From sequence record MH752840.1: a stretch of 64,000 nt of DNA; one strand, written 5' to 3'. The position numbers and the translations under genes are program-made. The notes under the pieces were generated by a model that worked only from the letters and a program-made list of their open reading frames with translations, was not told the DNA's origin and did no database searches. The DNA is from Escherichia phage vB_EcoM-Pr121LW. Positions 1 to 64,000 of this stretch are shown here, piece after piece (positions within the stretch are counted from its first letter, which is position 1; every line of letters begins with the position of its first letter).

Positions 1-1
1 T

Positions 2-2128
2 AACGGCGTGTTAGGAAGAAACACTGTAGACTCTGATGTTTACGGTGGCACAGATGATAACCCAGATTGGACAACATCCGGATTAAGTTGGTGGGTTGAG
101 TGGTATATAGCATGGGATGGTAATCGCTATTGGGCTAACGGTAGCATAGCTGATAGTGGTCATACGTCTGTAGAGTTTGGCACAATCCAATTACAAGACA
201 AGGGTGTTACAGGCAACCACAAAGTGACCTATTGTGTAAGATTACCTCAAGAGCAGGGTGGATCGGTGATCCCTGCTGGATCCCCTGTAATTGTGAATCC
301 TATAAACGTGGTTGCAGACAATCAAGCCCCAGAGTTGGATGGGGAAGAAATGTGGTGTGACGCTTGTTATCAACTCTACACCTTGACAGGTGAGGAAAAG
401 TATTACACCGCGTTTAAACAGTCTTACAACAAGTTGCTTAATTTCAGTGATATAAACGCTTACGACAAACTGTTTAGAAAGACCACGTTGATTAAGGCAC
501 CATTTACAGATGGTACTTGTCTTGTTGCAGGAACAGTTCCTGTCACGAGCAGAGACAGTGACGGGTATATCAATTTTAGAATGAACGCACGCCAGCCTTG
601 CGAAATAATTCAAAAAGGTACCACCTACAAAATAGGCAGAGATGCTGAAATTGTCATGAATTTCGGAGGAGAGGGGGTTCTGTTCCAGCCACATTTCATC
701 CTTAATGATGGCAACAATAACAAAAAACAGTACAGGATAGGTGTCCCTTTTGGAGGTGCAGAGGTAACAGAAATAGTTGCCAAGGTTACTGATTTCGTAG
801 AGGTAGTTGGTAAAGACGGTAATCCGTACCTCTTACCTAAAGAGGAAAACATTGCCGTGAGCGGTGGTGCCAGTGTTAGTATGCAGTACGATACTGACAT
901 TTACAACCACTCTGACAACTTCACCCGTTGTAATATAGCAAGAGGCAAAGTAACTTTCAATTTTGGAAGAGAGATTTCTTTAAACTCAGTAACTTATCGA
1001 TCAGATGATGAGATGGTAAGGGTCAAATTTCTTGACAAAGATAGGTGGTTATGGTATGCTGATCTATATGCCACTAATGGACAATGGATAACAGAAACTC
1101 TTACTCTAGGAGATTTCAAACTAGATCCGACACAACCTCATCACACTGAAGAAGAGATTAAACCTTTCTTTGCTAATCCTAAGGGACTCACCTCTGTAGA
1201 TTTCAGCCTAAGCGACAGACAGATAGGTAATGGCTTGTTTGATCTATATTGCGTCAACACACTGCCGCAATTCTATATTGCAGATAGGGATGCTTATCTA
1301 ATCTGGTTTAGCGTATGGATGGCAAGCAAGACAGAATCAACCGCTAAGGTTGGTGATTGCTATGTCAGAAACTACAAGCAAGGTGCATACAGGCACACTC
1401 CTGGTGTGTTCCCTGCCGGAAAGGTGATAGATAAGGAAAATTACCTCTTGGAGGAAAAGCCAAATTGGCCATATCCAGGTATGCAATACCCCGCAGTCTA
1501 CTGTATGGGTGCAGAAAACATAGATCGCTATAGGTTGTCAAATACAATAGGCTTTCTGTATGACGCTCAAGTCTGGTATAATAACACATTTAAGACAGAG
1601 GGTCCAGTCGCCTCACGTTATGTATGGCAGAGAGGTAATGAAGGATTAACTGGTTGGTGGGAGATGGTAGATAACTCTAAGCTCCAGTCAAGATCTTTTG
1701 TTGCTGCGTGCCGCACAATCTATGAGCTCAAGAAACATAAAGAACCTGTTGATGAAAGATTATTCCTGTTCTGCCAGAAATGGGCATGGTTCCTCAACAG
1801 ATTCCAGTCATCTCATTCAGGAAATCTACCTACAGACTTTAACACCTCTGGGGGATATTCTTATCAAGACAGAGGAGACAGGATGTGGGTGGTAGGTGAA
1901 TGGCTTGCAGGCTGCTGCTGGCTAGGTCTGTGCGGGTATTCAGAGACAATACCACAAATAGATATTGTTGTAGAAGCCTGTGTGAAGCTACTGCAAAAGC
2001 ACCACTTCATTAATGGTGATAATGTTTTAAACGGCTGCTGGGCAGTTTCTGATCCGGTGGGCTATCACTCTGGCGAAATCCTTCGCGGTCTGGGACTTTA
2101 TGCTCAATACCGTGGATTGTACCTTTAA
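2..2128 (+). CDS. tail-associated structural protein, 5-prime partial
   Basis: Long ORF open to the window edge (first in-frame start seen is GTG at 8); Trp/Gly-rich; directly upstream of tail-fibre gene; no catalytic motif recognised. Confidence 0.5.
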   Translation, partial: NGVLGRNTVDSDVYGGTDDNPDWTTSGLSWWVEWYIAWDGNRYWANGSIADSGHTSVEFGTIQLQDKGVTGNHKVTYCVRLPQEQGGSVIPAGSPVIVNPINVVADNQAPELDGEEMWCDACYQLYTLTGEEKYYTAFKQSYNKLLNFSDINAYDKLFRKTTLIKAPFTDGTCLVAGTVPVTSRDSDGYINFRMNARQPCEIIQKGTTYKIGRDAEIVMNFGGEGVLFQPHFILNDGNNNKKQYRIGVPFGGAEVTEIVAKVTDFVEVVGKDGNPYLLPKEENIAVSGGASVSMQYDTDIYNHSDNFTRCNIARGKVTFNFGREISLNSVTYRSDDEMVRVKFLDKDRWLWYADLYATNGQWITETLTLGDFKLDPTQPHHTEEEIKPFFANPKGLTSVDFSLSDRQIGNGLFDLYCVNTLPQFYIADRDAYLIWFSVWMASKTESTAKVGDCYVRNYKQGAYRHTPGVFPAGKVIDKENYLLEEKPNWPYPGMQYPAVYCMGAENIDRYRLSNTIGFLYDAQVWYNNTFKTEGPVASRYVWQRGNEGLTGWWEMVDNSKLQSRSFVAACRTIYELKKHKEPVDERLFLFCQKWAWFLNRFQSSHSGNLPTDFNTSGGYSYQDRGDRMWVVGEWLAGCCWLGLCGYSETIPQIDIVVEACVKLLQKHHFINGDNVLNGCWAVSDPVGYHSGEILRGLGLYAQYRGLYL

Positions 2129-2163
2129 CATAGGGGGCTGTTTGCCCCCTTTCAGGAGAAAGA

Positions 2164-5100
2164 ATGGCTGATATTAAAGTTGTCAGAATTGAATCTCTTC
2201 CTGCCACTACCGCAGTGACAGAGGATGATTACCTGGTTGTTCAACAACCAGACCTGACCCGTCGTGTAAAAATTGGCGATGTTGTCCATGTGGATGGGAC
2301 TGTTTCTCATGTAATCTCCTTTAAGGAAGGTGGTAAGTTAAACGGCCCAATGGATTTTGCCTACTTCGAAGAGGAAGACCTCTACCTGCGTTGGAAAGGC
2401 GAATTTCCACACACCGTTCCTGCATTGTCTTCACCGTACTCAGATGGTGGGATTACTGACGCTGCATGGATGGTATATACTGATCCGTCCTTAAGGGAGG
2501 AGCTGGAATCTACCATTGGCGCATCCATGATTATGACAGCTGAAGGTCAGTCTGTCCAGGATGTAATGGATGTTACAGTTAAGACCGCCAACGATGCTAA
2601 AGCACTTGCACAGCGGGTAGATTTTGGTACCGTGCACACTGTAGGCGATGTTATTCACCTTGTCAATTTTGTTGGCCCTGCAGTTATTGAAGAGGGAAGA
2701 ACTACTAACTACCCTTCTGTAGCAGCTGGTGAAAAATTCCTGAACGGTGTGGTATCTCGTCGTGATACTACAACTGTTGATGGTATTTTCCGTGGCGCTA
2801 CCTCCGGAGCTATGTATACCATTGCAGTAACCAACGGTGTAGCAACAACAAAAAGAATAGCACTTCGTGATGAATTTAAACGCCTAGAGGCAAACAACCC
2901 AACAAGAACCATTATTCGTGCTGGCGATGATGTAAACACAGCCGGGTACTTGCAGCTTGATGCAACAGGTCGTTGGGGCATGTGGAACCAACAGACATCT
3001 TCATGGCAACCTCTTGCTGTAGAGCAAGGTGGTACAGGTGCCAGAGATGCCGCAGGTGCACGTATTAATTTAGGAACTTTTTATAAACAACGTGCAGCCC
3101 TTGAGGCAAATTTCAATATCAATAATTTGACGGGTAATCAGGATGGTGTATACTACCAGCCGATGACTGCTAATGCAACTGAGGAAAATGGCTACCCTGC
3201 AGGTTCTGGTGCTGGTCACTTAATTGTTTGGCAGAACAATGCTAACGGCGGTGCAGGTTGTCGTCAGGAATACTATCCATTCTCTAACGTAGATGTTTGG
3301 TATTTGAGAACCTATCAGGCCAACACAAATCAGTGGACTGCATGGCAGCCTATGGTCAGACCTCGTAACGATGACACCTTCAGATCTCATATCGGCCTTG
3401 GTAAAAACAACTCACCAGCATTCGGGCACCTTTACTTAGCTCAATACTCTGGAGATGTTAAATCGGCCTCAGGTATTGTACACGGTGACAAGTATAATCG
3501 AGAAGGTACTCTTGAGCATGGATATCGTATCTACTCTGAAGTAAGAAACGATAATAAAGCTTGGTTAACAATACACCTCCATAAGGGAGCTACTGGTGCA
3601 GAAACACATAGATACCTCGGATTCAGAGAGGATGGTGTTTTAGATTGTCCTAAATATATGCAGGTTGGCGATCTAAATGGTCAGCTGGCAAACTGGGGAC
3701 TGGCAGAGTGGATCCGTAGTTCAGGCGCTGAAAGAGGTTTCTGGGGTTCCAAGAAAGCAGCCAAAATGGTTATCTGGGACGGAGGCATGGATGAGTCTGG
3801 TAACGGCACTCTGGAATGGGGTGTTTATAACAACCGGAAGGCCAAGTGGGAACCTTTACCTCAAGCCGCAGGTGGTACTGGAGCTACAACTCTGGCAGAA
3901 GCTCAAAACCTGTTTAGAATACCTATGGCAGCAGGTGTAAAAGATTTCTTAACACTGCCAAGAACAGCAGCCATGGTGGATGGTAAATATTACCCTGTTA
4001 TTGTAAGAACAGATCCGTACTATGCACCAGCTGTTGGTACAGATATTACAATAGTTACAAGATCCTCTTCTGGCAACGATCCTATGAACTGCGCAACACT
4101 CCAGTGTCATTACAGAACTGGTGGTTGGACAGACCGTGGAGACTCTTTTACTGGTGTTATAAACTTCTACCAGAACGAAAGAGCAATACTTGGTTGTGTT
4201 GCTCCTACTCGCGGAAAACAAGAGTATGTTGCTTTTTATGTAGAGGCCAGAGCTTTCCCAGTAAGCGTATATACAAGCCGAAACGTGCTTGAGGTATTTA
4301 CCAGGGAAAATGACTGGCAGGTAGGGAATGTAACTGACAATCAGGACGGTGTTAAGTTTTGTGCTCCGTTAGAGTCAGCAGACTTAAATCTTGCGATAAA
4401 GGGTGATAATGTAACTAACACCAGATCTCTTGCGGAGTTTAAAGGAACATCAGGTTTTTACACAGGCGGTGGTACTCAGTGGCACTACATCGGCACACCT
4501 GAACGCTATGCGGTCATGAGTAAAATGACCATGCCTAAAGTTGAGCTGTGGGCAGATGGTATCGACTACCTATGCCCTGGTAGCCAGACCACAAGGAAAG
4601 CACTGTTCTCTAATGCTGGATTCCAGGCAGCATCTGAAGGTACAGAGGACTTAATTAACAACACATTTACTTCCAAATGCGGCAAGGGTGCAGGTCTGAA
4701 AGGCCAGTCAGAGTTCAGGTCTACCCCAGAGGCTGGACAGGTAATTGTCAGAGATGTTGTTGGTTCTGCACATAAATTCTTTAACTTCAACAAAGACGGC
4801 ACATTCTACCCTCCTGGAGGTTATGTTTGCCAGACAGGTGCGGATTGGAACAATCAGTTTGGTAACACGAACCCGTCAAAAATAATGGCTGGTAATGTTA
4901 ACGGACCTGAAGGTTCCATGGTTGTAGCAGGGTTGTCGGTCGGTTTTTCTGGAAATTATGCATTCCAGATGGCTGGTCGTCTTGATCAGTTATACACTAG
5001 GTCTATTGAGGGTGGCAATCACAGAGCGTGGAACAAGGTAATCCAACACCGTGGTCAGGGCCTAGGGACAAACGATCTTAATGACTACAAGGGCGATAGA

Positions 5101-5970
5101 GAGGGTTTTTATCATCAAGAGGCCAACTCTCAAGCCACACCTGAGAGAAACTACCCATGCGGACAGGCAGGTACTCTCCTTATCTATAGAAACTATGCTA
5201 ACGTTCCAGAGAGTTGCGTACAGGAATATACAACATATCTTGGAGAAAAATTCCTGCGTTATGGAACAACGATAGGTGGTGTTTTCACATGGGGCCATTG
5301 GCAGCAGCTTGGTGGTAAGGGTATCACTTTAAAAACTCAAGGGTCCAATCTTGAACCTGAGTTCACAATACACACAGGTGGCGGTACTGATGTTACCAAC
5401 ACTTCAAACATGCCTTCTAATACAGGCAGGTTGTACTATTGGGGTAATGGCGCGGATAGGAAGAATGTGCTGGAGTTCCAGATAAGTGATGACTCAACAG
5501 CCGCCAGCTGGGTATTCCACTGTGGAGCTAAGACAGATGAGGCTAAATCAAGATATTTTGCTGTCAACGGCACGGTAGAATGTACCACTGTTAGCCAAAG
5601 TTCCGATAGAGACCTGAAGGATAATATAGAGGTCATACCTAACGCTCTGGAAGCAATTAGAAAGATGAAAGGCTATACCTACACCTTGAAAGAGAATGGT
5701 ATGCCTTATGCAGGCGTGATTGCTCAAGAGGTTATGGAAGCATTGCCAGAGGCAGTAGGATCTTTCGTGAAAAGGAAGGAAATAGAAGGTCCTACTCAAG
5801 ACGGTACTCCTCTGATGACCGAGGAAAGGTTCTATAACGTTGACTACGCAGCCGTAACAGGCTTGCTTGTCCAGGTTTGCAGGGAGCAGGATGATAAAAT
5901 AACTGCCCTTGAGGAGCAGGTTAAAAAATTAACGGAGGTTGTTACTGGGTTGCAAGAGAAACTGAAGTAA
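2164..5970 (+). CDS. long tail fibre protein with C-terminal intramolecular chaperone (peptidase S74-like) domain
   Basis: 1268-aa ORF with RBS aggagaaaga-ATG; C-terminus SDRDLKDNIEV...GYTYTLKENG...coiled coil matches the self-cleaving chaperone domain of L-shaped/endosialidase-type fibres; terminator follows. Confidence 0.75.
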   Translation: MADIKVVRIESLPATTAVTEDDYLVVQQPDLTRRVKIGDVVHVDGTVSHVISFKEGGKLNGPMDFAYFEEEDLYLRWKGEFPHTVPALSSPYSDGGITDAAWMVYTDPSLREELESTIGASMIMTAEGQSVQDVMDVTVKTANDAKALAQRVDFGTVHTVGDVIHLVNFVGPAVIEEGRTTNYPSVAAGEKFLNGVVSRRDTTTVDGIFRGATSGAMYTIAVTNGVATTKRIALRDEFKRLEANNPTRTIIRAGDDVNTAGYLQLDATGRWGMWNQQTSSWQPLAVEQGGTGARDAAGARINLGTFYKQRAALEANFNINNLTGNQDGVYYQPMTANATEENGYPAGSGAGHLIVWQNNANGGAGCRQEYYPFSNVDVWYLRTYQANTNQWTAWQPMVRPRNDDTFRSHIGLGKNNSPAFGHLYLAQYSGDVKSASGIVHGDKYNREGTLEHGYRIYSEVRNDNKAWLTIHLHKGATGAETHRYLGFREDGVLDCPKYMQVGDLNGQLANWGLAEWIRSSGAERGFWGSKKAAKMVIWDGGMDESGNGTLEWGVYNNRKAKWEPLPQAAGGTGATTLAEAQNLFRIPMAAGVKDFLTLPRTAAMVDGKYYPVIVRTDPYYAPAVGTDITIVTRSSSGNDPMNCATLQCHYRTGGWTDRGDSFTGVINFYQNERAILGCVAPTRGKQEYVAFYVEARAFPVSVYTSRNVLEVFTRENDWQVGNVTDNQDGVKFCAPLESADLNLAIKGDNVTNTRSLAEFKGTSGFYTGGGTQWHYIGTPERYAVMSKMTMPKVELWADGIDYLCPGSQTTRKALFSNAGFQAASEGTEDLINNTFTSKCGKGAGLKGQSEFRSTPEAGQVIVRDVVGSAHKFFNFNKDGTFYPPGGYVCQTGADWNNQFGNTNPSKIMAGNVNGPEGSMVVAGLSVGFSGNYAFQMAGRLDQLYTRSIEGGNHRAWNKVIQHRGQGLGTNDLNDYKGDREGFYHQEANSQATPERNYPCGQAGTLLIYRNYANVPESCVQEYTTYLGEKFLRYGTTIGGVFTWGHWQQLGGKGITLKTQGSNLEPEFTIHTGGGTDVTNTSNMPSNTGRLYYWGNGADRKNVLEFQISDDSTAASWVFHCGAKTDEAKSRYFAVNGTVECTTVSQSSDRDLKDNIEVIPNALEAIRKMKGYTYTLKENGMPYAGVIAQEVMEALPEAVGSFVKRKEIEGPTQDGTPLMTEERFYNVDYAAVTGLLVQVCREQDDKITALEEQVKKLTEVVTGLQEKLK

Positions 5971-5977
5971 CTGTTTT

Positions 5978-6004
5978 GCCCTCGCTTCGGCGGGGGCTTT
6001 TTTG
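5978..6004 (+). terminator. rho-independent terminator
   Basis: gccctcgcttcggcgggggc hairpin followed by tttttt. Confidence 0.7.
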
Positions 6005-6010
6005 TTTGTA

Positions 6011-6039
6011 TTGCGTATTAACTCAAAATCTGGTAAAAT
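6011..6039 (+). promoter_or_regulatory. sigma70-type promoter (TTGCGT-17-TAAAAT, TG-extended)
   Basis: -35/-10 hexamers with 17-nt spacer; shares caaaatNtggtaaaata with promoter at 11409. Confidence 0.5.
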
Positions 6040-6070
6040 AACTATCATGATTGTTTAACCTGGAGGCACA

Positions 6071-6661
6071 ATGTTTTTATGGGAAAGGCCTAGATACCTT
6101 CCAGATATTAGATTGGAGCTGCTGGCAGATATTGTTACGTTTAAAAGTCCGTTTACAGGTAAAACGCAAAAAGTAACCTATGCCACACCTAACTGGAAAG
6201 GCACTTTGACGGTTTCCAATATCAGCGAGTCACAGTTGCTAGAGCTTAAGAGCTTTGTTGATCAGGTGTATAAAGATGGGAACATATTTCTCATTAAAAC
6301 TTACGGTCACTCAGTAACAGCTAATGAGCCAATCGCCCTTGGGCCTACTGGTAACGACGATTTTTTGAAGACGGTTGGGTGGGAGCCAAACAGAGACATA
6401 GCTAGAGCTGGGGATAAAATATCTGTCAATGATGAATTGAAAGTGGTAACAGCTCCAGTACGCAGCGATGGTGTTGGGTCTGCTGTTATAAGCATATCTC
6501 CAAGACTTAGAAAACCTATTGCCGCAGGGGATACTATGAAGATAATAACTCAATCCCCAAAGGGTAGGTTTCATATCAGAGATATTTATAAAATTAAGCA
6601 AAAAGTCGATGCTATGCAAAAAGGTGATAATATAGTTATCAACTTCTTTGAGGATTTCTAA
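6071..6661 (+). CDS. minor tail protein (tail-tip complex)
   Basis: ORF after terminator and promoter, RBS ggaggcacaATG; position upstream of K-like and J-like genes. Confidence 0.5.
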   Translation: MFLWERPRYLPDIRLELLADIVTFKSPFTGKTQKVTYATPNWKGTLTVSNISESQLLELKSFVDQVYKDGNIFLIKTYGHSVTANEPIALGPTGNDDFLKTVGWEPNRDIARAGDKISVNDELKVVTAPVRSDGVGSAVISISPRLRKPIAAGDTMKIITQSPKGRFHIRDIYKIKQKVDAMQKGDNIVINFFEDF

Positions 6662-6662
6662 G

Positions 6663-7214
6663 ATGATTAGAGCGCCATTAGATAATTTATTTCTTGAGAA
6701 GCTGGAGCTTGATGGTGTTGAGATCTTAATTGCTGCAAAGCTAGAGCTACCGACAGGGACTGTCAGGGTGTGCTCAGGCACTGGTGTTGTAGTAATTGAG
6801 GGTCAACATTTTATAGGGATAGGTGGATCAGCAACATTAACTGCTGTGTCTGAGAAAGATGCCACCAACTTCGGATCTGTGGTAGCAACATTGAACGGGT
6901 TTGATCCTAAGTATGTTGGTGATCTACTGAAGACGGAGTATTCTGGTTGTCGTGCCACGTTGTACATTACCGCTATGGAGAATGGTCTGCCTGTTACAAC
7001 TAATGGTTTGTTTGACGGCCTTATAACAGATATGGCTATTCAGACAGGTGAGAACAGTGCTTTGTCCATATCCATCTCTTCCATCTTCAACAGTTGGTTA
7101 AGAGGTTTTCCTTATCGGTACACGGAGGAAAGCCACAGCTCAAGAAACGATAATGACAGATTTTTTAAATATGTGGATCAGGTGGCGAGCCGCCCGATCA
7201 TTTGGGAGGTTTAA
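6663..7214 (+). CDS. minor tail protein (tail-tip complex)
   Basis: ATG at 6663 with RBS gagga, coupled to upstream stop; synteny with lambda-type tip genes. Confidence 0.5.
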   Translation: MIRAPLDNLFLEKLELDGVEILIAAKLELPTGTVRVCSGTGVVVIEGQHFIGIGGSATLTAVSEKDATNFGSVVATLNGFDPKYVGDLLKTEYSGCRATLYITAMENGLPVTTNGLFDGLITDMAIQTGENSALSISISSIFNSWLRGFPYRYTEESHSSRNDNDRFFKYVDQVASRPIIWEV

Positions 7215-7639
7215 TGAGCACACATCCTCGTTTAGTAGATTGGCAAGAAAGATTGTGGAAAGTGTTTGACGAAGAGGCCACCATACCTTTTGAATGGGGA
7301 TTCCACGATTGTTGCACCTTTGCAGCCAAGTGTGTTGATGCCCAGTACGGAACAGATTTTCTTTCTAACTTCGAAGGAACGTATAAAACAGAGTTGGAAA
7401 GCAAAAGATGGTGCATGCTCCGTTTCAAAACCACACACCTGCCTACTATTTTTGATCTCTTTATGACTCGGCTGGATACTCATAAACAGGTTCAGCGTGG
7501 AGATATTGTCATTTTCGAAGGTCTGAACGGGCTCACCGCTGGTGTGTTCTGGAACAACCAGATTTGGGCGAAAGGTGATAAAGGGGTCTTTATGTTCGAC
7601 ATGAAAGATTCTATCGTTGTTGATGTCTGGAGGTATTAA
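7214..7639 (+). CDS. tail assembly protein, NlpC/P60-like (lambda K-like)
   Basis: ATG overlaps upstream stop (TAATG); FHDCCTF cysteine motif resembles NlpC/P60 active site; immediately upstream of J-like gene. Confidence 0.5.
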   Translation: MSTHPRLVDWQERLWKVFDEEATIPFEWGFHDCCTFAAKCVDAQYGTDFLSNFEGTYKTELESKRWCMLRFKTTHLPTIFDLFMTRLDTHKQVQRGDIVIFEGLNGLTAGVFWNNQIWAKGDKGVFMFDMKDSIVVDVWRY

Positions 7640-10600
7640 TGCCAATTGCAATGATTGATAACATCGTTGCTTCTGCAAGATCTTCAAGTTATGACTGGAA
7701 CGCATCCAAGGCAGCTCTGGCTGACAGCCTGAACACTGTTACCACCAGAACTCTGGATAAGATTTTTGAGGGCAACAAATCTTACAGAAGTCAGCAAGAT
7801 AGACAAAAGCTTCTCAGATCTTCTGCTGCACCCTGCTCTGTAGTGTATGGGAAGACACGCACGTCTGGGCTGCTTGCGTTTTTGGAGCAGGACAGAGACA
7901 GAACCCTCCATTGTGCCATTGTTCTTGCTAATCATCCTCTGGAAGGTATAGAAGACATACTCATCGACGGTAATCCTATTTCCTCGTATGGAGATCTGGT
8001 ATCGTGGGAGCTACATAACGACAGAAAAACATCTGATCCTTTCATGGGTACACACTGCCCATCGTGGTCACCAGATATGATAGGCAGAGGTATCAGTTGG
8101 CTGCGTGCCAGCTTCAAGTTTGACCCCAGTAAGTTTCCTTTTGGGTTGCCAAACGTTACACTGGTCAAGGTTGGTAAAAAATGCTATGACCCCCGCATCA
8201 GTAAAGAGGTGTATACCAATAACGCGGCCTTGGTGATCCTGGACTATTTAAGAACGTACCTTAAATGTCCTGACGAAACCATCAACTGGGAGTCCTTTAG
8301 GGAGGCTGCCAATATATGCGACGAGGCGGTAAAAAACGCTGACGGAACCAGTGAGCGACGTTACACCATTAACGGTGAGTTTGACATGGATGAGGCCCCA
8401 GCAAGTATTATGGCAGAAATGCTGAAAGCTTGCGGTGCAGACCTTAGTTATGTTGCTGGTAAGTATGGTTTGCTGGTTGGTGCATACTATGGCCCAGCAA
8501 CAATGACACTGAGTGAGGATTGTGTCTGTGGTGAGGTCAAGATCTATCCGGAAGCCTCCTTTGACAAGAGATCCAACACAATAACTGGCAGATTCACTAG
8601 TCCGACCAAAGGGTATTCTGAAACAGATTTTCCATCAGTGTTTGTCCCAGAGTGGATAGAGAAGGATGGAGAAAGAAAGATAATTGATATAGACTATCGC
8701 TTTGTTACCAGTCCTTATCAAGCTCAGCGTGTTTCTGCAATCTTCTTAAGACGTGCTAGAGCTGGCAGGATTATTGAAGTCACCTGCAATATGCGAGGTT
8801 TTAAATTTAAACCTGGCCGTTACGTTACAATGGACCTTCCAAGTATTGGTATAGTAGGCCAAGAAATGAGGGTTCTTGAATGGGAGTTCACCAAAAAGGG
8901 CGGTGTCAAGGTAAAACTTCGTCAAGATGCTAAAGAGTGGAATGATGCCACAGGGCAACTTCCGGATTCTGGTGATGTAGATATTCCGATATCTCCATCT
9001 GGTGTAGCTCAACCGCAAAACTTCAGATATTCCGTTCTCCAAGCCGGGGAAGTAACTCACGGTGTTTTGGCTTGGGACAACGTTGGAACTTACGCTCAAA
9101 ATATTGTGCAGGTAAGAAAGAACGGAGAGATTGTTTGGACAGCACAGACAGTTGAGCAGTTTGTCCGAGTAGAAGGCTTGACCAAAGGATCATACACAGC
9201 AACCGTGGTTGCAACATCTTATAAAGGTGGTGTATCTCCAGAAGCGTACTGCGAGTTCAACATTCAGGCACCTGAAGCTCCTGTTTCTGTGGAGGTTAAG
9301 CAGGGATACTTTGCTATTACCCTGATCCCGCACAGCAGAGACTTGGCTAGTGTAAGCACCCAGTACGACTTTTGGACATCTGGGATGACAAGATTGCCAG
9401 ATACCAGTGATGTAACAGTTACTTCAAAAGCCACTCGTATGGGTGTTGGTTCAACTTGGACATCTGAAGGTCTGCAGAACGATAAGATTTATTACTGGTA
9501 TATCAGGACAACAAATGCTTTTGGTTCATCTGCTTTTGTGGAGTGTGCAGCCCACTGTTACACATCCATAGAAGATCTTATGCCACAGATTGATGCTGAG
9601 TTCAAAAAGACAGAGACTTATAAAGAGCTTACCGCCAATCTTGATAATGCAGTCAAGGAAATGGATAAAAATGTTGGTGCAGTCAATGACCGTGTTACTA
9701 GCATTTTTGAAGAGCTTGGGGATACAATAGAGGGTGTTGTCAGAGAGACGACAGAAAAATTTACAGGGGTTAATGGAGAAATTTCTGCCCTTAACAGTAA
9801 GCTGGTAGCAGCTCAGCAATCCTTTGACGATAAACTTGCAGCAGAGTCTGGTAGGCTTGGGTCACTAATCGAGACAACAAATAGATCAACCGTTGATCTT
9901 GTTAATCGTAAAACTCAAGCATTGAGTGAGCAAATAACTGCAACTCAAGGTGCTCTGCGGGAAGAGTTGAAGAACACTGAGAGCAAACTTAACTCCTCTA
10001 TTCAAGAAACCAACAAGGCAACAACCGATCTGCTAAATAAGACAACGGAAGCTATTAAGCAGGATCTGGTGGCAGCTACAGGGAAGATCACCAAGCTGGA
10101 AGATGATGTGCAGAAAGAGGTTGCCAATCTGCAAGCATCTATTCAAGAAACTAATAGTACAACAGTTGATCTTGTTAATAATACAGCCACAGCGATCCGT
10201 CAAGAACTTACCTCTGCAAAACAAGAAATTGTTGACGAAATGGGTAATATTGATGAGCTCAGGGCTACAGTATCTAATACCTCTAAAGCTGTAACAACAC
10301 TTGAGGGTAAAATAGATGCTCAGTGGGGAGCTAAGATTCAGGTTGACAGCCATGGTAATAAATATGTGGCAGGTATCCAGCTGGGCATGGAGGGGTCTGG
10401 AGGACAAGTTCAATCATACTTCATGGTTAGTGCAAACAACTTTGCGGTATACAACCCCGGAAATGGAACAGCAACCCTTGCTTTCGCAATCAAGAACAAC
10501 CAAGCGTTCTTGAAAGACGCTTTTATAGAGAATGGCACGATCTCCTCTGCCAAGATCGCACAAGAAATTTCGTCAAACAACTACGATGGCAACGGGTACC

Positions 10601-11058
10601 ATAAATACGGTTGGTATATTAACAAGAACGGGCATGCCCAATTTATGGATGTGTGGGTGAAAGGCAACATCAACGCCAGTTCTGGTAACTTCACAGGGGC
10701 AGTTAATGCCACCAGTGGTACCTTCCGTGGAGATGTTTATGCCAATAATGGTAGCTTTAGAGGCACCATAGATGCAACCGGAGGTACATTCCGTGGTCGT
10801 GTAGAAGCTTCTGTTATCCGTGCTAACCAGTTCGAAGGTGCAATTGTTGCACACAGGACTTACGGAGATTGTGCTCCAGTGCATAACTCCCAGCAGAGGG
10901 TTTGCCGTTGGAGGTGGAGATACGTAGATAACGTTTCAGGTCAAGGTAAGAACGTAACATTCTTCTTTAAACTGAACGGTACTCGTGCCAACTCCCAACT
11001 AAATGCGTGGATAGCTGGTCATCAACTCCTTGCTGGCAAGAAGTACGGGAACGGATAA
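7639..11058 (+). CDS. tail-tip host-specificity protein (lambda J-like), truncated by stop at the junction of a 127-bp tandem duplication
   Basis: 1139 codons; motifs QGYFAITLIPH, QYDFWTS, YYWYIRTTNAFGSSAFVE, KYVAGIQLGMEG recalled as lambda J-like; stop TAA 11056-11058 sits exactly at repeat junction. Confidence 0.65.
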   Translation: MPIAMIDNIVASARSSSYDWNASKAALADSLNTVTTRTLDKIFEGNKSYRSQQDRQKLLRSSAAPCSVVYGKTRTSGLLAFLEQDRDRTLHCAIVLANHPLEGIEDILIDGNPISSYGDLVSWELHNDRKTSDPFMGTHCPSWSPDMIGRGISWLRASFKFDPSKFPFGLPNVTLVKVGKKCYDPRISKEVYTNNAALVILDYLRTYLKCPDETINWESFREAANICDEAVKNADGTSERRYTINGEFDMDEAPASIMAEMLKACGADLSYVAGKYGLLVGAYYGPATMTLSEDCVCGEVKIYPEASFDKRSNTITGRFTSPTKGYSETDFPSVFVPEWIEKDGERKIIDIDYRFVTSPYQAQRVSAIFLRRARAGRIIEVTCNMRGFKFKPGRYVTMDLPSIGIVGQEMRVLEWEFTKKGGVKVKLRQDAKEWNDATGQLPDSGDVDIPISPSGVAQPQNFRYSVLQAGEVTHGVLAWDNVGTYAQNIVQVRKNGEIVWTAQTVEQFVRVEGLTKGSYTATVVATSYKGGVSPEAYCEFNIQAPEAPVSVEVKQGYFAITLIPHSRDLASVSTQYDFWTSGMTRLPDTSDVTVTSKATRMGVGSTWTSEGLQNDKIYYWYIRTTNAFGSSAFVECAAHCYTSIEDLMPQIDAEFKKTETYKELTANLDNAVKEMDKNVGAVNDRVTSIFEELGDTIEGVVRETTEKFTGVNGEISALNSKLVAAQQSFDDKLAAESGRLGSLIETTNRSTVDLVNRKTQALSEQITATQGALREELKNTESKLNSSIQETNKATTDLLNKTTEAIKQDLVAATGKITKLEDDVQKEVANLQASIQETNSTTVDLVNNTATAIRQELTSAKQEIVDEMGNIDELRATVSNTSKAVTTLEGKIDAQWGAKIQVDSHGNKYVAGIQLGMEGSGGQVQSYFMVSANNFAVYNPGNGTATLAFAIKNNQAFLKDAFIENGTISSAKIAQEISSNNYDGNGYHKYGWYINKNGHAQFMDVWVKGNINASSGNFTGAVNATSGTFRGDVYANNGSFRGTIDATGGTFRGRVEASVIRANQFEGAIVAHRTYGDCAPVHNSQQRVCRWRWRYVDNVSGQGKNVTFFFKLNGTRANSQLNAWIAGHQLLAGKKYGNG

Positions 11059-11180
11059 CGTTTCAGGTCAAGGTAAGAACGTAACATTCTTCTTTAAACT
11101 GAACGGTACTCGTGCCAACTCCCAACTAAATGCGTGGATAGCTGGTCATCAACTCCTTGCTGGCAAGAAGTACGGGAACG
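10927..11180 (+). repeat. perfect 127-bp direct tandem duplication (copy 1 10927-11053, copy 2 11054-11180)
   Basis: Both copies identical base for base when read from the sequence; 127 is 1 mod 3 so the downstream reading frame shifts. Confidence 0.9.
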
Positions 11181-11365
11181 CCAACGATGGCATGTGTGCA
11201 ATTGGGATAACAGGTCTAGGTGAACAAACTATAGACATTATTATTGAAATCTACACCCCGTGGTCAACGTCAAACGTGACAGGTGTCACAATCTCCTGTC
11301 CCACTGTGATCGTTAGTCGTTCTAACTCAAGCTTCCAGGGACCTTGGAACGAGTCTCACGACTAA
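11054..11365 (+). other. displaced C-terminal coding segment of the J-like gene (+1 frame relative to 7639 ORF)
   Basis: Copy 2 is read in the same codon phase as copy 1 and continues 61 codons to a stop at 11365; deleting one copy fuses 7639..11365 into one ORF of about 1200 codons. Confidence 0.6.
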
Positions 11366-11372
11366 CCTTTAA

Positions 11373-11400
11373 AGCCCCGCTTCGGCGGGGTTTATTTTTA
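11373..11400 (+). terminator. rho-independent terminator
   Basis: ccccgcttcggcgggg hairpin followed by tttattttt. Confidence 0.75.
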
Positions 11401-11408
11401 TGCTCAGA

Positions 11409-11437
11409 TTGACTATTGTTACAAAATTTGGTAAAAT
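11409..11437 (+). promoter_or_regulatory. sigma70-type promoter (TTGACT-17-TAAAAT)
   Basis: Hexamers with 17-nt spacer; same core as promoter at 6011. Confidence 0.55.
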
Positions 11438-11470
11438 ACCTTGTAGAGATTTTCATACCGGAGGAGTGAC

Positions 11471-12961
11471 GTGGCTAAGTATGGATTGACAGAGGCTGGT
11501 TTCGTTATACCAACCCTAAATGACCTAATCGTTGAAACTAAGCAAAGCCTGATCCGTGCTTTTGGCGAAAACTTCAACGTACAGAGTAACTCCGTTGCAG
11601 ATAAGCTGACCACTATCTTCAACGAGCGAGAGTATCAACTTATTCTTATGGCAGCATCTGTATACGCATCACAGACGCTGTATGGGGCAGAAGGTATTTA
11701 CCTAGACGAACTTCTTGGAAGACGGGGTATTTACCGAAGAGGCCGTTCTAAATCATCAGGTACCTGCCAGTTGACGATCAACACAACTGTTCCGTACAAT
11801 ATGATTTACGATTCCAAAACTTATACGTTGGATAGTGGCAACTTTGTTCTTAGCAATGATGTGCAAGTAGCAGGGAATCTTATTGCTCACAGAATAAATG
11901 CTCCAGACCTAAGGATTGGTAAATACAACTTTCAAATTACCAACCAGACAGATGGAAGTATCAAAACAAAAAGTCTGGTTTTAACAGATAAGGCTCTGGA
12001 CTCTTCTGATCTGCCAAGCTTTTACGGAGAGATTAAGCAATTCATTGTCGATAATACAACTCTGTTGAACGACGATTTGATTCAGATCGATATGTTGACA
12101 GGAACGTTGTGGATAGGGTACAATTCGAATCTTGACCAAGTTGGACTTAATAGTAGGGTAGATTTCAGAGTATCCCCGATTGTAGGGGAAAGAACTATCA
12201 CCCTAGATGTTATCGCTAACGAGGCTGGTGAGCTGTCAAGAGAGGCAGAAACCGTGACAACAATGTCACCTACTCCCAGTGGATTTATCAAGCTTACCAA
12301 CCGAGAAAGATTCAATGAGGGAAGGGATGTTGAGAAAGACTCAGAGTACCGCTTAAGAGCTTCCAGCACAAAACAGTTAACATCTAAGGCTACCCGTCCT
12401 GCAATCCTTAGCGCTGTAAGCGAGGTGAAAGGTGTTGAGAAAGTGAGAGTGTTCTCTAACAATACCGATAAAACTGATGCTAAAGGTATACCTCCTTACA
12501 AGTTCCAAGTGGTTGTGTTTGGTGGTGCAACAGAGGACATTTGCCAAGCACTTTACCAAACTATAGCCTGTACGAACAGGACTTATGGTAATATTTTCTA
12601 CGATGTAACTACATCTGACGGTCAAACTGAAAGAATTTATTATTCCAAGGCAAATACCTACCGCCTGGATGTAAGAATTACCTACTCCGGTGCTGCGCTT
12701 TCCACAACCGAAAAAGATGCCATTGTAGAGGCTCTTTTGCAGGTTGTTAACGGACTGGATGTTGCAGATACGTTGTACAATATCCAATTGGTCGGTGCTG
12801 CATCTGCTGCTGTGTCGATAGGTAGATTTAATAGACTGGTAATTCAAGTTAAACCTGTGGGTGCTTCTGATGAAGCTTACACTGCAAACGATATTGTTGC
12901 AAACATGACCGAGGTGTTTGACCTCGATGAAAGTAATATAACTTTCCAACAAACTATTTAG
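11471..12961 (+). CDS. tail/baseplate structural protein
   Basis: 496-aa ORF, GTG start after RBS ggaggag, behind terminator and promoter; late-module context. Confidence 0.5.
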   Translation: MAKYGLTEAGFVIPTLNDLIVETKQSLIRAFGENFNVQSNSVADKLTTIFNEREYQLILMAASVYASQTLYGAEGIYLDELLGRRGIYRRGRSKSSGTCQLTINTTVPYNMIYDSKTYTLDSGNFVLSNDVQVAGNLIAHRINAPDLRIGKYNFQITNQTDGSIKTKSLVLTDKALDSSDLPSFYGEIKQFIVDNTTLLNDDLIQIDMLTGTLWIGYNSNLDQVGLNSRVDFRVSPIVGERTITLDVIANEAGELSREAETVTTMSPTPSGFIKLTNRERFNEGRDVEKDSEYRLRASSTKQLTSKATRPAILSAVSEVKGVEKVRVFSNNTDKTDAKGIPPYKFQVVVFGGATEDICQALYQTIACTNRTYGNIFYDVTTSDGQTERIYYSKANTYRLDVRITYSGAALSTTEKDAIVEALLQVVNGLDVADTLYNIQLVGAASAAVSIGRFNRLVIQVKPVGASDEAYTANDIVANMTEVFDLDESNITFQQTI

Positions 12962-12972
12962 GGCGGTGAGAT

Positions 12973-13659
12973 ATGGCAGAGATTAAGTCGGATGTTAACC
13001 ACATCCACACTCTGCCAGATTTTGTTCAGGGGGGTCTTGACTACCTGCCTGGAGATTTTCTGGCTGAGAAGGTTAATTTAGTCACATTCTTAACCGTGTA
13101 CCTTAAAAGGTTGGAGGATGTTGATAAGATGCTGGTAGGTTTGGCTGAAGGAAGATTGCTTAACAATGCCAGCGGAAGATACCTTGACGAAGTTGGTAAT
13201 CAACTCGGTATTCTTAGGAATGGACTTTCAGATGCTGATTTTCGTGCCACACTAATTATTCAGCAGGCCGCAGCATCAAGGGGCGGGACTCGCGAAGATG
13301 TCATCTCCACCTTGCGACAATTGTTCGGAAGAGACAATTTCGATACGTGGAAAGGAGACAACTTCAGGTTTGACATAAATATTAGAAAAACTTGCTTTGA
13401 CATATTGCAGTCTATTGATCAGATCTTAGACATGCTACCACTGCCTTGTCATTTGCGTCTTACAGAATCGCAAGGGCAAGCTTTTGGTTTTGAAGGTGAC
13501 TCTACAGCTCTTGGCTTCGGATCAGTGTGGGAAGAAAACCAATTCGGAGTTGGTGGGCTGGCTACTTTGCTGTATGTTCCTGACGTAAGACCTGATTGGG
13601 ACACCACAACCATTTATTGTGAAAGCATTACAGTAAACGCAACTAGACAGGAGGGTTAA
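12973..13659 (+). CDS. structural protein (tail-associated)
   Basis: 228-aa ORF, RBS ggtgag, tightly packed in late operon. Confidence 0.45.
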   Translation: MAEIKSDVNHIHTLPDFVQGGLDYLPGDFLAEKVNLVTFLTVYLKRLEDVDKMLVGLAEGRLLNNASGRYLDEVGNQLGILRNGLSDADFRATLIIQQAAASRGGTREDVISTLRQLFGRDNFDTWKGDNFRFDINIRKTCFDILQSIDQILDMLPLPCHLRLTESQGQAFGFEGDSTALGFGSVWEENQFGVGGLATLLYVPDVRPDWDTTTIYCESITVNATRQEG

Positions 13660-15731
13660 TGGCAACAGCTGTTTTTAAACCTTACCGTGATTACTCTACA
13701 ATGGCTGCACGGTTTCATTACCGCACAGTTCAGGATACTGCCGTTCCTGGTAGGGATTATGATCATGTTGAGGGCGATATAACTATCCCAGTTGGGGCAA
13801 CCAGTATTGAGATTCCAGTGGAAATTGTTGACAAATTACCCAACAGGTTACCAAGAAGCTTCTTTATGGAGTTTTCATCAAAATCTCAAGGGGTGATGAT
13901 TGGAACACAAAGGGCGAAATGCACAATAGTTTCAGATGAGAATCTTGACAGGATATCTTGGGATACTGTCGAGGAGAGAATGTTTCACCCAAGATATTGG
14001 GTTACAACTACTCAGCAGACTGAAAGTACCTGTATTGTTGCAGATGACAACTGTTGTATTAACCGTTTAGTGTCAAGAACATATGGAGGTATGGCTGGGT
14101 GCATTTGGGAAACAGTTGACAAGTATGACCATTTCGGTATTGGGTTTGATGATCACTATGAGATGAGAAACACCAAGCTTTGGTTCAGAATGTCAATAAC
14201 CAATGCCAGCAACTTCTCCACTCCTGAAAAGATGATTATGACTGTAGACCTTGTTGATGGTACAATCATCTATGTTCCTTTAGCTCAATATGCTGTCAGC
14301 ATCTCAGAGGATAAGAATGTTGCAGAGATTCATATTGATTTCGAGGACTGCGTCGGGATGGATCAGAACAACAACATGATGGGTGTTGATCCTCGACAGG
14401 TGAGAAGAATTTTAATACCGCTTATGCCTAAAGACTGGGTAAGTAATAGCACAGACCCGAGAACGGAAAATGTAGAGTGTGAGTTGCGCCTAGATCTGCT
14501 TCAGCCAGACACGGGCTGGAAAATGATGCAACTTAACAATATTCAGGTTAAAGAGCACGACGTTGGGATCTGCACCGCATATGACGATATGTGGAACGTA
14601 TCTCCTTTAAGGGTGTTGAACAATATCAAGCGTCTGGGCTATACCGGAACCATAAACCATTATGTTGGTATGAGTCATTATTATGACTACACATGGTCAG
14701 GAACCCAATGGTCTATAAACAGAACAGGGGCGCTAAACGCTGCAGCTTATAAATGGCATGATGATTTTATGTACAATGCCAAACGACATAACTTCGACGT
14801 TATGCAGTCTGTAAGTTTTGAGCTTTACAGCGATGCCTGCCCGTTGGAATGGACCCAAAGAGACTGGAATGATAACTACGCTAAAACAGGATATACACCT
14901 TGTAGCTACCTCCTGTCTCCAACCATTGAAGAGGGTATGAATTTCCTTACTGCAGTATTTAAGAATTTTGCATCAGCCGCTATGAGAAACAACCTGCCAG
15001 TGATTATGCAGGTTGGTGAACCGTGGTGGTGGTACAATACCGATACTCGTAGACCTTGTATTTATGATTACCCTACAAAACAGGCGTTTTATGATGAGAC
15101 AGGCGAGTATGCCTTAGATATTGGGACTATTGACGATCCTAAAACTGGAGGTGTTTACGACAAGTATGTAGCATTTTGTCGTGGTAAGCTTGGCGCTCGT
15201 ATTGCGGCTATTTCAAAGGCAATAAAGGCGCATGCTGCATCAGCTAAGATGACAGCTCTGCTGTTTTTCCCAACCATTATGGAAACCGAACTTACGCAAA
15301 AGCTTAACCTTGCTGACCAATATAAAAAAGAAGCAGGTGCTCTTGATTTCTTCTGCACTGAGTGCTACGATTGGGTGATGCAGGGAGGTATTGAAAAGGC
15401 AAAAGAGTCTGTAAACATACCTATCGTTAAGTTAGGTTGGCAACCGTCTGAAATACAATACCTTGCAGGGTTCGTTCCTAGTAAAGAGCTTGCTCCGGTA
15501 TATGGATACGACCCAACTAGGAATTACCAAGAATTTTTATGGAGATGTATTTGCGGAAACATGGCAACTATAGAGTATAGATACCCTGAGGTAAAACAGT
15601 ATGTGTGGGCATACCCGCAAGTAATGTCTGACAGCATCACTGTTACCGCTAGAGATTCTACCGTGCTTCATATGGGGCAGGTTGCTCTGAAAGGGTATGT
15701 AGAAGATGTTGTCCCGCCAGACTTCTCATAA
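13659..15731 (+). CDS. structural protein with Calx-beta-like motif
   Basis: 690 aa; N-terminal DTAVPGRDYDHVEGDITIPVGATSIEIPVEIVD resembles Calx-beta repeat; start overlaps upstream stop. Confidence 0.5.
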   Translation: MATAVFKPYRDYSTMAARFHYRTVQDTAVPGRDYDHVEGDITIPVGATSIEIPVEIVDKLPNRLPRSFFMEFSSKSQGVMIGTQRAKCTIVSDENLDRISWDTVEERMFHPRYWVTTTQQTESTCIVADDNCCINRLVSRTYGGMAGCIWETVDKYDHFGIGFDDHYEMRNTKLWFRMSITNASNFSTPEKMIMTVDLVDGTIIYVPLAQYAVSISEDKNVAEIHIDFEDCVGMDQNNNMMGVDPRQVRRILIPLMPKDWVSNSTDPRTENVECELRLDLLQPDTGWKMMQLNNIQVKEHDVGICTAYDDMWNVSPLRVLNNIKRLGYTGTINHYVGMSHYYDYTWSGTQWSINRTGALNAAAYKWHDDFMYNAKRHNFDVMQSVSFELYSDACPLEWTQRDWNDNYAKTGYTPCSYLLSPTIEEGMNFLTAVFKNFASAAMRNNLPVIMQVGEPWWWYNTDTRRPCIYDYPTKQAFYDETGEYALDIGTIDDPKTGGVYDKYVAFCRGKLGARIAAISKAIKAHAASAKMTALLFFPTIMETELTQKLNLADQYKKEAGALDFFCTECYDWVMQGGIEKAKESVNIPIVKLGWQPSEIQYLAGFVPSKELAPVYGYDPTRNYQEFLWRCICGNMATIEYRYPEVKQYVWAYPQVMSDSITVTARDSTVLHMGQVALKGYVEDVVPPDFS

Positions 15732-15743
15732 TCAGGAGATAAA

Positions 15744-16784
15744 ATGTCAAAACCTAGTTTTCCATTAGAGATTTGGGCAGAGGAGGATCAGGTTCTGCCT
15801 AACACCCACAGACAGAACAGGCTACGCCCGATTGATGATTTGTGGAGAAAAGGTTGGGATCTTGGTCAAAAGCCCTCATGTGAAGAACTTAACTATATTT
15901 TCAATATGCTCGGAACTTGGGCAAAATATATTGCTGACGAGCAGATCCCCGCTCAAGAAGGCCGTTATCTGGTACGCGATAATAACTTGAGTGATCTTTT
16001 GAACATTCCTGTTGCCCGTAGAAACCTTGGGATTATTACTAAGGAAGAGGCAGACGCCAGGTATGTAAAAGTTACAGGTGATACAATGACAGGCCCACTG
16101 GGTTTGCAACGTATCAACTTTAAAGCTGCCGAGACAGATAAGGCTTGGATAGAGACAACTATTGGCCCAGATAAGACAACTCTCGACTTTGGGTTAAGTG
16201 ATAATACCGGGTCGTTTGATGATGGTGGTACATCTACAGTAGATGCGTTTCGTTGGAGATTCCAGCCAACTCAACCGGATATCAATCCGGAGTTCACTTT
16301 GATGTACCTTAACGCGATCACGGCTAACCGTGCGCTGTTGAAAGTGATAGGCAATGTTGAAGTTGTCGATAACATGAGGTGCAATAACCTTACTATCAGC
16401 AATACAGCAACATTCACCAACTGTAATGTGGCTAGTCAGTTGACGGCTGGGTCAGTGTATGTTAATGGTGGTACAAGTTGTGACAGTATGGTTGTAAGAA
16501 GTCAGCACTGTGTTGTCGGTAACAGAAATGTGGTGCGCTCTGTGAATGGAGTGACGGCTAACGGTAACGGTGATGTAACAATCACTATCCCGCAGACAGG
16601 TGTGCAAGACATCAGAATCGGTGCAAGACTTGTTGACGGCGTTTCTGAATCTCCAATTCGCAACGGCTACGTTGTCACAGGCTGGCATTTCGGTGACAAA
16701 AAAGAGATGCGTGGTTCAACCTACTGGGCAGGACCTTTACAAAAACTTGTAAATGGTCAATGGATCACTGTTAATTATGCATAG
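15744..16784 (+). CDS. tail fibre protein (paralog 1)
   Basis: 346 aa; paralog of 17799..18842 along full length; followed by Tfa chaperone gene. Confidence 0.6.
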   Translation: MSKPSFPLEIWAEEDQVLPNTHRQNRLRPIDDLWRKGWDLGQKPSCEELNYIFNMLGTWAKYIADEQIPAQEGRYLVRDNNLSDLLNIPVARRNLGIITKEEADARYVKVTGDTMTGPLGLQRINFKAAETDKAWIETTIGPDKTTLDFGLSDNTGSFDDGGTSTVDAFRWRFQPTQPDINPEFTLMYLNAITANRALLKVIGNVEVVDNMRCNNLTISNTATFTNCNVASQLTAGSVYVNGGTSCDSMVVRSQHCVVGNRNVVRSVNGVTANGNGDVTITIPQTGVQDIRIGARLVDGVSESPIRNGYVVTGWHFGDKKEMRGSTYWAGPLQKLVNGQWITVNYA

Positions 16785-16798
16785 ATCGGAGGACTAGC

Positions 16799-17383
16799 AT
16801 GAAAATACTTCAAGAGTTTAAACTTTACCAACCGGGATCTGGCGAATACCACCCTAACAAGGGAACCAAGGAGCTGACCCCTCAAGAGGTTGAGGATTAC
16901 ACCGCATACACTGGGTATTTTTTACGTAATGATGATGGCGATTGGTATGTGCAGTCACGAACATTGCGACAAGAAAATCCGGGTTGTATCTTCCTACTTG
17001 TTGACGAGAAGGGAATTCTTAAGACATCTACAGAAGAACCTGATGCCCTATGGCCTGCTCCAGGTCTTCGTGTGGTTATCGCCAAAAAAGAAGAGGTACC
17101 AGAAAACATTATGCTTCACCACGACGCTTTGCGTTTAGTTGGTGATGAATTTGTCACAGACAATGAATTCTTTGTTCAACAGGCAGAGGGTGTCATAGAG
17201 ACAGAACTTGCTTGGGCTACTGCTAGAATTGGTGCCTATCAAGACATGATTGACCTTGAATATGATCTTACTGATGACCAGAAACGTAACATCAGAGATT
17301 TGAAAATGTACAGGGTAAAACTTCTTGAAATAGATACATCTAAAGCCCCTGACATTTTCTTCCCGGAGCGACCTACCCTCTAA
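16799..17383 (+). CDS. tail fibre assembly protein (Tfa-like chaperone)
   Basis: C-terminus KMYRVKLLEIDTSKAPDIFFPERP matches conserved Tfa motif (lambda Tfa ...YRVLLNRVDTSTAPDIEWP). Confidence 0.7.
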   Translation: MKILQEFKLYQPGSGEYHPNKGTKELTPQEVEDYTAYTGYFLRNDDGDWYVQSRTLRQENPGCIFLLVDEKGILKTSTEEPDALWPAPGLRVVIAKKEEVPENIMLHHDALRLVGDEFVTDNEFFVQQAEGVIETELAWATARIGAYQDMIDLEYDLTDDQKRNIRDLKMYRVKLLEIDTSKAPDIFFPERPTL

Positions 17384-17394
17384 GAGGAGGTGTT

Positions 17395-17709
17395 GTGGAG
17401 TTGGATTTGGCGGCATTGTACGGTATCTGCATGGGTACCGTTGTCCCGATCTGTGTATGGGCTTTCAACCAGTGGCACACCAAATGGAAAGGCATTTCCA
17501 AGAGGTTGGATGAACTGGAGAAAGACCTCATCTTAGTGAAAAACAGTATGGTTACAAAAGATAAACTTGATTCCGTTATCGAGACCCGGTTAAGCAAGCT
17601 AGAGGCCGATATTAACGACCTTAAGCAGGATGTCAGGACAGATGTCTCCGGTATCCGAGCTGATGTACAAAAGATTTTGCACATGCTCGTAGAGCATAGT
17701 AAAAGGTAA
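17395..17709 (+). CDS. membrane-anchored coiled-coil protein (i-spanin-like or fibre-associated)
   Basis: GTG start with RBS gaggagg; N-terminal TM helix LAALYGICMGTVVPICVWAF followed by heptad-rich helix. Confidence 0.4.
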   Translation: MELDLAALYGICMGTVVPICVWAFNQWHTKWKGISKRLDELEKDLILVKNSMVTKDKLDSVIETRLSKLEADINDLKQDVRTDVSGIRADVQKILHMLVEHSKR

Positions 17710-17798
17710 ACAAAGGTCAGGACGGAAAGGACTCCGTTCTTGCATTTTGTTCACTAAAGTGTTAAAATAGTCCTAAGGAATTTTCTCAGGAGAACGTG

Positions 17799-18842
17799 AT
17801 GACTAAACCAGTTATCCCTCTTGATATTTGGGCCAATCAGGATGTTGTGCTTGAAAATACGGGAGAATTGAATAAGTCCCAACCAAAAAAAGAAGAGAGA
17901 CTGAAAGGTTGGGATATGACACAAAGAGTGGCATGTGAAGTTGTTAACTTTGAACTTCACATGCTTTCTGCGTGGTTAAAGCATTTAACAGAAGATGTTG
18001 TCCCAGGATGGGATAATAGATTCTTAAGGGTCACTAATAATCTGGCAGACGTTCCAGACAAAGCTGCTGCACGTCAAGTTCTCAATGTATACTCGCCTGA
18101 AGAAATGGATGACCTTTATGTTGACAAGGCTGGAGACACAATGATCCAGACTCAAACTTTAGGTCTTCAAAGAATCGAGTTTGCATCCGCGTCAACAGAC
18201 AATGCGGCGATATACACCACCATAACTTCAGACAAGACGATGATGGATTTCTGGATTATGGACAACATCGGTGGTGCTGACGGCACAGACCTTGATGATC
18301 CCTCTCACCAAATAGACGGTTTCCGTTGGAGATTTCAACCTTCTGGTGGGCAGCCTGTGTTTTCAGCTATGAAGCTCAATGCTATAACTGCCAACCGTGC
18401 AAGACTGGCTATCCAAGGAAATCTTGAATGCAACGACGCAAAAAGTTCCTCTACAAATGCCAATGCAGCTACTATACCAAGAGCCACTGTTAATGGACAA
18501 CAATCCTGTGGAAGCGCTCAAATAGGTGGAAGAGTTGATTGCAACGATGAAACCGTCAGGGGCCAATATGCAACAGTTGGTGGAAGAAACGTGGTCCGCA
18601 GGGTAAATGGTAACAGCGCAGACGGTAGTGGTAACCTTACTATCCCTATGCCCAGCAGAGGGGTTGATGATGTGAGGATAGCAAACCGTTTCAAAACCAC
18701 CTACAGAGAGTCAAGAGTCTACCCTGGACATGTGATGTGCTCGGGTAACTACGCTTATAAACACCCTTATCAAGGTGATTACTGGACAGGTGCTATCCAA
18801 AAACTTGTAAATGGTCAATGGATCACTATATCTTATGCTTAA
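17799..18842 (+). CDS. tail fibre protein (paralog 2)
   Basis: 347 aa from ATG 17799; N-terminus TKPVIPLDIWANQD and C-terminus QKLVNGQWITISYA parallel paralog 1; last 30 nt before the final codons identical to 16741-16770. Confidence 0.6.
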   Translation: MTKPVIPLDIWANQDVVLENTGELNKSQPKKEERLKGWDMTQRVACEVVNFELHMLSAWLKHLTEDVVPGWDNRFLRVTNNLADVPDKAAARQVLNVYSPEEMDDLYVDKAGDTMIQTQTLGLQRIEFASASTDNAAIYTTITSDKTMMDFWIMDNIGGADGTDLDDPSHQIDGFRWRFQPSGGQPVFSAMKLNAITANRARLAIQGNLECNDAKSSSTNANAATIPRATVNGQQSCGSAQIGGRVDCNDETVRGQYATVGGRNVVRRVNGNSADGSGNLTIPMPSRGVDDVRIANRFKTTYRESRVYPGHVMCSGNYAYKHPYQGDYWTGAIQKLVNGQWITISYA

Positions 18843-18853
18843 AAAGAGGGTAA

Positions 18854-19120
18854 ATGAAACTAACTCAGTTTTTATGGGGACTGGTTGCGGCATCTGATGA
18901 CCCTACGAAAGTGTCCCAATCTAAGCTATGGTCAAACATAGGTATGGCGGTGATGACTGGGGTGTTTATTCATATGGGGTATAATGATACGCTTCCTGAA
19001 TGGTATGCGTGGATATATGCGCCTTCGGTAGCTTGCCCCCAGCTTATTAGCAAATTCATCTCGCTCCGGTGGGGTTGCCAGCACCCTGACCACGTTAAAA
19101 ACGAAGAGCAAAAAGCTTAA
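18854..19120 (+). CDS. small membrane protein
   Basis: 88 aa, hydrophobic segment IGMAVMTGVFIHMGY; RBS agagggtaaATG. Confidence 0.4.
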   Translation: MKLTQFLWGLVAASDDPTKVSQSKLWSNIGMAVMTGVFIHMGYNDTLPEWYAWIYAPSVACPQLISKFISLRWGCQHPDHVKNEEQKA

Positions 19121-19129
19121 GGAGAGATC

Positions 19130-20875
19130 ATGGCGCAAGACATGACAAGCTTTGAGCAGGCGGTAGATCAAGTAATTGTTGATTCTGAACGTTTGCACCT
19201 GATTGTCAACGGTAACGCTGTGGATGAGGTTGTCGTAGAGGATGGGACCACCATCCCTACGGTACGAAAAGCCATGCTTGACACCCTTTATTTTAAAACG
19301 CCGCCGATCCCTTGGGCGTATGGTGCATCCACAACAGTTTTTAACCAGCTATATGAGTTTAAAGGGGACACAGGGCCCCAGTGGTGGTACGCTCCCGCAG
19401 CATCAAAATCTAACCCGGTTAGAATGCCAGCAGATCCTTCACAATCCCCAAACTGGAGATTATATACTGACTCTGCAGTAATGGCAAAATACTACGCAAA
19501 ACTTAACAGCCCAAGGTTCGAAGGTGACCCGCGAGCACCTACACCCCCAATGGACGATAAGTCAGAGTCTATAGCAAACACAGAGTTTGTTGTTGACTAT
19601 GTTGATAGCATATTTAAAGCCATGGAGGGGATGAAAGTTACTGTAGGATCTTTGGTGGTAAAAGGTCTTACAGAACTCGCTAACACCATAGTTGGTGGCA
19701 CCCTTACCTTACATGGACCTGTTAATGGGGCAGATTCTACTGCACGCTTTAGGAATCTAATCCTCACGGCAAATACTTCTACACTTACTTTTGCGTGGAG
19801 CGATCCTAAGCATGCAGACTGGAGAAGTACAGAGCTGCAACCTCATGAAGTGTCCACCCACAGGGTTATAGCTGACACTATAACTTCTGGGAAACCAGTG
19901 GCTAATAATAACGATGTACATTTTGATGGTCTGGGTAATAACTTTTTTGACTACGTGTACATTCGTGGTAATGCCATGAAGGCAGCAACCGAACCGACAT
20001 TGCAGGTCGATGGGACCACCAGGGTTAAGAACCTTGAGGTGACAGGTACCGTTACAGGGATAACCTACTCTGTTGATGGCACCATGATCTACCCTAGCTA
20101 TATCGAAAGCACGGGTGATGCATTGATAAATGGCGATTTGGAGGTTGGCGGGTCTGTAGTTATTCGAGGTACAGCCTCTATCCAAAATATAGCTCTGAAT
20201 ACTCTAAGGGTCAATGAGCGTGCAACTTTTGAAGGAGAAGGGCTTACAGCCAATAAAGGTACAATTACCGAGCTGACCTCCACCACTTTGACTGCAACAA
20301 CTGCAAACTCTGAAAACTGCAACATTACCAGAAACTTGCAGGTAAATGGAGATGTTAGTTTAAACGCCGCAGGGACTGGCACCACCTACCTTCACAATCT
20401 TGAAATATCCGGCACAGTGACCGGGTGGCTGCCAGACTTCTCTAATGTCAACTTTGTCTGTAATGGTATTAACTCCAGTGGTAAGATAACCACCTCTCAA
20501 GAAATTGAGGCTGGTAAAACCATCACTGCCCCTACTTTCCACGCAGGGAAGGTAGATTTCGATTTAGAGGAGGTTGACGCGTCCAGTGGGACATGGACAC
20601 CTAACGGGCAGGCCAGTATGTATGTTGTCCACGCTAAAGGGGATTTTACAATAGGGCAGTGGCCTGGGACATCAGCGGAAGATAAACCTTATCCATTTAC
20701 TGCGGTTATCTATGTAATTCAGGATGCTGTAGGTCACAACGTGACTTTGCACGATAAGTATGCTATCCTGTCGGCAACACCTGTTATTAACAACAAGGCT
20801 AACAGTGTTACCTTGCTGCAATTAACGTATTGTGGTGTTGGTGATATCGTAGATGTAGTAATTGCACAACGTTAA
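19130..20875 (+). CDS. tail fibre/tailspike-like protein
   Basis: 581 aa, RBS aaggagagatcATG, late-module position; repetitive Gly/Thr-rich beta-like sequence; terminator follows. Confidence 0.5.
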   Translation: MAQDMTSFEQAVDQVIVDSERLHLIVNGNAVDEVVVEDGTTIPTVRKAMLDTLYFKTPPIPWAYGASTTVFNQLYEFKGDTGPQWWYAPAASKSNPVRMPADPSQSPNWRLYTDSAVMAKYYAKLNSPRFEGDPRAPTPPMDDKSESIANTEFVVDYVDSIFKAMEGMKVTVGSLVVKGLTELANTIVGGTLTLHGPVNGADSTARFRNLILTANTSTLTFAWSDPKHADWRSTELQPHEVSTHRVIADTITSGKPVANNNDVHFDGLGNNFFDYVYIRGNAMKAATEPTLQVDGTTRVKNLEVTGTVTGITYSVDGTMIYPSYIESTGDALINGDLEVGGSVVIRGTASIQNIALNTLRVNERATFEGEGLTANKGTITELTSTTLTATTANSENCNITRNLQVNGDVSLNAAGTGTTYLHNLEISGTVTGWLPDFSNVNFVCNGINSSGKITTSQEIEAGKTITAPTFHAGKVDFDLEEVDASSGTWTPNGQASMYVVHAKGDFTIGQWPGTSAEDKPYPFTAVIYVIQDAVGHNVTLHDKYAILSATPVINNKANSVTLLQLTYCGVGDIVDVVIAQR

Positions 20876-20883
20876 TATATCTA

Positions 20884-20910
20884 ACCGCTCCTGACGGGGC
20901 GGTTTTCTTA
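20884..20910 (+). terminator. rho-independent terminator
   Basis: accgctcctgacggggcggt hairpin followed by tttt. Confidence 0.65.
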
Positions 20911-20923
20911 TCTGGAGAACACA

Positions 20924-23900
20924 ATGCTTCCAATCCCTTTGCTAAAACTTGGTCGTCATTTCCTCGATAAGAGGGGTGGAATTAAGGAACTTGCTGTTCT
21001 GTCATACCCAATAGACAACAGTGATGGTACAAGCAATACAGTATCCTATGTAAATAGCTTAGCTATACTTTTTGATGATGGTCAGCTTAATATTACTGGC
21101 TATAATAGGTTCGGAGAGTGTCGGACTGGAGATCTTGATACAATAAACTATCCTAATGAGGCAGCTTGGAACGTAGACCATGTTTGGAGAGCTGACCGTG
21201 CATTTGTAATCCGCACATTCGATAATAAATTTTTCTATATTGGTTGCACAGCTGGTCTTATCGGATCTGAGGCAGCAGGTGGAAACGATGTTTGTGTCAG
21301 AGAGTGGACACCTTTGCCGGAACAGATTGTAACAGGGTTGCATTTGGACACCCATCCTGAGAGACTTGTTGAAGTAATGGGTGGCGTAAACAATACAGTG
21401 TGGGTAATTGCTGCACCAGAGGCTGATGGTATGCTTCACCTGTACGGCTCTGGCAATAATACTTACGGCTCTCTTCATGTTGACAAAAATCAACACGCTA
21501 CTCCAGTTAAGATTGGTGAAACATCTGAAAGTCCAGAGACAGGTCCTTGGAAAAATCCAAGAATTAATTGTGAAGTTCATGACAACTCGGTTATTTTTGG
21601 TGGTCCTAACGGATTCTGGATTGCAGGTTACGATTTCTTAAGAAATAACAGCAAAAACGCACTAGTTTATCCAGCCGAGCATGTGACTCTTGACCAGTTT
21701 AAAGGCATCCCAGTGGGCGAGACATGGAAAGGGTTCATGTGTGGGCCTAATGGTGCAATTATAGCCACAGAAAGGATGCACAAACCTGATGACCAACAGC
21801 TTGTTAATGTGTTTTATGGTCAGGATGTTTGGGGTGACGACACGTGGAGAAGCCTTAACATCACCTATACCCATGAAGTAATTATGGCTCGCGGGTACGG
21901 GACTAGTGGAATTTTCTTCAATAATGGTACAAAACAGTACCGTGGTTTCTCCAGAAACCTGTGTAACGATATTGGTGCTCAATCTGCTAATAATAATCCT
22001 AGGGCCAATTTTATTCATTACAGAGCGCTGGCAACAGCTAAGTTTGTTGAACAGACAGAGCCAGTAAGCTGGACAGAAAGCGTTTATTTTCAAGGGATCC
22101 ACAGGGAAGGTTTCTTAGGCACATTTTGTGTGGTAAATGGAAAGCTTTGGTGGTCAGGAATACCACGTGGTAGTTTTTCAGGATCTAATAACCTCTTTGG
22201 CGGCAGACTTAACAGCCAAGGGTTCACAGAGATTCCGGAGAATTGGTATAAAAATGTCCCGGTAGATAGCTGGGGTATCGAAGACATCTTTGATGTCAAT
22301 GGTGTGAGCAATGCTAGCAACATTTACATTGGAGATACTGTCAAGATGAAATTGAAACCTCAGCCGGAGGGTGCTACGTTCATTATTGACAAGATTGAGT
22401 TGGTAAATGCTGCAGGCACTGTTGTTACAGATGCAAACTATCAGTTCTCCACTAACTGGAACCATGGTGGTGCTAACGAAGTTGTGGTTACCCAGTATAA
22501 CCGTAACATCAACAGACGTGGTTTGTATTCTATCAAGATCACCTACCATGACAAGCATGGCACTGGAAGAACCTATACGACAAGGACTTTGAACTGGAAC
22601 ACTATAGTTCCTGCGTATCCGTCCGACGGCAAGTGGCATACCGTTGGTAGAAACAAGCAGTTCCATGTTAACGATACTGTATACTTTGGGCTGAATGGGA
22701 CCCAGCCTGCAGTAGAAGGGGATACATCGTATATGGTCAGACTCCACAGAATGGATGCTGGATCAGTCACTTATGATGTGACCCAAGAGATCTACGATCA
22801 AAGACGCGCCACGTATGACAATATTGTGAAAACACAAGCCTTGTGGGAGTTCAATCCCAATGGCAAGGGTGGTAAAATGTTGCAGGTTAATGAGCAGAAC
22901 GGAACGTCGTTGACTGTTCACGAACACCCAGACCCTTGGCCTGATCCTGGAAAACCTCACCCGGGAGCTCGTACACTGAAAATTGTCAGCCATGATGCAG
23001 GATATTTCGGAATACGCTGGGAAGCCACAGTAAGATATGCCGACGGGACAACAAACAACATAGGGATCACCCTTGGTGGCACTAGTGAGGATAACTCACT
23101 GAAAATTGCCTATACCCCTAGAGGCATCTCTATTGATAATATGGATGTTGTTCGCAACGGTTACGGTGATGTAAATGTCAAAGTTACTCTTGGTGAACAT
23201 CTCGGTGGGGAAAGGATCATCATGTATGCCTTTGATCATGATCCTCGCACCAACGGAACCTATGCAAATCAGGCGTGGAGTTACCTGATAAATGCACCTG
23301 AGCCGAATACTAAAGAGTTTTATTACGGTATGAAGCGGGATGTGTGCAAGAAAACAGGGACACATGATTGGATTGCTATCTGCGTTAAAGATGAACGAAC
23401 CGCTTGGGACGAGCCTGTTAACCGATGGTTCATAGGGATTCCCACCAGAAGTGATAAGTATGTCGCAGAATATATTGTGTGCATGGGCGGCACCAACCTG
23501 AACTTGTGTTGGAACGAGGATGCAAATAAATACTCTGATTATGACTATATGAGGGATATCTCTTGCAATCAGTGGTTTAGCCAATCAACAGGTTACCCTC
23601 CAAGACAGGCGAGAGTAAACCCTGCAATCTTCACAGACACGCAGGTTTTCTTGACAAAACAGGCCAACGAGGTTCAGACATTCAAGAATAAATACGATCC
23701 TAACAAGTGGTTCTACAACTGTTACGGCGCATTTTTCTGGGGACCTGGTGAGTTACCTGGTGGAGGATCTTGCTTGAATGAGGCAACTTACGCCAGTGAC
23801 TACATCATGGGGCAGGTCAAGAAGTATAAGATAATCCCCGGTCCTGAGACTTTGGGCAATGCCGTTGACCCTTATATCATCATGACTGCACTGAGATCAA

Positions 23901-26560
23901 ACATGGATGGGACATCCATGTCCATGCAAATTCCGGTAACAAACGGATACAAACGTGTTGTGATGATCATTAAGTGCGACCTGATAGGTAAACAAGTTCT
24001 TGCAGAAAACGGGACATCCACACATCCTTTTGAGATCGCTCTACACTATCAGTTTGCTGACTCACCTTTTGCAGGGGATAAGAGAATATCTGATACAGAC
24101 GCACAGCGTTGTAAGAAAGTATTGTTGGGTGCAGGTTGGTGGTGGTATGAGTTTGATTTAACAGATAAATTCACCGACACGTCTAAAGTTGTAACAGGAC
24201 TTCGTCTAGACTTTGGCGAGAACATGCACAAAGCTGTTTGTGATGGCACCTATGGTGACCCTACAATATACCTAAAATATGTTTCTTTTGAGCATCCGGA
24301 AGATGTTGTCTACGGTCCAAAACTGAGATTGTTTGGCAGCTGGATTGCAAAAGATAGGGTAGGTATGGGTAAGAAGGTAAGAGGGTTCTTGGTTGATGCA
24401 GGAACAGAAGACATGCTGGTTAATGCAGTATGGCCTGAATTACCTGGGACTCAGTGGGACAACTCAGCCAAATCTGTAAACTGGTTTAACATTCATAGGG
24501 CCATGTGGACCACTAACTGCTACTTGTGGAGAGAGCTTAACGATCAGGCCTTTGGCTTCAGCGATGGTAGAAGGATGGCGATCATTTGCTGGACAACACT
24601 GCAAAGATGTTATGACCATAACTATGAGATTGGAGGCAGGGAATGGAAAAATATCAGGGACAGAATCATAACCAATTTTGCAGACGACAACGGTGGCGGA
24701 GCACATAACTTTGGCACAAGCCGACTCATCCATTTGAACGGATCCTCAGCCTACAAGAAAGAAGGATACTCTGGGTCCATGATTGAGTGGGGTCTGGTAA
24801 AAGATGCTCGTGTGTTGATGGGTCAGCAACTTGCTGCTGCAATAGGGCCGAACGCAGTACAATCTGTTAAACCAGCGTGGTTCGATATCCCATTATGGTC
24901 ATCTGGAACACCAGGAACTGCTGCAATCAACCCTGCCACTGGGGATTTGGAAATCTCCTGGGAAGACTTGAAGCAGGTCGGTGGTTGGGACAAAACAGGG
25001 TATCAGGTTCAGTGGTGGAGAGCTGACGGATCTTTAGCCGCTGATGAGTTTGTTAAGGACAATTTCTACACCATGTCCTCTGCAAAAGCACAGGAATTGT
25101 TCGGTCAGGCAACTCCGTCAACGATCACCATGTCCATGTGCTGTAAAGACAACAGGACTGGAGCTTTGGGGCCAAGGGTTGCTAAGGTTTTCTCAGGTAT
25201 TAAATGGAATCCCTCTGTTCAAAGTGTTTCATGGAAGCAAATAGGTGATAACAAGCTGCTAGTTACCCCCGCCTGTCAGTTCAACGCAACTCTTAACGTT
25301 GATCCTGCTGCTGCGGCAAACTCAGCTAAAGCTTCTGACTTCTCTGTGTCTAACACTGCTATGGCAGATGTGAGGAAGATTGACACGCTGAACGCCAGAA
25401 TTACCTGTAAAAACACTTATGGCACATTCCAGATCATCAACAACTTCACAGATGCTGATTCTAAGGTAGTGAGGACAGCAAGCCAGACTCTGAGTTTAGG
25501 AACTCTGGCCTATGCAGCCCTGATCACTGAACAGTCGGCAACACTCCAAGGAGGTGGTGTAGGCAAGTCTATTACAACACCTGTGTGGAAGCCAAATGAG
25601 TGGGTTGTGTTTGATTTGACTGTGGACTTCTCCAGTGATAATAACTGGACATGGGTAAGGGATTGCTTGTCACAACTGATGGGTGGTCCAAGCTCCGTTA
25701 GTGATAGCCACGACTCCACTGACCCGAGTGTGTTTCAGGTGGGTAAAACTCACCCGGAGACTGGAGCAACTTTGCCTGACAGGAAGTATGCTTTGGTTTG
25801 CATCTCTTACGGAAAAGCAGATGTCACCTTCTCAGGAACACACACTTATAACGGTACATATAACTTCTCAAGGAAGTATAGTCTCAAGGCAGGGAACATT
25901 ATAGATGAGGTTGGTCCGTTATATAACCCTGGCAACGGGATAGGGATTGTAGGCGGCAAACTGCAGATGCAGGAACCTTCTATTACTCCTTCCAACGTGT
26001 CTGGGATCAGGAAGACTTGGGAAAGTAACAATACTGGCATCGCAACTGTGGATGCTACCACCGGACTGGTAACATTTAAAGCTCCCGGTGATGTCACTAT
26101 AACGTTTATAGTTACTGATGATGCAGGGCGCAAAACGTCTTCAACATCTTTTACTGTCAAACAGATGGCACCACAGTGGAGAATGTGGATAGGTACAGCA
26201 ACAAACGGGGCATACCCTAATCCGGCAGGTACTTCTGGTATGAAGACTTTCTCTACAAGCGAACCGATGGAGTACGGCAGCGGTCCTAAGGTAGGACAGA
26301 TGGTATACTTTGGTGCGTATATTCCTGAAATTATAGGGCTTCCGAGAAGTCAGCTTCAGTTGCTGTTTGGGGCTGGTGTTGACGATCTTGCCACTTTCGG
26401 GTATAGCGACAACATCGAGGCTGCAAGGAGTTCAGGATGGGTAGGGTTCAGAATGGAGTCTGGAAAGGAAGGCAGGATTCTAGGGACAGCCTCTATAGGT
26501 GTTATGTTCCCTGGTGACCAGCAGTATCGCCTGAAAGCCTACGCAACTTTCTCTCTTTAA
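20924..26560 (+). CDS. large structural protein (1878 aa) with Ig-like Big_2-type domain
   Basis: Longest ORF in window; near C-terminus ITPSNVSGIRKTWESNNTGIATVDATTGLVTFKAPGDVTITFIVTDDAGRKTSSTSFTV resembles bacterial Ig-like group 2 domain; ends at bidirectional terminator. Confidence 0.6.
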   Translation: MLPIPLLKLGRHFLDKRGGIKELAVLSYPIDNSDGTSNTVSYVNSLAILFDDGQLNITGYNRFGECRTGDLDTINYPNEAAWNVDHVWRADRAFVIRTFDNKFFYIGCTAGLIGSEAAGGNDVCVREWTPLPEQIVTGLHLDTHPERLVEVMGGVNNTVWVIAAPEADGMLHLYGSGNNTYGSLHVDKNQHATPVKIGETSESPETGPWKNPRINCEVHDNSVIFGGPNGFWIAGYDFLRNNSKNALVYPAEHVTLDQFKGIPVGETWKGFMCGPNGAIIATERMHKPDDQQLVNVFYGQDVWGDDTWRSLNITYTHEVIMARGYGTSGIFFNNGTKQYRGFSRNLCNDIGAQSANNNPRANFIHYRALATAKFVEQTEPVSWTESVYFQGIHREGFLGTFCVVNGKLWWSGIPRGSFSGSNNLFGGRLNSQGFTEIPENWYKNVPVDSWGIEDIFDVNGVSNASNIYIGDTVKMKLKPQPEGATFIIDKIELVNAAGTVVTDANYQFSTNWNHGGANEVVVTQYNRNINRRGLYSIKITYHDKHGTGRTYTTRTLNWNTIVPAYPSDGKWHTVGRNKQFHVNDTVYFGLNGTQPAVEGDTSYMVRLHRMDAGSVTYDVTQEIYDQRRATYDNIVKTQALWEFNPNGKGGKMLQVNEQNGTSLTVHEHPDPWPDPGKPHPGARTLKIVSHDAGYFGIRWEATVRYADGTTNNIGITLGGTSEDNSLKIAYTPRGISIDNMDVVRNGYGDVNVKVTLGEHLGGERIIMYAFDHDPRTNGTYANQAWSYLINAPEPNTKEFYYGMKRDVCKKTGTHDWIAICVKDERTAWDEPVNRWFIGIPTRSDKYVAEYIVCMGGTNLNLCWNEDANKYSDYDYMRDISCNQWFSQSTGYPPRQARVNPAIFTDTQVFLTKQANEVQTFKNKYDPNKWFYNCYGAFFWGPGELPGGGSCLNEATYASDYIMGQVKKYKIIPGPETLGNAVDPYIIMTALRSNMDGTSMSMQIPVTNGYKRVVMIIKCDLIGKQVLAENGTSTHPFEIALHYQFADSPFAGDKRISDTDAQRCKKVLLGAGWWWYEFDLTDKFTDTSKVVTGLRLDFGENMHKAVCDGTYGDPTIYLKYVSFEHPEDVVYGPKLRLFGSWIAKDRVGMGKKVRGFLVDAGTEDMLVNAVWPELPGTQWDNSAKSVNWFNIHRAMWTTNCYLWRELNDQAFGFSDGRRMAIICWTTLQRCYDHNYEIGGREWKNIRDRIITNFADDNGGGAHNFGTSRLIHLNGSSAYKKEGYSGSMIEWGLVKDARVLMGQQLAAAIGPNAVQSVKPAWFDIPLWSSGTPGTAAINPATGDLEISWEDLKQVGGWDKTGYQVQWWRADGSLAADEFVKDNFYTMSSAKAQELFGQATPSTITMSMCCKDNRTGALGPRVAKVFSGIKWNPSVQSVSWKQIGDNKLLVTPACQFNATLNVDPAAAANSAKASDFSVSNTAMADVRKIDTLNARITCKNTYGTFQIINNFTDADSKVVRTASQTLSLGTLAYAALITEQSATLQGGGVGKSITTPVWKPNEWVVFDLTVDFSSDNNWTWVRDCLSQLMGGPSSVSDSHDSTDPSVFQVGKTHPETGATLPDRKYALVCISYGKADVTFSGTHTYNGTYNFSRKYSLKAGNIIDEVGPLYNPGNGIGIVGGKLQMQEPSITPSNVSGIRKTWESNNTGIATVDATTGLVTFKAPGDVTITFIVTDDAGRKTSSTSFTVKQMAPQWRMWIGTATNGAYPNPAGTSGMKTFSTSEPMEYGSGPKVGQMVYFGAYIPEIIGLPRSQLQLLFGAGVDDLATFGYSDNIEAARSSGWVGFRMESGKEGRILGTASIGVMFPGDQQYRLKAYATFSL

Positions 26561-26571
26561 CAAGCGGTAAA

Positions 26572-26601
26572 TAAAAAGGGGCCAAATGGCCCCTTTCTTT
26601 T
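26572..26601. terminator. bidirectional terminator between convergent operons
   Basis: aaaaaggggccaaatggcccctttcttttt: GC hairpin flanked by A-run and T-run. Confidence 0.75.
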
Positions 26602-26606
26602 TATAA

Positions 26607-26807
26607 TTAGTAATATTCCCAACACGACCCATCTTCAGACGGCTGGACACGCTTGCCTTCATGATCGACATAGGTGTAACCGCAACCTTCGCAGATAACA
26701 GGTGCCGCATAACCTTCCTTCCACTGATCTTCTGTGATCAATCCTTCCAGATCTCTACAGTTAAAACCAAACAACTCTTCAGAACAATCTTTGCAAAAAT
26801 CAGCCAT
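26607..26807 (-). CDS. small zinc-ribbon protein
   Basis: 66 aa with CxxC ... CxxC spacing (CKDC / CEGC). Confidence 0.45.
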   Translation of the reverse strand: MADFCKDCSEELFGFNCRDLEGLITEDQWKEGYAAPVICEGCGYTYVDHEGKRVQPSEDGSCWEYY

Positions 26808-26810
26808 TTC

Positions 26811-27257
26811 TCAGTCCTCGCATTTAACAAATTTTTCTACAGATCCGCCAAGCACAGCTTGTTGCTTGATGGCACTTGCTTCATCATAGTGGATAGACTT
26901 ATGTTCCGTACCTCCAAACTTACCTGTGTGGAAGGTGTGCACCCAAATCTCTTTAGGAAGGGATTTATTCTCTTCCTCCACCAACTCCCACATACCCCAC
27001 AAGTGATCTGTGATATCTTTGATGAAATATCCCTCTCCTAGGTTTGTATTCACACTATAGGCCGATTCGTGATTTCCGCAAATATAACGGAAGGCAGTGT
27101 ACTCTTTTCCTGGTGTGAAGTGGGTATCCATTAGTATAGCTGTTAAAGAATAAGGGTCTCGAAAGCCCAAGAACTTTAGTTTAACAATTTCGACATTTAC
27201 ATCTGCAAGATTGTCCATGACGATCTCCTCTGTTTGGTTGGTGAGATAATCATACAT
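26811..27257 (-). CDS. hypothetical protein with GNHE motif (degenerate calcineurin-like phosphoesterase?)
   Basis: 148 aa; ICGNHES and later HTFHTG resemble metallophosphatase motifs III and the GH motif, but motifs I and II are absent and an in-frame stop lies upstream. Confidence 0.35.
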   Translation of the reverse strand: MYDYLTNQTEEIVMDNLADVNVEIVKLKFLGFRDPYSLTAILMDTHFTPGKEYTAFRYICGNHESAYSVNTNLGEGYFIKDITDHLWGMWELVEEENKSLPKEIWVHTFHTGKFGGTEHKSIHYDEASAIKQQAVLGGSVEKFVKCED

Positions 27258-27382
27258 AGATCTGATGTTAGGGTCAAGCTTAATTTTAAACTATTTTGGA
27301 GAGGTATTTTGTTCAGGAGGGTAATCACATAGGATAGGGCAATTTATGAAGGCACAGGCCTCTTTTGAGGCCTTAAAATCGA

Positions 27383-27763
27383 TTATGACACTTTGACGTA
27401 GCGCTCCGACAGAGCTGGAAAGCCAAAAGCAGTACCTATACTACCGTATGCTACCCACCATTGAAGTTCATCGTGACACCATTTTCCGATCAGGAAGGTG
27501 CTGGGGTAGCGGGTCAGTATTTTGGCATAAGCTTTAGGGTCTGCATCCTCTGGGATAATGATGCTTGGAACATCTTTGTTATGACCACAGCAGCAGTTTA
27601 GAGTTTTCAGTCCTGCCGCCCATAGACTCATGATAGGCTTAGCCATGCACTTATCAAGGCACACACGTTTTTTGCCGTCTCGAAGTTTTTTAGGCACATC
27701 AACGATAACATTTGGATGCTTGGCACCTTTCACTTTCCAATTATAGGATTTACACTTGCACAT
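27383..27763 (-). CDS. Cys-rich hypothetical protein
   Basis: 126 aa with CKC, CLDKC and CCCGH clusters, probable metal-binding. Confidence 0.45.
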   Translation of the reverse strand: MCKCKSYNWKVKGAKHPNVIVDVPKKLRDGKKRVCLDKCMAKPIMSLWAAGLKTLNCCCGHNKDVPSIIIPEDADPKAYAKILTRYPSTFLIGKWCHDELQWWVAYGSIGTAFGFPALSERYVKVS

Positions 27764-27796
27764 CGTTTAATCAGTCTCCATCTAGAAAGCAATACT

Positions 27797-27967
27797 TTAC
27801 TTAAAATCTTTGTCACCTATTACGATTGCACGAATCCACTCATTGTGATGTTCAATGGCGGTAAGGTGTAACATAATGTAGTGATTGTCATTACTAAACA
27901 CGGTGCGGTAAGCTTTAGCAGCACCATGATATAACTTCCACATCAGGTAATGATATCTTCGCCTCAT
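27797..27967 (-). CDS. small hypothetical protein (56 aa)
   Basis: Hand-translated ORF MRRRYHYLMWKLYHGAAKAYRTV... filling the gap between flanking minus-strand genes; below 60-aa track cutoff. Confidence 0.3.
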   Translation of the reverse strand: MRRRYHYLMWKLYHGAAKAYRTVFSNDNHYIMLHLTAIEHHNEWIRAIVIGDKDFK

Positions 27968-27972
27968 GGCTC

Positions 27973-28443
27973 TTACTCCGGTTCAGGATCTGGGTAATCT
28001 TCAATAATAAAGGTCCATCCGTTCCGCTTAGCCTCAGACTTATACTCAATCTCCTTCATTGCGAACTCTAACTGATTTTTAGCCGGAATACATGCCGGAG
28101 AATCATCAATCCAAATATCCGGGTAGATATCAAACTGCGCCAGATAGGCTGCCTTCTGAACACCGCCAGTATAAAACACACCAACATCGAGCTCCTTGCG
28201 CCAATACTCAATGTCCACGTTGTCTTGAGTGATGAATCGGGAAGTCACAAGGTATACTGTCCACCCTTCCTTTTTCAAGTCCCTAATCAGGCGGGAGAAG
28301 ATGAAAGGACTCGCATTAAATGTTCCATCAAAGTCAATGGCAATGATGTGTGTGCCGTGGCGAGTCTCGTATGGATTGCTTGTGGTAAGATTACTGTAGT
28401 TAAAAGGAACTTCTTCCCCGCAGTAGCTGTAGTCCATATTCAC
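27973..28443 (-). CDS. HAD-superfamily phosphatase / nucleotidase
   Basis: Motif I IAIDFDGTF (DxDGT), motif II VYLVTSR, motif IV IWIDDSP. Confidence 0.6.
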   Translation of the reverse strand: MNMDYSYCGEEVPFNYSNLTTSNPYETRHGTHIIAIDFDGTFNASPFIFSRLIRDLKKEGWTVYLVTSRFITQDNVDIEYWRKELDVGVFYTGGVQKAAYLAQFDIYPDIWIDDSPACIPAKNQLEFAMKEIEYKSEAKRNGWTFIIEDYPDPEPE

Positions 28444-28715
28444 ACCTTCTCGTTGATAAATTTACGGGCGGTTTGGTGAGTTGTTTCTGCTGTCTTCAGA
28501 ATGATATTAATTTTATTGTCAAGATCATTCATCTCTGCAGTTAATTCAGGAATCTCTCCAGCATGCATAGTGAAATCATACATAGACATGCCCAGAATCT
28601 CATTGATGCGACGGTTGCATTCTGCAGCACGCTGGTTCATTTTCCAAGCTAACACCAAAGCCTCCTGCGTAGCCTCTAGTGCAAAATCTAATACGTCTGC
28701 CTCTTCTTTCGTCAT
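28440..28715 (-). CDS. hypothetical protein
   Basis: 91-aa ORF, start overlaps upstream stop in operon. Confidence 0.45.
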   Translation of the reverse strand: MTKEEADVLDFALEATQEALVLAWKMNQRAAECNRRINEILGMSMYDFTMHAGEIPELTAEMNDLDNKINIILKTAETTHQTARKFINEKV

Positions 28716-28773
28716 CTCAGTCTCTCCTGTTGTATTGTTGGTAGGTGTATGAATACCTTATAACTCACCTTTT

Positions 28774-29340
28774 TTATTCAAACTGCAATAGTAAGTCCAC
28801 CACCGCGCTAGGTCTGTCAACAAATTCCCCAGGTCCACATGCCCACAGAGGGTATCCGTCCACATACCGCCAAATCCAACCTGCAGTGTGGAGTTCGAGC
28901 AGGGCAGTACCGTCCTTACTGTCAACCACTCTTTCCCACAGTGTTGGGCAGCGAAGCTTGAGAATCGGATCACCTCCCTTATACCCGTCCATGTAGATAC
29001 CTATTGCAAAGTTCAGCATCATCTTTTTGTGCACTGATCTCTTACTGAGGGTGCTCATCACTTCCTCTTTGTGAATGTTTGTAAGCTTCTCTTTGGCTAC
29101 CCGCAGATCGTTGCAACCATTGTTCAGCAGATCTTCCAGACACTTGATCCGGAGGTCGTGAATGTCTTTGTCGTGTACCGTTGGCACAGGGTCGTAGCGG
29201 TATAGCACTGTTGATACAAGGTTGCTCGGGTGTGGGTCTGACAGCAACCCATAACCCCAATACTCTTCTGTATCTGAAAGGACAAGACACCCAATGTCTC
29301 TGTCAAGCTTTCCTGTGTTGTAAGCCACATTGACCGCCAT
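28774..29340 (-). CDS. hypothetical protein
   Basis: 188-aa ORF in minus-strand operon. Confidence 0.45.
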   Translation of the reverse strand: MAVNVAYNTGKLDRDIGCLVLSDTEEYWGYGLLSDPHPSNLVSTVLYRYDPVPTVHDKDIHDLRIKCLEDLLNNGCNDLRVAKEKLTNIHKEEVMSTLSKRSVHKKMMLNFAIGIYMDGYKGGDPILKLRCPTLWERVVDSKDGTALLELHTAGWIWRYVDGYPLWACGPGEFVDRPSAVVDLLLQFE

Positions 29341-29342
29341 GA

Positions 29343-29588
29343 CTATAGCTCCACTAGCAAAGTGCTTTCAAAGTGCCGTTCATGCAGACCGTTGTAAGGG
29401 ACCACTTCCACAACACCATCACGGACATACGGGGCCATCATCGTGGTATAATCTCCAAACGGGTTGGTATTGTCACTAACCACAACCACCTTCTGCCCTT
29501 CCTTAGCAGAGTGCCAAATAGATCTACACTTCATCAGGTGTTCGAGAGCTCCAGGTAAAATTTTGTTACGTTCTTTACGGGTCTTCAT
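29343..29588 (-). CDS. hypothetical protein
   Basis: 81-aa ORF, tightly spaced in operon. Confidence 0.4.
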   Translation of the reverse strand: MKTRKERNKILPGALEHLMKCRSIWHSAKEGQKVVVVSDNTNPFGDYTTMMAPYVRDGVVEVVPYNGLHERHFESTLLVEL

Positions 29589-30034
29589 AACAGATATAGC
29601 TCCTTATGAAAGTGGTCTTTTAATTTCTCACTGAGAAACTTCTTGATACCTTCCTCTAAAGTGTTTTCGATGTAGTCCAGCTTAACTGCTTCGATGGACA
29701 TATCATAGATTGCCAGCTCTAAGCTGTCAAGTCCCATCATAGCATGAACCATAAGATTTTCATCTTCAGATACATTCAGGGGACTTCCTATAACATCTGG
29801 AGGCAGAATAGTTTCCCAATTATTCTGGGTGGTAGTTCTCCCGCCATCTACTTTACGGCGCAGTTCGAATGTGTTCTTAGTGTAGAACACTTCATAAGAA
29901 ACGATACGACTGTCACTCTCATAATAAACGAAGTTCAGGTAGGAGCCTAGCCGCAGTCGGCAAACTTCTACCCCAAACCATTGTTTCTTATAAGAATTCA
30001 GGCTAATGCTGTCGCATTCACGCTTGCTCAACAC
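29585..30034 (-). CDS. hypothetical protein
   Basis: 149-aa ORF, overlapping stop/start with neighbour. Confidence 0.45.
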   Translation of the reverse strand: MLSKRECDSISLNSYKKQWFGVEVCRLRLGSYLNFVYYESDSRIVSYEVFYTKNTFELRRKVDGGRTTTQNNWETILPPDVIGSPLNVSEDENLMVHAMMGLDSLELAIYDMSIEAVKLDYIENTLEEGIKKFLSEKLKDHFHKELYLL

Positions 30035-30050
30035 GGCTATCTCCTTTTTG

Positions 30051-30284
30051 TTAATCTTCGTAAATCAGGATTTCTGCTTTAGGTTTTCGTGCTTTCAAGT
30101 CCAGCTCTATCCAGTGCACCATGGCTGTTTCAAGAAAAACAGCTTGGATGCATCCGTCCTCAGCGTGCCCCACCAACATAACAAGATCTTCACCTTCATC
30201 ATCTGCATCACGAACATACAGAATCTCTCCAGATTCAAAGTCTTTCACAACCTGATTGCTGGATAATTTACGAATTTTTGCCAT
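30051..30284 (-). CDS. hypothetical protein
   Basis: 77-aa ORF in operon. Confidence 0.4.
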   Translation of the reverse strand: MAKIRKLSSNQVVKDFESGEILYVRDADDEGEDLVMLVGHAEDGCIQAVFLETAMVHWIELDLKARKPKAEILIYED

Positions 30285-30285
30285 A

Positions 30286-30549
30286 TCAGAAACCCTCTAA
30301 AAAGCTCTTGTAGAAAATAATTTCAGTGTCCACACCTGTCACGATCTTATCGTTTCGGATCTCATCTGTGAGGTAGGTATCGAAACGTAGTACTTGTGTG
30401 GTATTGTCACACATCCACTCAGCTGTGACCATAGCGAAAATCTTAGCATCTTCATTATCTGGTGTGAATGTTACCACCTCGCCGCATTTAAACTTTTCGA
30501 TAGGTTGTGTGTTAGCTTTCGGTTCTGCAATAGTGATTTTCGTGGTCAT
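30286..30549 (-). CDS. hypothetical protein
   Basis: 87-aa ORF in operon. Confidence 0.4.
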   Translation of the reverse strand: MTTKITIAEPKANTQPIEKFKCGEVVTFTPDNEDAKIFAMVTAEWMCDNTTQVLRFDTYLTDEIRNDKIVTGVDTEIIFYKSFLEGF

Positions 30550-30809
30550 TGCTCTTCCTCCATAGTTTCACCAAATACTTCGATACGAGCATCGAGCTCG
30601 GTTGCTTTCAGCTCCCCAACAAAATATTTTAGTTCTTTCTCGTCCAGATCGTAAGCCCACACACAAGAAGAACATGCCACAATCAGTAGCGTAGATACAC
30701 GACCTGGCTCTGTGATCATGCTCACAATGGTTCCCACAGGGAACGTGTTGATAGCTTTTTTAACTGGGCGTTCAGCTTTAATTACTACCTCTGTTGCCAT
30801 AAATAACAT
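30546..30809 (-). CDS. hypothetical protein
   Basis: 87-aa ORF, overlapping stop/start. Confidence 0.4.
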   Translation of the reverse strand: MLFMATEVVIKAERPVKKAINTFPVGTIVSMITEPGRVSTLLIVACSSCVWAYDLDEKELKYFVGELKATELDARIEVFGETMEEEQ

Positions 30810-30815
30810 CCTCTC

Positions 30816-32297
30816 TTACTTAGCGTACTCGATTAATTCCACAGTTTTACCAAAGCTAGGGATATAATTTTTATTATACCCTTCGGTTAGAACCCATAAA
30901 GTATCGTACTTTTTCCACTTGTTGTCAACAGCCTTTTGTTCAAAGTTATGCTCAAAGTATAGGTCGGTCAGGACGATGACATCTTTTGCATTCGGTATGT
31001 TAGCATCCAGATACTCGAACACGCAAGCAGCTGTTGTGCCCCATGTTGAGTGGACCTCATAGTTGATCATCTCGTCTATGTTGCCGCGAGTGTATACTTT
31101 AACCTCTCCAACCTCAGTTGACCAACAGAACATTGTAACCTTAAACTCTTTATACAGATTGCACAATCCTGTGATTTCATTGAACATTTTCTTTAAAGTT
31201 CTTTGAGAGATCGAGCCAGAAACGTCCAAAGCCACCACAATATCTATAGTGTTTTCCGGATTACGACCAGGAACAATAACGTGTTGGTTCTTGTTTATAG
31301 CTCCGACTTTTCGCATTGTGCTGGTCAAAGACCCAGATCGGCGACCAGGTTTTCTGTAGGTCAGTTCGGCCTTTCTTTTAGACAACATACGCTGCTTGAT
31401 GATGTCTATATAATTGATTACAGGCTTACCTCTATTCTTGACAAACTCACGAACCGCCTCAGGGCAACGACCTCCGGAAGCTTGCATTGCTGCCTCAAGC
31501 ATGTCACCAGAGTCCTGCATGGCCTGATCTTTATCAGATTGGCTGATTACAGGTTGTGGCTGATCATACCCCATCGCCTTTCCAAGATCATCACTAGTGC
31601 CACCGTTACCACTCATGTGATCGTCGGTTTGTCGTTTATCTCCTTGAGAGTTCTCGCCTTTACCGCTCTTACTTTTACCGTTATTCTGATCTCTTTGCTT
31701 ATCAAGAACTGCATAAACGTTCTCAGCAATCCATCCATGAAACTTCATGTCGCAGTAGCAGCTGGCTAAGAAGCCAAAAGGCTTACCTTTCACGAACGTA
31801 GTGCTTTTCCCCTTCGGGAAGAAAACACAAGGAGGTTTGCTAAAGTCAACCACAAGGCCTGTGTTGATAACGTGATCACAAGCAATATTGAACAGTTCCG
31901 GCTCAAAGCTTTTACCACGGACCAGGTGATCACAGATAATATGCCCCACCTCATGTGACAGAAGGAAGGCCACCTCTTTCACAGATTTTGGGGAATAGAA
32001 AACTTCAGCCATCTCAAACTGCTCGTCAGTTAGAGAAGCCTTAAGAATAGCCTTGCGTTCATCAGCCAATCCCATAATGAACTCAGGACTGTAATAGATG
32101 CGTTTATGGTCGGTTGCCATGGTGGAGCACCATGTGTGGTTTTCTACGAACTGCAACCCTGACAGTAGTGTGCCATAAAACGGCAGCTTTTCAAGGAGAT
32201 ACATACGTGCAGCCTGCAACATTCTCAGGGCATCATCTTTCTGTGAGGTAATGATTTCTGAACTTCTGCTATCCATTAAAACTCCAGAAGGGGCCAT
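30816..32297 (-). CDS. VWA-domain protein with N-terminal HExxH metallopeptidase-like motif (DUF2201-type)
   Basis: HEVGHIICDH zinc-binding motif in N-terminal half; IVVALDVSGSIS (DxSxS MIDAS) in C-terminal half. Confidence 0.65.
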   Translation of the reverse strand: MAPSGVLMDSRSSEIITSQKDDALRMLQAARMYLLEKLPFYGTLLSGLQFVENHTWCSTMATDHKRIYYSPEFIMGLADERKAILKASLTDEQFEMAEVFYSPKSVKEVAFLLSHEVGHIICDHLVRGKSFEPELFNIACDHVINTGLVVDFSKPPCVFFPKGKSTTFVKGKPFGFLASCYCDMKFHGWIAENVYAVLDKQRDQNNGKSKSGKGENSQGDKRQTDDHMSGNGGTSDDLGKAMGYDQPQPVISQSDKDQAMQDSGDMLEAAMQASGGRCPEAVREFVKNRGKPVINYIDIIKQRMLSKRKAELTYRKPGRRSGSLTSTMRKVGAINKNQHVIVPGRNPENTIDIVVALDVSGSISQRTLKKMFNEITGLCNLYKEFKVTMFCWSTEVGEVKVYTRGNIDEMINYEVHSTWGTTAACVFEYLDANIPNAKDVIVLTDLYFEHNFEQKAVDNKWKKYDTLWVLTEGYNKNYIPSFGKTVELIEYAK

Positions 32298-32309
32298 TGG
32301 CCCCTGTCA

Positions 32310-33353
32310 TTATTTAACGTGTTTGAAAATACCTGCCAACTCGGTCATTGTCATGCGGGTGGTCTTCATAAGATCTGTCATAGCTTTCTCCATAATTGGA
32401 GATACTACCATAAAGTTTCCTTTAGTGAAACCTTTATTCCAGTCGGTCACCAACAGTGGTTTAAGTCCAGCTCCGAGACGTTCACCAGTTAAAGCACAGC
32501 ATTTGCGAATATACGAACTCTTAAATTGGCTGAACGACAGATCAACTTTCATACCTGCATCGTAGAACGTTTGACAATAGAAAGTGTAAGCCTTAGCAAT
32601 CTCAACATCATCAGGCAGTGCAGGAACCTCTTCTGCAATCCCCTCTTCGACCTCCTGAGGCTCTTTTTCCTCTTCAGAGTTCTGTTCTTCAACTTCTTCT
32701 GTCACAGTCTCGTTCACGATGTCTGAAATGTGTTTGTTGGCTGCACGATCAGCCATGAAATTTTTAAAGTCCTGCATTGGTGACATATCTTCTTCCTCTT
32801 CGTCAAATAGTGCTAGTTTATCTTCTTCTGTCCCGTATTGCAAGATGAAATCTTCAAAAGTATAATCACCTTTCAATTTCTCCATACGCTCTTCGCTCAG
32901 GTGGAGCATCATCTGCTGGACAATTTTTCGATCAGTTTTGTCTTTAATCAGGATTGCAGTCTTTTTATCTACCAGACAGTCTTTCAGAGCATTGCACCTC
33001 AACCCTACCACACAACAATTGTCAATTGCGTAAGGACCTTCATCATCTATACGCTCCAAAGATGGGTAGAAAGGATTTCCCAGCCCGTTTTCATCTGTGT
33101 GCATGTCAAAAGGTATAAGGGTATAGTCGCATACTCCATCTCCTAAAAGTTTTTTACCAAATAGGAGGTATTCTTCCCATGACAGGTTGAACTCTATATC
33201 TCGTTTCCGTGCATTATTCTGTTTGCGTCTATATTTTTTAAGCAGGCGCTCTAACTCTTCTGGTGTATAATATTTTTCAAGATTCATGCGTTGTCTCTCG
33301 TGCTCTGTAAGTGAAGAAATCGTATCAATTGTTTCAATAGATGTCAACATCAA
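32310..33353 (-). CDS. hypothetical protein with acidic low-complexity segment; possible degenerate HNH-like region
   Basis: 347 aa; SLERIDDEGPYAIDNCCVVGLRCNALK loosely resembles an HNH core without the catalytic His; EEEEDMS / EEVEEQNSEEEKEPQEVEE acidic stretch. Confidence 0.4.
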   Translation of the reverse strand: MMLTSIETIDTISSLTEHERQRMNLEKYYTPEELERLLKKYRRKQNNARKRDIEFNLSWEEYLLFGKKLLGDGVCDYTLIPFDMHTDENGLGNPFYPSLERIDDEGPYAIDNCCVVGLRCNALKDCLVDKKTAILIKDKTDRKIVQQMMLHLSEERMEKLKGDYTFEDFILQYGTEEDKLALFDEEEEDMSPMQDFKNFMADRAANKHISDIVNETVTEEVEEQNSEEEKEPQEVEEGIAEEVPALPDDVEIAKAYTFYCQTFYDAGMKVDLSFSQFKSSYIRKCCALTGERLGAGLKPLLVTDWNKGFTKGNFMVVSPIMEKAMTDLMKTTRMTMTELAGIFKHVK

Positions 33354-33360
33354 AAACGTG

Positions 33361-33389
33361 TTGACTTTACTCTAAATCTCCGATATAGT
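33361..33389 (+). promoter_or_regulatory. sigma70-type promoter (TTGACT-17-TATAGT) in divergent intergenic region
   Basis: Hexamers with 17-nt spacer upstream of 33430 gene. Confidence 0.55.
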
Positions 33390-33429
33390 GCACCCATTCG
33401 AAAGAAAACTAACATAGGAGCACTTACTT

Positions 33430-34329
33430 ATGGCAAATCTTAACAGTTTTAGTACGCGGTGGAAACAGGACATAACAACCAATCTTTCAGCTGGGGACAT
33501 CCTTTCTGCAATTTACGAGGCTTTAGATGATAAAGCTACTTCAAAAGCGGTTTGTACCAACCCACTAATTCCTGTAGTGATGAAGGTTATTGAGCGTAGA
33601 TTGGTATCTGGGTCTGATAAGTGGACATATTTAGATAATGAAGGACACACCTATTCCAATGGGTATGTCGATATAAAAGTAGAATACGCGGTATCATACC
33701 GCCGGAGCGGTTCTGTAACTTTCAACTTCTCTGGAGGTTTTCGATCTCTGGCTACCTCACCTTTTGTTTCCTCAGAGGAGAAGTATGAGCTGCCATTTCT
33801 TTGGATGATGGCTAACGCGACAGGAAAAACCCCCGTTAGCATCCGAGTAAAATACAACTACAACGGATCTAGTAAGATCTATGCCGAAAGTGTCTCAGCA
33901 AGTTTTTATTTTGTGATGGGGGATGGAATCCTCAAACATATAAAGATGTGCGATATGCATGATGTTATAAATGAAGTGACTGATAAGAATGTTCTAGTGA
34001 AAGACCTCAACAATTTTTATACACCCGGAGACTATTACGTCAGCCGTCCACTGTGCATCTTTAATGCCGCACACCCTCTAGGTGAGTATTTGATCGCCAA
34101 TAGCGATATTGCCAATAACCGCTTCGAGGTAGCAAGAGTTCAGAATGAGGTATTGACATCTTGCAAGAGCGGTGATACGTTTACCGAAGAAGAGATGGGT
34201 GTTTTAGAAATGATGGGATATAAGTGTAGCCTTTGGGTAGATGAGGTGTTTAATGATTGCATCTATGGACAGGATATTTACCCATTAAAGAAGTATACTG
34301 ATACAAGTTTAATTTATGCGAGGGTTTGA
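33430..34329 (+). CDS. hypothetical protein
   Basis: 299-aa ORF, RBS taggag, first gene downstream of promoter 33361-33389. Confidence 0.5.
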   Translation: MANLNSFSTRWKQDITTNLSAGDILSAIYEALDDKATSKAVCTNPLIPVVMKVIERRLVSGSDKWTYLDNEGHTYSNGYVDIKVEYAVSYRRSGSVTFNFSGGFRSLATSPFVSSEEKYELPFLWMMANATGKTPVSIRVKYNYNGSSKIYAESVSASFYFVMGDGILKHIKMCDMHDVINEVTDKNVLVKDLNNFYTPGDYYVSRPLCIFNAAHPLGEYLIANSDIANNRFEVARVQNEVLTSCKSGDTFTEEEMGVLEMMGYKCSLWVDEVFNDCIYGQDIYPLKKYTDTSLIYARV

Positions 34330-34331
34330 CT

Positions 34332-34604
34332 ATGATGAAGGCATGTGGTAATGTATATTACGTCGGTGAACATGTTCAGGCAGACAGTGTGTGGAAATCT
34401 ATTAAGTCCACCACTGACGATGCCTTTCTGAGTGGACTATGTTTCCCCAATCCGGGAGACATCCTCCCTCATCCTGGAGATTTTGTTGTCAACAAGATGG
34501 ACGGTTATACCGTGTGCCTGATGGTTGAAAAAATCTTTTTAGACACTAGACACAATCACCGTCTTGTGTTAAAATTTCAAGAATGTAAAATGACAATTGC
34601 CTAA
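34332..34604 (+). CDS. hypothetical protein
   Basis: ATG 34332 with gaggg 8 nt upstream; track start 34326 is TTG. Confidence 0.4.
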   Translation: MMKACGNVYYVGEHVQADSVWKSIKSTTDDAFLSGLCFPNPGDILPHPGDFVVNKMDGYTVCLMVEKIFLDTRHNHRLVLKFQECKMTIA

Positions 34605-34617
34605 GGAGACCTTACCG

Positions 34618-34974
34618 ATGTCTAAAGTTACTTATCGTGCAGCTATTTACTGCAATGAACACCCAATCAATAATGATGGTCACTGCCTTTTCAAAGAAAA
34701 TCAGTTGGGATGTATTGTCCTCCCTGATGAAGGGGAAGGTTATCTGATTGCATTAACAGGGTTTGAGCCTGAAGCTTTGGAAGCCAATCTGGACTACCTG
34801 GTAGAAGAGGGTGCTGCAGACCTGGTTGCCAATGGCTTCCCCGTAAGCCTTGACGAAGTGGAGCGCTTCATGGGCAATTACCGTGTAGTGCGTGAGTTTA
34901 CTATCGAGGTGGAAACTCCAGAGTGGGGCAGCCATGAAACTAATGCCGAAGAAAAAGAAGAGGGGGTAGAATAA
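34618..34974 (+). CDS. hypothetical protein
   Basis: ATG 34618 with RBS aaggag; track start 34597 is TTG inside upstream gene. Confidence 0.4.
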   Translation: MSKVTYRAAIYCNEHPINNDGHCLFKENQLGCIVLPDEGEGYLIALTGFEPEALEANLDYLVEEGAADLVANGFPVSLDEVERFMGNYRVVREFTIEVETPEWGSHETNAEEKEEGVE

Positions 34975-35231
34975 TGAAAGTGCAGATCTTGACTAATGCC
35001 GAGAAGATGTTTATCGAAGATACACCTTTTGAAGCTGGTGAGCTACAGTTCGTTTATTTTGTTGACTTAGATAAGGTGTTCCCTGCACTGAATCTGGGTC
35101 TGGATGAAGTTCCTCATAAGGTTTTGTGCCAAGTTGTTCGTGCATTAGCGGCAGATGGAGAGTTCCACACCCTTCAAGATGTCCAGACCTACGGGTATCT
35201 TGAACTACAACGAGAAGAAGAGGTGGACTGA
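34974..35231 (+). CDS. hypothetical acidic protein
   Basis: 85-aa ORF, start overlaps upstream stop. Confidence 0.4.
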   Translation: MKVQILTNAEKMFIEDTPFEAGELQFVYFVDLDKVFPALNLGLDEVPHKVLCQVVRALAADGEFHTLQDVQTYGYLELQREEEVD

Positions 35232-35233
35232 TA

Positions 35234-35614
35234 ATGGCCCGGTGGAAGACAACAATTGACCTGCATGATCAGTGGTTAGGACGCATCACTGAAGACGGGA
35301 AACTAGTGGAGTGGGACAATAAGCATGTTAGCGAGTTGGCAAGCATTGTGGCTGGCAAGTTACGCTCCAAGTTCCCTGAACAACTGGATCCTGATAATTC
35401 AAAGTTCGATCCTGAGTTGGAGGATGTTGTATACTACTTCGATACCGTGGATGACTACGATGCGTGGTTTGCAGCACGGGAGCTTTACCCACAAGGCTCT
35501 GCTATGCGCCAGATGGAAGAAGATTATCCTCCGTGCGAGCAATTTAATAGCGCAATGACTTGCCTCTACGATTGGGCAGATAAGAACCTTGTCTGGATTC
35601 GGACTGCATTTTAG
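35234..35614 (+). CDS. hypothetical protein
   Basis: 126-aa ORF, RBS aggtgga. Confidence 0.45.
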   Translation: MARWKTTIDLHDQWLGRITEDGKLVEWDNKHVSELASIVAGKLRSKFPEQLDPDNSKFDPELEDVVYYFDTVDDYDAWFAARELYPQGSAMRQMEEDYPPCEQFNSAMTCLYDWADKNLVWIRTAF

Positions 35615-35658
35615 TGGGCAGGAATGGCGGCAAGGATGCTGCTTAAGGAGTAGTAGAG

Positions 35659-35928
35659 ATGTTATACCAGCAATATGAACTTCGTGCAGAAAAAGAGTTA
35701 AATTTTGACAAAGATATTCACAGATATTATTATGGGAAAGTTAGAGGGCAAGCAAGAAAGTGTACTCCAACACTCTTTTATGCCAGCAGACGACTAGCGC
35801 CAGAAGAGGCAACAGCAGAAAGGGTTGCGTACAACTGGAGAGTCACGTATGATATTGACAGATCCGATGTGATATCTGTTTTGGAAAACTTTGAAAACAC
35901 TTACACACAAGTAGAGGACTTTTACTAA
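35659..35928 (+). CDS. hypothetical protein
   Basis: 89-aa ORF, RBS aaggag. Confidence 0.4.
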   Translation: MLYQQYELRAEKELNFDKDIHRYYYGKVRGQARKCTPTLFYASRRLAPEEATAERVAYNWRVTYDIDRSDVISVLENFENTYTQVEDFY

Positions 35929-37112
35929 TGTCAAGAAACGTATTTGAAAGTGGTCAAATCACTGTCCGTGAGTTGCCAGCTATCATTCAGTTTGCCCAGC
36001 GTCATAACCGATCTGTCCTGATTTTAGGACCAATGGGCGTGGGAAAGAGCCAAGTGATGAAGCAGATCGCCGATAATATGTTCGGTGAGCGAGATGATAA
36101 CTTGGTTGACGTGCGACTGTCAGATAAAGATCCTGCCGACTTATCTGGGCTACCTATCCCTGTAGAAGCGGATGGAACTACACGTACAGTATTTGCAATT
36201 CCAGAATTTTGGCCTGCGGATCCTGACTGGAGCGGAATTATCTTTCTGGATGAGCTCACTCATGCAGATAACTACCTGCAAAAGGTTGCAATGCAAATTA
36301 TGCTCGACCACAAGTGCGGTACCTATGCATTCCCTAAGGGTTCTGTTTTTGTGGCTGCTGGTAACCGTTCTACAGATGGTGCGGTTCTTTCGGCGCTCGA
36401 AGCCCCTCTGGCTAACCGTTTTATCATTGTAGAAGTTACAAGCAATGCAGAGGTGTTTATTGAGGACTACGCATTCCTTAATGGGGTGCACTCCTCTGTA
36501 ATTGGATATCTGAAAAGAGTTCCATCAGCTATCGATAATTATGAGGCCATGGCTGAGATTAATTGTCCATCTTTTGCCACACCACGATCTTGGGTTGCTG
36601 CATCTGATATCTTGCACGATTTTGACAGCGGTATTATTTCTGACGCTATGGCCCGTGTTCTTCTGCAAGGTGCTATCGGTCACACTGCAGCGGTAGAGAT
36701 CTGGACTTACCACACCAAGAAACGCAACTTACCGGAAATCGGTCGGATTATGGCAGGAGGTTGCAAAGAATATGTAGGTCCTAAACAGCCAGACATCTTG
36801 TGGATTCTTGGATCTGAAGGCTGTATCGCTATTCGTAATATGATGGAAAATGCAAGTATCTCCGACGAAGATCTTGTTAGCTGTGTGGCAAACTTCCTCG
36901 ATTTCCTTTGGGAAAACTTCAAGGACGAGAACCGAGATTTTGTATTCTCGGTCTTTATGGCGATGATGAAACCTAATGCCTTAGGAAATGCCTTGCTTAT
37001 CGGTAAAGGTCGTGACAAGATTGTTGCTCAGCTGATCAAAGCATACCCAAACCTGATGAAGATTGTAAAAGAGTTTGGTGAAGAGTTTAGCGCCATTTTG
37101 GCTAAAGCTTAA
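35928..37112 (+). CDS. AAA+ ATPase, MoxR/AAA_5-like
   Basis: Walker A LILGPMGVGKSQV and Walker B IIFLDELTHAD; size and layout typical of MoxR-type ATPases. Confidence 0.65.
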   Translation: MSRNVFESGQITVRELPAIIQFAQRHNRSVLILGPMGVGKSQVMKQIADNMFGERDDNLVDVRLSDKDPADLSGLPIPVEADGTTRTVFAIPEFWPADPDWSGIIFLDELTHADNYLQKVAMQIMLDHKCGTYAFPKGSVFVAAGNRSTDGAVLSALEAPLANRFIIVEVTSNAEVFIEDYAFLNGVHSSVIGYLKRVPSAIDNYEAMAEINCPSFATPRSWVAASDILHDFDSGIISDAMARVLLQGAIGHTAAVEIWTYHTKKRNLPEIGRIMAGGCKEYVGPKQPDILWILGSEGCIAIRNMMENASISDEDLVSCVANFLDFLWENFKDENRDFVFSVFMAMMKPNALGNALLIGKGRDKIVAQLIKAYPNLMKIVKEFGEEFSAILAKA

Positions 37113-37121
37113 GGAGGTTGT

Positions 37122-37502
37122 ATGGCTAAAGTAGGTAAGCGGGGGAACTACCTGGTGATATTGACCGAGGAGCCGGAGAAGGAGTATGAATGCAGCTCCA
37201 CTTGCGTGATCGATATCCGAGAAAAAGATGTAGATGAAATCTGGTTTAAAATATTGGACGCTTGCGATAGCAGTGATTATTTCTTCATCTATGTCAACGA
37301 TAAGGCTGGGTTCTTCCATGACGACGGAGAGTTGCCGTATGAAATCTATGAACTTGTAGAGGCTTGCCATCGTGGAGATGCGGAGTTGTTTGGCTTACGG
37401 CTGAAAAGCGGTAAATTCTTCTATCAAGATGAGTGCATGAATCTTCATAACTTTGTAGAGGGAACTTGCAACGATGGAGAGATTTTGGCACACTACGATT
37501 AA
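37122..37502 (+). CDS. hypothetical protein
   Basis: 126-aa ORF, RBS aaggagg; followed by terminator. Confidence 0.45.
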   Translation: MAKVGKRGNYLVILTEEPEKEYECSSTCVIDIREKDVDEIWFKILDACDSSDYFFIYVNDKAGFFHDDGELPYEIYELVEACHRGDAELFGLRLKSGKFFYQDECMNLHNFVEGTCNDGEILAHYD

Positions 37503-37514
37503 TTTCTAAGACCA

Positions 37515-37541
37515 CCCCGCTTCGGCGGGGATTTTCTATTT
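37515..37541 (+). terminator. rho-independent terminator
   Basis: ccccgcttcggcgggg hairpin (identical to the one at 11375) followed by attttctattt. Confidence 0.7.
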
Positions 37542-37550
37542 GGAGTTATT

Positions 37551-38051
37551 GTGAAAATTAAGATCTTTGCTATTATTTTGAGCGCATTTTTATCGCTGCC
37601 TGTTGTTGCAGCACCAAAACAAAAAGTATACCATACTTGCAAGCCATCAGATACTAAGGAAAACATTCTAGCATGCAATATCTACAGGGAAGCTAGAGGG
37701 GATGGCACGATGGGTATGCTGGCATCTGGGTTTGCCACCCTAAACAGGAAATCTCATCCCAAATACCCAGACACTATAAGAAAGATTGTCTACCAACCTA
37801 ATCAGTTTTCGTGGACAAACTACGGCAAAACTTTTAAGGTGACAGAAAAAGATTCATGGGATCACGCTAAAAGTCTTGCAAAGATGCTTCTAAAGGTCTA
37901 TAATAACAACCATGTTGCATACATGGCTATGGATATAACAGGTGGAGCAACACACTACCATACAACCAAAGTACGACCGAAATGGGCAAAAAAGATGCAG
38001 AGGACAGCTCAATTCGGGAGCCATATCTACTACAAGGAGCGCAATAAATGA
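37551..38051 (+). CDS. secreted cell-wall hydrolase (SleB/Hydrolase_2-like)
   Basis: N-terminal signal peptide MKIKIFAIILSAFLSLPVVAAP; NIYREARGDGTMGMLASGFATLNRKSHPKYPDTIRKIVYQPNQFSW matches Hydrolase_2 core. Confidence 0.55.
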   Translation: MKIKIFAIILSAFLSLPVVAAPKQKVYHTCKPSDTKENILACNIYREARGDGTMGMLASGFATLNRKSHPKYPDTIRKIVYQPNQFSWTNYGKTFKVTEKDSWDHAKSLAKMLLKVYNNNHVAYMAMDITGGATHYHTTKVRPKWAKKMQRTAQFGSHIYYKERNK

Positions 38052-40030
38052 TCGTAAACAGTAATGAAACTAAAGCGGTACTGACCGGGAATATGGAGGT
38101 AACCAGGGGATCAATTTCTCTGAACAAAGAGACTTTTGGGCTAATCATTAAAGGGATTTACGAAGATAAGGTGCTGGCAAGCTGCCGTGAACCAATCTTC
38201 AATGCTGTGGACTCTCATGTTGAGTCTGGACGTGGTGATGTACCGATCATCATTCACTCTCCTACAGACCTTGAACCATACTTCTTTGTACAGGACGTTG
38301 GATTGGGCATGTCAGAAGAGATGGTCCGCAACACTTTCATGAACCTCGGGGAGTCAACCAAGCGCAACAGCAACGCTCTGGTAGGTAATAAAGGTGTTGG
38401 TTCAAAGGCTCCGTTCAGCATGGTGGACACTTTCGATGTGATCAGCGTGCATAACGGTGTTGAAAGCACATATCTATTGTTCTTGGATCAGGGTATCCCA
38501 AACGTTACCAAGATCCGCGAGCGGAAGACTGAAGAGCACAACGGGGTAAAAGTTCAGTTCCATGTTAAGAAAGAGCATGTCCTGAAATATCGCACTGCTA
38601 TTGCATCGTGCTTACGCTATGCGAAGTTTCCGTTCACCGTCACCGATCCCATGACCAGTAAGATGTTAGAAGGTGACAAGGTTGAGGCACAGTATCGTTA
38701 CGAGAAGGATGGCTGGAAAATGACCATCCTGAAAGGTTATACCAGTTCTGATGAGAGCCGTGTTGTGATGGGTCACCAACCTTACCGCTCTAAGTTCCTG
38801 GAGACATTGACCGATTACCCTGCAATCTGCGTGGAAATTCCTATTGGGGATTGCAATATTAACCCTGGGCGTGAATGGACCATAGAGGGCCATGACGACG
38901 GTGGATTCCAGGATCGCCTGGAGGCCTTTGTCAAAGAAGGTATACGTCTTCGCGGGGCAGAAGTTGTTGCAGAACTGGAGACGGCAAAAACCTCCGCAGA
39001 AGCACGTGAAATGATGAAGAATAGTGGTGTGTTCGGACACATCTTCGGCAAAAACTTTATGTGGAACCGTTGGGAAGAAACAGGGCTTGGTGACTTAGGC
39101 GATTGTGAAATTTTCGCTGGCGGCTTAAATAAGGGCCGCATAGGCTATGCTCGTTACGGAAAGTCGGAGTTCTTACGAGGTGTATACCTTGTATTTAACG
39201 ACGGAGACGGCAAATATAACCGGAATAAGTGTAACTACTTAAGCGAGATCACCGGACGCAACGTTTTCTATTGCCGTAACACGGATCTGGTGGAAGAGTT
39301 TAAAGAAGCGGCACACCACCCGTTCTTTGCAGATACGGTCAAATTGTTATCAGAACTCCCTCGCCGACCTGTCAAGAAAGGTGAAACAAAAACTCGTTAT
39401 GAGCCAGGCTATTGGGTTAAAAAACTTGAGAAGGATGGTTACTTCCGCCGTGAGCGTATTACTAAGGCAGAGTTCCGGAAGATTAAACACTGCATCCCTT
39501 ATGAGGGTGATATCCAACGTGGAAGTTGTTGGCTGGGGCAGATGAGTAACATCTACCAGCAAAATTATGACCGTGTGCGTGCGGCACTTCAGATTCCTGA
39601 AGGTGAAGATCTGTACCTGGTATCAGAATCTCGTCTGCTTTGGACTGGTCCTGATTGCCAGTATGTTACAGAGAAAAATGTGGAACATTTGTTGAAAGAG
39701 GACGCCTGGCAATTCTTACTGACTCGCGCAGCAAATGAAACTTCATATGACAGCCTGTATAGACAATTAGGGAAAATTATCCCCATGCAAGATTTTGGAA
39801 ATTATCGGCCACATTTCCACAAGTGGGAAGGTAACACCGCGTGGAAGCACAGTGAGCTAAATCATCGTGCCAAAATCTTAATCGCTAACCGAGTCAAGTG
39901 CGGGAAGGCCTATATTGCAAGATTGGAAAAGAAATATCCGCTTTTGAAGCATGTGGGCTTGAAATATTGGGACACTCCTGCTATGATTGAATACCGTGAA
40001 CTGATCGACGCAAAGAATAACACCAAATAA
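38048..40030 (+). CDS. rIIA: rIIA-like protein with GHKL-type ATPase motifs
   Basis: N-box-like EPIFNAVDSH, G1-like VQDVGLGMSEEM, G2-like GNKGVGSKAPF; 660 aa; adjacent to rIIB-like gene. Confidence 0.55.
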   Translation: MIVNSNETKAVLTGNMEVTRGSISLNKETFGLIIKGIYEDKVLASCREPIFNAVDSHVESGRGDVPIIIHSPTDLEPYFFVQDVGLGMSEEMVRNTFMNLGESTKRNSNALVGNKGVGSKAPFSMVDTFDVISVHNGVESTYLLFLDQGIPNVTKIRERKTEEHNGVKVQFHVKKEHVLKYRTAIASCLRYAKFPFTVTDPMTSKMLEGDKVEAQYRYEKDGWKMTILKGYTSSDESRVVMGHQPYRSKFLETLTDYPAICVEIPIGDCNINPGREWTIEGHDDGGFQDRLEAFVKEGIRLRGAEVVAELETAKTSAEAREMMKNSGVFGHIFGKNFMWNRWEETGLGDLGDCEIFAGGLNKGRIGYARYGKSEFLRGVYLVFNDGDGKYNRNKCNYLSEITGRNVFYCRNTDLVEEFKEAAHHPFFADTVKLLSELPRRPVKKGETKTRYEPGYWVKKLEKDGYFRRERITKAEFRKIKHCIPYEGDIQRGSCWLGQMSNIYQQNYDRVRAALQIPEGEDLYLVSESRLLWTGPDCQYVTEKNVEHLLKEDAWQFLLTRAANETSYDSLYRQLGKIIPMQDFGNYRPHFHKWEGNTAWKHSELNHRAKILIANRVKCGKAYIARLEKKYPLLKHVGLKYWDTPAMIEYRELIDAKNNTK

Positions 40031-40040
40031 GGAGACAGCT

Positions 40041-41246
40041 ATGATTTTCATCTACGAACATTTCAAAACTCGTAAAGAAGCACGCGACCGCCGTGCAGAA
40101 CTTGAGAAGAAGGGTTTCACATGTGCTATTGAGAAAGGTACTACAACATGGACACTGGCAGTAGGTGCCCCAGAGCTGTTTGATCCTGACCGAGACAGTG
40201 TCTGCTATACCCGTGAGGATTTTGAAACCCGCGAAGAGGCCCGTTTATTCCGCTACGGACTGGAAGACAACGGTAAGTACGCCATGATCTTAGATTCAGG
40301 AGAAGGTTCCGTTAAACGTTGGAGTGTGGTATACCCACTGTGCGTTGTTCACGGTGTGGGGTTCACTGGAGTAGCAATCAAGTCAGAAGAACCTTCAGTA
40401 GAAGTCAAAGATCCGGTGCTGGAGGTGGTAAGCAGTGTTTCTCAACAACAGACTCGAAGCATAGAGCCTTTAGTAGTTATTTGTGGAGAACTTCTCCAAA
40501 TCACCTGCAACGAAGGTATTTTTGAAATTCGCCGCAGTGAAAGTGAAGAAGTTTACCAGAAAGTCTTCGACCATATCTCTGTTCAGAAATATGACGAGGC
40601 AATTGGTGAAATCCTTGTCTGGTTGGAACGCAAGAATGAGTTCACTACACTTGCAGACAACCTGATTATGAAAGATGGTAAGCTCTATTACTACGGTGTA
40701 GAGATGCAATCTACCATTGCAAAGAAAATTGAGGAAGATTATGTAGATGGAACACTGGACGACCGATATGTTAAATTCCTTGTCCGTCTGCTACGCAACC
40801 CGTCTGCAAAATCTGTGAACATGCTCTACGATTTCATGCAGGCTAATGACATCCAGGTTGCAGAAGATGGTCGAATCATTTGCTATAAAGGGGTTCAGTT
40901 TAACGGAGGCAAGTGGGTGGATTGGCACAGCGGTAAAGTTCCACAATACCAGGGTGCTTTTGTATCCATGCCTCGTAACTTTGTAGAAGATGATCCGGAA
41001 GCTGCGTGTTCTTATGGCCTGCACTGCGCCAGCAAAGAGTATGCAGCTGGCTATGGCACCGTAATGATGGTTATGGTTGACCCTGCGGATGTGGTTAGTG
41101 TGCCATACCAACACAACAGTGCTAAGTGCCGTGCATGCCGCTACGAAATCGTAGCAGCACCGGAATCACGCAAAGATGGCGATCCGATTGAATACGTAGT
41201 TGACCGTGATGGTAACATCATCGACATTATCTACGAGGAGGCGTAA
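40041..41246 (+). CDS. rIIB: rIIB-like protein
   Basis: C-terminal half (RLLRNPSAKSVNMLYDFMQANDIQVAEDG..., SYGLHCASKEY, VDPADVVSVPYQHNSAKCRACRYEIV) parallels T4 rIIB as recalled from memory. Confidence 0.5.
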   Translation: MIFIYEHFKTRKEARDRRAELEKKGFTCAIEKGTTTWTLAVGAPELFDPDRDSVCYTREDFETREEARLFRYGLEDNGKYAMILDSGEGSVKRWSVVYPLCVVHGVGFTGVAIKSEEPSVEVKDPVLEVVSSVSQQQTRSIEPLVVICGELLQITCNEGIFEIRRSESEEVYQKVFDHISVQKYDEAIGEILVWLERKNEFTTLADNLIMKDGKLYYYGVEMQSTIAKKIEEDYVDGTLDDRYVKFLVRLLRNPSAKSVNMLYDFMQANDIQVAEDGRIICYKGVQFNGGKWVDWHSGKVPQYQGAFVSMPRNFVEDDPEAACSYGLHCASKEYAAGYGTVMMVMVDPADVVSVPYQHNSAKCRACRYEIVAAPESRKDGDPIEYVVDRDGNIIDIIYEEA

Positions 41247-42616
41247 TGGAAAAAGGGCAGTATGACGTAGGCACAGATGCTGCCCTCATTGCAATCATGA
41301 GCGGTGAGAATGTCTTCGTTTCAGGACCCGCAGGTTGTGGGAAGACGTATCTCATCAACATGATCCAGTCCATGTATGGAGACTCTTGCATAACGGTTGC
41401 CCCGACAGGGGTAGCCGCATTAAACGTTAATGGAGCAACAGCACACCGAACATTCGATCTTGCAGCAGGTGTGAGCATGGAGTCGGACTGGACTGCAATA
41501 AGGGCAAAAACAGCAAAGCCTTTGAAAAGCAAGGCATTTACCATCCTAATTATCGATGAAATCTCTATGATCCGTGCTGATAAGTTTATAGAGATGGATA
41601 GGAAACTCCGCTTCCTTCGAAAAAATGACAAACCTTTCGGAGGCATACAGGTCATATTGTTTGGCGATTTTTACCAAGCACCTCCTGTTGTCTCTTCTAT
41701 GGAGAAGGAAGCCTACTTCAACTTCTACCATACGGACCTGTGTTGCTATACCGAATCTTGGAAAGAGCTTGACCTCCACAACATAGCCCTAGTAGATCAG
41801 TTCCGACAGGAGTCTATTCGATTTGCCACAATGCTCAACTGTGTTCGTGAGGGTCGTCGCATAAAAGAGGTTGTAGCAGAACTTAATGCTCGTTGTTACA
41901 AAGGCGGTGTACCAACAGACGCTCTCACAATTTGCGCCACCAACAAACAAGCGGAGGAAGTGAACAGAAGGTTCTATGATGCCATCAACGCCCCAGAAAA
42001 GGTATACACTGGTGAAATGAAGGGTAAGTTTCCCTCCACCCTGCCAGTTGAGCAGGAGATGAAGTTGAAAATTGGCATGAAAGTTATGATAACCGCCAAC
42101 GATGTTGACCCGACGCACAAAGTACCTTATTATGTTAACGGAACACGTGCCACAATTGTTAAATTTAAGAACAAGGCGGTGGTGGTAGAGCTTGAAGATG
42201 GAACACAGGTTGACATAGAACAGAGGTTGTGGGAGAATAACGAGTATAAGCCATCTCAAAGATACAACATTGCAGAAAGGAAGATGGAGAAGTTTATAGA
42301 GAGGGTAGTGATTGGATCATACAAGCAACTTCCTCTGAAATCTGGGTATGCCGTAACATCTCATAAAAGTCAAGGACTTACGCTAGATTGTTACAACCTG
42401 GACCTTGGAAAGAACGGAGCTTTCTCTCCTGGGATGACGTATGTTGCTTTGAGTCGAGTTAAGACAATACAAGGGATAAACTTGTTGCGTCCACTAAGAG
42501 AAGTTGATATTATTGTTGACCCGCGAGTCGTAGAGTTTTACAATACAACATTCCCTGACTTAGACAAAATTGTCAGGAAAGATTTTGAAACCAGAGCAGA
42601 AGAGGGGGACGTATGA
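41246..42616 (+). CDS. SF1B DNA helicase (PIF1/Dda/RecD-like)
   Basis: Walker A VSGPAGCGKTYL, Walker B ILIIDEISM, C-terminal SH3-like region; 456 aa. Confidence 0.7.
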   Translation: MEKGQYDVGTDAALIAIMSGENVFVSGPAGCGKTYLINMIQSMYGDSCITVAPTGVAALNVNGATAHRTFDLAAGVSMESDWTAIRAKTAKPLKSKAFTILIIDEISMIRADKFIEMDRKLRFLRKNDKPFGGIQVILFGDFYQAPPVVSSMEKEAYFNFYHTDLCCYTESWKELDLHNIALVDQFRQESIRFATMLNCVREGRRIKEVVAELNARCYKGGVPTDALTICATNKQAEEVNRRFYDAINAPEKVYTGEMKGKFPSTLPVEQEMKLKIGMKVMITANDVDPTHKVPYYVNGTRATIVKFKNKAVVVELEDGTQVDIEQRLWENNEYKPSQRYNIAERKMEKFIERVVIGSYKQLPLKSGYAVTSHKSQGLTLDCYNLDLGKNGAFSPGMTYVALSRVKTIQGINLLRPLREVDIIVDPRVVEFYNTTFPDLDKIVRKDFETRAEEGDV

Positions 42617-42954
42617 GTTTGTGGAGAAATATAGTTAACTACGTGTGTGGCAATCCAACTCCTGAAGAGAAGGATGTTGTGATTCACGATTTTACTAAAA
42701 GATCTCGTGAAAAAGACCTGCTGCTAACAAAGGTGGTTGATAAAGATCCTGCAGTCGGGGACTGGGCAGGTTTTGCGTTTACATCGGACAAATACACCTT
42801 TAACAAAGGTGACTATCTTGTTGTAGATTTTAACGAAGACATTGAGGGTGCTGAACCTTACTATCAGACCCTTATTATTGCAGGGTGCGTTGATCTCTCT
42901 GCAGGAATGCACAGTTTGATTCTTTTTGAGCTTGACTCTGAAGACCTTCAGTAG
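42613..42954 (+). CDS. hypothetical protein
   Basis: 113-aa ORF, RBS gaggggga, start overlaps upstream stop. Confidence 0.4.
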   Translation: MSLWRNIVNYVCGNPTPEEKDVVIHDFTKRSREKDLLLTKVVDKDPAVGDWAGFAFTSDKYTFNKGDYLVVDFNEDIEGAEPYYQTLIIAGCVDLSAGMHSLILFELDSEDLQ

Positions 42955-43014
42955 TAAGATGTTAGTCTAAAGGGGAGGCACTCCTCCCCACAAAAACTAA
43001 GGAAGCACTAAACG

Positions 43015-43317
43015 ATGAAACGTTATAAACCATACACTTTTGAAATCGATTTCGAACTTGACGATATGTTTACTGTGGAAGCTCAAGCAGTTGTCCAGTT
43101 GCCAGACTCGGAGTGCCGTGACTCTGATGTTGACTATTACGGATTTAGACAAATTACCGATGTGCGTGTTTACCACAACGGTGAAGAGGTGGACTTCCAC
43201 CAACTACCAAACGATATGCGCCACTCAATTTACAAACGTGCAGCCCGTGAACTAGAGTCCTATCTGGATGCAGCGACGACAGCAGCTGCATTTGCTGAAG
43301 AAGTTGGAGGTTTCTGA
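43015..43317 (+). CDS. hypothetical protein
   Basis: 100-aa ORF, RBS aaggaag. Confidence 0.4.
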   Translation: MKRYKPYTFEIDFELDDMFTVEAQAVVQLPDSECRDSDVDYYGFRQITDVRVYHNGEEVDFHQLPNDMRHSIYKRAARELESYLDAATTAAAFAEEVGGF

Positions 43318-43712
43318 TGATTACAGGTGTAAAGATTATCCAATACCACTTAACCAAATTGGAAGATGCTGAAAAAGAGCTTGCAGAAGTTCTGAATAGT
43401 GGATATACTTTGCTATCATGCGCCTGCTCAGATACCTACGCTGTGTGGACACTTACCCGGAAGGAAGAGCCTGCATGGGTCTTGGTGCCAAACCCTAAGA
43501 TTATTAGTGAGGTGGATGACTACCCTCAGGACGGCCTGTCAGAAGACTGGGAAGTATGGGAAGGTGGTGAAAACCCTGCACCAGGTAAGTGGGTAAAATA
43601 TAAACTACGTAGTGGTGCACAGTACGCTGACTACTCTGATAACCTAGACTGGAGTCATTCTTCACTAGGATCGTCTGCAAGTTCATATGATATCGTTGCT
43701 TTTCAGGAATAA
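43317..43712 (+). CDS. hypothetical protein
   Basis: 131-aa ORF, RBS ggaggt. Confidence 0.4.
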   Translation: MITGVKIIQYHLTKLEDAEKELAEVLNSGYTLLSCACSDTYAVWTLTRKEEPAWVLVPNPKIISEVDDYPQDGLSEDWEVWEGGENPAPGKWVKYKLRSGAQYADYSDNLDWSHSSLGSSASSYDIVAFQE

Positions 43713-43724
43713 GGAGAAGGTGGT

Positions 43725-44207
43725 ATGTCAGATTTTATGTGGAAAGTTGGTTATTCCTCCCCTGAAATGTGTAAGGCCTGTTTTGTGAAAATAGGTCGCG
43801 AAGATATCGACAAAGTGATCCTTAAGTTTCGTGATGTGGCTGTGATCGGCAACCGAGTGCTTAAGCACTTAAAGAATCTGAAGCTCACCAAAAAGAAATT
43901 CTTCGGACTTTTCGAAGAGAAAGTTGATGCTTGGACCCATTGCATTCAGGAAGCTAAATCTCACTACAGTGCTATCGTTACCCCAGAACGGGTAGCCAAG
44001 ATGGAAGGACTCATCAACAGCACAGAGTTTGAGTGTCTGAAAGCTGCACTCGATAGTTATCCGAAATGCCTCAAGCACTTGGACAAGTATGTAGAAAAGG
44101 ATGGGGAAATGTATCTCACCCTGGACGCATACTATGAGATGCAAGAAATTTTAAATTTAGATTTGACATTGGTATCCACCGAGTATACAATAGGTATCCG
44201 GGTTTAA
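43725..44207 (+). CDS. hypothetical protein
   Basis: 160-aa ORF, RBS aaggagaagg; terminator follows. Confidence 0.4.
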   Translation: MSDFMWKVGYSSPEMCKACFVKIGREDIDKVILKFRDVAVIGNRVLKHLKNLKLTKKKFFGLFEEKVDAWTHCIQEAKSHYSAIVTPERVAKMEGLINSTEFECLKAALDSYPKCLKHLDKYVEKDGEMYLTLDAYYEMQEILNLDLTLVSTEYTIGIRV

Positions 44208-44213
44208 CACTAG

Positions 44214-44240
44214 GCCCTGCCCGAAAGGGTGGGGCTTTTT
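44214..44240 (+). terminator. rho-independent terminator
   Basis: gccctgcccgaaagggtggggc hairpin (with G-U pairs) followed by ttttt. Confidence 0.7.
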
Positions 44241-44258
44241 GCATTAGGAGACAGCAAA

Positions 44259-45023
44259 TTGAAATTTATCTACAAAGAACACTACCACAAAGGTGTTGTG
44301 TGGAGTCTATTTGACGGGTCTGGTGGTGCAGTCATTGACTGGGCAAAAGCTGGGTACCTGTGCCTGTGCTTTAATGCAGAAGGTGCTGATCACGGCAGTT
44401 ATGCAGAGGTGATAACCGATCATCCCAACATTCACTATGTGGATTATTGGATTGACCCATGGTTCCCTCAGGAAACTTTTTGCATGTACCCAGCTCCAGA
44501 CTTTATTCTTGCATTTCCTCCGTGCACGCATTTAGCGGTATCAGGTGCTGCACATTTTAAGAAAAAGCTGGCTAAGGACCCTATGATCCAAATTAATGCT
44601 GTAAAGGATGCTCGGGTTGCGGAAGAGCTGGGAGAGATTTACGATTGCCCGTGGCATGTAGAGAATCCTGTAGGTGTTATGTCCACACTGTGGCGCAAAC
44701 CTGATTACCGTTTTCATCCTTCTGACTATGGCGGGTATTTACCGGAGGATGATGTAAACCCTTGGTTTCCTGAATTTATAGCTCCACGCGATGCCTATCC
44801 AAAAATAACTTGCGGCTGGATAGGTAATGGATTTATAATCCCGGCCACAAAACCTGTCCCGCAAATAGTTGACGCGGTTAGCGGGTATTCCATGCAACAC
44901 GCTAAGCTAGGTGGAAAAAGTGCAAGGACGAAGATGATTCGAAGCCTCACACCCCGTGGCTGGGCAAAAGCCGTATTCTTAGCAAACGAGCCTGTAGTAA
45001 GGAGCAGAATTAATGGGAAGTAA
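44259..45023 (+). CDS. DNA cytosine-5 methyltransferase-like protein (short form)
   Basis: Motif I-like LFDGSGGAVIDWAKAG, motif IV-like FPPCTHLAVSG, motif VI-like HVENPVGV; start ambiguous (TTG 44259 after RBS aggag, or GTG 44229 inside terminator). Confidence 0.4.
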   Translation: MKFIYKEHYHKGVVWSLFDGSGGAVIDWAKAGYLCLCFNAEGADHGSYAEVITDHPNIHYVDYWIDPWFPQETFCMYPAPDFILAFPPCTHLAVSGAAHFKKKLAKDPMIQINAVKDARVAEELGEIYDCPWHVENPVGVMSTLWRKPDYRFHPSDYGGYLPEDDVNPWFPEFIAPRDAYPKITCGWIGNGFIIPATKPVPQIVDAVSGYSMQHAKLGGKSARTKMIRSLTPRGWAKAVFLANEPVVRSRINGK

Positions 45024-47091
45024 ATTTATGGCATCTGCATATAACCGTTTCGGTGAGCCAAACCCGAAAGCAACTAAGTATAAAAGTGGGGGAAGTGTGA
45101 AACGAGACTATCGTGATGAAAAAGAAGTTGAAACTGTAGAGACTGTTTTAGAAAATACTAAAATCGTCCCTGTCCCACAACAAAATATTGGTCTGATGGC
45201 TGCACAATATTTTGGTGTGCGATCAGCATTGTCCCAAGAAGACGGTGTGACAGTTACTGCAACATATTTCCCATATTACGACCGCTACGGGAATCTGTCC
45301 GGTTTCAAAAAGCGTGACTGGACGATCCCCAAAGAGCAACGTGGGCACTTTACGACGGTTGGGATCGTAAAGGCTAACTCCCAGATGTTTGGGCAAAAGC
45401 TGTGTGCATCTTCTAACAACCGTAAGCAGATTAACGTTTGTGAGGGGGAAGGCGATGTTATTGCAGCATGGCAGGCTGCATATCAGATACAAGTAAAAGG
45501 GATTCTCACCAACGCTAAAGCCCCGGCAAAGGTGAAACAGTGGGCTAAAGAGGTCCAGGACGGGATCGATGCAGTTATCAACGGGGGTGATCTGGCAGGA
45601 AAACCCTGCCTACCTTTTGTTGGAATTAACTGTGGATGTGCAAACGCAGTAGATACTTTTGCAAACAATGAGAAATTTATCCGTAGCTACGGAACAGTGG
45701 TCCTTGCAATGGACAACGATGCAGCTAACGAGGTAGAGAAGCAAAAACACGTTATCAAAGGTGTTGAAGCCACACATAATATCGCGGCATTTTTGATGGC
45801 TGATAACGTTTACCACGTGGAATACCCCAGCGAGGTAAACGATCCTGACGGTGTAAAAGATATCCGTGACATGCTGAAGGCTAAAAAGCTGGAAGATATT
45901 GTCAACATGTTCCGTCACCCAGTCAAATATGTGCCCGATGCTGTATCTGATTTAGAAGACTTCTCCATTGAATCTCTTCGTAAGAAGACTTCTAATGGCG
46001 TAGATATCAGCGCGGAGTTCCCTAAATTACAGAAGATGCTGAAAGGACTCCACAAAGGCACCTTGATGATGCTGACAGGCCCATCTGGCGGTGGTAAAAC
46101 AACTGTAGCCAAGAAACTAGAGCACTGCATTGCAAAATACTTGATGGATCCGACATGCCCTAAAGCCGATGATTATGAAGAGGATGATCGCCTGTGTCTG
46201 ATTCACCTTGAAGAGGACCCTGAGGAAGCAATTAACTCTCTGTACGCCAACCAGTTGGGGTTTGATGTTAAAGAGTTTGTTGAAGACCCTAGTCAGTTCC
46301 TGACTGATCAGGAGCATGCTGAGATTCACCAATCTTGGGCCAAGGCTGGAAAAATCAAAGTGTTCAAGCATTTTGGGTCTATTCCTGTAGATGAGTTGAT
46401 CACTAAGCTTAAACAAATGGTGTGTCTGTATCACTGCCGTTACATTGTGCTGGATCACCTGTCCATGGTAATTTCAGGGCTTAATGTTAAGGATGAGCGC
46501 AAAGAACTTGACATGGCTATGACGCAACTAGCCGCGTTCTGTAAGCAGTTTAATGTATTTATCTTGGTGATCGCTCACCTGAAACGCACAGAGATTGTGC
46601 CTCCAAAGGACAAGGATGGGAATCCGTTACCTTTCTGGTATCCTGTACGAAAAGAGAACCTTCGGGGTAGTGCCGGATTGGAGCAACTTAGCTGGGTAGT
46701 TGTTGGGGTGGAGGCAGAAGAGATGGTGGATCGTTCCCGTGGACGTGTCCGACTGGTAGGTCTTAAAAACCGCCCAGCAAAAACGTTAGGCATTGCGGAT
46801 ACCTTAGTTATGGATCCCCACACAGGTAAGTTCCATGATGCCAGCAACTGGTACTGGGACAAAGAAATGCAGATGTTCACAGACGGCGAAGGTGGGGAAG
46901 TTGTTTGGAGACCTCAAGCTATGTTTGAGGATCAAGAGCACGCAGTTGTAGAAACACCTGTAGGTAGGGTTGTGGCTGATAAGGTTGTAACTCCTACTGT
47001 TAACCCTGTTGACACACAGGAAGACCTTCCGTATGATGATCCGTCCTCTGACCCTGTTCCTGGCTTTGAAGACGATGAAACACCTTTTTAA
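45013..47091 (+). CDS. bifunctional DNA primase / DnaB-family helicase
   Basis: Toprim-like EGEGDVIAAW in N-half; Walker A MLTGPSGGGKTT and helicase motifs in C-half; 692 aa. Confidence 0.75.
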   Translation: MGSKFMASAYNRFGEPNPKATKYKSGGSVKRDYRDEKEVETVETVLENTKIVPVPQQNIGLMAAQYFGVRSALSQEDGVTVTATYFPYYDRYGNLSGFKKRDWTIPKEQRGHFTTVGIVKANSQMFGQKLCASSNNRKQINVCEGEGDVIAAWQAAYQIQVKGILTNAKAPAKVKQWAKEVQDGIDAVINGGDLAGKPCLPFVGINCGCANAVDTFANNEKFIRSYGTVVLAMDNDAANEVEKQKHVIKGVEATHNIAAFLMADNVYHVEYPSEVNDPDGVKDIRDMLKAKKLEDIVNMFRHPVKYVPDAVSDLEDFSIESLRKKTSNGVDISAEFPKLQKMLKGLHKGTLMMLTGPSGGGKTTVAKKLEHCIAKYLMDPTCPKADDYEEDDRLCLIHLEEDPEEAINSLYANQLGFDVKEFVEDPSQFLTDQEHAEIHQSWAKAGKIKVFKHFGSIPVDELITKLKQMVCLYHCRYIVLDHLSMVISGLNVKDERKELDMAMTQLAAFCKQFNVFILVIAHLKRTEIVPPKDKDGNPLPFWYPVRKENLRGSAGLEQLSWVVVGVEAEEMVDRSRGRVRLVGLKNRPAKTLGIADTLVMDPHTGKFHDASNWYWDKEMQMFTDGEGGEVVWRPQAMFEDQEHAVVETPVGRVVADKVVTPTVNPVDTQEDLPYDDPSSDPVPGFEDDETPF

Positions 47092-47149
47092 TGTTTAACC
47101 AAGAGTGGGAGGGGTAGTACAACCGCCTCCCCTTTAAGGAGAACACTTT

Positions 47150-49927
47150 ATGAGTATGTATAGCTTCGATTTTGAGGCCTCTGGGCTTTTGGAAGATCCA
47201 GACCTTTATTATCACTGCGGCCTGTTTAAAGCGTTGAATAAGAACCGTTTTATGCTGTTCCTTCCTCTGAATGACCGCACACACTACTCCGAGGAGGATA
47301 TAGAGAAGGCTAAGAACTTTATTCTGGCAAAGAAAACTCTTTATAAGGATTTTGAAGTTCGCATAGCAGATTTTTCGGAGTTGGAAGGTTGGCTTACAGG
47401 AAATTCTGACTGGTCACCAACAGCTTTGAACTGCCATAACTGCTACAGTTATGACTTTATGCTGATGGAGAGATTGTCCGGTATTCATTTTGATATGTTC
47501 CGTGACCCTAAGTGTATGGGGACTATCAACGACCACCAGGTTAATCTGTTTGATACGTTGGCGATGAGCCGAATCTTGTGGCCTGATCGCCCTTTACCAA
47601 AAGGTTGTCCGGACTCTGTATTCAACCCGGTTACTAAGAAAATGCAGCCTGTTGGTCCTCACGGACTTATGGCATGGGGCTACGCCCTTGGTAACCAGAA
47701 AGTTCAAATTGATGACTGGCGCGATCTTCCGTTGTGGAAGTATGTGGATCGTGTATTCGAGGACGTTATCATCCAGGAGCTGCTCTGGAAAGAGCTGGTA
47801 GCGGAATCAAAAGGTGTATTCTACGGCAAATCTGACATGCAGAACTTTATGTACGATCCTGCCAAAGAGAAGCCGAAAGGGTTCAAGAAGATCACCTGGA
47901 AGAACGCATTACGCCGAGGCATGCTGCAGCACTTCCTGATGGAACTGCAGGCCCGTCAGGGTGTGTATTTTGACATAGATGGAGCTATTGCTTTACGTGA
48001 CCGTTGCGATGCGTGGATGAAAGAAATCGCTGATCGTGTTGAACCTCAACTTCCTTTAAAAGAGTTATCAATATCTCAGCGGCCCAAGTTCCCTGAAAAG
48101 CCGTTTAACCAAGACGGGACAATCTCTAATAATGGTTGGAAATGGTTAAAAGATAAGCTTGGCTATCCTGTAGACATGAGCGCTTTAGATTTCAAATCCC
48201 CGCCTAAGCGAGCATTTACCTCTACAGGAGATGTCAGCAAGATGGGGATAAAATGGTGTGAAGAGATGGGCTGCAAAGACCCCGATAAGATGGCTGATTT
48301 CTTGAGAGGCTATATTAAGGGCACTTCCACACCTCACCCTTTGCCTAAAGAGCTGATGGATCAGGCAATAAGTGATCTACAGCAGAAGCGAATGCCGGAC
48401 TGCAAGATACCTATGAAAATCAGCAATCAGGACGACATTAAGCGGTATCTGATCAGTGCTGGCTGGCTACCGACAATGTGGAGAACTAAGGATGTAACTA
48501 AAGATAGCAAGAAGAAAGCTCTACCTGATGCGGATGTTGATGCACGAGTATATGCATATATGGACGAGCTTTTAGAGTCAGAGTATTGTGACCTGATTAT
48601 CAACTTCTGGAACAAAACTGATGCCAAGTTCCAGACAACTGTGCACAAGTTCCGAAGCTTTCCTAACTCTGAAAGGATTAAAAAGGAAGTATTCGGGAAA
48701 ATACGTAGAAAAGCCAGAGCACTTATTACTTCTCCGCAACTGAAAGATACGTTTGGACACCTGTGTCCGAATCTTGAAAAATTGAACGGAGAGATGGCTA
48801 AAGATATCGTCTTGTGGTTATCATTGCGAAACCGCAGATCAGTCCTTGACCCAATCAAGGAGGATAAGGTTGATACTGGTCTTCTTAATCACCCACGTTT
48901 GAAGATTGACCATAAGCTTCCTGCTAAAAGCTCTGGATTAACAAACACTTCCAGACAGAAACACAGTATTTGTGCAAACATGCCTAAACCATCCCCCAAA
49001 GTGGTTATGGGTAAAGAGATGCGCAGTCTGTGGGGTGTTCCTCCTGGATACTTTCAGATCGGTATTGACGGGTCCAACTTAGAGCAGCTTATCGGGGCTT
49101 GGGGTGCCTTTGAGTTCGACAACGGCTTGTATTATGATGTTGTAAGTAACGGGGACGCACACCAAAACAATGCTGAGGCATATACAAAAGTAGCAGGCAG
49201 AGAGGTGTCTCGTAACGACGGTAAACCTATCACGTATGGGGTTATGTACGGGGCACAAAAAGATAAAGTTGCAGATATGCTGGACATCTCTCCAGAGTTG
49301 GGACAAAGGGTAATCGATGCACTCTGGGATGCCAACCCTGGTCTCAAGGGGCGCAAAGAGGATCTGGAGAAATTCTGGGAAGCAACTGGTAAGAAGTTTA
49401 TCTACTCTTTTGATGGTCATGCTATCTGGACCAGATCTAAACACTCTTTACTTAATGCATACCAACAGAATGGTGGTGCATCGCTGTGTGACTTAGTTGG
49501 GATACTTATGCACCACCAGATGGTGAAGCGTGGGTGGTACGATGAAGGTGTTCGTCGTATTATCTATTACCATGATGAGTACCAACTTCAGGTCCCTGAC
49601 ACTCCTAAGTATAAGACTGTGTACACCTTCGACACAATTGAAGAACTGGAAGCATTTAAGGCAGAGCAGGAGGCCAAACTTCATGTGTTCGACGGTCATA
49701 AGTACAAAAAGGCACGCAAGGATGAGGACGGAAACGAAGTGGTTGACAGAGACGGAAACACGGTGTACGATCCTATCCTGAACGATGACGGAAAGCTTGA
49801 ACTTATCTGGAGCCCTGTGGGTGAAATGGTGGTGCATTGCTTCTGGCAAGCTTCTAAAATGATGGGAGTCCCGTTCCAGATCACAGGTGAATACTTGTGT
49901 GGTCGTAACTGGGGTGATTGTCACTAA
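47150..49927 (+). CDS. family A DNA polymerase with 3-prime to 5-prime exonuclease domain
   Basis: Exo I-like FDFEASG; motif A IDGSNLEQL; motif B RNDGKPITYGVMYG; motif C YYHDEYQL; 925 aa. Confidence 0.8.
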   Translation: MSMYSFDFEASGLLEDPDLYYHCGLFKALNKNRFMLFLPLNDRTHYSEEDIEKAKNFILAKKTLYKDFEVRIADFSELEGWLTGNSDWSPTALNCHNCYSYDFMLMERLSGIHFDMFRDPKCMGTINDHQVNLFDTLAMSRILWPDRPLPKGCPDSVFNPVTKKMQPVGPHGLMAWGYALGNQKVQIDDWRDLPLWKYVDRVFEDVIIQELLWKELVAESKGVFYGKSDMQNFMYDPAKEKPKGFKKITWKNALRRGMLQHFLMELQARQGVYFDIDGAIALRDRCDAWMKEIADRVEPQLPLKELSISQRPKFPEKPFNQDGTISNNGWKWLKDKLGYPVDMSALDFKSPPKRAFTSTGDVSKMGIKWCEEMGCKDPDKMADFLRGYIKGTSTPHPLPKELMDQAISDLQQKRMPDCKIPMKISNQDDIKRYLISAGWLPTMWRTKDVTKDSKKKALPDADVDARVYAYMDELLESEYCDLIINFWNKTDAKFQTTVHKFRSFPNSERIKKEVFGKIRRKARALITSPQLKDTFGHLCPNLEKLNGEMAKDIVLWLSLRNRRSVLDPIKEDKVDTGLLNHPRLKIDHKLPAKSSGLTNTSRQKHSICANMPKPSPKVVMGKEMRSLWGVPPGYFQIGIDGSNLEQLIGAWGAFEFDNGLYYDVVSNGDAHQNNAEAYTKVAGREVSRNDGKPITYGVMYGAQKDKVADMLDISPELGQRVIDALWDANPGLKGRKEDLEKFWEATGKKFIYSFDGHAIWTRSKHSLLNAYQQNGGASLCDLVGILMHHQMVKRGWYDEGVRRIIYYHDEYQLQVPDTPKYKTVYTFDTIEELEAFKAEQEAKLHVFDGHKYKKARKDEDGNEVVDRDGNTVYDPILNDDGKLELIWSPVGEMVVHCFWQASKMMGVPFQITGEYLCGRNWGDCH

Positions 49928-49976
49928 TGTAAACTATCAGCACAGGGAGGTGCTGTCAAGCAAAGAGGAAACTTTT

Positions 49977-50261
49977 ATGGTAGTAGAACCAACAAAAACA
50001 TTTACATCCATGACTATTCCTGTTATTATGCAGGTGGAGTGTGTTCAGGTATCTCAAGTGTGGCCTGGCACCAAAATCCCAACAGGGCCTGATTTCTTTC
50101 AGGTTGGGAAAGTGTACAATGTCTGGAAGGCACCAGATTGTTACCCTTTCATTAAAGATGACCGTGGGATGCTGTGGTACCTTGGAAATGACTTGACACT
50201 GCACCTTGGGAATACTATTATTGCAGTATTCAGACTTAACAAGAAGGAGACCGATCAATGA
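49977..50261 (+). CDS. small protein, paralog family member
   Basis: ATG 49977 with RBS aagagga; shares FxxGKxY ... KDDxGxxWY motif with neighbours. Confidence 0.4.
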   Translation: MVVEPTKTFTSMTIPVIMQVECVQVSQVWPGTKIPTGPDFFQVGKVYNVWKAPDCYPFIKDDRGMLWYLGNDLTLHLGNTIIAVFRLNKKETDQ

Positions 50262-50485
50262 CGACTTTGGTTAAAGCTACCTTTGTAGAAGAAAAGATGA
50301 CAGACCTGTCATTCTTTAAAGAAGGAAAGACCTACGAGGTTTATTACGATAAAGCTCGTGCAAACAAAATGATTAAAGACGAGGAAGGGGTTGCCTGGTA
50401 TATCTCTCACCTGGCAAACGGTGAGTATCATATCTACGGGACCACTTTGCTTGCCAAGTTTGTAGTTGTTGAAGAGGACCTATGA
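50258..50485 (+). CDS. small protein, paralog family member
   Basis: FFKEGKTYEVYY ... IKDEEGVAWYI. Confidence 0.4.
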   Translation: MTTLVKATFVEEKMTDLSFFKEGKTYEVYYDKARANKMIKDEEGVAWYISHLANGEYHIYGTTLLAKFVVVEEDL

Positions 50486-50676
50486 AAGCAAAGTATCTTG
50501 CTGAAGGTATGAATAGGTATTTTACCCTTGGTGAAGAATATTGGCCCTTTACAAACAACGGCGATGTCTACGTGAAAGATAATTTCGGCACGCCGTGGTT
50601 TCTGCACTCTAATGGGCTGGGATACTCTATTTACTGCGGTGCAGTGAACAACACAACTCTTGCAGAGTTCGTTTAG
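50482..50676 (+). CDS. small protein, paralog family member
   Basis: FTLGEEYWPF ... VKDNFGTPWFL. Confidence 0.4.
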   Translation: MKAKYLAEGMNRYFTLGEEYWPFTNNGDVYVKDNFGTPWFLHSNGLGYSIYCGAVNNTTLAEFV

Positions 50677-50686
50677 AGGAGGTAGG

Positions 50687-51058
50687 ATGCTAGTAAAAGG
50701 TACCCACACAGTCAAACAACGTATTGAAGTTGAGATTGATGACTGTGAGCTGAAGCATATTTTACGGTCATGCTCCAACGTTTTGCTCCTTAGTATTCTT
50801 CAGGAGCGAGCGGAGAACGAGTTCTTAAATGCATTGGCAGGCCGTCCAGGTGACTTTTGTGTGCGTAAGCGTGGTGACAACAAGTCATGGTTGTGGGAAA
50901 TCGATGCCGACTGGGATTACCACAAAAATGAGGGCATAGATGAGCCTATTCGTGAACTGACGGACAAAGAGATTCAGATGTACAATGAAGTTTGTCATTG
51001 GGCAACACGCCAACAAATTTACCTAGACCCTGTGTGGCTGATTGAAAATAGCCATTGA
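50687..51058 (+). CDS. hypothetical protein
   Basis: ATG 50687 with RBS gaggagg; track start 50660 overlaps upstream gene. Confidence 0.4.
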   Translation: MLVKGTHTVKQRIEVEIDDCELKHILRSCSNVLLLSILQERAENEFLNALAGRPGDFCVRKRGDNKSWLWEIDADWDYHKNEGIDEPIRELTDKEIQMYNEVCHWATRQQIYLDPVWLIENSH

Positions 51059-51134
51059 CAAGAAGTAAGATTAGATATAAGATGCTTCACACAAACAAAG
51101 CGTTGATTTTTAAATAACTAAGGAGACTGCCAAG

Positions 51135-51389
51135 ATGAAAATTACTTTGAAGCCAGAATGCGTTGCAAATGACCGAGCTTTTAAAGATTGCACAGTCGGT
51201 GCAATCTATGAAGCAGAGTTTTGTGAGAACCCTCTGGTAAAAGCCCTTCTGGAAGAAGGGGCCCCTTTATCACAAGAAGAGATTGATGAGCTGGAAAACT
51301 CAGCACAGTGCCTTACCTTTAAAGATGATGAAGGAGACTCTGTCTGGTGCACTGTTAATGAGGTAGTTTTTGTAAAACCTGAACATTAA
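51135..51389 (+). CDS. small protein, paralog family member
   Basis: AFKDCTVGAIYEAEF ... FKDDEGDSVWCT; paralog of 51453 ORF. Confidence 0.4.
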   Translation: MKITLKPECVANDRAFKDCTVGAIYEAEFCENPLVKALLEEGAPLSQEEIDELENSAQCLTFKDDEGDSVWCTVNEVVFVKPEH

Positions 51390-51392
51390 TAC

Positions 51393-51430
51393 TTGACAAC
51401 AGTGATAGGGCCTAATATAATGGCCCTATC
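51393..51430 (+). promoter_or_regulatory. consensus sigma70 promoter (TTGACA-17-TATAAT) embedded in 9-bp perfect inverted repeat
   Basis: -35 51393-51398, -10 51416-51421; palindrome gatagggcc (51404-51412) / ggccctatc (51422-51430) centred on the -10. Confidence 0.6.
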
Positions 51431-51452
51431 AAAACGAAAGGGGACCACAGCA

Positions 51453-51725
51453 ATGACCAAACAATATCAACGAATTAAAGCCAAGGTTAAGCCAGACTAT
51501 CTGGAGAAAGACTCTGCTTTTCGGGACTGCACAGCCGACAAAGTTTACACAGGGGCCGTCCTGTTGAACGATGAACTTGAAGTAGATATTCTGGGTAAAG
51601 AGGCCACTATTAAGGACGACCAAGGCGATTATGTTTGCTGCACCACACGTGAGCTAGAAATCTTAGAATACTTCGGTGAAATCTTCACCTCTCTTGATGA
51701 TTACTTAGATGATGAGGAAGCGTGA
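51453..51725 (+). CDS. small protein, paralog family member
   Basis: ATG 51453 with RBS aaagggga; AFRDCTADKVYTGAV ... IKDDQGDYVCCT. Confidence 0.4.
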   Translation: MTKQYQRIKAKVKPDYLEKDSAFRDCTADKVYTGAVLLNDELEVDILGKEATIKDDQGDYVCCTTRELEILEYFGEIFTSLDDYLDDEEA

Positions 51726-52114
51726 TGAAAAATATTTGGGATATCAATATCTTTGAAGCCTCTAAGCTTGATGGTGCTGATGGAGTGATTATGGTATCTG
51801 ATGGCAAGGCAACACTAACTTCCGGAGATATCATCTATGCCTTGGACGAGCTGGCGCTTCTGAAATCTACCGGTAACACTCTAGAGGAGCGTCTTCAAGG
51901 CTTCGCCTTCAAAGAAGGTACAAATACAGCCATGATGTGCACCACACGGACAGTTCAGATGGGTAACGGTGTCTATATGATTATTGCTGTGTGTCCTAAA
52001 TTCAGCAACGTCAACAAAGATGATGCTGACGCGGTGAACGATGTGGTTGTTCTCTTCGTGGGTGACGCTATGGCAGATCTGATGAATGCAGGGGAAGCAG
52101 CAAATGAAGACTGA
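51725..52114 (+). CDS. hypothetical protein
   Basis: ATG 51725 overlapping upstream stop (GTGATG). Confidence 0.4.
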   Translation: MKNIWDINIFEASKLDGADGVIMVSDGKATLTSGDIIYALDELALLKSTGNTLEERLQGFAFKEGTNTAMMCTTRTVQMGNGVYMIIAVCPKFSNVNKDDADAVNDVVVLFVGDAMADLMNAGEAANED

Positions 52115-52406
52115 AAACATCACCCCAGCAGGGTTCTTAAAAGTATACCGTGAACTGCTGTATACTACAGAGGACAGTGTTCTAGAGTATCCAGAATATC
52201 TCTTGCTGTATAAGTATCTGCAGGAGGCTGGTGAAAATCTGCCAGTTAGTGCAGAAGGCGGTCCGAACTGGGTATACAGCGCATGGAGAAAGGTTGACAT
52301 TATCCCAGACCCAGGCAAAGATATGGTAGTTTGGCAGCTTATCAACAACATCGGGATTCCAATCTTTGATGAAGCTGTTAAAATCTATTTTGAACTTGAC
52401 GATTAA
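52104..52406 (+). CDS. hypothetical protein
   Basis: ATG 52104; track start 52086 overlaps upstream gene. Confidence 0.4.
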   Translation: MKTENITPAGFLKVYRELLYTTEDSVLEYPEYLLLYKYLQEAGENLPVSAEGGPNWVYSAWRKVDIIPDPGKDMVVWQLINNIGIPIFDEAVKIYFELDD

Positions 52407-52423
52407 TATCAGGAGACCTTAAG

Positions 52424-52669
52424 ATGACTGAAGTAGTTGCTCGCGCAGGACAGAAAGTACGTTGTGTTGAAGTAGGTTTTGGTGGCAAAGGGTGTCAAAA
52501 CTTGACTCAAGGTAAGGAATACGCTGTTATCTCTGGTGGTGGCGACGAAAGTATTGTGTTCGAGGGCCACATCCTGGATGCTGAAAACTTTGAAATCTTT
52601 GACGACGATGGGGATCCGATCACCTGCCTGCTGGACGGGAATTGGGGAACTTTCGAAGTGATTGGCTAA
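52424..52669 (+). CDS. small protein, paralog family member
   Basis: LTQGKEYAVIS ... FDDDGDPITCLL; RBS aggagacc. Confidence 0.4.
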   Translation: MTEVVARAGQKVRCVEVGFGGKGCQNLTQGKEYAVISGGGDESIVFEGHILDAENFEIFDDDGDPITCLLDGNWGTFEVIG

Positions 52670-52752
52670 CAAATACCTATTGTAATTTACAGAAGGGGAT
52701 GCTAAAATAGTGTCTCCTTCTATGTTGTTCAAATAAAATCGGAGATTCCATA

Positions 52753-53118
52753 ATGGAACAAATGAACGATCAAGAGTCGGTTGCGATGAACGAGCAAGAA
52801 CAACCTCAAGAATTTTTCTTAGGGTTAAGTAAAGATCAAGTGTCTCTTTTGCTAGTGCTTTCTTCTTTCATGGGAAGACTTCAGGAGCTCACACAACAAC
52901 CGGAGGCTGAACAATTATTTCAGGCTCTGCGTGAAGAAGAAAAATATCGTCGTTTGGACTATGCCTTAGGTTGGGTAGCTCAACAACGAGATATGCTAAT
53001 GGCCCTCTCTGGGACCACAAGTTTTGCAATGGGCCTATTGGCTCAAGTTCAGGACAAATTAATTCAAGCAGGGTTTGCACACACGGCAAACACTAACGAA
53101 GAACAAGGAGACAAATAA
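52753..53118 (+). CDS. hypothetical protein
   Basis: 121-aa ORF, RBS cggaga, immediately upstream of SSB. Confidence 0.4.
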   Translation: MEQMNDQESVAMNEQEQPQEFFLGLSKDQVSLLLVLSSFMGRLQELTQQPEAEQLFQALREEEKYRRLDYALGWVAQQRDMLMALSGTTSFAMGLLAQVQDKLIQAGFAHTANTNEEQGDK

Positions 53119-54344
53119 TGAGCGTTATTCAACAATTTGCTAACCCGATGAATCCGCGTGAAACTGTTTTACTGGCTCACGGTATGATCAAGCGTGTTAG
53201 CATCAAACCTATTAAAGGAGCTGATCCTGCAACAGGTATTAAAACCACCGTGTGGCAAGGTAAGAAAATTGAATCCAGCCACACCATCTCTTTACTGATT
53301 TCTGAACTGGATTCCTCTGATAACCTACTTCAAGGCGGTGAAGAAGTCTGGATCAGCATGGGTGATAAGCTGCTTAAACCTGGCCATCAAGACTCTGTCT
53401 CTGTTAAGATTGATGACAAGTGGGAAACCGTAACGCCAGGATGGATCGTAAATATTCCTTTGAAGGCAAACGAGCATAACGGTAAGACCTATTACAAAGG
53501 CTCACTGGCTAAGATGGTCAAGCTGGGTGCAGGAGAGGCTCCAGCAGCGACTCAGCAGCAAAAACAGCAACAAGGTGCACAATCACAAGGCCAGAAGCAG
53601 AAACCTCAGCAGAATGCCAATCAGGACGTTTTACGCATCTATGGCGATGTGACTCAGATTGTTGGCAACGTGGTTACTGTTAATGACCACAAGATCGGCG
53701 AAGGTGCTATGGTTGTCACGGATGAGCAGCTTAAAGACCTGGTGGTAGGTGGTCGTGTTGCAGCCATTGTTGACAAAGACACCGGAAACATTATCAGTGG
53801 TTTCAAAGCCTATCCACCTAAGGCAGAGAACGGCACCCAAGGTTCTGGTGGCAAGCGTAAATCCTCTTACGACCCTATTGGTGTGGAGACTGGGCATAGC
53901 ATCAATGCGTTGCAAATCATCCTGGATCGCGGGTTTAAGGTAGACGACCCACTAGGTGTGGCTAAAGCACTGCACGTAGTCACCATTGAGCTTAAGAAAG
54001 AGTATGCTCAAGCCACCAACCGAACTGAAGATGAAGTAGGTGCCAGTGTCGGTAATGCGGTGTTGAACGCTTGTCGCCGTATTGACAAGAAAACGAAAGT
54101 TGATGATTTTGCAGCGGCAATTACTGCAGAAGCAAAAGATGTGTTGACTAATCTGGCTGAGCCGTTGTACGATTGGATCAAGAACGGTGCTGGGTCAACT
54201 GACCATCAAGAACCTCAGGCTGCCAAACAGGAAGCAGCTCCACAGCAAAACACTGTAGACGCTCCTCCTGTAAATGATGGGGAAGACGACCCGATGGATC
54301 AGAATCCAGCACAGTACGCCTTTGATGATGACATCCCCTTCTAA
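53118..54344 (+). CDS. ssb: single-stranded DNA-binding protein with acidic C-terminal tail
   Basis: C-terminus ends YAFDDDIPF, matching the DDDIPF partner-binding tail of bacterial SSB; Gln-rich linker; replication-module context. Confidence 0.6.
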   Translation: MSVIQQFANPMNPRETVLLAHGMIKRVSIKPIKGADPATGIKTTVWQGKKIESSHTISLLISELDSSDNLLQGGEEVWISMGDKLLKPGHQDSVSVKIDDKWETVTPGWIVNIPLKANEHNGKTYYKGSLAKMVKLGAGEAPAATQQQKQQQGAQSQGQKQKPQQNANQDVLRIYGDVTQIVGNVVTVNDHKIGEGAMVVTDEQLKDLVVGGRVAAIVDKDTGNIISGFKAYPPKAENGTQGSGGKRKSSYDPIGVETGHSINALQIILDRGFKVDDPLGVAKALHVVTIELKKEYAQATNRTEDEVGASVGNAVLNACRRIDKKTKVDDFAAAITAEAKDVLTNLAEPLYDWIKNGAGSTDHQEPQAAKQEAAPQQNTVDAPPVNDGEDDPMDQNPAQYAFDDDIPF

Positions 54345-54359
54345 CATCTAGTTAACATA

Positions 54360-54389
54360 GCCCTGCCCGAAAGGGTGGGGCATTTTTGT
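54360..54389 (+). terminator. rho-independent terminator
   Basis: gccctgcccgaaagggtggggc hairpin (same as 44214) followed by atttttgt. Confidence 0.7.
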
Positions 54390-54406
54390 ATAAGGAGATC
54401 TGAAAA

Positions 54407-54823
54407 ATGACATTAGAAGATATCATTGTTAAACCTGAGAACTATGACCAATACAACCTGTCAACTCAATCTGTAGACCTTGGATGCGCCACAGTCAGTG
54501 CGTGGCTGGTTAACGGAAAAGAGCTGGACAAGTGCTTAGAAGCTCACATGTCTGTTAACAAGTTTCTGGATGAAAATACTCACTGGCTTGAGGGTGCTGG
54601 AGTATATGCTTCATGGTTGGAGAGCATGGGCTTTGACTATCAATCTGATGAAGGGTGGTGGAGCTATCTAGCTATCTGTCCAGAAACACTGCAATGCTTC
54701 ATGAAATATTCTGAAGATTTGGAGTACCGGGCGGTGGTTGATAGTGCTATTGCCCGTTATAGCCGTAAACCTTTTTCCCACGACATTAAAACTGTGGAAG
54801 AGTTTGTTGAAGTTTTCTGTTGA
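54407..54823 (+). CDS. hypothetical protein
   Basis: 138-aa ORF, RBS aaggagatc after terminator. Confidence 0.4.
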   Translation: MTLEDIIVKPENYDQYNLSTQSVDLGCATVSAWLVNGKELDKCLEAHMSVNKFLDENTHWLEGAGVYASWLESMGFDYQSDEGWWSYLAICPETLQCFMKYSEDLEYRAVVDSAIARYSRKPFSHDIKTVEEFVEVFC

Positions 54824-54918
54824 CACAGGTTGAAAGGTGTGCAATTATAACTTCATAGACTGGAGGACGTGATGAACGAAGAAAACTGGGATGTATAACT
54901 AACAGGAGGCCACTGCCC

Positions 54919-55116
54919 ATGATTTATCGAATCCGTGTAAGAGAAGATGCACCAGGCTGTTACTTTGACTGGCGTGGGTGGTGGTTTCTCCACCCAATGG
55001 ATGGACTCACAGATAGAATGCTGGATGCTGCCTTTTATACAGATACCGACATAGAATATAATCTCTATCTGAAAGACGGTATAGATAACGGCCTGTTTGA
55101 AGCAATTCCTGTGTAA
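54919..55116 (+). CDS. hypothetical protein
   Basis: 65-aa ORF, RBS aggagg. Confidence 0.35.
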   Translation: MIYRIRVREDAPGCYFDWRGWWFLHPMDGLTDRMLDAAFYTDTDIEYNLYLKDGIDNGLFEAIPV

Positions 55117-55184
55117 GAGACTGTGATAGCTATGTTTTATGATCTTCCTGTAGCACCACCACCTGTTGAACCCGGAGAACTAAG

Positions 55185-55610
55185 ATGATCTATGAAATGC
55201 CAAAACTGATTCATGACGATGCCCAAAACGCTCACACCATTATTATGGGTAAGCGCATGGATATTATTTGTCATAAAGATTTCTGGGAAGGGAGTTACTT
55301 CACGGAATATTTTGGTAAACTGGATAATGGTCTGCTGATCCAGTTCTACACCGATGCGGAAAACAATATCTGCTGGGAGTTCGAAACTGAAGATATCCAT
55401 AAACTTTTCACCTTCCTAGGTATTAAGGTTGAGGCCAAGTTCGAAGAAGGTGAGTGCGACGATTGTGGATTCTACGAGGTAACAGATTTCTATCTCCCAA
55501 GTGGTGAGAACCTTTACTATGAAAGCCACTTCGGCAACTCAAATATGCCACAAGGTTGGGATGAGTTTTTTGAAATTGTGGAAGAGGAGCTGGCATACCG
55601 TGATTATTGA
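55185..55610 (+). CDS. hypothetical protein
   Basis: 141-aa ORF, RBS ggagaa. Confidence 0.4.
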   Translation: MIYEMPKLIHDDAQNAHTIIMGKRMDIICHKDFWEGSYFTEYFGKLDNGLLIQFYTDAENNICWEFETEDIHKLFTFLGIKVEAKFEEGECDDCGFYEVTDFYLPSGENLYYESHFGNSNMPQGWDEFFEIVEEELAYRDY

Positions 55611-56058
55611 TACTGTAGAGGGAGATTTAATCTCCCTTTTTAAGAGCGGCGCTGGTCACCTGATCCACGGTTGTAACTGCTTCCACACAATGGGCAAGGG
55701 GATAGCAAAACAGATTGCCCGTGAGTTCCCTCAAGCATTGGCAGCTGACAAAGAGACCAGACATGGTTGCCTAAGTAAACTGGGTGCGTTCTCCCGATGG
55801 GAGCACTTATCTCCGAGAGGTATTGTCTACGGAATCAATCTGTATACTCAGTTCTACCCAGGACCTAATGCTGAATATTTCTCAATCCTGAAAGGCTTTG
55901 AGCTAGTCAATGAGGTATTCAGTGGATCGACTTTACCATTCTACATCCCTAAGATCGGGTGCGGCATAGGCGGTTTGAAGTGGGAGCACGTAGAGGACGT
56001 TATTAACCTTGCCACTTTTGATATGAATATTATCGTGGTGGAGTACAAAAAGTGTTGA
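55600..56058 (+). CDS. macro-domain protein (Macro_2-like, ADP-ribose binding/processing)
   Basis: GTG 55600 with RBS gaggag 12 nt upstream; HGCNCFHTMGKGIAKQI and IPKIGCGIGGL match macro-domain phosphate-binding loops. Confidence 0.6.
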   Translation: MIIDTVEGDLISLFKSGAGHLIHGCNCFHTMGKGIAKQIAREFPQALAADKETRHGCLSKLGAFSRWEHLSPRGIVYGINLYTQFYPGPNAEYFSILKGFELVNEVFSGSTLPFYIPKIGCGIGGLKWEHVEDVINLATFDMNIIVVEYKKC

Positions 56059-56083
56059 CAGCGGGTTTTTGAGATGGTATAGT
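56055..56083 (+). promoter_or_regulatory. sigma70-type promoter (TTGACA-17-TATAGT)
   Basis: Hexamers with 17-nt spacer. Confidence 0.5.
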
Positions 56084-56111
56084 CACCACAACGATTGAGA
56101 GAGGGAGCACT

Positions 56112-56282
56112 ATGGAGACTAAAATCTTAATTCTGGCTGTGATAGATACAACCGAAGGGGCTGTGTTCGAATCTGCAGGAGGGTATTTCTACCTACCCTA
56201 CGGAAAAAGAACTGCTGAACCAGGTAAAGATTCAATCATCAAAGTGTTCCCGTGTGCTTTCTGGCTGGATATTTTGGTATAA
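56112..56282 (+). CDS. small hypothetical protein (56 aa)
   Basis: Hand-translated; follows promoter 56055-56083 and RBS gagagggag. Confidence 0.3.
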   Translation: METKILILAVIDTTEGAVFESAGGYFYLPYGKRTAEPGKDSIIKVFPCAFWLDILV

Positions 56283-56308
56283 GATTGCAGAGGATTTGGG
56301 AGAGAATT

Positions 56309-56503
56309 ATGAGAAACAAGAGAGAGCTTTACTCTGGCGAGTGGATAAACGATCAACAGGTTGGAGAGGTAACCTGCTTCCGGTGTTTTACTCGGTACAA
56401 TCTTAAAACTGCACCAAAAAGTGTTCCAAAGACTGATGGTTATTACATAAAAGAGCCTCATTGCCCGAAATGTAAATGCCGAGTATACTGGAGTAACCTG
56501 TAA
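56309..56503 (+). CDS. small zinc-ribbon protein
   Basis: ATG 56309 with RBS ggagaga; CFRC ... CPKCKC cysteine pairs. Confidence 0.4.
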   Translation: MRNKRELYSGEWINDQQVGEVTCFRCFTRYNLKTAPKSVPKTDGYYIKEPHCPKCKCRVYWSNL

Positions 56504-56507
56504 AAGA

Positions 56508-56535
56508 TTGACATCTGAAAACTGCGGTGTATAAT
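56508..56535 (+). promoter_or_regulatory. sigma70-type promoter (TTGACA-16-TATAAT)
   Basis: Consensus hexamers with 16-nt spacer. Confidence 0.6.
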
Positions 56536-56566
56536 ACAAACATAAACTAGCAGAGAGGGATATATT

Positions 56567-56758
56567 ATGGTAATTTTTAATCGAGACGGTATCATAGTCA
56601 GGCAGCACCCATTCCTTGAATACTATCAAATTGAGCAATGGTGCTACGGAGATTGCAGTCACTCCTATGGGCAAAGTTGGGGATATCGCACAGTTTTTGA
56701 ATCAACAGACCTTGACAAAGTAAGACAGAAAGTTTTAGAACTTATTAACAACAAGTGA
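56567..56758 (+). CDS. hypothetical protein
   Basis: 63-aa ORF behind strong promoter 56508-56535 and RBS gagaggga. Confidence 0.4.
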   Translation: MVIFNRDGIIVRQHPFLEYYQIEQWCYGDCSHSYGQSWGYRTVFESTDLDKVRQKVLELINNK

Positions 56759-56768
56759 GTATCGTGCC

Positions 56769-57101
56769 ATGGTAACATTGGAAAGACGTAAAGCTATCGC
56801 CGCCACACTGGCAGACATCTTTTGGGATTGCAACTTAAAAGATACCCGAAATTGTGGCGCATCTGTAGATGTATTATTCCCACGGCCTACCATTGTTGCA
56901 ATGGGAAACCTGTCAAACGTAGTGTACGGAGCATGGGACAAAGAAGGTGGATTCTATATCTGGCAACCTGACTACGGAGCCTGGAAAGAGGTAAGGGGTG
57001 CGGTTGACTTTGGGCCTACAAGTGCTAAGATGGATGGCTGGGAAATTTATGTTGGAAACGACATGAAGCTGAAAGGCGAGATTGTTTACTGGTTGCCTTA
57101 A
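56769..57101 (+). CDS. hypothetical protein
   Basis: 110-aa ORF. Confidence 0.4.
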   Translation: MVTLERRKAIAATLADIFWDCNLKDTRNCGASVDVLFPRPTIVAMGNLSNVVYGAWDKEGGFYIWQPDYGAWKEVRGAVDFGPTSAKMDGWEIYVGNDMKLKGEIVYWLP

Positions 57102-57121
57102 GAACGTGCAGGAGATAAAGT

Positions 57122-57367
57122 ATGAACAAAGGGTGGACATTCGTAGACGGCGTTAAAAACATGCCTCTTGGAAAGTATATTGTAGCCATGGCAGATGAGA
57201 ATGGCAAGGTGGATTTCGGAGTTTGCGAGGTTGTTCTTGCAGGATCTGGCGACTATGTGCACAAAACTGGGATAATTAACGGTCATTTCTACTTTGATTA
57301 CAACCCTGTTGTGGCGTATATGGCTATGCCAGAGTTTAAGTTCCCAAAGGAGGGTGCTGATGTTTAA
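57122..57367 (+). CDS. hypothetical protein
   Basis: 81-aa ORF, RBS aggagataaag. Confidence 0.4.
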   Translation: MNKGWTFVDGVKNMPLGKYIVAMADENGKVDFGVCEVVLAGSGDYVHKTGIINGHFYFDYNPVVAYMAMPEFKFPKEGADV

Positions 57368-57557
57368 GCTTAAATCCGCATGGAACATTGCTGTAGGTGA
57401 CGAGATCCGTATTCCCGGTGGAGAAACTATTATGAAGATATCTCGTATCGAGTATGAAGGTGACCGTGTATTCCACATCTTTGCAGAAGATGGTCGAGAA
57501 ATTTATATACAGGCAGGCTCTCACATCTATATCCGTAAGAAAGGGGACGACAAATGA
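57360..57557 (+). CDS. hypothetical protein
   Basis: ATG 57360 with RBS aaggaggg, overlapping upstream stop. Confidence 0.4.
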   Translation: MFKLKSAWNIAVGDEIRIPGGETIMKISRIEYEGDRVFHIFAEDGREIYIQAGSHIYIRKKGDDK

Positions 57558-57886
57558 CAGAGATCATCGTTTCAACTGCAGGGTATGTATTCCTGACAAT
57601 CATTGCGCTGGCTATTCTGGTGGCGGTGTATGGATTTGTTATCCTGCCTATTCTTGAGACATTTAGTTTGTGTCGGTGTTGGAGAAAAGCTTACGGACCA
57701 CAACCGTGGAAAGACTGGTTCCATTTGGTGCGTATAGCGTTCTCTTATGCCTATGACCACTCTAGCAGTGCATGCGTAACCGGGTACCATGCCTACAACT
57801 GGAACTGGGAAGGGTTGGGGAGATGGACTGTTACAAAAACTATACCCTTACGGTTGTACAAAGGAAAGAACAAACTGGGCACCTGA
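57554..57886 (+). CDS. membrane protein
   Basis: Hydrophobic segment YVFLTIIALAILVAVYGFVILPIL; last gene before non-coding region. Confidence 0.45.
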   Translation: MTEIIVSTAGYVFLTIIALAILVAVYGFVILPILETFSLCRCWRKAYGPQPWKDWFHLVRIAFSYAYDHSSSACVTGYHAYNWNWEGLGRWTVTKTIPLRLYKGKNKLGT

Positions 57887-58901
57887 TATTTTAAGTTATC
57901 AGGTTCCCAGAGATCAGGAGGATTTCTAAAATGGATTTCCTCCTTTTGATATTTCACCGGACCAGATATTTTAAAATTCTTAGAAAATCAGAAAATGGAT
58001 CGAAAACTAAAATGGATTTTTTCAACACAGGCGCGGAAAATTGTGCCAATCTATCTAGCCGTTTGCACCATATTCGAAATCACCGTTCCAGATTTCCCAC
58101 ACATACACACCTCCCCGCCATACCTTTCTCCACTCACTCTTAGTGATTTATGACGGAAAACCCATCACTATCAGTGAGTTGCGGTACAATTTTTCCAGTA
58201 CTCGATCTACTTTTCATTTCATGGTTTGGATTTTCTGAAAATTTTTCTCGATAAATTTCTCAGTACTCGATCTGTTTTTCGTTTTCTGAATCGGATTTTC
58301 TGGAAATCGTTCCGGCTCTCGACCTGAAATTTTTGGGGACGAAATCGATTTTTCGTTTTCAGAAATGGATTTTTAAAATTTCTATATGGGAATATTTTAT
58401 GGGGTACTGTTTTATAGGAAATTGTTACGGATGGTAATTAGCATGCTAATTAAATTTATTAAATGCGAGGAGTTCTCATTTAGAATTTTGAATGATAATC
58501 ATTCTCGTTTGCAGAATAACGGGCAGGCCCGGTGATTGTCTCCCGGCCCCTACTGCCCCGGCTTGCTATTATAGTAACACACAGGACAAAGAAAGCAAGA
58601 AGTTTTTGCATAAATTTTTAGACGATAATGATAATCGTTCTCATTTCATGCAGCGCCCATCCCCGGTGGTTGTCTCCCCCGTCACCGGTGCCTGCCGTCC
58701 TTTCGATAGGTATATTGTGCCACCTGGCGGGGCCGCTGTCAACACTTTTCAAAAAATTTTTCTAACCTGATGCGCTAACCGCTGCAACCTGGCGGGGCCA
58801 GCCTGGCAGTACCTAACTGACCAGGTAGGAGAGAATGAAGGCTTGTAAACCTGGTGGGCCTATGCTATAGGATAGGTAACAATTGAAGAGGAGGTACAAA
58901 A
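57887..58901. other. about 1-kb non-coding region with several families of short direct repeats
   Basis: Four aaaatggat copies, two cagtactcgatct copies, two tttcgttttc copies, two gataatcNttctcNttt ... cccggtgNttgtctccc units (58493-58565, 58623-58700), two cctggcggggcc copies; no ORF with credible coding character. Confidence 0.6.
57916..57955 (+). terminator. hairpin aggagga / tcctcct with T-rich tail (possible terminator)
   Basis: 7-bp stem with 15-nt loop followed by tttgatattt; just after last replication-module gene. Confidence 0.35.
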
Positions 58902-59078
58902 ATGAAAGGTAATATAATCCCCCTGGAAAATGTAGCTATTAATGACGCTGAGGCTATCGCCCTGGTTGAAAAGGCTATGGCGGGAGCGTTGGAACATAAA
59001 GAAGAGTACGAAAAAATGATGGTTAACCTGGCAGGGGCGGCGGCTGGAGAATTCTGCCCAAAAAATAATTTTACATAA
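58902..59078 (+). CDS. small early protein (58 aa)
   Basis: Hand-translated MKGNIIPLENVAIND...; RBS gaggagg 6 nt upstream; below track cutoff. Confidence 0.4.
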   Translation: MKGNIIPLENVAINDAEAIALVEKAMAGALEHKEEYEKMMVNLAGAAAGEFCPKNNFT

Positions 59079-59081
59079 TGG

Positions 59082-59110
59082 TTGACAGCTCGGATAGTTC
59101 TTGTTATTCT
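59082..59110 (+). promoter_or_regulatory. early promoter (TTGACA-17-TATTCT)
   Basis: Hexamers with 17-nt spacer. Confidence 0.5.
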
Positions 59111-59162
59111 TATCCTCGCAAGGTGAACAACACCACACTAATTAACAAAGAGGATAAAAATC

Positions 59163-59360
59163 ATGAACGCATACGGAATCAAAGTACGTCGCAACACTCG
59201 CCAGGTGGTCACCGACCAAGTGATTTGCCGGGTGGATGTAACCATCAACAACGGGCAAGGCCTTTATAAATTTCGTCGCGGTCATAGCTATACCCTGCAA
59301 CAGCTTAACCGTTGCGCCCTGACAAAAGGTCAGATCAACCACTGGTTTAATAAAAAATAA
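59163..59360 (+). CDS. small basic early protein
   Basis: 65 aa; own promoter 59082-59110 and RBS agaggataaaaatc. Confidence 0.45.
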   Translation: MNAYGIKVRRNTRQVVTDQVICRVDVTINNGQGLYKFRRGHSYTLQQLNRCALTKGQINHWFNKK

Positions 59361-59363
59361 ATA

Positions 59364-59392
59364 TTGACATATAGTCTGACACAAAATATACT
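59364..59392 (+). promoter_or_regulatory. early promoter (TTGACA-17-TATACT)
   Basis: Hexamers with 17-nt spacer, A-rich upstream. Confidence 0.6.
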
Positions 59393-59424
59393 GAAATCAC
59401 AAAAGACACTAAGAGGATAAAATC

Positions 59425-59823
59425 ATGAAAACCACAACCTTTAATTTTGATAATGCCGACTTCTCTTTTTCTGATGTCAAGAACTGCCGCCGTGATCGTG
59501 GATTTTACAAGGCTTATAATCTGGTGGGCCTGGACGATGACAATAATTTGCACGAAGTAGCTGAGATCCGGTATTATGCCGCCTCCAGCGGTAACACTCA
59601 TTATTGCGTCTTTTGGATGCACGACAGCAAGAACAACAAGTACGGTTATACTGGTGGCAAGGCGAGCGGTCACGGTTATGATAAGGCCAATGCAGCACTT
59701 GAAAGCGCGTTAAATGCTATGGGGATCACTGCCAACGGCTGGATCTATGAAGATGAGTTTTTGTCAGCACTTGCTGCCCACCTGGGGTATAAAAAGCACA
59801 TTGTGACATGCGCCCACGAATAA
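59425..59823 (+). CDS. early protein, unknown function
   Basis: 132 aa; own promoter 59364-59392 and RBS. Confidence 0.5.
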   Translation: MKTTTFNFDNADFSFSDVKNCRRDRGFYKAYNLVGLDDDNNLHEVAEIRYYAASSGNTHYCVFWMHDSKNNKYGYTGGKASGHGYDKANAALESALNAMGITANGWIYEDEFLSALAAHLGYKKHIVTCAHE

Positions 59824-59838
59824 AAAAAAAAAAAATTA

Positions 59839-59866
59839 TTGACACGCTGCAAAATTAAAGTAAACT
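59839..59866 (+). promoter_or_regulatory. early promoter (TTGACA-16-TAAACT) with upstream A-tract
   Basis: Hexamers with 16-nt spacer; a14 run at 59822-59835. Confidence 0.55.
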
Positions 59867-59876
59867 AGACACAAAA

Positions 59877-59895
59877 GGCGGGAATGTTTCCCGCC
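59877..59895 (+). promoter_or_regulatory. 5-prime UTR stem-loop
   Basis: ggcgggaatgtttcccgcc, 7-bp GC stem about 10 nt after the -10. Confidence 0.5.
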
Positions 59896-59914
59896 AACAC
59901 AAAGGAAAAAGATC

Positions 59915-60310
59915 ATGAATAAGAACGTACGCCGCATCATGAACGAACTGGCAAACGATGAAAAAATTATTGATATGCATTTGGTCAACATTTGCCGCCG
60001 TTGTGTAACATATAACAACCGCGCCGCAAAAGCGCGTGAGATGAACGCAAAAGGCACCTTAAAGCCCTTTCAGGTGGTTGTAAAATCTATAGCTAATGCA
60101 GCAGGCCAGGCGCATGACCACAACAACGAGAGCACTAATATTGATCCGTCTTACGTAATGAAACGGATCCGGACTTGCAAGAATAAAGAGCAGGTGTATA
60201 ACGTCATAGATTGGCTGGACTCCATGGGCGATGTGGTTTATAATAGGTTTTCTGCAGCTATCGAGATCCAGCTTGACAGACTGGACGGGAAAGTACTGAA
60301 AACTTACTGA
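59915..60310 (+). CDS. early protein, unknown function
   Basis: 131 aa; own promoter 59839-59866 and 5-prime UTR hairpin. Confidence 0.5.
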   Translation: MNKNVRRIMNELANDEKIIDMHLVNICRRCVTYNNRAAKAREMNAKGTLKPFQVVVKSIANAAGQAHDHNNESTNIDPSYVMKRIRTCKNKEQVYNVIDWLDSMGDVVYNRFSAAIEIQLDRLDGKVLKTY

Positions 60311-60311
60311 G

Positions 60312-60358
60312 TTTATTTTTAGATGGCCTTGACTCCAGGGCCATCAATAAAGTAAACT
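60312..60358 (+). repeat. 47-bp intergenic cassette, copy 1
   Basis: tttatttttagatggccttgactccagggccatcaataaagtaaact; T-run, inverted repeat gatggcc/ggccatc, TTGACT-18-TAAACT promoter-like hexamers. Confidence 0.7.
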
Positions 60359-60389
60359 AACCACAGTTGAGCGGAAAGGGGGCTTAAAG

Positions 60390-60509
60390 ATGAGTACTAC
60401 ACGCCAGCACACAAAGGTAACTATTATCGTTTGCATCATTGGTTACATCCTGGCGCAAATGTTGATGGGTAGCGCCAACGGTATCGCAAAATTTTTCTTA
60501 AACTTTTAA
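60390..60509 (+). CDS. small hydrophobic peptide (39 aa)
   Basis: Hand-translated MSTTRQHTKVTIIVCIIGYILAQMLMGSANGIAKFFLNF; RBS aaaggggg; downstream of repeat-cassette promoter. Confidence 0.3.
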   Translation: MSTTRQHTKVTIIVCIIGYILAQMLMGSANGIAKFFLNF

Positions 60510-60537
60510 TTGACAAGCTAACTTAGATCAGTATACT
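60510..60537 (+). promoter_or_regulatory. early promoter (TTGACA-16-TATACT)
   Basis: Hexamers with 16-nt spacer. Confidence 0.6.
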
Positions 60538-60587
60538 AAACACATAAACGGGAAAACTTCCCAGAACACACAAAAGGAGAAAACACC

Positions 60588-60929
60588 ATGACTACTATGA
60601 CCGCCGCAGAAAAAGCTATGCAGATCGCTGCGCTGAAAAAACAGATCGCAGACCTTGAGAACAAGATCGATAACTTTGAAATCGACGAGGACAAGTACGA
60701 CGAAAACTATGATGAATGGTTAGACGAGATCTACGGCGAAATTATGATCGGAAACATTTCTTTTCTTCCGTCGCGTATCCTCAAGGAGCTAGATCCTATC
60801 GCTTACCGCTGCGGATTTAGCGACTACATCGACAGCCTGGATATTGAGGACGATGAAGAATACCAGGAATTGCAGACAGAGCTTGAAGAAGTGAAAGAAG
60901 AGCTTTCAGAGCTGGAAGAAAACGAGTAA
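60588..60929 (+). CDS. acidic early protein
   Basis: 113 aa, strongly acidic C-terminal half; own promoter 60510-60537. Confidence 0.5.
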   Translation: MTTMTAAEKAMQIAALKKQIADLENKIDNFEIDEDKYDENYDEWLDEIYGEIMIGNISFLPSRILKELDPIAYRCGFSDYIDSLDIEDDEEYQELQTELEEVKEELSELEENE

Positions 60930-60930
60930 A

Positions 60931-60977
60931 TTTATTTTTAGATGGCCTTGACTCCAGGGCCATCAATAAAGTAAACT
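60931..60977 (+). repeat. 47-bp intergenic cassette, copy 2 (identical to 60312-60358)
   Basis: Exact repeat read from sequence; a degenerate third copy lies at about 61264-61315. Confidence 0.7.
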
Positions 60978-61018
60978 TTACACTGTTAACACTGAACTAA
61001 TACAGAGGAGTTAAAACC

Positions 61019-61264
61019 ATGGCCGCACTAATTACCAAATATTACGCCCCTACCAACACCAAAAGCGCCCGTATCATGGTAAAAGGCTTCGGACGTAAAA
61101 AGGTTTACACCTGGGATTATTCCCTAGACATGGAAGACAACTACACCAACGCGATGACCGATTTTATTAACGAGCTGAATACGCGGATCTTAACAAATTA
61201 TAAAATTACCGACATTGCTTATATAGGTGAAGGCGGGATCTGTTTTGTAGGCATTGTGAAATAG
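61019..61264 (+). CDS. early protein, unknown function
   Basis: 81 aa; RBS agaggag; downstream of second repeat cassette. Confidence 0.5.
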   Translation: MAALITKYYAPTNTKSARIMVKGFGRKKVYTWDYSLDMEDNYTNAMTDFINELNTRILTNYKITDIAYIGEGGICFVGIVK

Positions 61265-61339
61265 TTATTTTTTCGGTGGTCCTTGCTGCAGGGCCATCTA
61301 TAAAGATAATTTACTAACACCATGAAAGGAGAAAGTAAC

Positions 61340-61693
61340 ATGATCAGCGGGGCTAGTTTTATTATTGGCGCTATTGCTACGGCTTTAATTGTAAACAAGA
61401 TCCAGGATAAAAAGGAAAGAGGAAGTACCGCCCTTGCAGAATATCCATTTTGGACATTCAACGATAACGAAGATTATATTGTAAAGTATAAAAATAAAGA
61501 AGGTTACCAAGTAACACCGCGACCGATCCCTGCTTACAAGATGCAGGAAACACTATACCGCCTGGAGGCGGGGGGCGCAAAAATTGTAGACTTTTGGGGA
61601 TACGATCACACAGATCAGGAAGCTATAAAGCGACGTATCAGGGCTATTCAGGCCAATATTGAAGTTAGCAAGGGGGGAATATATGAAGATTAA
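61340..61693 (+). CDS. membrane-anchored early protein
   Basis: ATG 61340 with RBS aaaggagaaag; N-terminal hydrophobic ISGASFIIGAIATALIV. Confidence 0.45.
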   Translation: MISGASFIIGAIATALIVNKIQDKKERGSTALAEYPFWTFNDNEDYIVKYKNKEGYQVTPRPIPAYKMQETLYRLEAGGAKIVDFWGYDHTDQEAIKRRIRAIQANIEVSKGGIYED

Positions 61694-61880
61694 TTTTGAG
61701 AAAATTGTAAAGCGATCTCATGATTCCGAAGAGCTGCCGGAACGCCGCCAGCGTAACAATAAACTGAATAAGCCAAAAAGATTTGGGAAGATCTGGCGGA
61801 ATCATTATGATCGTAAATTGCCGGGCCTCCTTTTGGAACGTGAACGGCAGGCGGAACGATACCGCCACAAAGGCAACTAA
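61683..61880 (+). CDS. small basic protein
   Basis: ATG 61683 overlapping upstream gene; Arg/Lys-rich; terminator follows. Confidence 0.4.
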   Translation: MKINFEKIVKRSHDSEELPERRQRNNKLNKPKRFGKIWRNHYDRKLPGLLLERERQAERYRHKGN

Positions 61881-61888
61881 CAACCAAC

Positions 61889-61917
61889 GCCCCGCCATAG
61901 TGCGGGGCTTTTTATTT
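61889..61917 (+). terminator. rho-independent terminator
   Basis: gccccgccatagtgcggggc hairpin followed by tttttattt. Confidence 0.7.
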
Positions 61918-62039
61918 CTATCCTACGAATAGCGCCCCTGGTTGGCCCTGTAAGCGCCAAAAAGCCCCCCCACCTATGCAATCGCCCCCTTTAACCTGAA
62001 AACATCGCCCAGGGCCGTTTTATGGCGTTAAAAATATCA

Positions 62040-62067
62040 TTGACATCGTCAACAGGTTAGCTATACT
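62040..62067 (+). promoter_or_regulatory. early promoter (TTGACA-16-TATACT)
   Basis: Hexamers with 16-nt spacer. Confidence 0.6.
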
Positions 62068-62099
62068 AACCACATCAAAGAGAGAAAGGAGTAAACGCC

Positions 62100-62360
62100 A
62101 TGCGTAAATTAAAAAATTTTGATAAAGTTGATGTTATCCTGAATAATTTCTACTACTGCAACAACAAGGCTATTTGGTGGCGTGATAGTTCCACCGATAA
62201 AGTCAAGGCGCGCTTTCTTCAGGGGCATTGGCAAGGCCGCCCAGTGATTAAAATCATGGGGCAATTGGTAGCGTTTAAAAATTGCCGCCGTGTTGATGAC
62301 GTTGAGGAGATTTTAAACATTTTGCGCCACAATAATTTAAAAAATAGTGTTGACAAGTAA
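62100..62360 (+). CDS. early protein, unknown function
   Basis: 86 aa; own promoter 62040-62067 and RBS aaaggag. Confidence 0.5.
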   Translation: MRKLKNFDKVDVILNNFYYCNNKAIWWRDSSTDKVKARFLQGHWQGRPVIKIMGQLVAFKNCRRVDDVEEILNILRHNNLKNSVDK

Positions 62361-62377
62361 ATCTCAATAAGTATAAT
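62350..62377 (+). promoter_or_regulatory. early promoter (TTGACA-16-TATAAT)
   Basis: Consensus hexamers; -35 overlaps stop codon of upstream gene. Confidence 0.65.
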
Positions 62378-62387
62378 TAAACACACA

Positions 62388-62406
62388 GGCGGGAAAACTT
62401 CCCGCC
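62388..62406 (+). promoter_or_regulatory. 5-prime UTR stem-loop
   Basis: ggcgggaaaacttcccgcc, near-identical to hairpin at 59877. Confidence 0.5.
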
Positions 62407-62434
62407 ACCAACAAAGAAAACAGGAGAAAATATC

Positions 62435-63058
62435 ATGACCACCGTTAACATTACCACAGGTTACAATTTATCTTTCGACGTGCTGACCGACGAACAAAAA
62501 GAAAAAGCCGTTGAAATGGTCCGCGAAAGAGAAGAACACAGCGGGGATAACTTTTTTGCAGAAAGTGTAATTGAATACTATAAAGAATATGTTTTTCCAG
62601 AGTACGGGCTTGAAGATACAGATGTACATTGGTCCGGCTTTTGGTGCCAGGGCGACGGCGCGTCAATTAGCGCTGAAAATGTAAACTTAGAAAAATTCTT
62701 GCGTAAAGTCAAGTCTTTGACTAAATTCCGCTCAATTCGTCACTTGTTCGGCACAATGCACGATGGCGAGCTATCCGCAAGCGTTGAGCGTATCCCGTTT
62801 AGCCATTATCACCACGAAAACACAATAGGCGGGTGCATCGATACCAATTGGCTAGACCTGACCACCAAGCAAGAGGATAAAGTTGAAGAGCTGGAAGAGC
62901 TGATCACCGAGACGGTACGGGAGCTATCCCGCAAGGTTTACGTAGACCTGGAGCAAGCCTATCTTGAACAATTCACTACCGAAAACCTGATCGGCCTTAT
63001 CGAGGCCAATGATTGGCGGTTTGATGTGGATGAATATGGCGAGATGACTTTTTCATAA
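62435..63058 (+). CDS. early protein, unknown function
   Basis: 207 aa; own promoter 62350-62377 with UTR hairpin; RBS caggag. Confidence 0.5.
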   Translation: MTTVNITTGYNLSFDVLTDEQKEKAVEMVREREEHSGDNFFAESVIEYYKEYVFPEYGLEDTDVHWSGFWCQGDGASISAENVNLEKFLRKVKSLTKFRSIRHLFGTMHDGELSASVERIPFSHYHHENTIGGCIDTNWLDLTTKQEDKVEELEELITETVRELSRKVYVDLEQAYLEQFTTENLIGLIEANDWRFDVDEYGEMTFS

Positions 63059-63066
63059 ATAAAGTG

Positions 63067-63094
63067 TTGCAATAACCTAAAAACCTGCTATATT
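63067..63094 (+). promoter_or_regulatory. early promoter (TTGCAA-16-TATATT)
   Basis: Hexamers with 16-nt spacer. Confidence 0.5.
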
Positions 63095-63103
63095 AAAACT
63101 CAA

Positions 63104-63127
63104 GGGGGGCAAGACGTTTGCCCCCCC
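63104..63127 (+). promoter_or_regulatory. 5-prime UTR stem-loop
   Basis: ggggggcaagacgtttgccccccc GC-rich hairpin just after the -10. Confidence 0.5.
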
Positions 63128-63151
63128 ACACAAAACAAAGAGGAAAACATC

Positions 63152-63532
63152 ATGAAAAACACTACTAAAGCTATTGACACCGTCATGTTTAACCTGGTTA
63201 CCTTTCGCGAGGATATGAAAGATCTTCCACGTGAAACAGTGTGCGATCACATTGAAAACTATCGCAAACTAATCAAAGAGTTGCCTTTAAAACGTGACCA
63301 GTATGCGGCTAACGCTATGCTCAACGCCATGATCAAAAAGATGATTCAGTGTGATTTAACCATGGCCTATGATTATGCAGGTGGTCGTTTTGCAGTATAC
63401 AATCAGCCCGTGCCTGGTATGGGCACCACCGAAGAATTGCACGCGCTCAATCTAAAACAAGACGTGTGGGATAGTATGCCCCGCGTGGTGGTGTGGGCAG
63501 AAAGCGGAAAGATTTACGGCGATAATTTTTAA
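63152..63532 (+). CDS. early protein, unknown function
   Basis: 126 aa; own promoter 63067-63094 with UTR hairpin; terminator follows. Confidence 0.5.
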   Translation: MKNTTKAIDTVMFNLVTFREDMKDLPRETVCDHIENYRKLIKELPLKRDQYAANAMLNAMIKKMIQCDLTMAYDYAGGRFAVYNQPVPGMGTTEELHALNLKQDVWDSMPRVVVWAESGKIYGDNF

Positions 63533-63542
63533 TCAGGTAACA

Positions 63543-63568
63543 GGCGGCATATTTGCCGCCTTATTGTT
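63543..63568 (+). terminator. rho-independent terminator
   Basis: ggcggcatatttgccgcc hairpin followed by ttattgtt. Confidence 0.65.
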
Positions 63569-63596
63569 AAACAGAACTGCAAAAGAGGTACATAGA

Positions 63597-63968
63597 ATGG
63601 AATTTATTATTTTGGCTGTATTGGTTGCCTTGTTTAACGCCTGGATCGCTGGCAAGATAGGTAGATCCGCCTTTTTATGGTTTATTATATCTATTTTCCT
63701 GGGGGTGGTTGCAACTATTGTATTGGTTATCCTTGCAATTGTTGACAAGGGGAATAATAGAAAGGGTAAAGTATTTTCAGACCTGTACGACGCTCAAACG
63801 TTTGTCAACGCCTATTATAGTGATCTTCCAGTCTCCCTACGCTGCAGCCTGGCACAACAGGTTTTTGATGAGGCTAAAACCAGAGATCAAGCCCACGAGA
63901 TATGTTTAACTGAGGCGGATCGCCTATTTGAGAGGAATAGAAAATATGTGGGCCAACCGTTTAAATAA
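63597..63968 (+). CDS. membrane protein
   Basis: ATG 63597 with RBS aaagagg; two hydrophobic helices. Confidence 0.45.
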   Translation: MEFIILAVLVALFNAWIAGKIGRSAFLWFIISIFLGVVATIVLVILAIVDKGNNRKGKVFSDLYDAQTFVNAYYSDLPVSLRCSLAQQVFDEAKTRDQAHEICLTEADRLFERNRKYVGQPFK

Positions 63969-64000
63969 TGCCACGTTAATTAATCCCTTTAGTGAAGATT

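Follow-up and report, generated by a model that had tools for sequence, protein, structure and literature searches.

Six small open reading frames (ORFs A–F) of Escherichia phage vB_EcoM-Pr121LW very probably encode a genuine family of very small beta-barrel proteins that diverge rapidly and whose predicted fold is that of phage Bas11 Gp54. The window (the whole stretch of 64,000 nucleotides that was analyzed) is from a Vequintavirus (rV5-like coliphage) and is 98.9% identical to phage LL12. A sequence-only reading had drawn attention to a two-part motif, FxxGKxY ... KDDxGxxW, across the six ORFs, all of which were found where it had placed them (Table 1). An AGGAG-like ribosome-binding site (Shine-Dalgarno) lies 6–9 nt 5' of every ATG, and each ORF corresponds to a hypothetical gene in phage Bas48 and approximately 115 other Vequintavirus genomes; the cluster is present in approximately 115 of the 117 matching Vequintavirus records. 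Positions 49977–52669 correspond to bas48_0077–0085, a stretch in which three unrelated genes are interspersed among the six.

Table 1. Coordinates of ORFs A–F and of candidate promoters in the window
Feature	Position	Strand	Description
ORF A	49977..50261	+	94 aa; A/B/C-type; Shine-Dalgarno site; annotated CDS in Bas48
ORF B	50258..50485	+	75 aa; central family member
ORF C	50482..50676	+	64 aa; A/B/C-type; start overlaps B stop (ATGA)
ORF D	51135..51389	+	84 aa; paralog of E
ORF E	51453..51725	+	90 aa
ORF F	52424..52669	+	81 aa; family member
Sigma-70-like promoter	50193..50221	+	11/12 consensus, 17-nt spacer; within A 3' end, upstream of B
Sigma-70-like promoter	51055..51083	+	10/12 consensus match; upstream of D
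Perfect sigma-70 consensus promoter	51393-51421	+	TTGACA-17-TATAAT; upstream of E

The motif was present as quoted. In ORF A, which is extended at the N terminus and has a longer loop between beta1 and beta2, its halves read FFQVGKVYNVW and IKDDRGMLWYL. D, E, and F are very acidic (net charge -12, -12, and -10, respectively; pI 4.1–4.2 in 81–90 residues); D has an insertion of approximately 25 residues that is not in E, the C-terminal tail of E is acidic, and an insertion in F separates the two motif halves. The second half, written as [KF]-D-[DEN]-x-G, a pattern defined post hoc with the data already seen, occurred in 5 of the 45 small proteins of a greedy gene set, compared with 0.28 expected by shuffling and a maximum of 3 in 500 shuffles. 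ORF F, left out of the 45-protein set by a longer antisense ORF, also has this half (FDDDG).

A single six-member family was not what sequence comparison gave. Blastp paired A with B (28.9 bits), B with C (23.5 bits), and D with E (42 bits) and found nothing across groups beyond matches of 5–12 residues around KDDxG, which divides the ORFs into three groups, {A,B,C}, {D,E}, and {F}. An HMM built solely from the repeat units of unrelated long proteins and run on 1240 ORFs recovered A (E 1e-5), B (E 1e-7), C (E 8e-7), and F (E 7e-4), and did not recover D and E (E 4–7). A, B, C, and F were thus recovered with a profile that excluded the tested sequence, and hhalign matched the family profile to F at 92% (P 6.5e-7). 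Judged by their sequences, A, B, and C are clear paralogs, F joins them through profiles, and D and E, with reciprocal PHROG matches of approximately 1e-5, are clear paralogs of each other. The ORFs at 56769 and 57360, proposed as looser relatives, are not supported as such: neither matched any family HMM at E <= 10, and each sits in a single private PHROG with no cross-matches.

A, B, C, and F constitute a phage-specific single-domain family of about 60–75 residues, and relatives of this domain occur elsewhere. HMMER, run exhaustively on 1.84 billion representatives, produced 11 matches in all at E <= 0.001, including the multi-repeat proteins P0047, P0048, and P0051 and a protein with two repeats plus DUF3310, P0049; another of the 11, the eukaryote-like repeat protein P0050, was judged spurious. 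P0047, P0048, P0051, and P0049 (PHROGs 3523, 10169, 16833, and 3249) match the A/B/C profile significantly and have the same FT-x-GK-x-Y ... DD-x-G pattern but, unlike A–F, are multi-domain (204–571 aa, 2–6 domain copies); these repeat and fusion proteins come from other phages, including a phi29-like contig of approximately 17 kb and a 61-kb contig. The DUF3310 part of P0049 matches PHROGs labeled nucleotide kinase. The small-barrel domain is found singly, in 4–6 tandem copies, or joined to a domain of the nucleotide-kinase type, DUF3310; it is modular and, in vequintaviruses, multi-copy and variable in number. The N terminus of T7 gp1.7 (nucleotide kinase, DUF3310) was tested as a carrier, and the domain was absent. 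The family has no Pfam entry and is spread over PHROGs 12623, 12802, 12922, 4927, 3523, 10169, and others. ORF A has its own PHROG (12922), with a cross-match to that of B, and P0047 also matches the PHROG of C (12802, 3.6e-6), as P0051 (3e-10) and P0049 (1.5e-4) do that of F (4927).

Extra copies lie away from the cluster in Bas48, a close vequintavirus relative (bas48_0183 in the nrd cluster, E 3.5e-8; bas48_0142, E 0.0018), and contigs L016–L018, from a divergent lineage, carry seven A/B/C-type copies together with orthologs of D, E, and F. Because of these copies, the case for an expanded, diverging small-protein family is stronger than the window alone could reveal; it is true of A, B, C, and F, with D and E as plausible members only. 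ORF F has distant homologs in Klebsiella and Pantoea siphophages. Word-indexed searches with B and F returned only close Vequintavirus orthologs (identity >=75%), the same type of search with the D/E profile returned only Vequintavirus orthologs of D or E, and tblastn with E turned up no distant relative beyond Vequintavirus. The dN of family members was 0.20–0.58 compared with 0.074 for the neighboring DNA polymerase, a rate 3–8 times faster, and orthologs were intact down to 43–73% identity with dS saturated. Where dS was measurable, dN/dS was <=0.14, a ratio that is partly informative against the divergent lineage because of this saturation.

Structures were predicted for ORFs B and E. The AlphaFold2 model of B (pLDDT 91) is a small SH3-related beta-barrel of six strands, whose long beta1-beta2 loop contains a short helix. 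The glycine of FxxGKxY is placed directly before strand beta2, DDxG forms the tight turn of the beta3-beta4 hairpin, and the tryptophan is at the start of beta4. The sole close PDB match of this model was Gp54 of phage Bas11 (PDB: 9AXB), and predicted B has the defining features of that structure, a six-stranded small beta-barrel and a prominent beta1-beta2 loop. The earlier statement that the family was not one recognized is borne out in Pfam and NCBIfam, neither of which has a family for any of A–F, but not at the level of structure, where the B model matches the solved Gp54. ORF E was modeled as a five-stranded SH3-like barrel with short helices; in the prediction, five antiparallel strands make a small barrel that superposes on SH3/KOW domains, within a class of SH3-like small beta-barrels that comprises SH3, KOW, FeoA, Ski2-insertion, and RecD SH3-like domains. 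The E model resembles generic SH3/KOW barrels, and 9AXB was absent from its best 60 matches. Foldseek searches of BFVD matched many small uncharacterized proteins at TM 0.7–0.8, several per genome and mostly in phages named as T1-like (Drexlerviridae-type), a result that counts in favor of the fold assignment.

The proteins are short, pairwise scores across groups are non-significant, and the motif was chosen post hoc, so a shared motif arising by chance or composition had to be considered. It is contradicted by the A-B, B-C, and D-E blastp scores, by the recovery of A, B, C, and F with a profile from unrelated repeat proteins, by 5–6 motif occurrences where 0.28 were expected, by a confident B model with a specific PDB match, and by the intact, dS-saturated orthologs. 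A coincidental motif is thereby refuted for A, B, C, F, and the D-E pair, the link from D/E to the rest excepted, and we give the idea almost no weight. For D and E, possibly with F, it is possible, though on balance doubtful, that they are unrelated to A/B/C and make up a separate acidic SH3-like family with a convergent KDDxG hairpin turn, in which case the six members would be two or three unrelated families side by side. D-x-x-G hairpin turns are common, the A/B/C and repeat HMMs miss D and E (E 3–7), hhalign matches the family and D/E profiles at just 38–57% (P 1e-4 to 3.4e-4), and the E model has the generic likeness described above. However, the hhalign alignment (P approximately 1e-4) covers 43 columns from beta1 to the hairpin with the motif in register, and B and F were the top two non-self matches of the D/E profile among the 424 ORFs of the window. 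PHROG 17459 is common to D (9e-5), E (3.5e-3), and P0051 (2.4e-4), and from beta1 the B and E models both run through a long loop with a short helix to beta2 and beta3, then through a turn to beta4. Extending the separate family to F runs against the hhalign match of F, which supports its homology well. The D/E pair is probably a remote branch of the A/B/C/F family; of the paralogy originally claimed for all six ORFs, the A/B/C set, the inclusion of F, and the D-E pair have stood up, whereas the tie of D/E to the others is weak.

The link to Gp54 rests on predicted structure because sequence similarity to the Gp54 family was not significant. None of A–F matched PF25180 (gathering score 27 bits) at E <= 1; Gp54 of Bas11 itself scores 116 bits. 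Comparisons with the Gp54 family by hhalign were not significant (P 0.006–0.18), with values against a 6-sequence Gp54 alignment of P 0.012 for the B-family profile and P 0.006 for the vequintavirus-paralog profile. A Gp54-family HMM ranked B first of the 946 ORFs of Bas48 at a non-significant E of 0.068, and PDB sequence searches with the B-family and superfamily profiles returned no relevant entry and missed 9AXB. Within the hhalign alignment, itself non-significant, the F-x-x-G and G-x-x-W positions of Gp54 and B are equivalent, and G24 of Gp54 is paired with the glycine of the B motif. Gp54 (66 aa, compared with 64–94 aa for A–F) is likewise the product of a small non-structural phage gene amid other small genes. 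It differs in having neither the tyrosine nor the acidic DDxG turn, with YHSG in place, and in belonging to a Drexlerviridae siphophage, whereas A–F belong to a myovirus, Vequintavirus. One copy was found with the Gp54 profile in the examined 21-kb stretch of Bas11, in contrast to the tandem multi-paralog cluster of the vequintavirus.

Gp54 (PF25180, "Phage antiviral trigger protein Gp54") is the second direct trigger of CapRelSJ46, a fused toxin-antitoxin (Zhang et al., Nature 2024; PMC11578894), and belongs to the very few phage proteins for which direct binding and activation of an immune sensor of bacteria have been demonstrated. Beta-sheet augmentation is how it clamps the pseudo-zinc-finger of CapRelSJ46; G24 and I25 are interface residues, and the G24D substitution weakens binding by a factor of 20 or more with the fold kept (PMC11578894). 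Close homologs from Bas5, Bas8, Bas10, and SECphi27 do not activate CapRelSJ46, and the authors themselves speculate on a host takeover or anti-defense role (PMC11578894); one later paper citing Gp54 added nothing on its function. Gp54 is non-essential and non-toxic, and with its close homologs not acting as triggers, likeness of fold transfers no function to A–F.

Nine near-consensus sigma-70 sites were found in the 64-kb window compared with 0.52 expected, a number reached in 0 of 100 shuffles. A perfect inverted repeat with 10-bp arms (51403–51412 and 51422–51431) encloses the -10 box of the E promoter in its loop. From these consensus matches, host RNA polymerase probably transcribes the A–F cluster early. 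The family proteins have no catalytic signature, and we hypothesize that they are protein-binding modules, each paralog adapted to a host (or phage) target of its own. By analogy with Gp54 on CapRelSJ46, binding would be via exposed edge strands and the beta1-beta2 loop. The accessory role would likely be host takeover or defense inhibition; as a corollary, single members could trigger CapRel-like sensors. No match to a characterized anti-defense protein was found in Pfam, PHROGs, NCBIfam, or the PDB, and literature searches turned up neither escape mutants of vequintaviruses nor functional data on the A–F genes. A role as early-expressed, protein-binding accessory factors (host takeover, anti-defense, or defense triggers) is a tentative proposal; when family, fold, and accessory function are taken together, the combined account is slightly favored.

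Position in the genome would suit another role, in which the small barrels are replisome accessory adaptors that dock on the polymerase or on the acidic C-terminal tails of the primase-helicase and an SSB-like 408-aa protein. The cluster lies between the DNA polymerase (47150–49927) and the 408-aa protein, which ends ...DDDIPF, and the primase-helicase ends ...DDETPF; both ends are similar to the tip through which E. coli SSB binds its partners. Short peptide motifs are common ligands of SH3-like folds, and the genes are kept in nearly all of the matching Vequintavirus records. Members also occur far from replication genes, however, as the two additional Bas48 loci illustrate, A/B/C-type copy number differs between close lineages (three versus seven), and the family proteins outpace the polymerase in evolution. 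Moreover, Seunavirus, Mydovirus, and ICP1 share the polymerase and primase, yet orthologs were not detected in the polymerase-flanking regions of Seunavirus 4MG, Mydovirus VLCpiM5a and Ro1, or Vibrio phage ICP1, and the one member in Certrevirus F4M1E (64 aa) is located elsewhere, upstream of the polymerase. A replisome role is improbable on this evidence. For the acidic D, E, and F, mimicry of DNA or other nucleic acids is conceivable, as anti-restriction proteins of the Ocr/ArdA kind or nucleoid-protein decoys. DNA mimics are classically small, acidic proteins made early, and both the charge of these three and the strong sigma-70-like promoters ahead of them agree with such a role, which we nevertheless consider quite unlikely.

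If the fold assignment is true, the Gp54 fold reaches a second, unrelated phage group, where it occurs in multi-copy arrays of varying copy number, and it is also present in tandem-repeat and fusion proteins. That would yield an alignment at family level, surface positions that are conserved, and naturally occurring variants, and several PHROGs now without annotation would gain a fold-level identity. All three could serve to ask which partners the proteins bind and which defense systems they block or are sensed by. What this offers in practice is not a new mechanism but a short gene list, open to testing, in phages of the public BASEL collection.

DUF7244 (PF23896) had no match among A, B, C, D, and E. 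F (14.5 bits, E 0.038) and P0051 (21.8 bits, E 2e-4) matched it below its gathering threshold of 27 bits, and these weak matches suggest that DUF7244 is a related short barrel domain.

All six small ORFs that the sequence-only reading had described (A–F) were present with both quoted halves of the FxxGKxY ... DDxG motif, each with a good Shine-Dalgarno sequence upstream. Of 45 small proteins in a greedily chosen gene set, 5 carried the hairpin half, [KF]D[DEN]xG, compared with 0.28 expected by shuffling and no more than 3 in any of 500 trials, an excess over composition for a motif that was defined post hoc; F would be a sixth carrier, masked in this gene set by a longer antisense ORF. Because of the post hoc definition, alignment statistics were preferred over the motif count. 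Pairwise blastp linked A to B (28.9 bits), B to C (23.5 bits) and D to E (42 bits) and gave short KDDxG matches only between groups, and separate HMMs of A/B/C, D/E and F did not detect one another. By these two approaches alone, the ORFs would form three groups: A, B and C; D and E; and F.

Searched exhaustively with HMMER, a set of 1.84 billion representative proteins yielded only 11 matches to the A/B/C profile at the cut-off of E ≤ 0.001. These included A-, B- and C-like orthologues, two of them divergent (P0045, B-like; P0046, C-like), and four long proteins that carry more than one copy of the domain (see table). P0050, a eukaryote-like low-complexity repeat protein also among the 11, was regarded as spurious. 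An HMM built solely from repeats excised from the long proteins recovered B (E 1.1e-7), C (8e-7), A (1e-5) and then F (7e-4) among 1240 ORFs from the window and related loci, with D and E at E 4–7. The ORFs at 56769 and 57360, proposed earlier as looser relatives, were not among its matches in this set, and the proposal finds no support. In profile-profile comparison, a superfamily profile matched F with 92% probability (P 6.5e-7) and D/E with 38% (P 3.4e-4); a profile enlarged by newly found paralogues matched D/E with 57% (P 1e-4) over 43 columns, from beta1 through the DDxG hairpin. Two weaker observations agree for D and E: B and F were the top non-self matches when the D/E profile was run against 424 ORFs of the window, and D, E and the repeat protein P0051 all weakly matched PHROG 17459. 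The domain is a module that occurs singly, in tandem arrays or fused to DUF3310. A 148-aa ORF (PHROG 15992) was the recurrent best sub-threshold match of the family HMMs (E 0.09–0.8); its Bas48 orthologue contains HFTPGKEYTAF, and it may be a further remote member.

Coordinates and composition of features (window positions unless an accession is given; the sigma-70 sites listed are among the nine near-consensus sites)
Feature	Position	Strand	Detail
ORF A	49977	+	
ORF B	50258	+	
ORF C	50482	+	
ORF D	51135	+	
ORF E	51453	+	
ORF F	52424	+	
bas48_0183	MZ501054 109956-110192	-	78 aa, E 3.5e-8
bas48_0142	MZ501054 96221-96472	-	E 0.0018
Sigma-70 site	44163	+	
Sigma-70 site	47009	+	before polymerase
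Sigma-70 site	50193	+	before B
Sigma-70 site	51393	+	before E, perfect match
Sigma-70 site	56055	+	
Sigma-70 site	59364	+	
Perfect sigma-70 promoter with inverted repeat	51393-51431		
148-aa ORF	26811-27257	-	PHROG 15992
Primase-helicase	45013-47091		C-terminus ...GFEDDETPF
DUF7238 ORF	52086-52406		106 aa
408-aa protein	53118-54344		C-terminus ...AFDDDIPF
Macro-domain candidate	55501-56058		
P0047			4 domain copies
P0048			5 domain copies
P0051			5-6 domain copies
P0049			2 domain copies, then DUF3310 domain

AlphaFold2, given a 14-sequence alignment, produced a confident barrel-type model for B (pLDDT 91.4, pTM 0.79; all five models 89–91). The predicted chain runs from beta1 through a long loop containing a short helix to five further strands; the motif glycine lies just before beta2, DDxG makes the beta3–beta4 turn and the tryptophan opens beta4. 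With the conserved residues placed at turns and strand starts of the model, the motif would be a fold signature rather than a catalytic site. We consider the statement of family and fold, taken as a whole, highly probable.

The only characterised relative is Gp54 of phage Bas11 (Pfam PF25180; sequence beginning MQDQIDAKVIRRNPELTPGIFKKGIEITIDLEEMVCYHSGLTWKV), a trigger of the CapRelSJ46 defence. Its likeness to the vequintavirus proteins is one of predicted fold. None of A–F matched PF25180, to which Gp54 itself scores 116 bits; on the sequence criterion that defines this Pfam family, the six fall outside it. A Gp54 HMM ranked B first among 946 Bas48 ORFs, yet only at E 0.068, and hhalign of the family against Gp54 was not significant (P 0.006–0.18). 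One such non-significant alignment sets F21, G24, G40 and W43 of Gp54 opposite F20, G23, G44 and W47 of B. Gp54 binds the host protein CapRel directly (Kd 0.8 µM) by partially unfolding and adding its own strands to the CapRel pseudo-zinc-finger sheet, with G24 and I25 within the interface (PMC11578894); in the same non-significant alignment, these two occupy the places of the motif glycine and of the residue that follows. Gp54 is non-essential and non-toxic, and its authors suggested that it might inhibit another defence system (PMC11578894).

Window positions 49900-52750 show 98.9% identity to Escherichia phage LL12 and 80–99% identity to 117 phage records, of which nearly all belong to Vequintavirus (rV5-like coliphages). 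The equivalent stretch in BASEL phage Bas48 (CarlMeissner) holds nine "hypothetical protein" genes flanked by the DNA polymerase gene and the gene for a 408-aa protein, with Dcm-like methyltransferase and primase-helicase genes upstream. The cluster thus lies within the replication gene block, as the sequence-only reading had placed it. The whole Bas48 genome holds two further members away from the cluster, of which bas48_0183 is flanked by the genes for the anaerobic ribonucleotide reductase and its activator. At the same position, three divergent vequintavirus-like contigs (L016–L018) carry seven A/B/C-type paralogues and orthologues of D, E and F. Compared with this lineage, family members show 43–73% protein identity and dN of 0.20–0.58, whereas identity reaches 90% for the polymerase (dN 0.074) and 96% for the nearby DUF7238 gene; the picture of an expanded, diverging family is borne out for A, B, C and F and plausible for D and E. 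Where dS was measurable, dN/dS was 0.09–0.14, so the genes are constrained yet fast-evolving. No members were detectable beside the shared polymerase in other Vequintavirinae genera or Vibrio phage ICP1. Foldseek searches of predicted viral structures with the B model found many small uncharacterised proteins (TM 0.7–0.8), mostly from phages named as T1-like (Drexlerviridae-type) and often several per genome, as well as proteins of Cronobacter phage CR9 and Klebsiella phages and a DUF3310 protein of an Enterococcus phage. In a 21-kb stretch of Bas11, the vequintavirus profile matched gp48 (E 3.3e-4) and, more weakly, gp61 and gp71.

Near-consensus sigma-70 promoters (at most one mismatch, 17-nt spacer) number nine in the window compared with 0.52 expected, a count reached in 0 of 100 shuffles; a further sigma-70-like site before D matches at 10/12, and position 56508 has an extra perfect site, whose spacer is 16 nt. 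These consensus matches suggest that the cluster would be transcribed by host RNA polymerase and hence early; throughout this gene block, the phage seems to depend strongly on promoters of the host type. The gene E start annotated in Bas48, equivalent to window position 51420, falls within the -10 box; the 51453 start is therefore more plausible. The perfect promoter before E has its -10 hexamer inside a perfect 10-bp inverted repeat (TGATAGGGCC / GGCCCTATCA), within the 9-nt loop between the two arms; the repeat could be an operator or a hairpin ending the gene D transcript.

The absence of any family is refuted for A, B, C and F, which form one family, and for the D–E pair, certainly paralogues of each other; to this extent the proposed paralogy stood. 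For D and E, remote membership of the A/B/C/F family is probable though unproven, and there is some chance that they are instead a separate SH3-like family whose hairpin arose by convergence. D, E and F are very acidic (net charge -10 to -12), which would suit DNA mimicry, a role we think improbable. The tails of the primase-helicase and the 408-aa protein resemble the C-terminal tip (DFDDDIPF) through which E. coli SSB binds its partners, and family members might be replisome adaptors docking on these acidic tails; this is somewhat less improbable than mimicry, but it has against it the copies found elsewhere in the genome, a copy number that varies, the absence of the family from genera that share the replisome, and rapid evolution.

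Modular use, the fold-signature motif and direct host-protein binding by Gp54 make protein-binding modules the best explanation, and by analogy we tentatively propose that the products are early-expressed accessory modules whose paralogues would have diverged towards different targets. Their likely role would be in host takeover or anti-defence, and individual members could be sensed by CapRel-like systems. A–F were already catalogued as separate PHROGs of unknown function. New, as far as our searches show, are the model-based structural link of these PHROGs to Gp54; a single domain common to tandem-repeat proteins, DUF3310 fusions and several PHROGs; vequintavirus arrays that are multi-copy and variable; and, by implication, a wide occurrence of the "rare" Gp54 topology in small phage proteins.

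Several neighbouring features were also observed. The 408-aa protein (PHROG 4477, no annotated function), downstream of the cluster, may be the SSB of the phage or may serve as a decoy for host proteins that interact with SSB. The 106-aa ORF matched Pfam DUF7238 (E 7e-8) and is unusually conserved within a fast-evolving neighbourhood (96% identity to its divergent-lineage orthologue versus 43–73% for its neighbours). A few kb downstream of the cluster, a product with a faint Pfam Macro-domain match in its L016 and L018 orthologue may bind or hydrolyse ADP-ribose. In L016–L018, additional genes separate the polymerase from the A-like gene, which is directly followed by an Ead/Ea22-like gene of 200 aa; L016, a 136.8-kb contig in assembly GCA_012894635.1, is probably a phage co-assembled with its host. 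HNH homing endonuclease genes break the polymerase match into 2–3 pieces in several relatives (among APECc02, HeinrichReichert, FV3, rV5_ev146, vB_Kpn_K54_rec4 and GEC_vB_MG); the window's own polymerase is uninterrupted. Sixteen unannotated "Campylobacter phage" records (GenBank MG0656xx, host Campylobacter jejuni) match the cluster region, those among the matches listed being 96.7–97.3% identical to this stretch of the E. coli vequintavirus; mislabelling or contamination is the likely explanation.

Follow-up and report, generated by a model that had tools for sequence, protein, structure and literature searches.

Composite cassettes that join a promoter to a stem-loop, the PeSLs (promoter-early stem-loops), are known from the T4-like phages RB49/phi1, PST and nt-1 (Arbiol et al. 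2010, PMC2839356; Comeau et al. 2014, PMC4122927). In the commonest published registers, the stem-loop lies "between -35 and -10" or is described as "overlapping the -10 box" (PMC2839356). PeSL stems have been drawn with G-T pairs, and the role proposed for the stem-loop is that of a terminator or attenuator of upstream transcription (PMC2839356; PMC4122927).

We analyzed an element at position 51393 of a 64,000-nucleotide stretch of Escherichia phage vB_EcoM-Pr121LW (MH752840.1; hereafter, the window), in which a promoter and a hairpin overlap. In common with PeSLs, it joins a sigma70-consensus early promoter (here matching the consensus at 12/12 positions, with a 17-nt spacer) to a stable stem-loop. 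Its setting is shared as well: a variable early region, with the stop codon of a small ORFan on one side and the Shine-Dalgarno sequence and ATG of a second small ORFan on the other. Its register, with the -10 in the loop, also fits the published layout. However, PeSLs form a repeated family, whereas the 51393 element is single-copy and its flanks are also unique in the LL12-type genome. PeSLs belong to T4-like myoviruses, whereas this element occurs in Vequintavirus, and a literature search found no paper linking PeSLs to that genus. The polyG/polyC stem of PeSLs is absent here and no U-tract follows the stem, while the gene shuffling and recombination associated with PeSLs have left no footprint among 40 relatives. 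PeSLs thus appear to be the closest known kind, and the 51393 element seems PeSL-like in its proposed function, although it lacks several features that mark members of the family.

A second point of comparison is provided by REP elements, which are intercistronic mRNA-stabilising hairpins in E. coli operons (e.g., malE-malF). The 51393 stem-loop is likewise a U-less, GC-rich stem-loop that follows a cistron in a polycistronic unit, and it could similarly protect upstream RNA from 3' exonucleases. To our knowledge, REP elements have no sequence similarity to it; moreover, the present hairpin belongs to a phage and overlaps a promoter, and its stabilising function is putative.

The region containing the element is 99.4-99.9% identical to Escherichia phage LL12, and 115 records of Vequintavirus (rV5-like myoviruses) match it at 88-99% identity. 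When tblastn was run with the downstream gene and the gene after it, the same 115 Vequintavirus records were recovered, and none outside the genus. The locus belongs to an early region that lies downstream of the gene for DNA polymerase and in which all local genes are on the + strand. Its features, in window coordinates, are as follows.

51055-51083, + strand: upstream promoter TTGACA-17-TAAGAT, found by promoter scan; its equivalent is the annotated promoter P220 of rV5 (PMC3606486)
51135-51389, + strand: upstream paralogue of 84 aa (phrog_12544), with its stop codon at 51387-51389; its mRNA runs into the hairpin
51393-51398, + strand: -35 hexamer TTGACA, read directly; the same in 23/23 haplotypes
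51399-51415, + strand: promoter spacer of 17 nt, read directly
51403-51412, + strand: 5' arm of the stem, TGATAGGGCC, within the promoter spacer; from direct reading and the RNA fold
51413-51421, + strand: 9-nt loop TAATATAAT, consisting of three variable bases and then the -10
51416-51421, + strand: -10 hexamer TATAAT, wholly inside the hairpin loop; relatives differ at position 3 only (T/C)
51422-51431, + strand: 3' arm of the stem, GGCCCTATCA, spanning the discriminator (with an invariant GG) and the predicted start site
51428, + strand: predicted transcription start (A), 7 nt past the -10, placed by standard sigma70 promoter geometry
51437-51444, + strand: Shine-Dalgarno sequence AAAGGGGA of the 90-aa gene; the LL12 record has a ribosome-binding site annotated here
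51453-51725, + strand: downstream paralogue of 90 aa with an acidic C-terminus (phrog_11936), the first gene served by the promoter

The original prediction, made from this sequence, described a consensus promoter, TTGACA-17-TATAAT, nested in a perfect 9-bp inverted repeat around the -10. Direct reading of 51393-51421 bears out the promoter, which agrees with the consensus at all 12 hexamer positions. The repeat is also as described, its core arms GATAGGGCC (51404-51412) and GGCCCTATC (51422-51430) being complementary without a mismatch, and it in fact reaches one pair further, to T51403/A51431, giving a stem of 10 bp (51403-51412 and 51422-51431) with a 9-nt loop. The stem begins 14 nt past the stop codon of the 84-aa gene and ends 22 nt ahead of ATG 51453. 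The intergenic gap of 63 nt is mostly taken up by the promoter/hairpin element; the tail 3' of the stem is AAAACGAAAGG, which contains no U-tract.

By simple arithmetic, a promoter with a 12/12 match to the consensus is expected about 0.02 times in 64 kb; the window contains three, all on the + strand and all within 44-64 kb. Within that 44-64 kb region there are 67 promoter-like sites, compared with 37.8 +/- 6.1 in shuffled sequences. Conservation was followed in 40 copies of the intergenic region, 25 of them from phage records and 15 from metagenome or Logan contigs, which reduce to 23 distinct 70-nt haplotypes. Among them the -35 is invariant (0/6 columns variable), the 17-nt spacing is fixed, with zero indels in the interval from -35 to -10, and the -10 is either TATAAT or TACAAT (1/6 columns variable). 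Because the -35, the spacing and five of the six -10 positions never vary, we take the promoter to be real, as had been predicted; on this comparative evidence, it is a conserved host-type sigma70 early promoter of rV5-like phages. The two G residues directly after the -10 (G51422 and G51423) are also invariant, and their partners in the 5' arm change from C to T, giving U.G pairs. The 21 nt ahead of the -35 are about 71% A+T (counted by hand), but this stretch is the end of the upstream coding sequence, and no A/T run of the type present at 59820 or 62330 occurs upstream of the 51393 promoter. At the rV5 equivalent of 51393, neither a promoter nor a terminator appears in the GenBank record or in Table S4 (PMC3606486).

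The hairpin is stable by prediction. As + strand RNA, the 81-nt region 51380-51460 folds at -19.6 kcal/mol (z = -3.2); the value for the stem by itself is -18.3 kcal/mol. A hairpin of -15 kcal/mol or better turns up in about 0.7% of random 79-nt segments of the genome; even so, the present one, at -17.5 kcal/mol, is the strongest among 109 promoter-like sites of the ~136-kb genome (the window plus the rest of the LL12-type genome). The palindrome pattern, allowing up to 3 mismatches, occurs once in the window, where 0.02 occurrences are expected. For promoter-like sites as a class there is no enrichment, since 5.5% of them have a hairpin of -10 kcal/mol or better compared with 3.9% of random segments. 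Rfam has no family that covers 51393-51431, even at E <= 10.

It is also important to consider that perfect hairpins can arise by chance. With stems of at least 9 bp and loops of 3-12 nt, the window contains 6 distinct perfect hairpins, against 2.6 +/- 1.9 hits in mononucleotide shuffles, so that chance alone supplies a few hairpins of such size in every 64 kb. The coincidence of the hairpin with the promoter is thus only marginally beyond chance, with p roughly 0.01-0.1. The coincidence is no more than suggestive, and the weight of the argument rests on the comparative evidence.

Among the 23 haplotypes, the arms behave very differently from the hexamers and belong to the most variable part of the gap: 14/18 arm columns vary, as much as the unconstrained spacer (4/5 columns) and the first three loop bases (3/3). 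Apart from the -10, then, no part of the loop is constrained. The 5' core arm (51404-51412) varies at 8/9 columns, and the changes keep the pairing. Over the nine core pairs, pairing is kept in 96.6% of 207 pair cells even though none of the nine pairs (0/9) is invariant, while slid control registers pair at 27-47%. Of 500 shuffles, 2-4 reach the cell measures that were observed, and at the level of pairs 26 of 500 reach the observed value. The outermost position, T51403, varies as well; among the first 16 haplotypes, it was paired in 7.

Compensatory changes, with both sides altered, are seen in three of the nine pairs, and in each case an intermediate is present. A U-A pair has become C-G in one sequence (L042), with C.A in another (L022) and U.G in four more (L035-L038). 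An A-U pair has become G.U, which is common, and then G-C in phage CM1. Finally, a G-C pair is G.U in one sequence (L020) and A-U in the rV5 clade and CM1. By our own tally, 27/34 non-consensus arm cells preserve the pair and 7/34 do not. Each disrupting variant is confined to a single haplotype and to at most two of the 40 sequences, whereas the G.U variant at 51408 occurs in 8 haplotypes and about 20/40 sequences.

The strand on which the pairs survive is informative. Of the one-sided changes, 17 cells form G.U on the + strand, versus 4 that pair on the - strand only. The haplotype shared by four independent contigs (L035-L038) contains three G.U pairs. As + strand RNA, it keeps a 9-pair stem at -13.4 kcal/mol in 77% of the ensemble; as - strand RNA, it loses the stem (-6.1 kcal/mol, z = -0.4); and in DNA, neither strand retains it. 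The G.U bias and the behavior of this haplotype together point to + strand RNA, rather than to a palindrome in duplex DNA or a cruciform.

These observations bear directly on the proposal, made in the original prediction, that the palindrome has the geometry of an operator for a dimeric repressor. Such a repressor, from phage or host, would shut the promoter off by binding over the -10 and start. In its favor, a perfect dyad flanks the -10, and the half-site centres lie about 19-20 bp apart, on the same face of the helix; very strong early promoters, moreover, often need to be shut off. The dyad symmetry centred near the -10 and start recalls LexA, lambda cI/Cro and LacI-type operators. However, a half-site of 9 bp that is read by a protein would be expected to stay constant, and in phages only about 10% apart 14/18 arm columns vary, as compared with 1/12 hexamer columns. 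The arms are conserved in complementarity and not, as in the classical operators, in sequence: their changes follow the pairing by way of G.U intermediates rather than preserving a fixed recognition sequence, and in the L035-L038 haplotype the site is asymmetric at 3/9 positions in duplex DNA while the stem still forms in + strand RNA. With two 9-bp arms and 9 bp between them, the site is also longer and more widely spaced than typical operators of 16-21 bp.

Furthermore, the classical operators differ from this locus, which is a single site with no linked repressor gene. The palindrome or its half-sites, searched with any spacer of 3-15 nt and up to 3 mismatches, have no second copy in ~136 kb; at 4-5 mismatches there are partial matches, GC-rich terminator stems among them. 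A scan of viral contigs in which the arms were left free returned two contigs, both of them known already. In a Pfam scan of 10 neighboring ORF products, no match to a DNA-binding domain reached the cut-off (0/10); the flanking paralogues themselves are acidic ORFans. At least one protein elsewhere in the genome (read from LL12) is a borderline match to HTH_36, at 24.9 bits against a cut-off of 25, and is annotated as a "putative transcriptional regulator", which lends the operator some support, but nothing ties this protein to the 51393 site. Thus, the dyad around the -10 stands, whereas its reading as the target of a dimeric repressor does not fare well: the operator appears to be the weaker explanation in comparison with an RNA stem-loop, and we consider it improbable.

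Alternatively, the structure could act at the level of DNA, as a cruciform or non-template-strand hairpin that exposes the -10 and makes the promoter sensitive to supercoiling, or as a site of recombination or replication. An AT-rich 9-nt centre between GC-rich arms would suit such a role, and the hairpin in the window is stable as DNA on either strand (-10.3 and -10.2 kcal/mol, with z about -6). PeSLs, too, have been proposed as recombination sites (PMC2839356). Against this, a G.T pair on the + strand is an A.C mismatch on the other strand, and the 51408 variant, found in about 20/40 sequences, is of this type; the L035-L038 haplotype retains no DNA stem at all. The order of 84-aa gene, element and 90-aa gene is unchanged in 40/40 relatives, and no recombination breakpoints are seen here. 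We regard a DNA-level structure as very unlikely.

A more serious alternative is that the inverted repeat has no function, and is an ancestral chance palindrome that has not yet decayed, aided by template-switch correction. Besides the chance frequency of such hairpins noted above, this explanation gains from the closeness of the relatives (88-99% identity), since at a divergence of only about 10% much of the pairing could simply be inherited. The formal co-occurrence tests are weak: in a naive test, one pair is significant (p 0.02), and the combined p is 0.25. When the changes are counted as events, there are about 10 that preserve pairs versus 5-6 that disrupt them, a split that is not significant alone, and the strand asymmetry becomes 7 versus 3 events, likewise not significant alone. 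The correction of quasi-palindromes by template switching in replication could also mimic compensation without selection, and the invariant GG of the 3' arm is explicable by the promoter discriminator alone. On the other side stand the 27 of 34 non-consensus arm cells that still pair, the rarity of disrupting variants in comparison with the widespread G.U at 51408, the specificity of the register relative to the slid controls, and the several further U-less hairpins, conserved or repeated, that lie at boundaries between genes in the same early region. Taking these points together, selection on pairing is likely but not proven, and the covariation statistics are suggestive rather than decisive. 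Absence of function seems to us a possible but unlikely explanation.

We return to the reading that we favor, with moderate confidence: the element would be a compact early promoter/stem-loop module whose hairpin acts as RNA on read-through transcripts. Host sigma70 RNA polymerase would start at ~51428 and drive the downstream paralogue and the genes after it. Because the predicted start is inside the 3' arm, the promoter's own transcripts would not contain the hairpin. Read-through from the 51055 promoter across the upstream paralogue, by contrast, would yield transcripts with the whole 10-bp stem-loop. On these, the hairpin might slow or attenuate the read-through, block 3' exonucleases, or both, and so give the upstream cistron a defined, stable 3' end. 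The downstream genes would then depend mainly on their own promoter for their level of expression. What the comparison shows is that promoter and stem are both conserved, with arms whose sequence can vary provided that their + strand pairing survives. The role as an attenuator or stabiliser and the position of the start site are, in each case, what we infer to be most likely from the sequence. In this reading, the overlap of the hairpin with the -10 would save space in the 63-nt gap and would not be a regulatory operator geometry.

A classical intrinsic terminator was also considered. The stem resembles those of rho-independent terminators in being a GC-rich stem of 9-10 bp past a stop codon, with about -18 kcal/mol as RNA; however, the 8 nt past the stem (tail AAACGAAAGG) contain 0 T, and a U-tract is present on neither strand, so we rejected this candidate. 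The hairpin is likewise absent both from our terminator scan and from the rV5 terminator list (PMC3606486). The lack of a U-tract makes an attenuator or a 3'-end stabiliser more likely than a classical terminator. A literature search for transcript maps or measured transcript ends found none for any Vequintavirus.

We also considered that the position of the -10 in the loop could be a coupling device and not a way of saving space, i.e., a structure-gated sigma70 promoter in a lytic phage. Read-through from the promoter of the upstream paralogue could pause RNA polymerase over the downstream promoter, or the hairpin, in RNA or in the non-template strand of the DNA, could be recognised by a factor of the phage. 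If this were true, expression of one paralogue would exclude that of the other or be timed relative to it, but we judge such a device to be highly improbable.

Viewed as a promoter/stem-loop module acting through RNA, the element suggests that composite cassettes of this kind, so far described in T4-like phages, are also used by an unrelated group of E. coli myoviruses in their early region. Vequintavirus phages are popular in phage therapy and biocontrol, and the locus offers a compact, very strong host-type promoter with natural G.U and compensatory variants for probing U-less intercistronic hairpins. It reveals no new mechanism; its main value is in annotation and as a natural set of variants.

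The annotation of the downstream gene illustrates the former. Starts at ATG 51420 or TTG 51393, either of which would make the 3' arm coding, were considered and rejected: phage CM1 has an in-frame stop, and two sequences (L011 and L015) have 1-nt indels in the G-run ahead of ATG 51453. ATG 51453 is therefore the real start. In several relatives, including rV5 (gp214), inoa_159 and HMD-6 (the loci concerned are L002, L005, L006 and L022), the annotated start is at the ATG in the -10 box/right arm or further upstream. The promoter and hairpin are missing from the published rV5 lists, and with the gene start of these relatives lying in the -10 box, the present analysis corrects the annotation in both respects.

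The original prediction further held that the two small genes flanking the element are paralogous, and this proved correct: the 84-aa and 90-aa products are 32% identical (E 1e-10), with reciprocal PHROG cross-hits. In Pfam and PHROG searches, both are ORFans, and both products are acidic. The paralogous family may exceed two genes. Small ORFs at 49887-50676 and 52424-52669 share, by eye, a short motif of the type "G..Y.V....IKDD.G..WY", and the PHROG cross-hits of further small ORFs are weak.

Other intergenic gaps of the early region likewise join promoters with U-less hairpins, in other registers. By listing hairpins directly, we found two repeated cassettes (D1 and D3), each present three times; these are nearer to the repeated PeSL type than is the 51393 element. 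One is a 38-nt cassette at 59866-59903, 60537-60574 and 62378-62415. Its hairpin, GGCGGGAA..TTCCCGCC, begins about 10 nt past the -10 of strong promoters at 59839, 60510 and 62350, so that it lies near the 5' end of these promoters' transcripts; in the scan, it is terminator-like on the - strand. The other is a 57-nt intergenic cassette at 60312-60368, 60931-60987 and 61265-61321. It consists of a T-rich run, a hairpin GATGGCCTTGACTCCAGGGCCATC whose arm and loop include a -35-like TTGACT, then 18 nt, and TAAACT. Copies 1 and 2 are 93% identical and lie on either side of an ORF at 60588-60929, while copy 3 has diverged, with three stem changes that all preserve pairing on the + strand. No copy of the 38-nt or 57-nt cassettes has a + strand U-tract. 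The 57-nt cassettes look like repeated PeSL-type elements.

Several further structures in the window were observed in the course of this work. At 58188-58373, there are three ~65-nt direct repeats with 74-77% identity in a gap without a long ORF, and the third repeat overlaps a 16-pair hairpin that is followed by a T-run. At 44163-44237, the promoter TTGACA-17-TACAAT (P231 of rV5) is followed 20 nt later by a strong terminator at 44212-44237 (t232 of rV5); if the terminator is not leaky, this promoter would give transcripts of about 40 nt. The 84-aa gene contains within its coding sequence, at 51185-51207, a perfect 9-bp hairpin, AGATTGCAC AGTCG GTGCAATCT, with -11.5 kcal/mol. Finally, a 408-aa product encoded at 53118-54344 has a Q-rich middle and ends in ...FDDDIPF. 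This end is like the acidic tail of E. coli SSB, and the product may be a single-strand-binding protein of the phage or one that mimics that tail.

What the first reader, a model, noticed from the sequence alone, without database searches (positions are those of the whole stretch)
55600..56058. Phage-encoded macro-domain protein, candidate anti-defence or ADP-ribosylation reversal factor
The ORF, starting at GTG 55600 with a good RBS, carries two macro-domain phosphate-binding loops (HGCNCFHTMGKGIAKQI and IPKIGCGIGGL). Macro domains bind or hydrolyse ADP-ribose derivatives, and host ADP-ribosylating toxins and NAD-consuming defences are known phage-restriction mechanisms, so this protein could reverse ADP-ribosyl marks or degrade a signalling nucleotide. 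That role is inference; the domain call is from motifs only.
Basis: partly seen in the sequence, partly recalled or inferred. Interest (0 to 1): 0.7.

Follow-up and report, generated by a model that had tools for sequence, protein, structure and literature searches.

The report
Phage macrodomain, T4 Tk.4/AdfM type
This is a real 152-residue macrodomain gene of an rV5-like E. coli phage, a clear relative of phage T4 Tk.4 (AdfM), which was recently shown to protect T4 from the DNA-ADP-ribosylating DarTG2 defence; it is a sound but largely anticipated find.

Summary
The ORF at 55600-56058 (+, GTG start, 152 aa) is real and under purifying selection. Public Vequintavirus records annotate the same CDS, variously as "macro domain protein", "phosphatase" or "O-acetyl-ADP-ribose deacetylase". 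It passes Pfam Macro. It folds confidently (pLDDT 96.8) into a macro fold closest to TARG1, Poa1p, DarG, BT1257 and SCO6735.

It belongs to a large, mostly stand-alone family found in 2782 of 50,697 phage records. That family includes T4 Tk.4 (39% identity, E 4e-40, full length). A 69%-identical Krischvirus protein sits in the syntenic tk.4 slot. A 2025 preprint named Tk.4 AdfM after its deletion sensitised T4 to DarTG2.

The most likely function is early-expressed removal of ADP-ribose from thymidine in phage ssDNA. This is inferred by homology and was not tested in this phage.

One point may be new. This family never has the catalytic Lys of DarG/TARG1. It has an invariant Gln (Q84, 231/231), as in Streptomyces SCO6735, a Gln-type thymidine-ADPr-DNA hydrolase. 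The chimallivirus "AdfM" (PhiKZ gp104) is a different, Lys-type, DarG-like lineage.

Verdict: new member of a known kind, with modest interest.

The parts
55600..56058 (+). Macrodomain CDS (152 aa, GTG start, TGA stop); Tk.4/AdfM-type stand-alone macrodomain
   Evidence: the same CDS is annotated in BP9, O157 typing phage 4, JES2013 and JohannBauhin
55583..55589 (+). Shine-Dalgarno-like AGAGGAG, 10 nt upstream of the GTG start. It lies inside the 3' end of the upstream ORF, and the two ORFs overlap by 11 nt.
   Evidence: read directly from the sequence; ORF coordinates
55666..55716 (+). Loop 1, residues 23-39 (HGCNCFHTMGKGIAKQI): substrate-binding/catalytic loop. It carries H23, N26 (codon 55675-55677) and K33, which align with SCO6735 H24, N27 and K34; N26 also aligns with the conserved Asn of the DarG loop.
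   Evidence: N26 is 233/233 and H23 is 230/233 in the family
55849..55851 (+). Codon of Q84 in the NLYTQF motif. It occupies the position of the catalytic Lys of DarG (K80) and TARG1 (K84), and of Gln85 of SCO6735.
   Evidence: profile-to-PDB alignments, MAFFT alignment, hhalign to PhiKZ gp104; Q in 231/231 family members
55945..55977 (+). Loop 2, residues 116-126 (IPKIGCGIGGL): diphosphate-binding loop. G124 sits where TARG1 has its catalytic Asp (GCGLD).
54820..54848 (+). Sigma-70-like promoter (TTGACA-17-AATTAT with TG, 10/12). It follows a terminator-like hairpin at 54360-54381 and is the likely start of the three-gene unit that ends with the macrodomain.
   Evidence: sequence; consensus match only, function not shown
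54919..55116 (+). Upstream small ORF (65 aa, PHROG 9903, unknown function), probably co-transcribed
55185..55610 (+). Upstream ORF (141 aa, PHROG 8157, unknown function, no Pfam hit). It overlaps the macrodomain start by 11 nt. It is not found next to the homologues in T4 or GEC-3S.
56055..56083 (+). Next sigma-70-like promoter (TTGACA-17-TATAGT with TG, 11/12), overlapping the macrodomain stop codon. It marks the downstream boundary of the unit.

Best explanation
The gene encodes a stand-alone, catalytically active macrodomain of the phage Tk.4/AdfM family, within the TARG1/DarG/SCO6735 ('ALC1-like') class. The proposed sequence of events is as follows. The gene is transcribed early by host RNA polymerase from sigma-70-type promoters. 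The enzyme binds ADP-ribosyl-thymidine on single-stranded phage DNA written by a host DarT2 toxin. It then hydrolyses the base-ribose bond, releasing ADP-ribose and restoring replicable DNA. In effect it would act as an orphan DarG2-like antitoxin that lacks the DarT-binding domain. Catalysis probably follows the SCO6735 route, with Gln84 positioning substrate and water, rather than the Lys-dependent route of DarG/TARG1. Shown here: the gene, the fold, family membership and the active-site composition. Inferred: the substrate, the timing of expression and the anti-DarTG2 phenotype.
For: Fold and family:
- Pfam Macro is above its cutoff.
- The AF2 model has pLDDT 96.8.
- The best structural matches are TARG1, Poa1p, Taq and Mtb DarG macrodomains, BT1257 and SCO6735.
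- The PADLOC DarG model matches at E 1.1e-13, and NCBIfam DarG matches over the macro part only.

Link to T4 Tk.4:
- BLASTP gives 39% identity, E 4e-40, residues 1-150.
- The Krischvirus GEC-3S protein in the tk.4 slot, between vs and tk, is 69% identical.
- Deleting tk.4 sensitised T4 to DarTG2, and tk.4 was the single HIDEN-SEQ hit on a DarTG2 host. It was named AdfM.

Gln-type chemistry is compatible with this substrate:
- SCO6735 has Gln85 at the Lys position and cleaves thymidine-linked ADPr on DNA. Q85A abolishes that activity, and SCO6735 protects against DarT.
- This protein also keeps the equivalents of SCO6735 H24, N27 and K34.
- Q84, N26, N80 and H23 are essentially invariant in 235 family members.

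Context:
- Family members are fused to NADAR, the guanine-ADPr-DNA hydrolase domain of DarG1/AdfN (NADAR role).
- Distant members sit inside phage replication modules, next to DnaB, primase and UDG genes.
- Here the gene lies about 6 kb downstream of the DNA polymerase on the same strand.

Correlative control:
- T5 is DarTG2-sensitive and has no Tk.4-type or ALC1-like macrodomain in its whole genome.

Related enzyme:
- A macrodomain Adf that removes ADPr from DarT2-modified DNA has been shown biochemically for PhiKZ gp104.
Against: - No experiment exists for any Vequintavirus protein.
- The T4 evidence is genetic only and comes from a preprint. Removal of ADPr from DNA by a Tk.4-type enzyme has not been shown biochemically.
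- The protein is only 22-28% identical to DarG, SCO6735 and PhiKZ gp104. The biochemically characterised phage AdfM is a different, Lys-type lineage.
- It lacks SCO6735's extended Lys-rich mobile loop. By residue count its net charge is about -1, so a strongly electropositive DNA groove is not evident.
- The closest folds (TARG1, Poa1p) also act on protein-ADPr, O-acyl-ADPr or ADPr-1''-phosphate.
- Some family members are fused to DUF4326, a predicted ribose-phosphate phosphatase. This fits small-molecule processing equally well.
Confidence: 0.68

Rival explanations
1. The enzyme processes soluble ADP-ribose derivatives rather than DNA adducts. Candidates are ADP-ribose-1''-phosphate (the 'phosphatase'/A1pp annotation), O-acetyl-ADP-ribose, and ADPr-derived immune signals such as Thoeris-type cyclic or conjugated ADPR. 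It would detoxify them or quench the signal.
For: Poa1p (ADPr-1''-P phosphatase) and TARG1/OARD1 (O-acyl-ADPr deacylase) are among the best structural matches. The HxCN motif is shared with Poa1p. Public records label the gene 'phosphatase' or 'O-acetyl-ADP-ribose deacetylase'. Family members are fused to DUF4326, a predicted ribose-phosphate phosphatase. [quoted passage not shown]
Against: The only genetic phenotype known for the family is anti-DarTG2, a DNA-modifying system. NADAR, the commonest fusion partner, has since been shown to act on guanine-ADPr DNA. Gene neighbourhoods are replication modules. The database labels are domain-name transfers, not tests.
Confidence: 0.14
2. The protein reverses ADP-ribosylation of proteins or RNA. 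The marks could be written by host ART toxins, for example mRNA-targeting or protein-targeting ARTs, or by phage-encoded enzymes.
For: TARG1 and SCO6735 also de-modify protein substrates, so the macro fold is versatile.
Against: The TARG1 Lys/Asp dyad is absent: Q84 and G124 occupy those positions. No ART is annotated in the closest complete genome, JES2013. T4 genetics point to DarTG2.
Confidence: 0.08
3. The protein works with the phage's own Sir2-like protein. It would either clear the O-acetyl-ADP-ribose that Sir2 produces or reverse an ADP-ribosylation that Sir2 writes, like bacterial SirTM-macrodomain pairs.
For: JES2013 encodes a Sir2-like ORF78 beside a nucleotide pyrophosphohydrolase and an RNA ligase. 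These lie outside this window. Sirtuin-macrodomain partnerships are known in bacteria (established knowledge; the title and abstract of PMC11490716 appear).
Against: The two genes are about 50 kb apart and in different transcription blocks. Their distributions differ. Sir2 homologues occur in 1022 phage records, mostly T5-like and V5-like, while macrodomain homologues occur in 2782, dominated by T4-like phages. In the T4 region examined, the only Sir2-independent neighbours are vs and tk genes, and T4-like phages do not feature in the Sir2 hit list. T5 has Sir2 but no such macrodomain.
Confidence: 0.05
4. The protein is a non-catalytic ADP-ribose reader or sponge that binds ADPr or ADPr-derived molecules without hydrolysing them.
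For: The canonical catalytic Lys is missing.
Against: A Gln at this site supports catalysis in SCO6735. Strict invariance of Q84, N26, H23 and N80 across the family is typical of an active site. The T4 homologue neutralises an enzymatic toxin.
Confidence: 0.05

Closest known systems
Phage T4 Tk.4 = AdfM (anti-DarT factor macrodomain; bioRxiv 10.1101/2025.11.20.689424)
   Same: Both are stand-alone proteins of about 150 aa. They share 39% identity over the full length (E 4e-40) and the same signature: HGCNCFHTMG.G, NLYTQF.PGPN and P(K/R)IG.GIG. A 69%-identical intermediate sits in the tk.4 slot of Krischvirus GEC-3S.
   Different: The genomic context differs. Here the gene follows two unknown ORFs downstream of the DNA polymerase, whereas in T4 it lies between vs and tk. 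K33 here is Ser in T4. No phenotype data exist for the Vequintavirus protein.
Chimallivirus AdfM (PhiKZ gp104; Cell Rep 2026, PMC13309987)
   Same: Both are phage-encoded stand-alone macrodomains of the same broad class. PhiKZ gp104 has been shown to remove ADPr from DarT2-modified DNA.
   Different: Identity is only 23-24% (E 5e-6). gp104 is DarG-like: it has FPTK with the catalytic Lys and scores 133 bits on PADLOC DarG, against 49 bits here. It is also imported into the phage nucleus. The two are separate lineages that share a name.
Bacterial DarG2 antitoxin macrodomain (Thermus aquaticus, M. tuberculosis; PDB 5M31, 5M3E, 5M3I)
   Same: Same fold (TM about 0.75) and best PDB sequence match (profile E 3.7e-17). 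The Asn of loop 1 and the Gly-rich loop 2 are conserved.
   Different: There is no C-terminal DarT-binding domain and no adjacent darT gene. Gln replaces the catalytic Lys80. The NCBIfam equivalog scores 47 bits against a cutoff of 250.
Streptomyces coelicolor SCO6735 / Bacteroides BT1257 (PDB 5E3B, 2FG1)
   Same: Gln occupies the Lys position and is essential in SCO6735. The HxCN motif, the loop-1 Lys and the PRIGCG-type loop 2 are shared. SCO6735 cleaves thymidine-ADPr DNA and protects against DarT.
   Different: Identity is 24-27%. The phage family has a short YTQFxPGPN segment instead of the long Lys-containing mobile loop. SCO6735 and BT1257 are cellular, not viral.
Human TARG1/OARD1 (PDB 4J5R) and yeast Poa1p (PDB 6LFR)
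   Same: These are the top Foldseek hits (TM 0.78/0.85 and 0.73/0.68), and the domain size and topology match.
   Different: The TARG1 Lys84/Asp125 dyad is replaced by Gln84/Gly124. Their substrates are protein Glu-ADPr, OAADPr or ADPr-1''-P. Sequence identity is 22-26%.

Membership tests
Macro domain superfamily (Pfam PF01661) | Profile score above Pfam's gathering threshold | tested here: met
   28.3 bits against a cutoff of 22, E 1.9e-6
Macro domain superfamily (Pfam PF01661) | Three-layer alpha/beta/alpha macro fold | tested here: met
   AF2 pLDDT 96.8; 169 PDB matches with E<=0.001; all top 19 are macrodomains at probability 1.00
ALC1-like / TARG1-DarG class of macrodomains | Closest structures and sequences are TARG1, DarG, SCO6735, BT1257 and Poa1p rather than MacroD, PARG or viral Mac1 types | tested here: met
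   coronavirus and alphavirus macrodomains rank lower, at TM 0.58-0.69
Phage Tk.4 / AdfM (T4-type) family, PHROG 335 | Full-length homology to T4 Tk.4 | tested here: met
   39% identity, E 4e-40, residues 1-150; PHROG 335 at E 4.8e-59
Phage Tk.4 / AdfM (T4-type) family, PHROG 335 | Family signature residues H23, N26, N80, Y82, T83, Q84, P117 and G120 | tested here: met
   All are present. Each is at least 93% conserved in 235 members; Q84 is 231/231
Phage Tk.4 / AdfM (T4-type) family, PHROG 335 | Protects the phage against DarTG2 | not testable with these tools
   Reported for T4 only. Needs a knockout and plaque assay.
DarG2 antitoxin (NCBIfam NF048014 equivalog) | Score above the equivalog cutoff | tested here: not met
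   47.4 bits against 250; the match covers profile positions 3-139 of 338 only
DarG2 antitoxin (NCBIfam NF048014 equivalog) | C-terminal DarT-binding domain | tested here: not met
   The protein is 152 aa and the macrodomain fills it
DarG2 antitoxin (NCBIfam NF048014 equivalog) | Catalytic lysine (Taq K80) in the PTK motif | tested here: not met
   Gln84 aligns with K80
DarG2 antitoxin (NCBIfam NF048014 equivalog) | Adjacent darT toxin gene | tested here: not met
   The ten neighbours scanned have no Pfam hit and only unknown-function PHROGs. This was not a dedicated DarT profile search.
SCO6735-type (Gln-type) thymidine-ADPr-DNA hydrolases | Gln at the DarG/TARG1 Lys position, plus equivalents of H24, N27 and K34 | tested here: met
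   Q84, H23, N26 and K33 align in register. The functional roles come from PMC9411070.
SCO6735-type (Gln-type) thymidine-ADPr-DNA hydrolases | Extended Lys-containing mobile loop after the Gln (K89, K93) | tested here: not met
   The loop is 6-7 residues shorter, QFYPGPNA against QHGMKTGSKGAPV
TARG1 (terminal ADP-ribose glycohydrolase) | Lys84/Asp125 catalytic dyad | tested here: not met
   Q84 and G124 occupy these positions
Poa1p (ADP-ribose-1''-phosphate phosphatase) | Residues mutated in the deposited Poa1p structures (H23, S30, F152) | tested here: inconclusive
   The HxCN His aligns, Thr30 would correspond to Ser30, and Gly replaces F152. The middle of the protein does not align by sequence, and the numbering was inferred from chain positions.

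The most novel reading that the evidence does not exclude
The Tk.4-type phage macrodomains form a mechanistically distinct, Lys-less (invariant Gln) class of viral ADP-ribose erasers. Their substrate range may be wider than DarT2-modified thymidine. For example, they might also hydrolyse other nucleic-acid ADPr adducts or ADPr-derived immune signals. That breadth would explain why roughly 5% of sequenced phages keep one and why some are fused to NADAR and DUF4326. The two proteins currently called 'AdfM' would then be independent acquisitions with different chemistry.
Probability: 0.2. Interest if true: 0.55.

Novelty: new member of a known kind. Interest (0 to 1): 0.3.

Why it matters
If the inference holds, rV5-like (Vequintavirinae) phages carry a built-in counter to DarTG2. 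These phages are widely used in E. coli O157 typing and in phage-therapy cocktails. That would help predict host range on strains carrying DarTG systems, and it identifies a gene whose loss should sensitise the phage.

The observation that the Tk.4 family uses an invariant Gln where DarG/TARG1 use Lys links a very abundant phage family to the little-studied SCO6735 mechanism. It also suggests that phages acquired macrodomain anti-DarT factors at least twice. This is a refinement of a recently opened topic, not a new principle.

Tried and rejected
- **Longer ORF from GTG 55501 (185 aa).** Rejected, because homologues are 150-155 aa and align from residue 1.
- **Membership in DarG2 proper.** Rejected on score, domain architecture, the catalytic Lys and the absence of darT.
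- **Orthology with PhiKZ AdfM.** Rejected: 23% identity and a Lys-type site.
- **Functional clues from neighbours.** Ten flanking ORFs gave only unknown-function PHROGs and no Pfam hit. The overlapping upstream ORF does not accompany the homologues in T4 or GEC-3S.
- **A second ADPr eraser.** Ad hoc profile searches for NADAR, DUF4326 or another macrodomain found nothing in the window or in the whole JES2013 genome. The NADAR and DUF4326 profiles were built from only 2-3 sequences, so sensitivity is limited.
- **Coupling to the phage Sir2.** Considered and down-weighted, because the distributions differ and T5 has Sir2 without the macrodomain.
- **RNA and repeat features.** The Rfam gathering scan and the tRNA scan of the whole window, and the tandem-repeat scan of 50000-64000, found nothing.
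- **Literature.** A search for 'phage-encoded macrodomain' found no paper. No paper linking Vequintavirinae macrodomains to DarTG2 was found.

Full report
**Observation**

The + strand ORF 55600-56058 begins with GTG and encodes 152 residues. A Shine-Dalgarno-like AGAGGAG lies 10 nt upstream of the start.

The ORF overlaps the preceding 141-aa ORF by 11 nt. The in-frame extension to GTG 55501 is not supported, because homologues are 150-155 aa and align from residue 1.

The window is an rV5-like Escherichia phage (Vequintavirus). It is about 97.8% identical to JES2013 across 55000-57000 and collinear with JES2013 throughout. The same 459-nt CDS is annotated in public records. Its labels vary: 'macro domain protein', 'phosphatase', 'O-acetyl-ADP-ribose deacetylase' or 'hypothetical protein'. 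The JES2013 protein is identical apart from the initiator residue.

**Is it a macrodomain?**

Yes. The evidence is:
- Pfam Macro scores 28.3 bits against a gathering score of 22.
- PHROG 335 matches at E 4.8e-59.
- The PADLOC DarG model matches at E 1.1e-13.
- An AlphaFold2 model built on a 72-sequence alignment has mean pLDDT 96.8 and pTM 0.91.
- Foldseek against the PDB returns TARG1 (TM 0.78/0.85), Poa1p, the Thermus and Mycobacterium DarG macrodomains, BT1257 and SCO6735, all at probability 1.00. RNA-virus macrodomains rank further down.
- Against the 81%-identical orthologue of phage JohannBauhin, dN/dS is 0.12, so the gene is under purifying selection.

**Which macrodomain?**

tblastn finds homologues in 2782 of 50,697 phage records. 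These cover Vequintavirinae, T4-like Straboviridae, Felixounavirus, Pakpunavirus, Ackermannviridae and others. In T4-like phages the hit is gene tk.4.

Pairwise BLASTP to T4 Tk.4 gives 39% identity, E 4e-40, over the whole length. In the Krischvirus GEC-3S, the protein in the syntenic tk.4 slot between vs and tk is 69% identical to the window protein. That bridges the two groups and hints at horizontal exchange.

An exhaustive profile search finds 1377 clusters (at 50% identity) with E<=1e-30. Nearly all are stand-alone proteins of about 150-170 aa.

**What is known about that family**

A November 2025 preprint screened a T4 transposon library on a DarTG2-expressing host. The single significant hit was tk.4. 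A clean deletion sensitised T4 to DarTG2, and the gene was named adfM.

Independently, a 2026 paper named a chimallivirus macrodomain (PhiKZ gp104) AdfM. [quoted passage not shown]

The window protein is only 23-24% identical to gp104. gp104 scores 133 bits on the PADLOC DarG model, against 49 bits for the window protein and 36 bits for T4 Tk.4. The two 'AdfM' proteins are therefore different lineages of the same structural class.

**Active site**

Three kinds of alignment agree on the key position: profile-to-PDB, hhalign and a MAFFT alignment of references. In all of them Gln84, in the motif NLYTQF, occupies the position of the catalytic Lys of DarG (K80, motif FPTK) and TARG1 (K84). It also occupies the position of Gln85 of SCO6735 and the equivalent Gln of BT1257. 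TARG1's partner Asp (GCGLD) corresponds to Gly124 here.

Among 235 family members, position 84 is Gln in 231 of 231 non-gap cases. N26 is 233/233, N80 is 232/232 and H23 is 230/233.

SCO6735 has been shown to cleave thymidine-linked ADP-ribose from DNA and to protect Streptomyces against DarT. The Q85A mutant is inactive. H24, N27 and K34 were also examined by mutagenesis, and the window protein has H23, N26 and K33 in register. It lacks SCO6735's longer Lys-containing loop.

The family is therefore best described as a Gln-type member of the ALC1-like class. It fails the definition of DarG2 on four counts: an equivalog score of 47 against 250, no DarT-binding domain, no catalytic Lys, and no adjacent darT gene.

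**Context**

The gene lies in a long block of small same-strand ORFs of unknown function, about 6 kb downstream of the DNA polymerase and primase-helicase genes.

A terminator-like hairpin sits at 54360-54381. A sigma-70-like promoter at 54820-54848 precedes the three-gene unit made up of the ORFs at 54919, 55185 and 55600. Near-consensus promoters follow at 56055 and 56508. This pattern suggests early transcription by host polymerase, but that is not proven.

Two distant family members on metagenomic phage contigs sit directly beside DnaB-like helicase, Toprim primase, AAA_24 and UDG genes.

Of ten longer family members scanned, three are fused to NADAR, and two carry DUF4326, one of them together with NADAR. 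NADAR is the domain that removes ADP-ribose from guanine in DarT1-modified DNA. A 2022 survey had noted such fusions. That survey favoured soluble ADPr derivatives as the substrates.

As a correlative control, T5 is restricted by DarTG2. Its complete genome has no Tk.4-type or ALC1-like macrodomain, although it does encode Sir2.

The closest complete relative, JES2013, has exactly one macrodomain. It has no NADAR detectable with my small profile and no annotated ADP-ribosyltransferase.

**Most likely mechanism**

The protein is most likely an early-expressed, stand-alone Gln-type macrodomain. It would hydrolyse ADP-ribosyl-thymidine on single-stranded phage DNA written by host DarT2, restoring replication. 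That would make it an orphan antitoxin-like counter-defence.
- Shown: the gene, the fold, family membership and the active-site composition.
- Inferred: the substrate, the timing of expression and the phenotype.

I put this at about 0.68.

The rivals are:
- processing of soluble ADPr derivatives (0.14), supported by the Poa1p/TARG1 resemblance and the DUF4326 fusions;
- reversal of protein or RNA ADP-ribosylation (0.08);
- partnership with the phage Sir2-like protein (0.05), weakened by non-matching distributions and by T5;
- a non-catalytic reader (0.05), weakened by the invariant active-site residues.

**Novelty and verdict**

Both are already largely in the public domain. The gene is annotated as a macrodomain in several records, and the family's anti-DarTG2 role has been reported for T4.

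Two things are not, to my knowledge, stated in the papers I read. First, the T4-type AdfM family is uniformly Lys-less and SCO6735-like. Second, it is a separate lineage from the chimallivirus AdfM. That is a useful refinement, not a surprise.

I rate this a new member of a known kind, with interest 0.3.

Noticed in passing
window about 43010-43018, 47153-47163 and 54341-54355: Compared with JES2013, the window phage lacks three genes at otherwise collinear junctions. They are a methyltransferase (JES ORF217, annotated as a type III R-M methylation subunit in rV5_ev168), an HNH endonuclease between the DNA polymerase and the primase-helicase (ORF211), and an endonuclease VII (ORF198) just upstream of the macrodomain block. 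The two endonucleases look like mobile homing genes.
   Followed up: partly
public records MG065635-MG065690 (hits to window 55000-57000): Sixteen unannotated records named 'Campylobacter phage', with host given as C. jejuni, are 95-98% identical to this E. coli Vequintavirus. This probably reflects mislabelling or contamination in that submission batch.
   Followed up: no
JES2013 NC_022323 67145-68633 (outside the window): rV5-like phages encode a Sir2-like protein next to a nucleotide pyrophosphohydrolase and an RNA ligase. Sir2 homologues occur in 1022 phage records, mainly T5-like and V5-like. This is another NAD/ADPr-related module of unknown role in the same phage.
   Followed up: partly
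P0118, P0188, P0182, P0175 (family members): Tk.4-type macrodomains occur fused to NADAR and/or DUF4326 domains. These could be dual erasers of thymidine- and guanine-linked ADP-ribose.
   Followed up: partly
L011 6001-6498 and L012 6001-6522: Distant family members on metagenomic phage contigs lie inside replication modules. One overlaps the stop of a DnaB-like helicase gene and the other follows a Toprim primase gene. AAA_24 and UDG genes are nearby.
   Followed up: no
L006 3001-3456 (Krischvirus GEC-3S): The Tk.4 orthologue of this T4-like phage is 69% identical to the Vequintavirus protein but only 45% identical to T4 Tk.4. This suggests gene exchange between Krischvirus and Vequintavirus lineages.
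   Followed up: partly
window 56055-56083 and 56508-56535 (+): Near-perfect sigma-70 consensus promoters (11/12 and 12/12) punctuate the block of small ORFs. This is typical of a host-polymerase-transcribed early region. Their conservation was not checked.
   Followed up: no
window about 57900-58900: This stretch has only short, overlapping mechanical ORFs. Related records annotate little or nothing here: the BP9 annotation has a gap between its CDS at locus positions 7599-7778 and 8499-8675. No Rfam family or tandem repeat was found.
   Followed up: no
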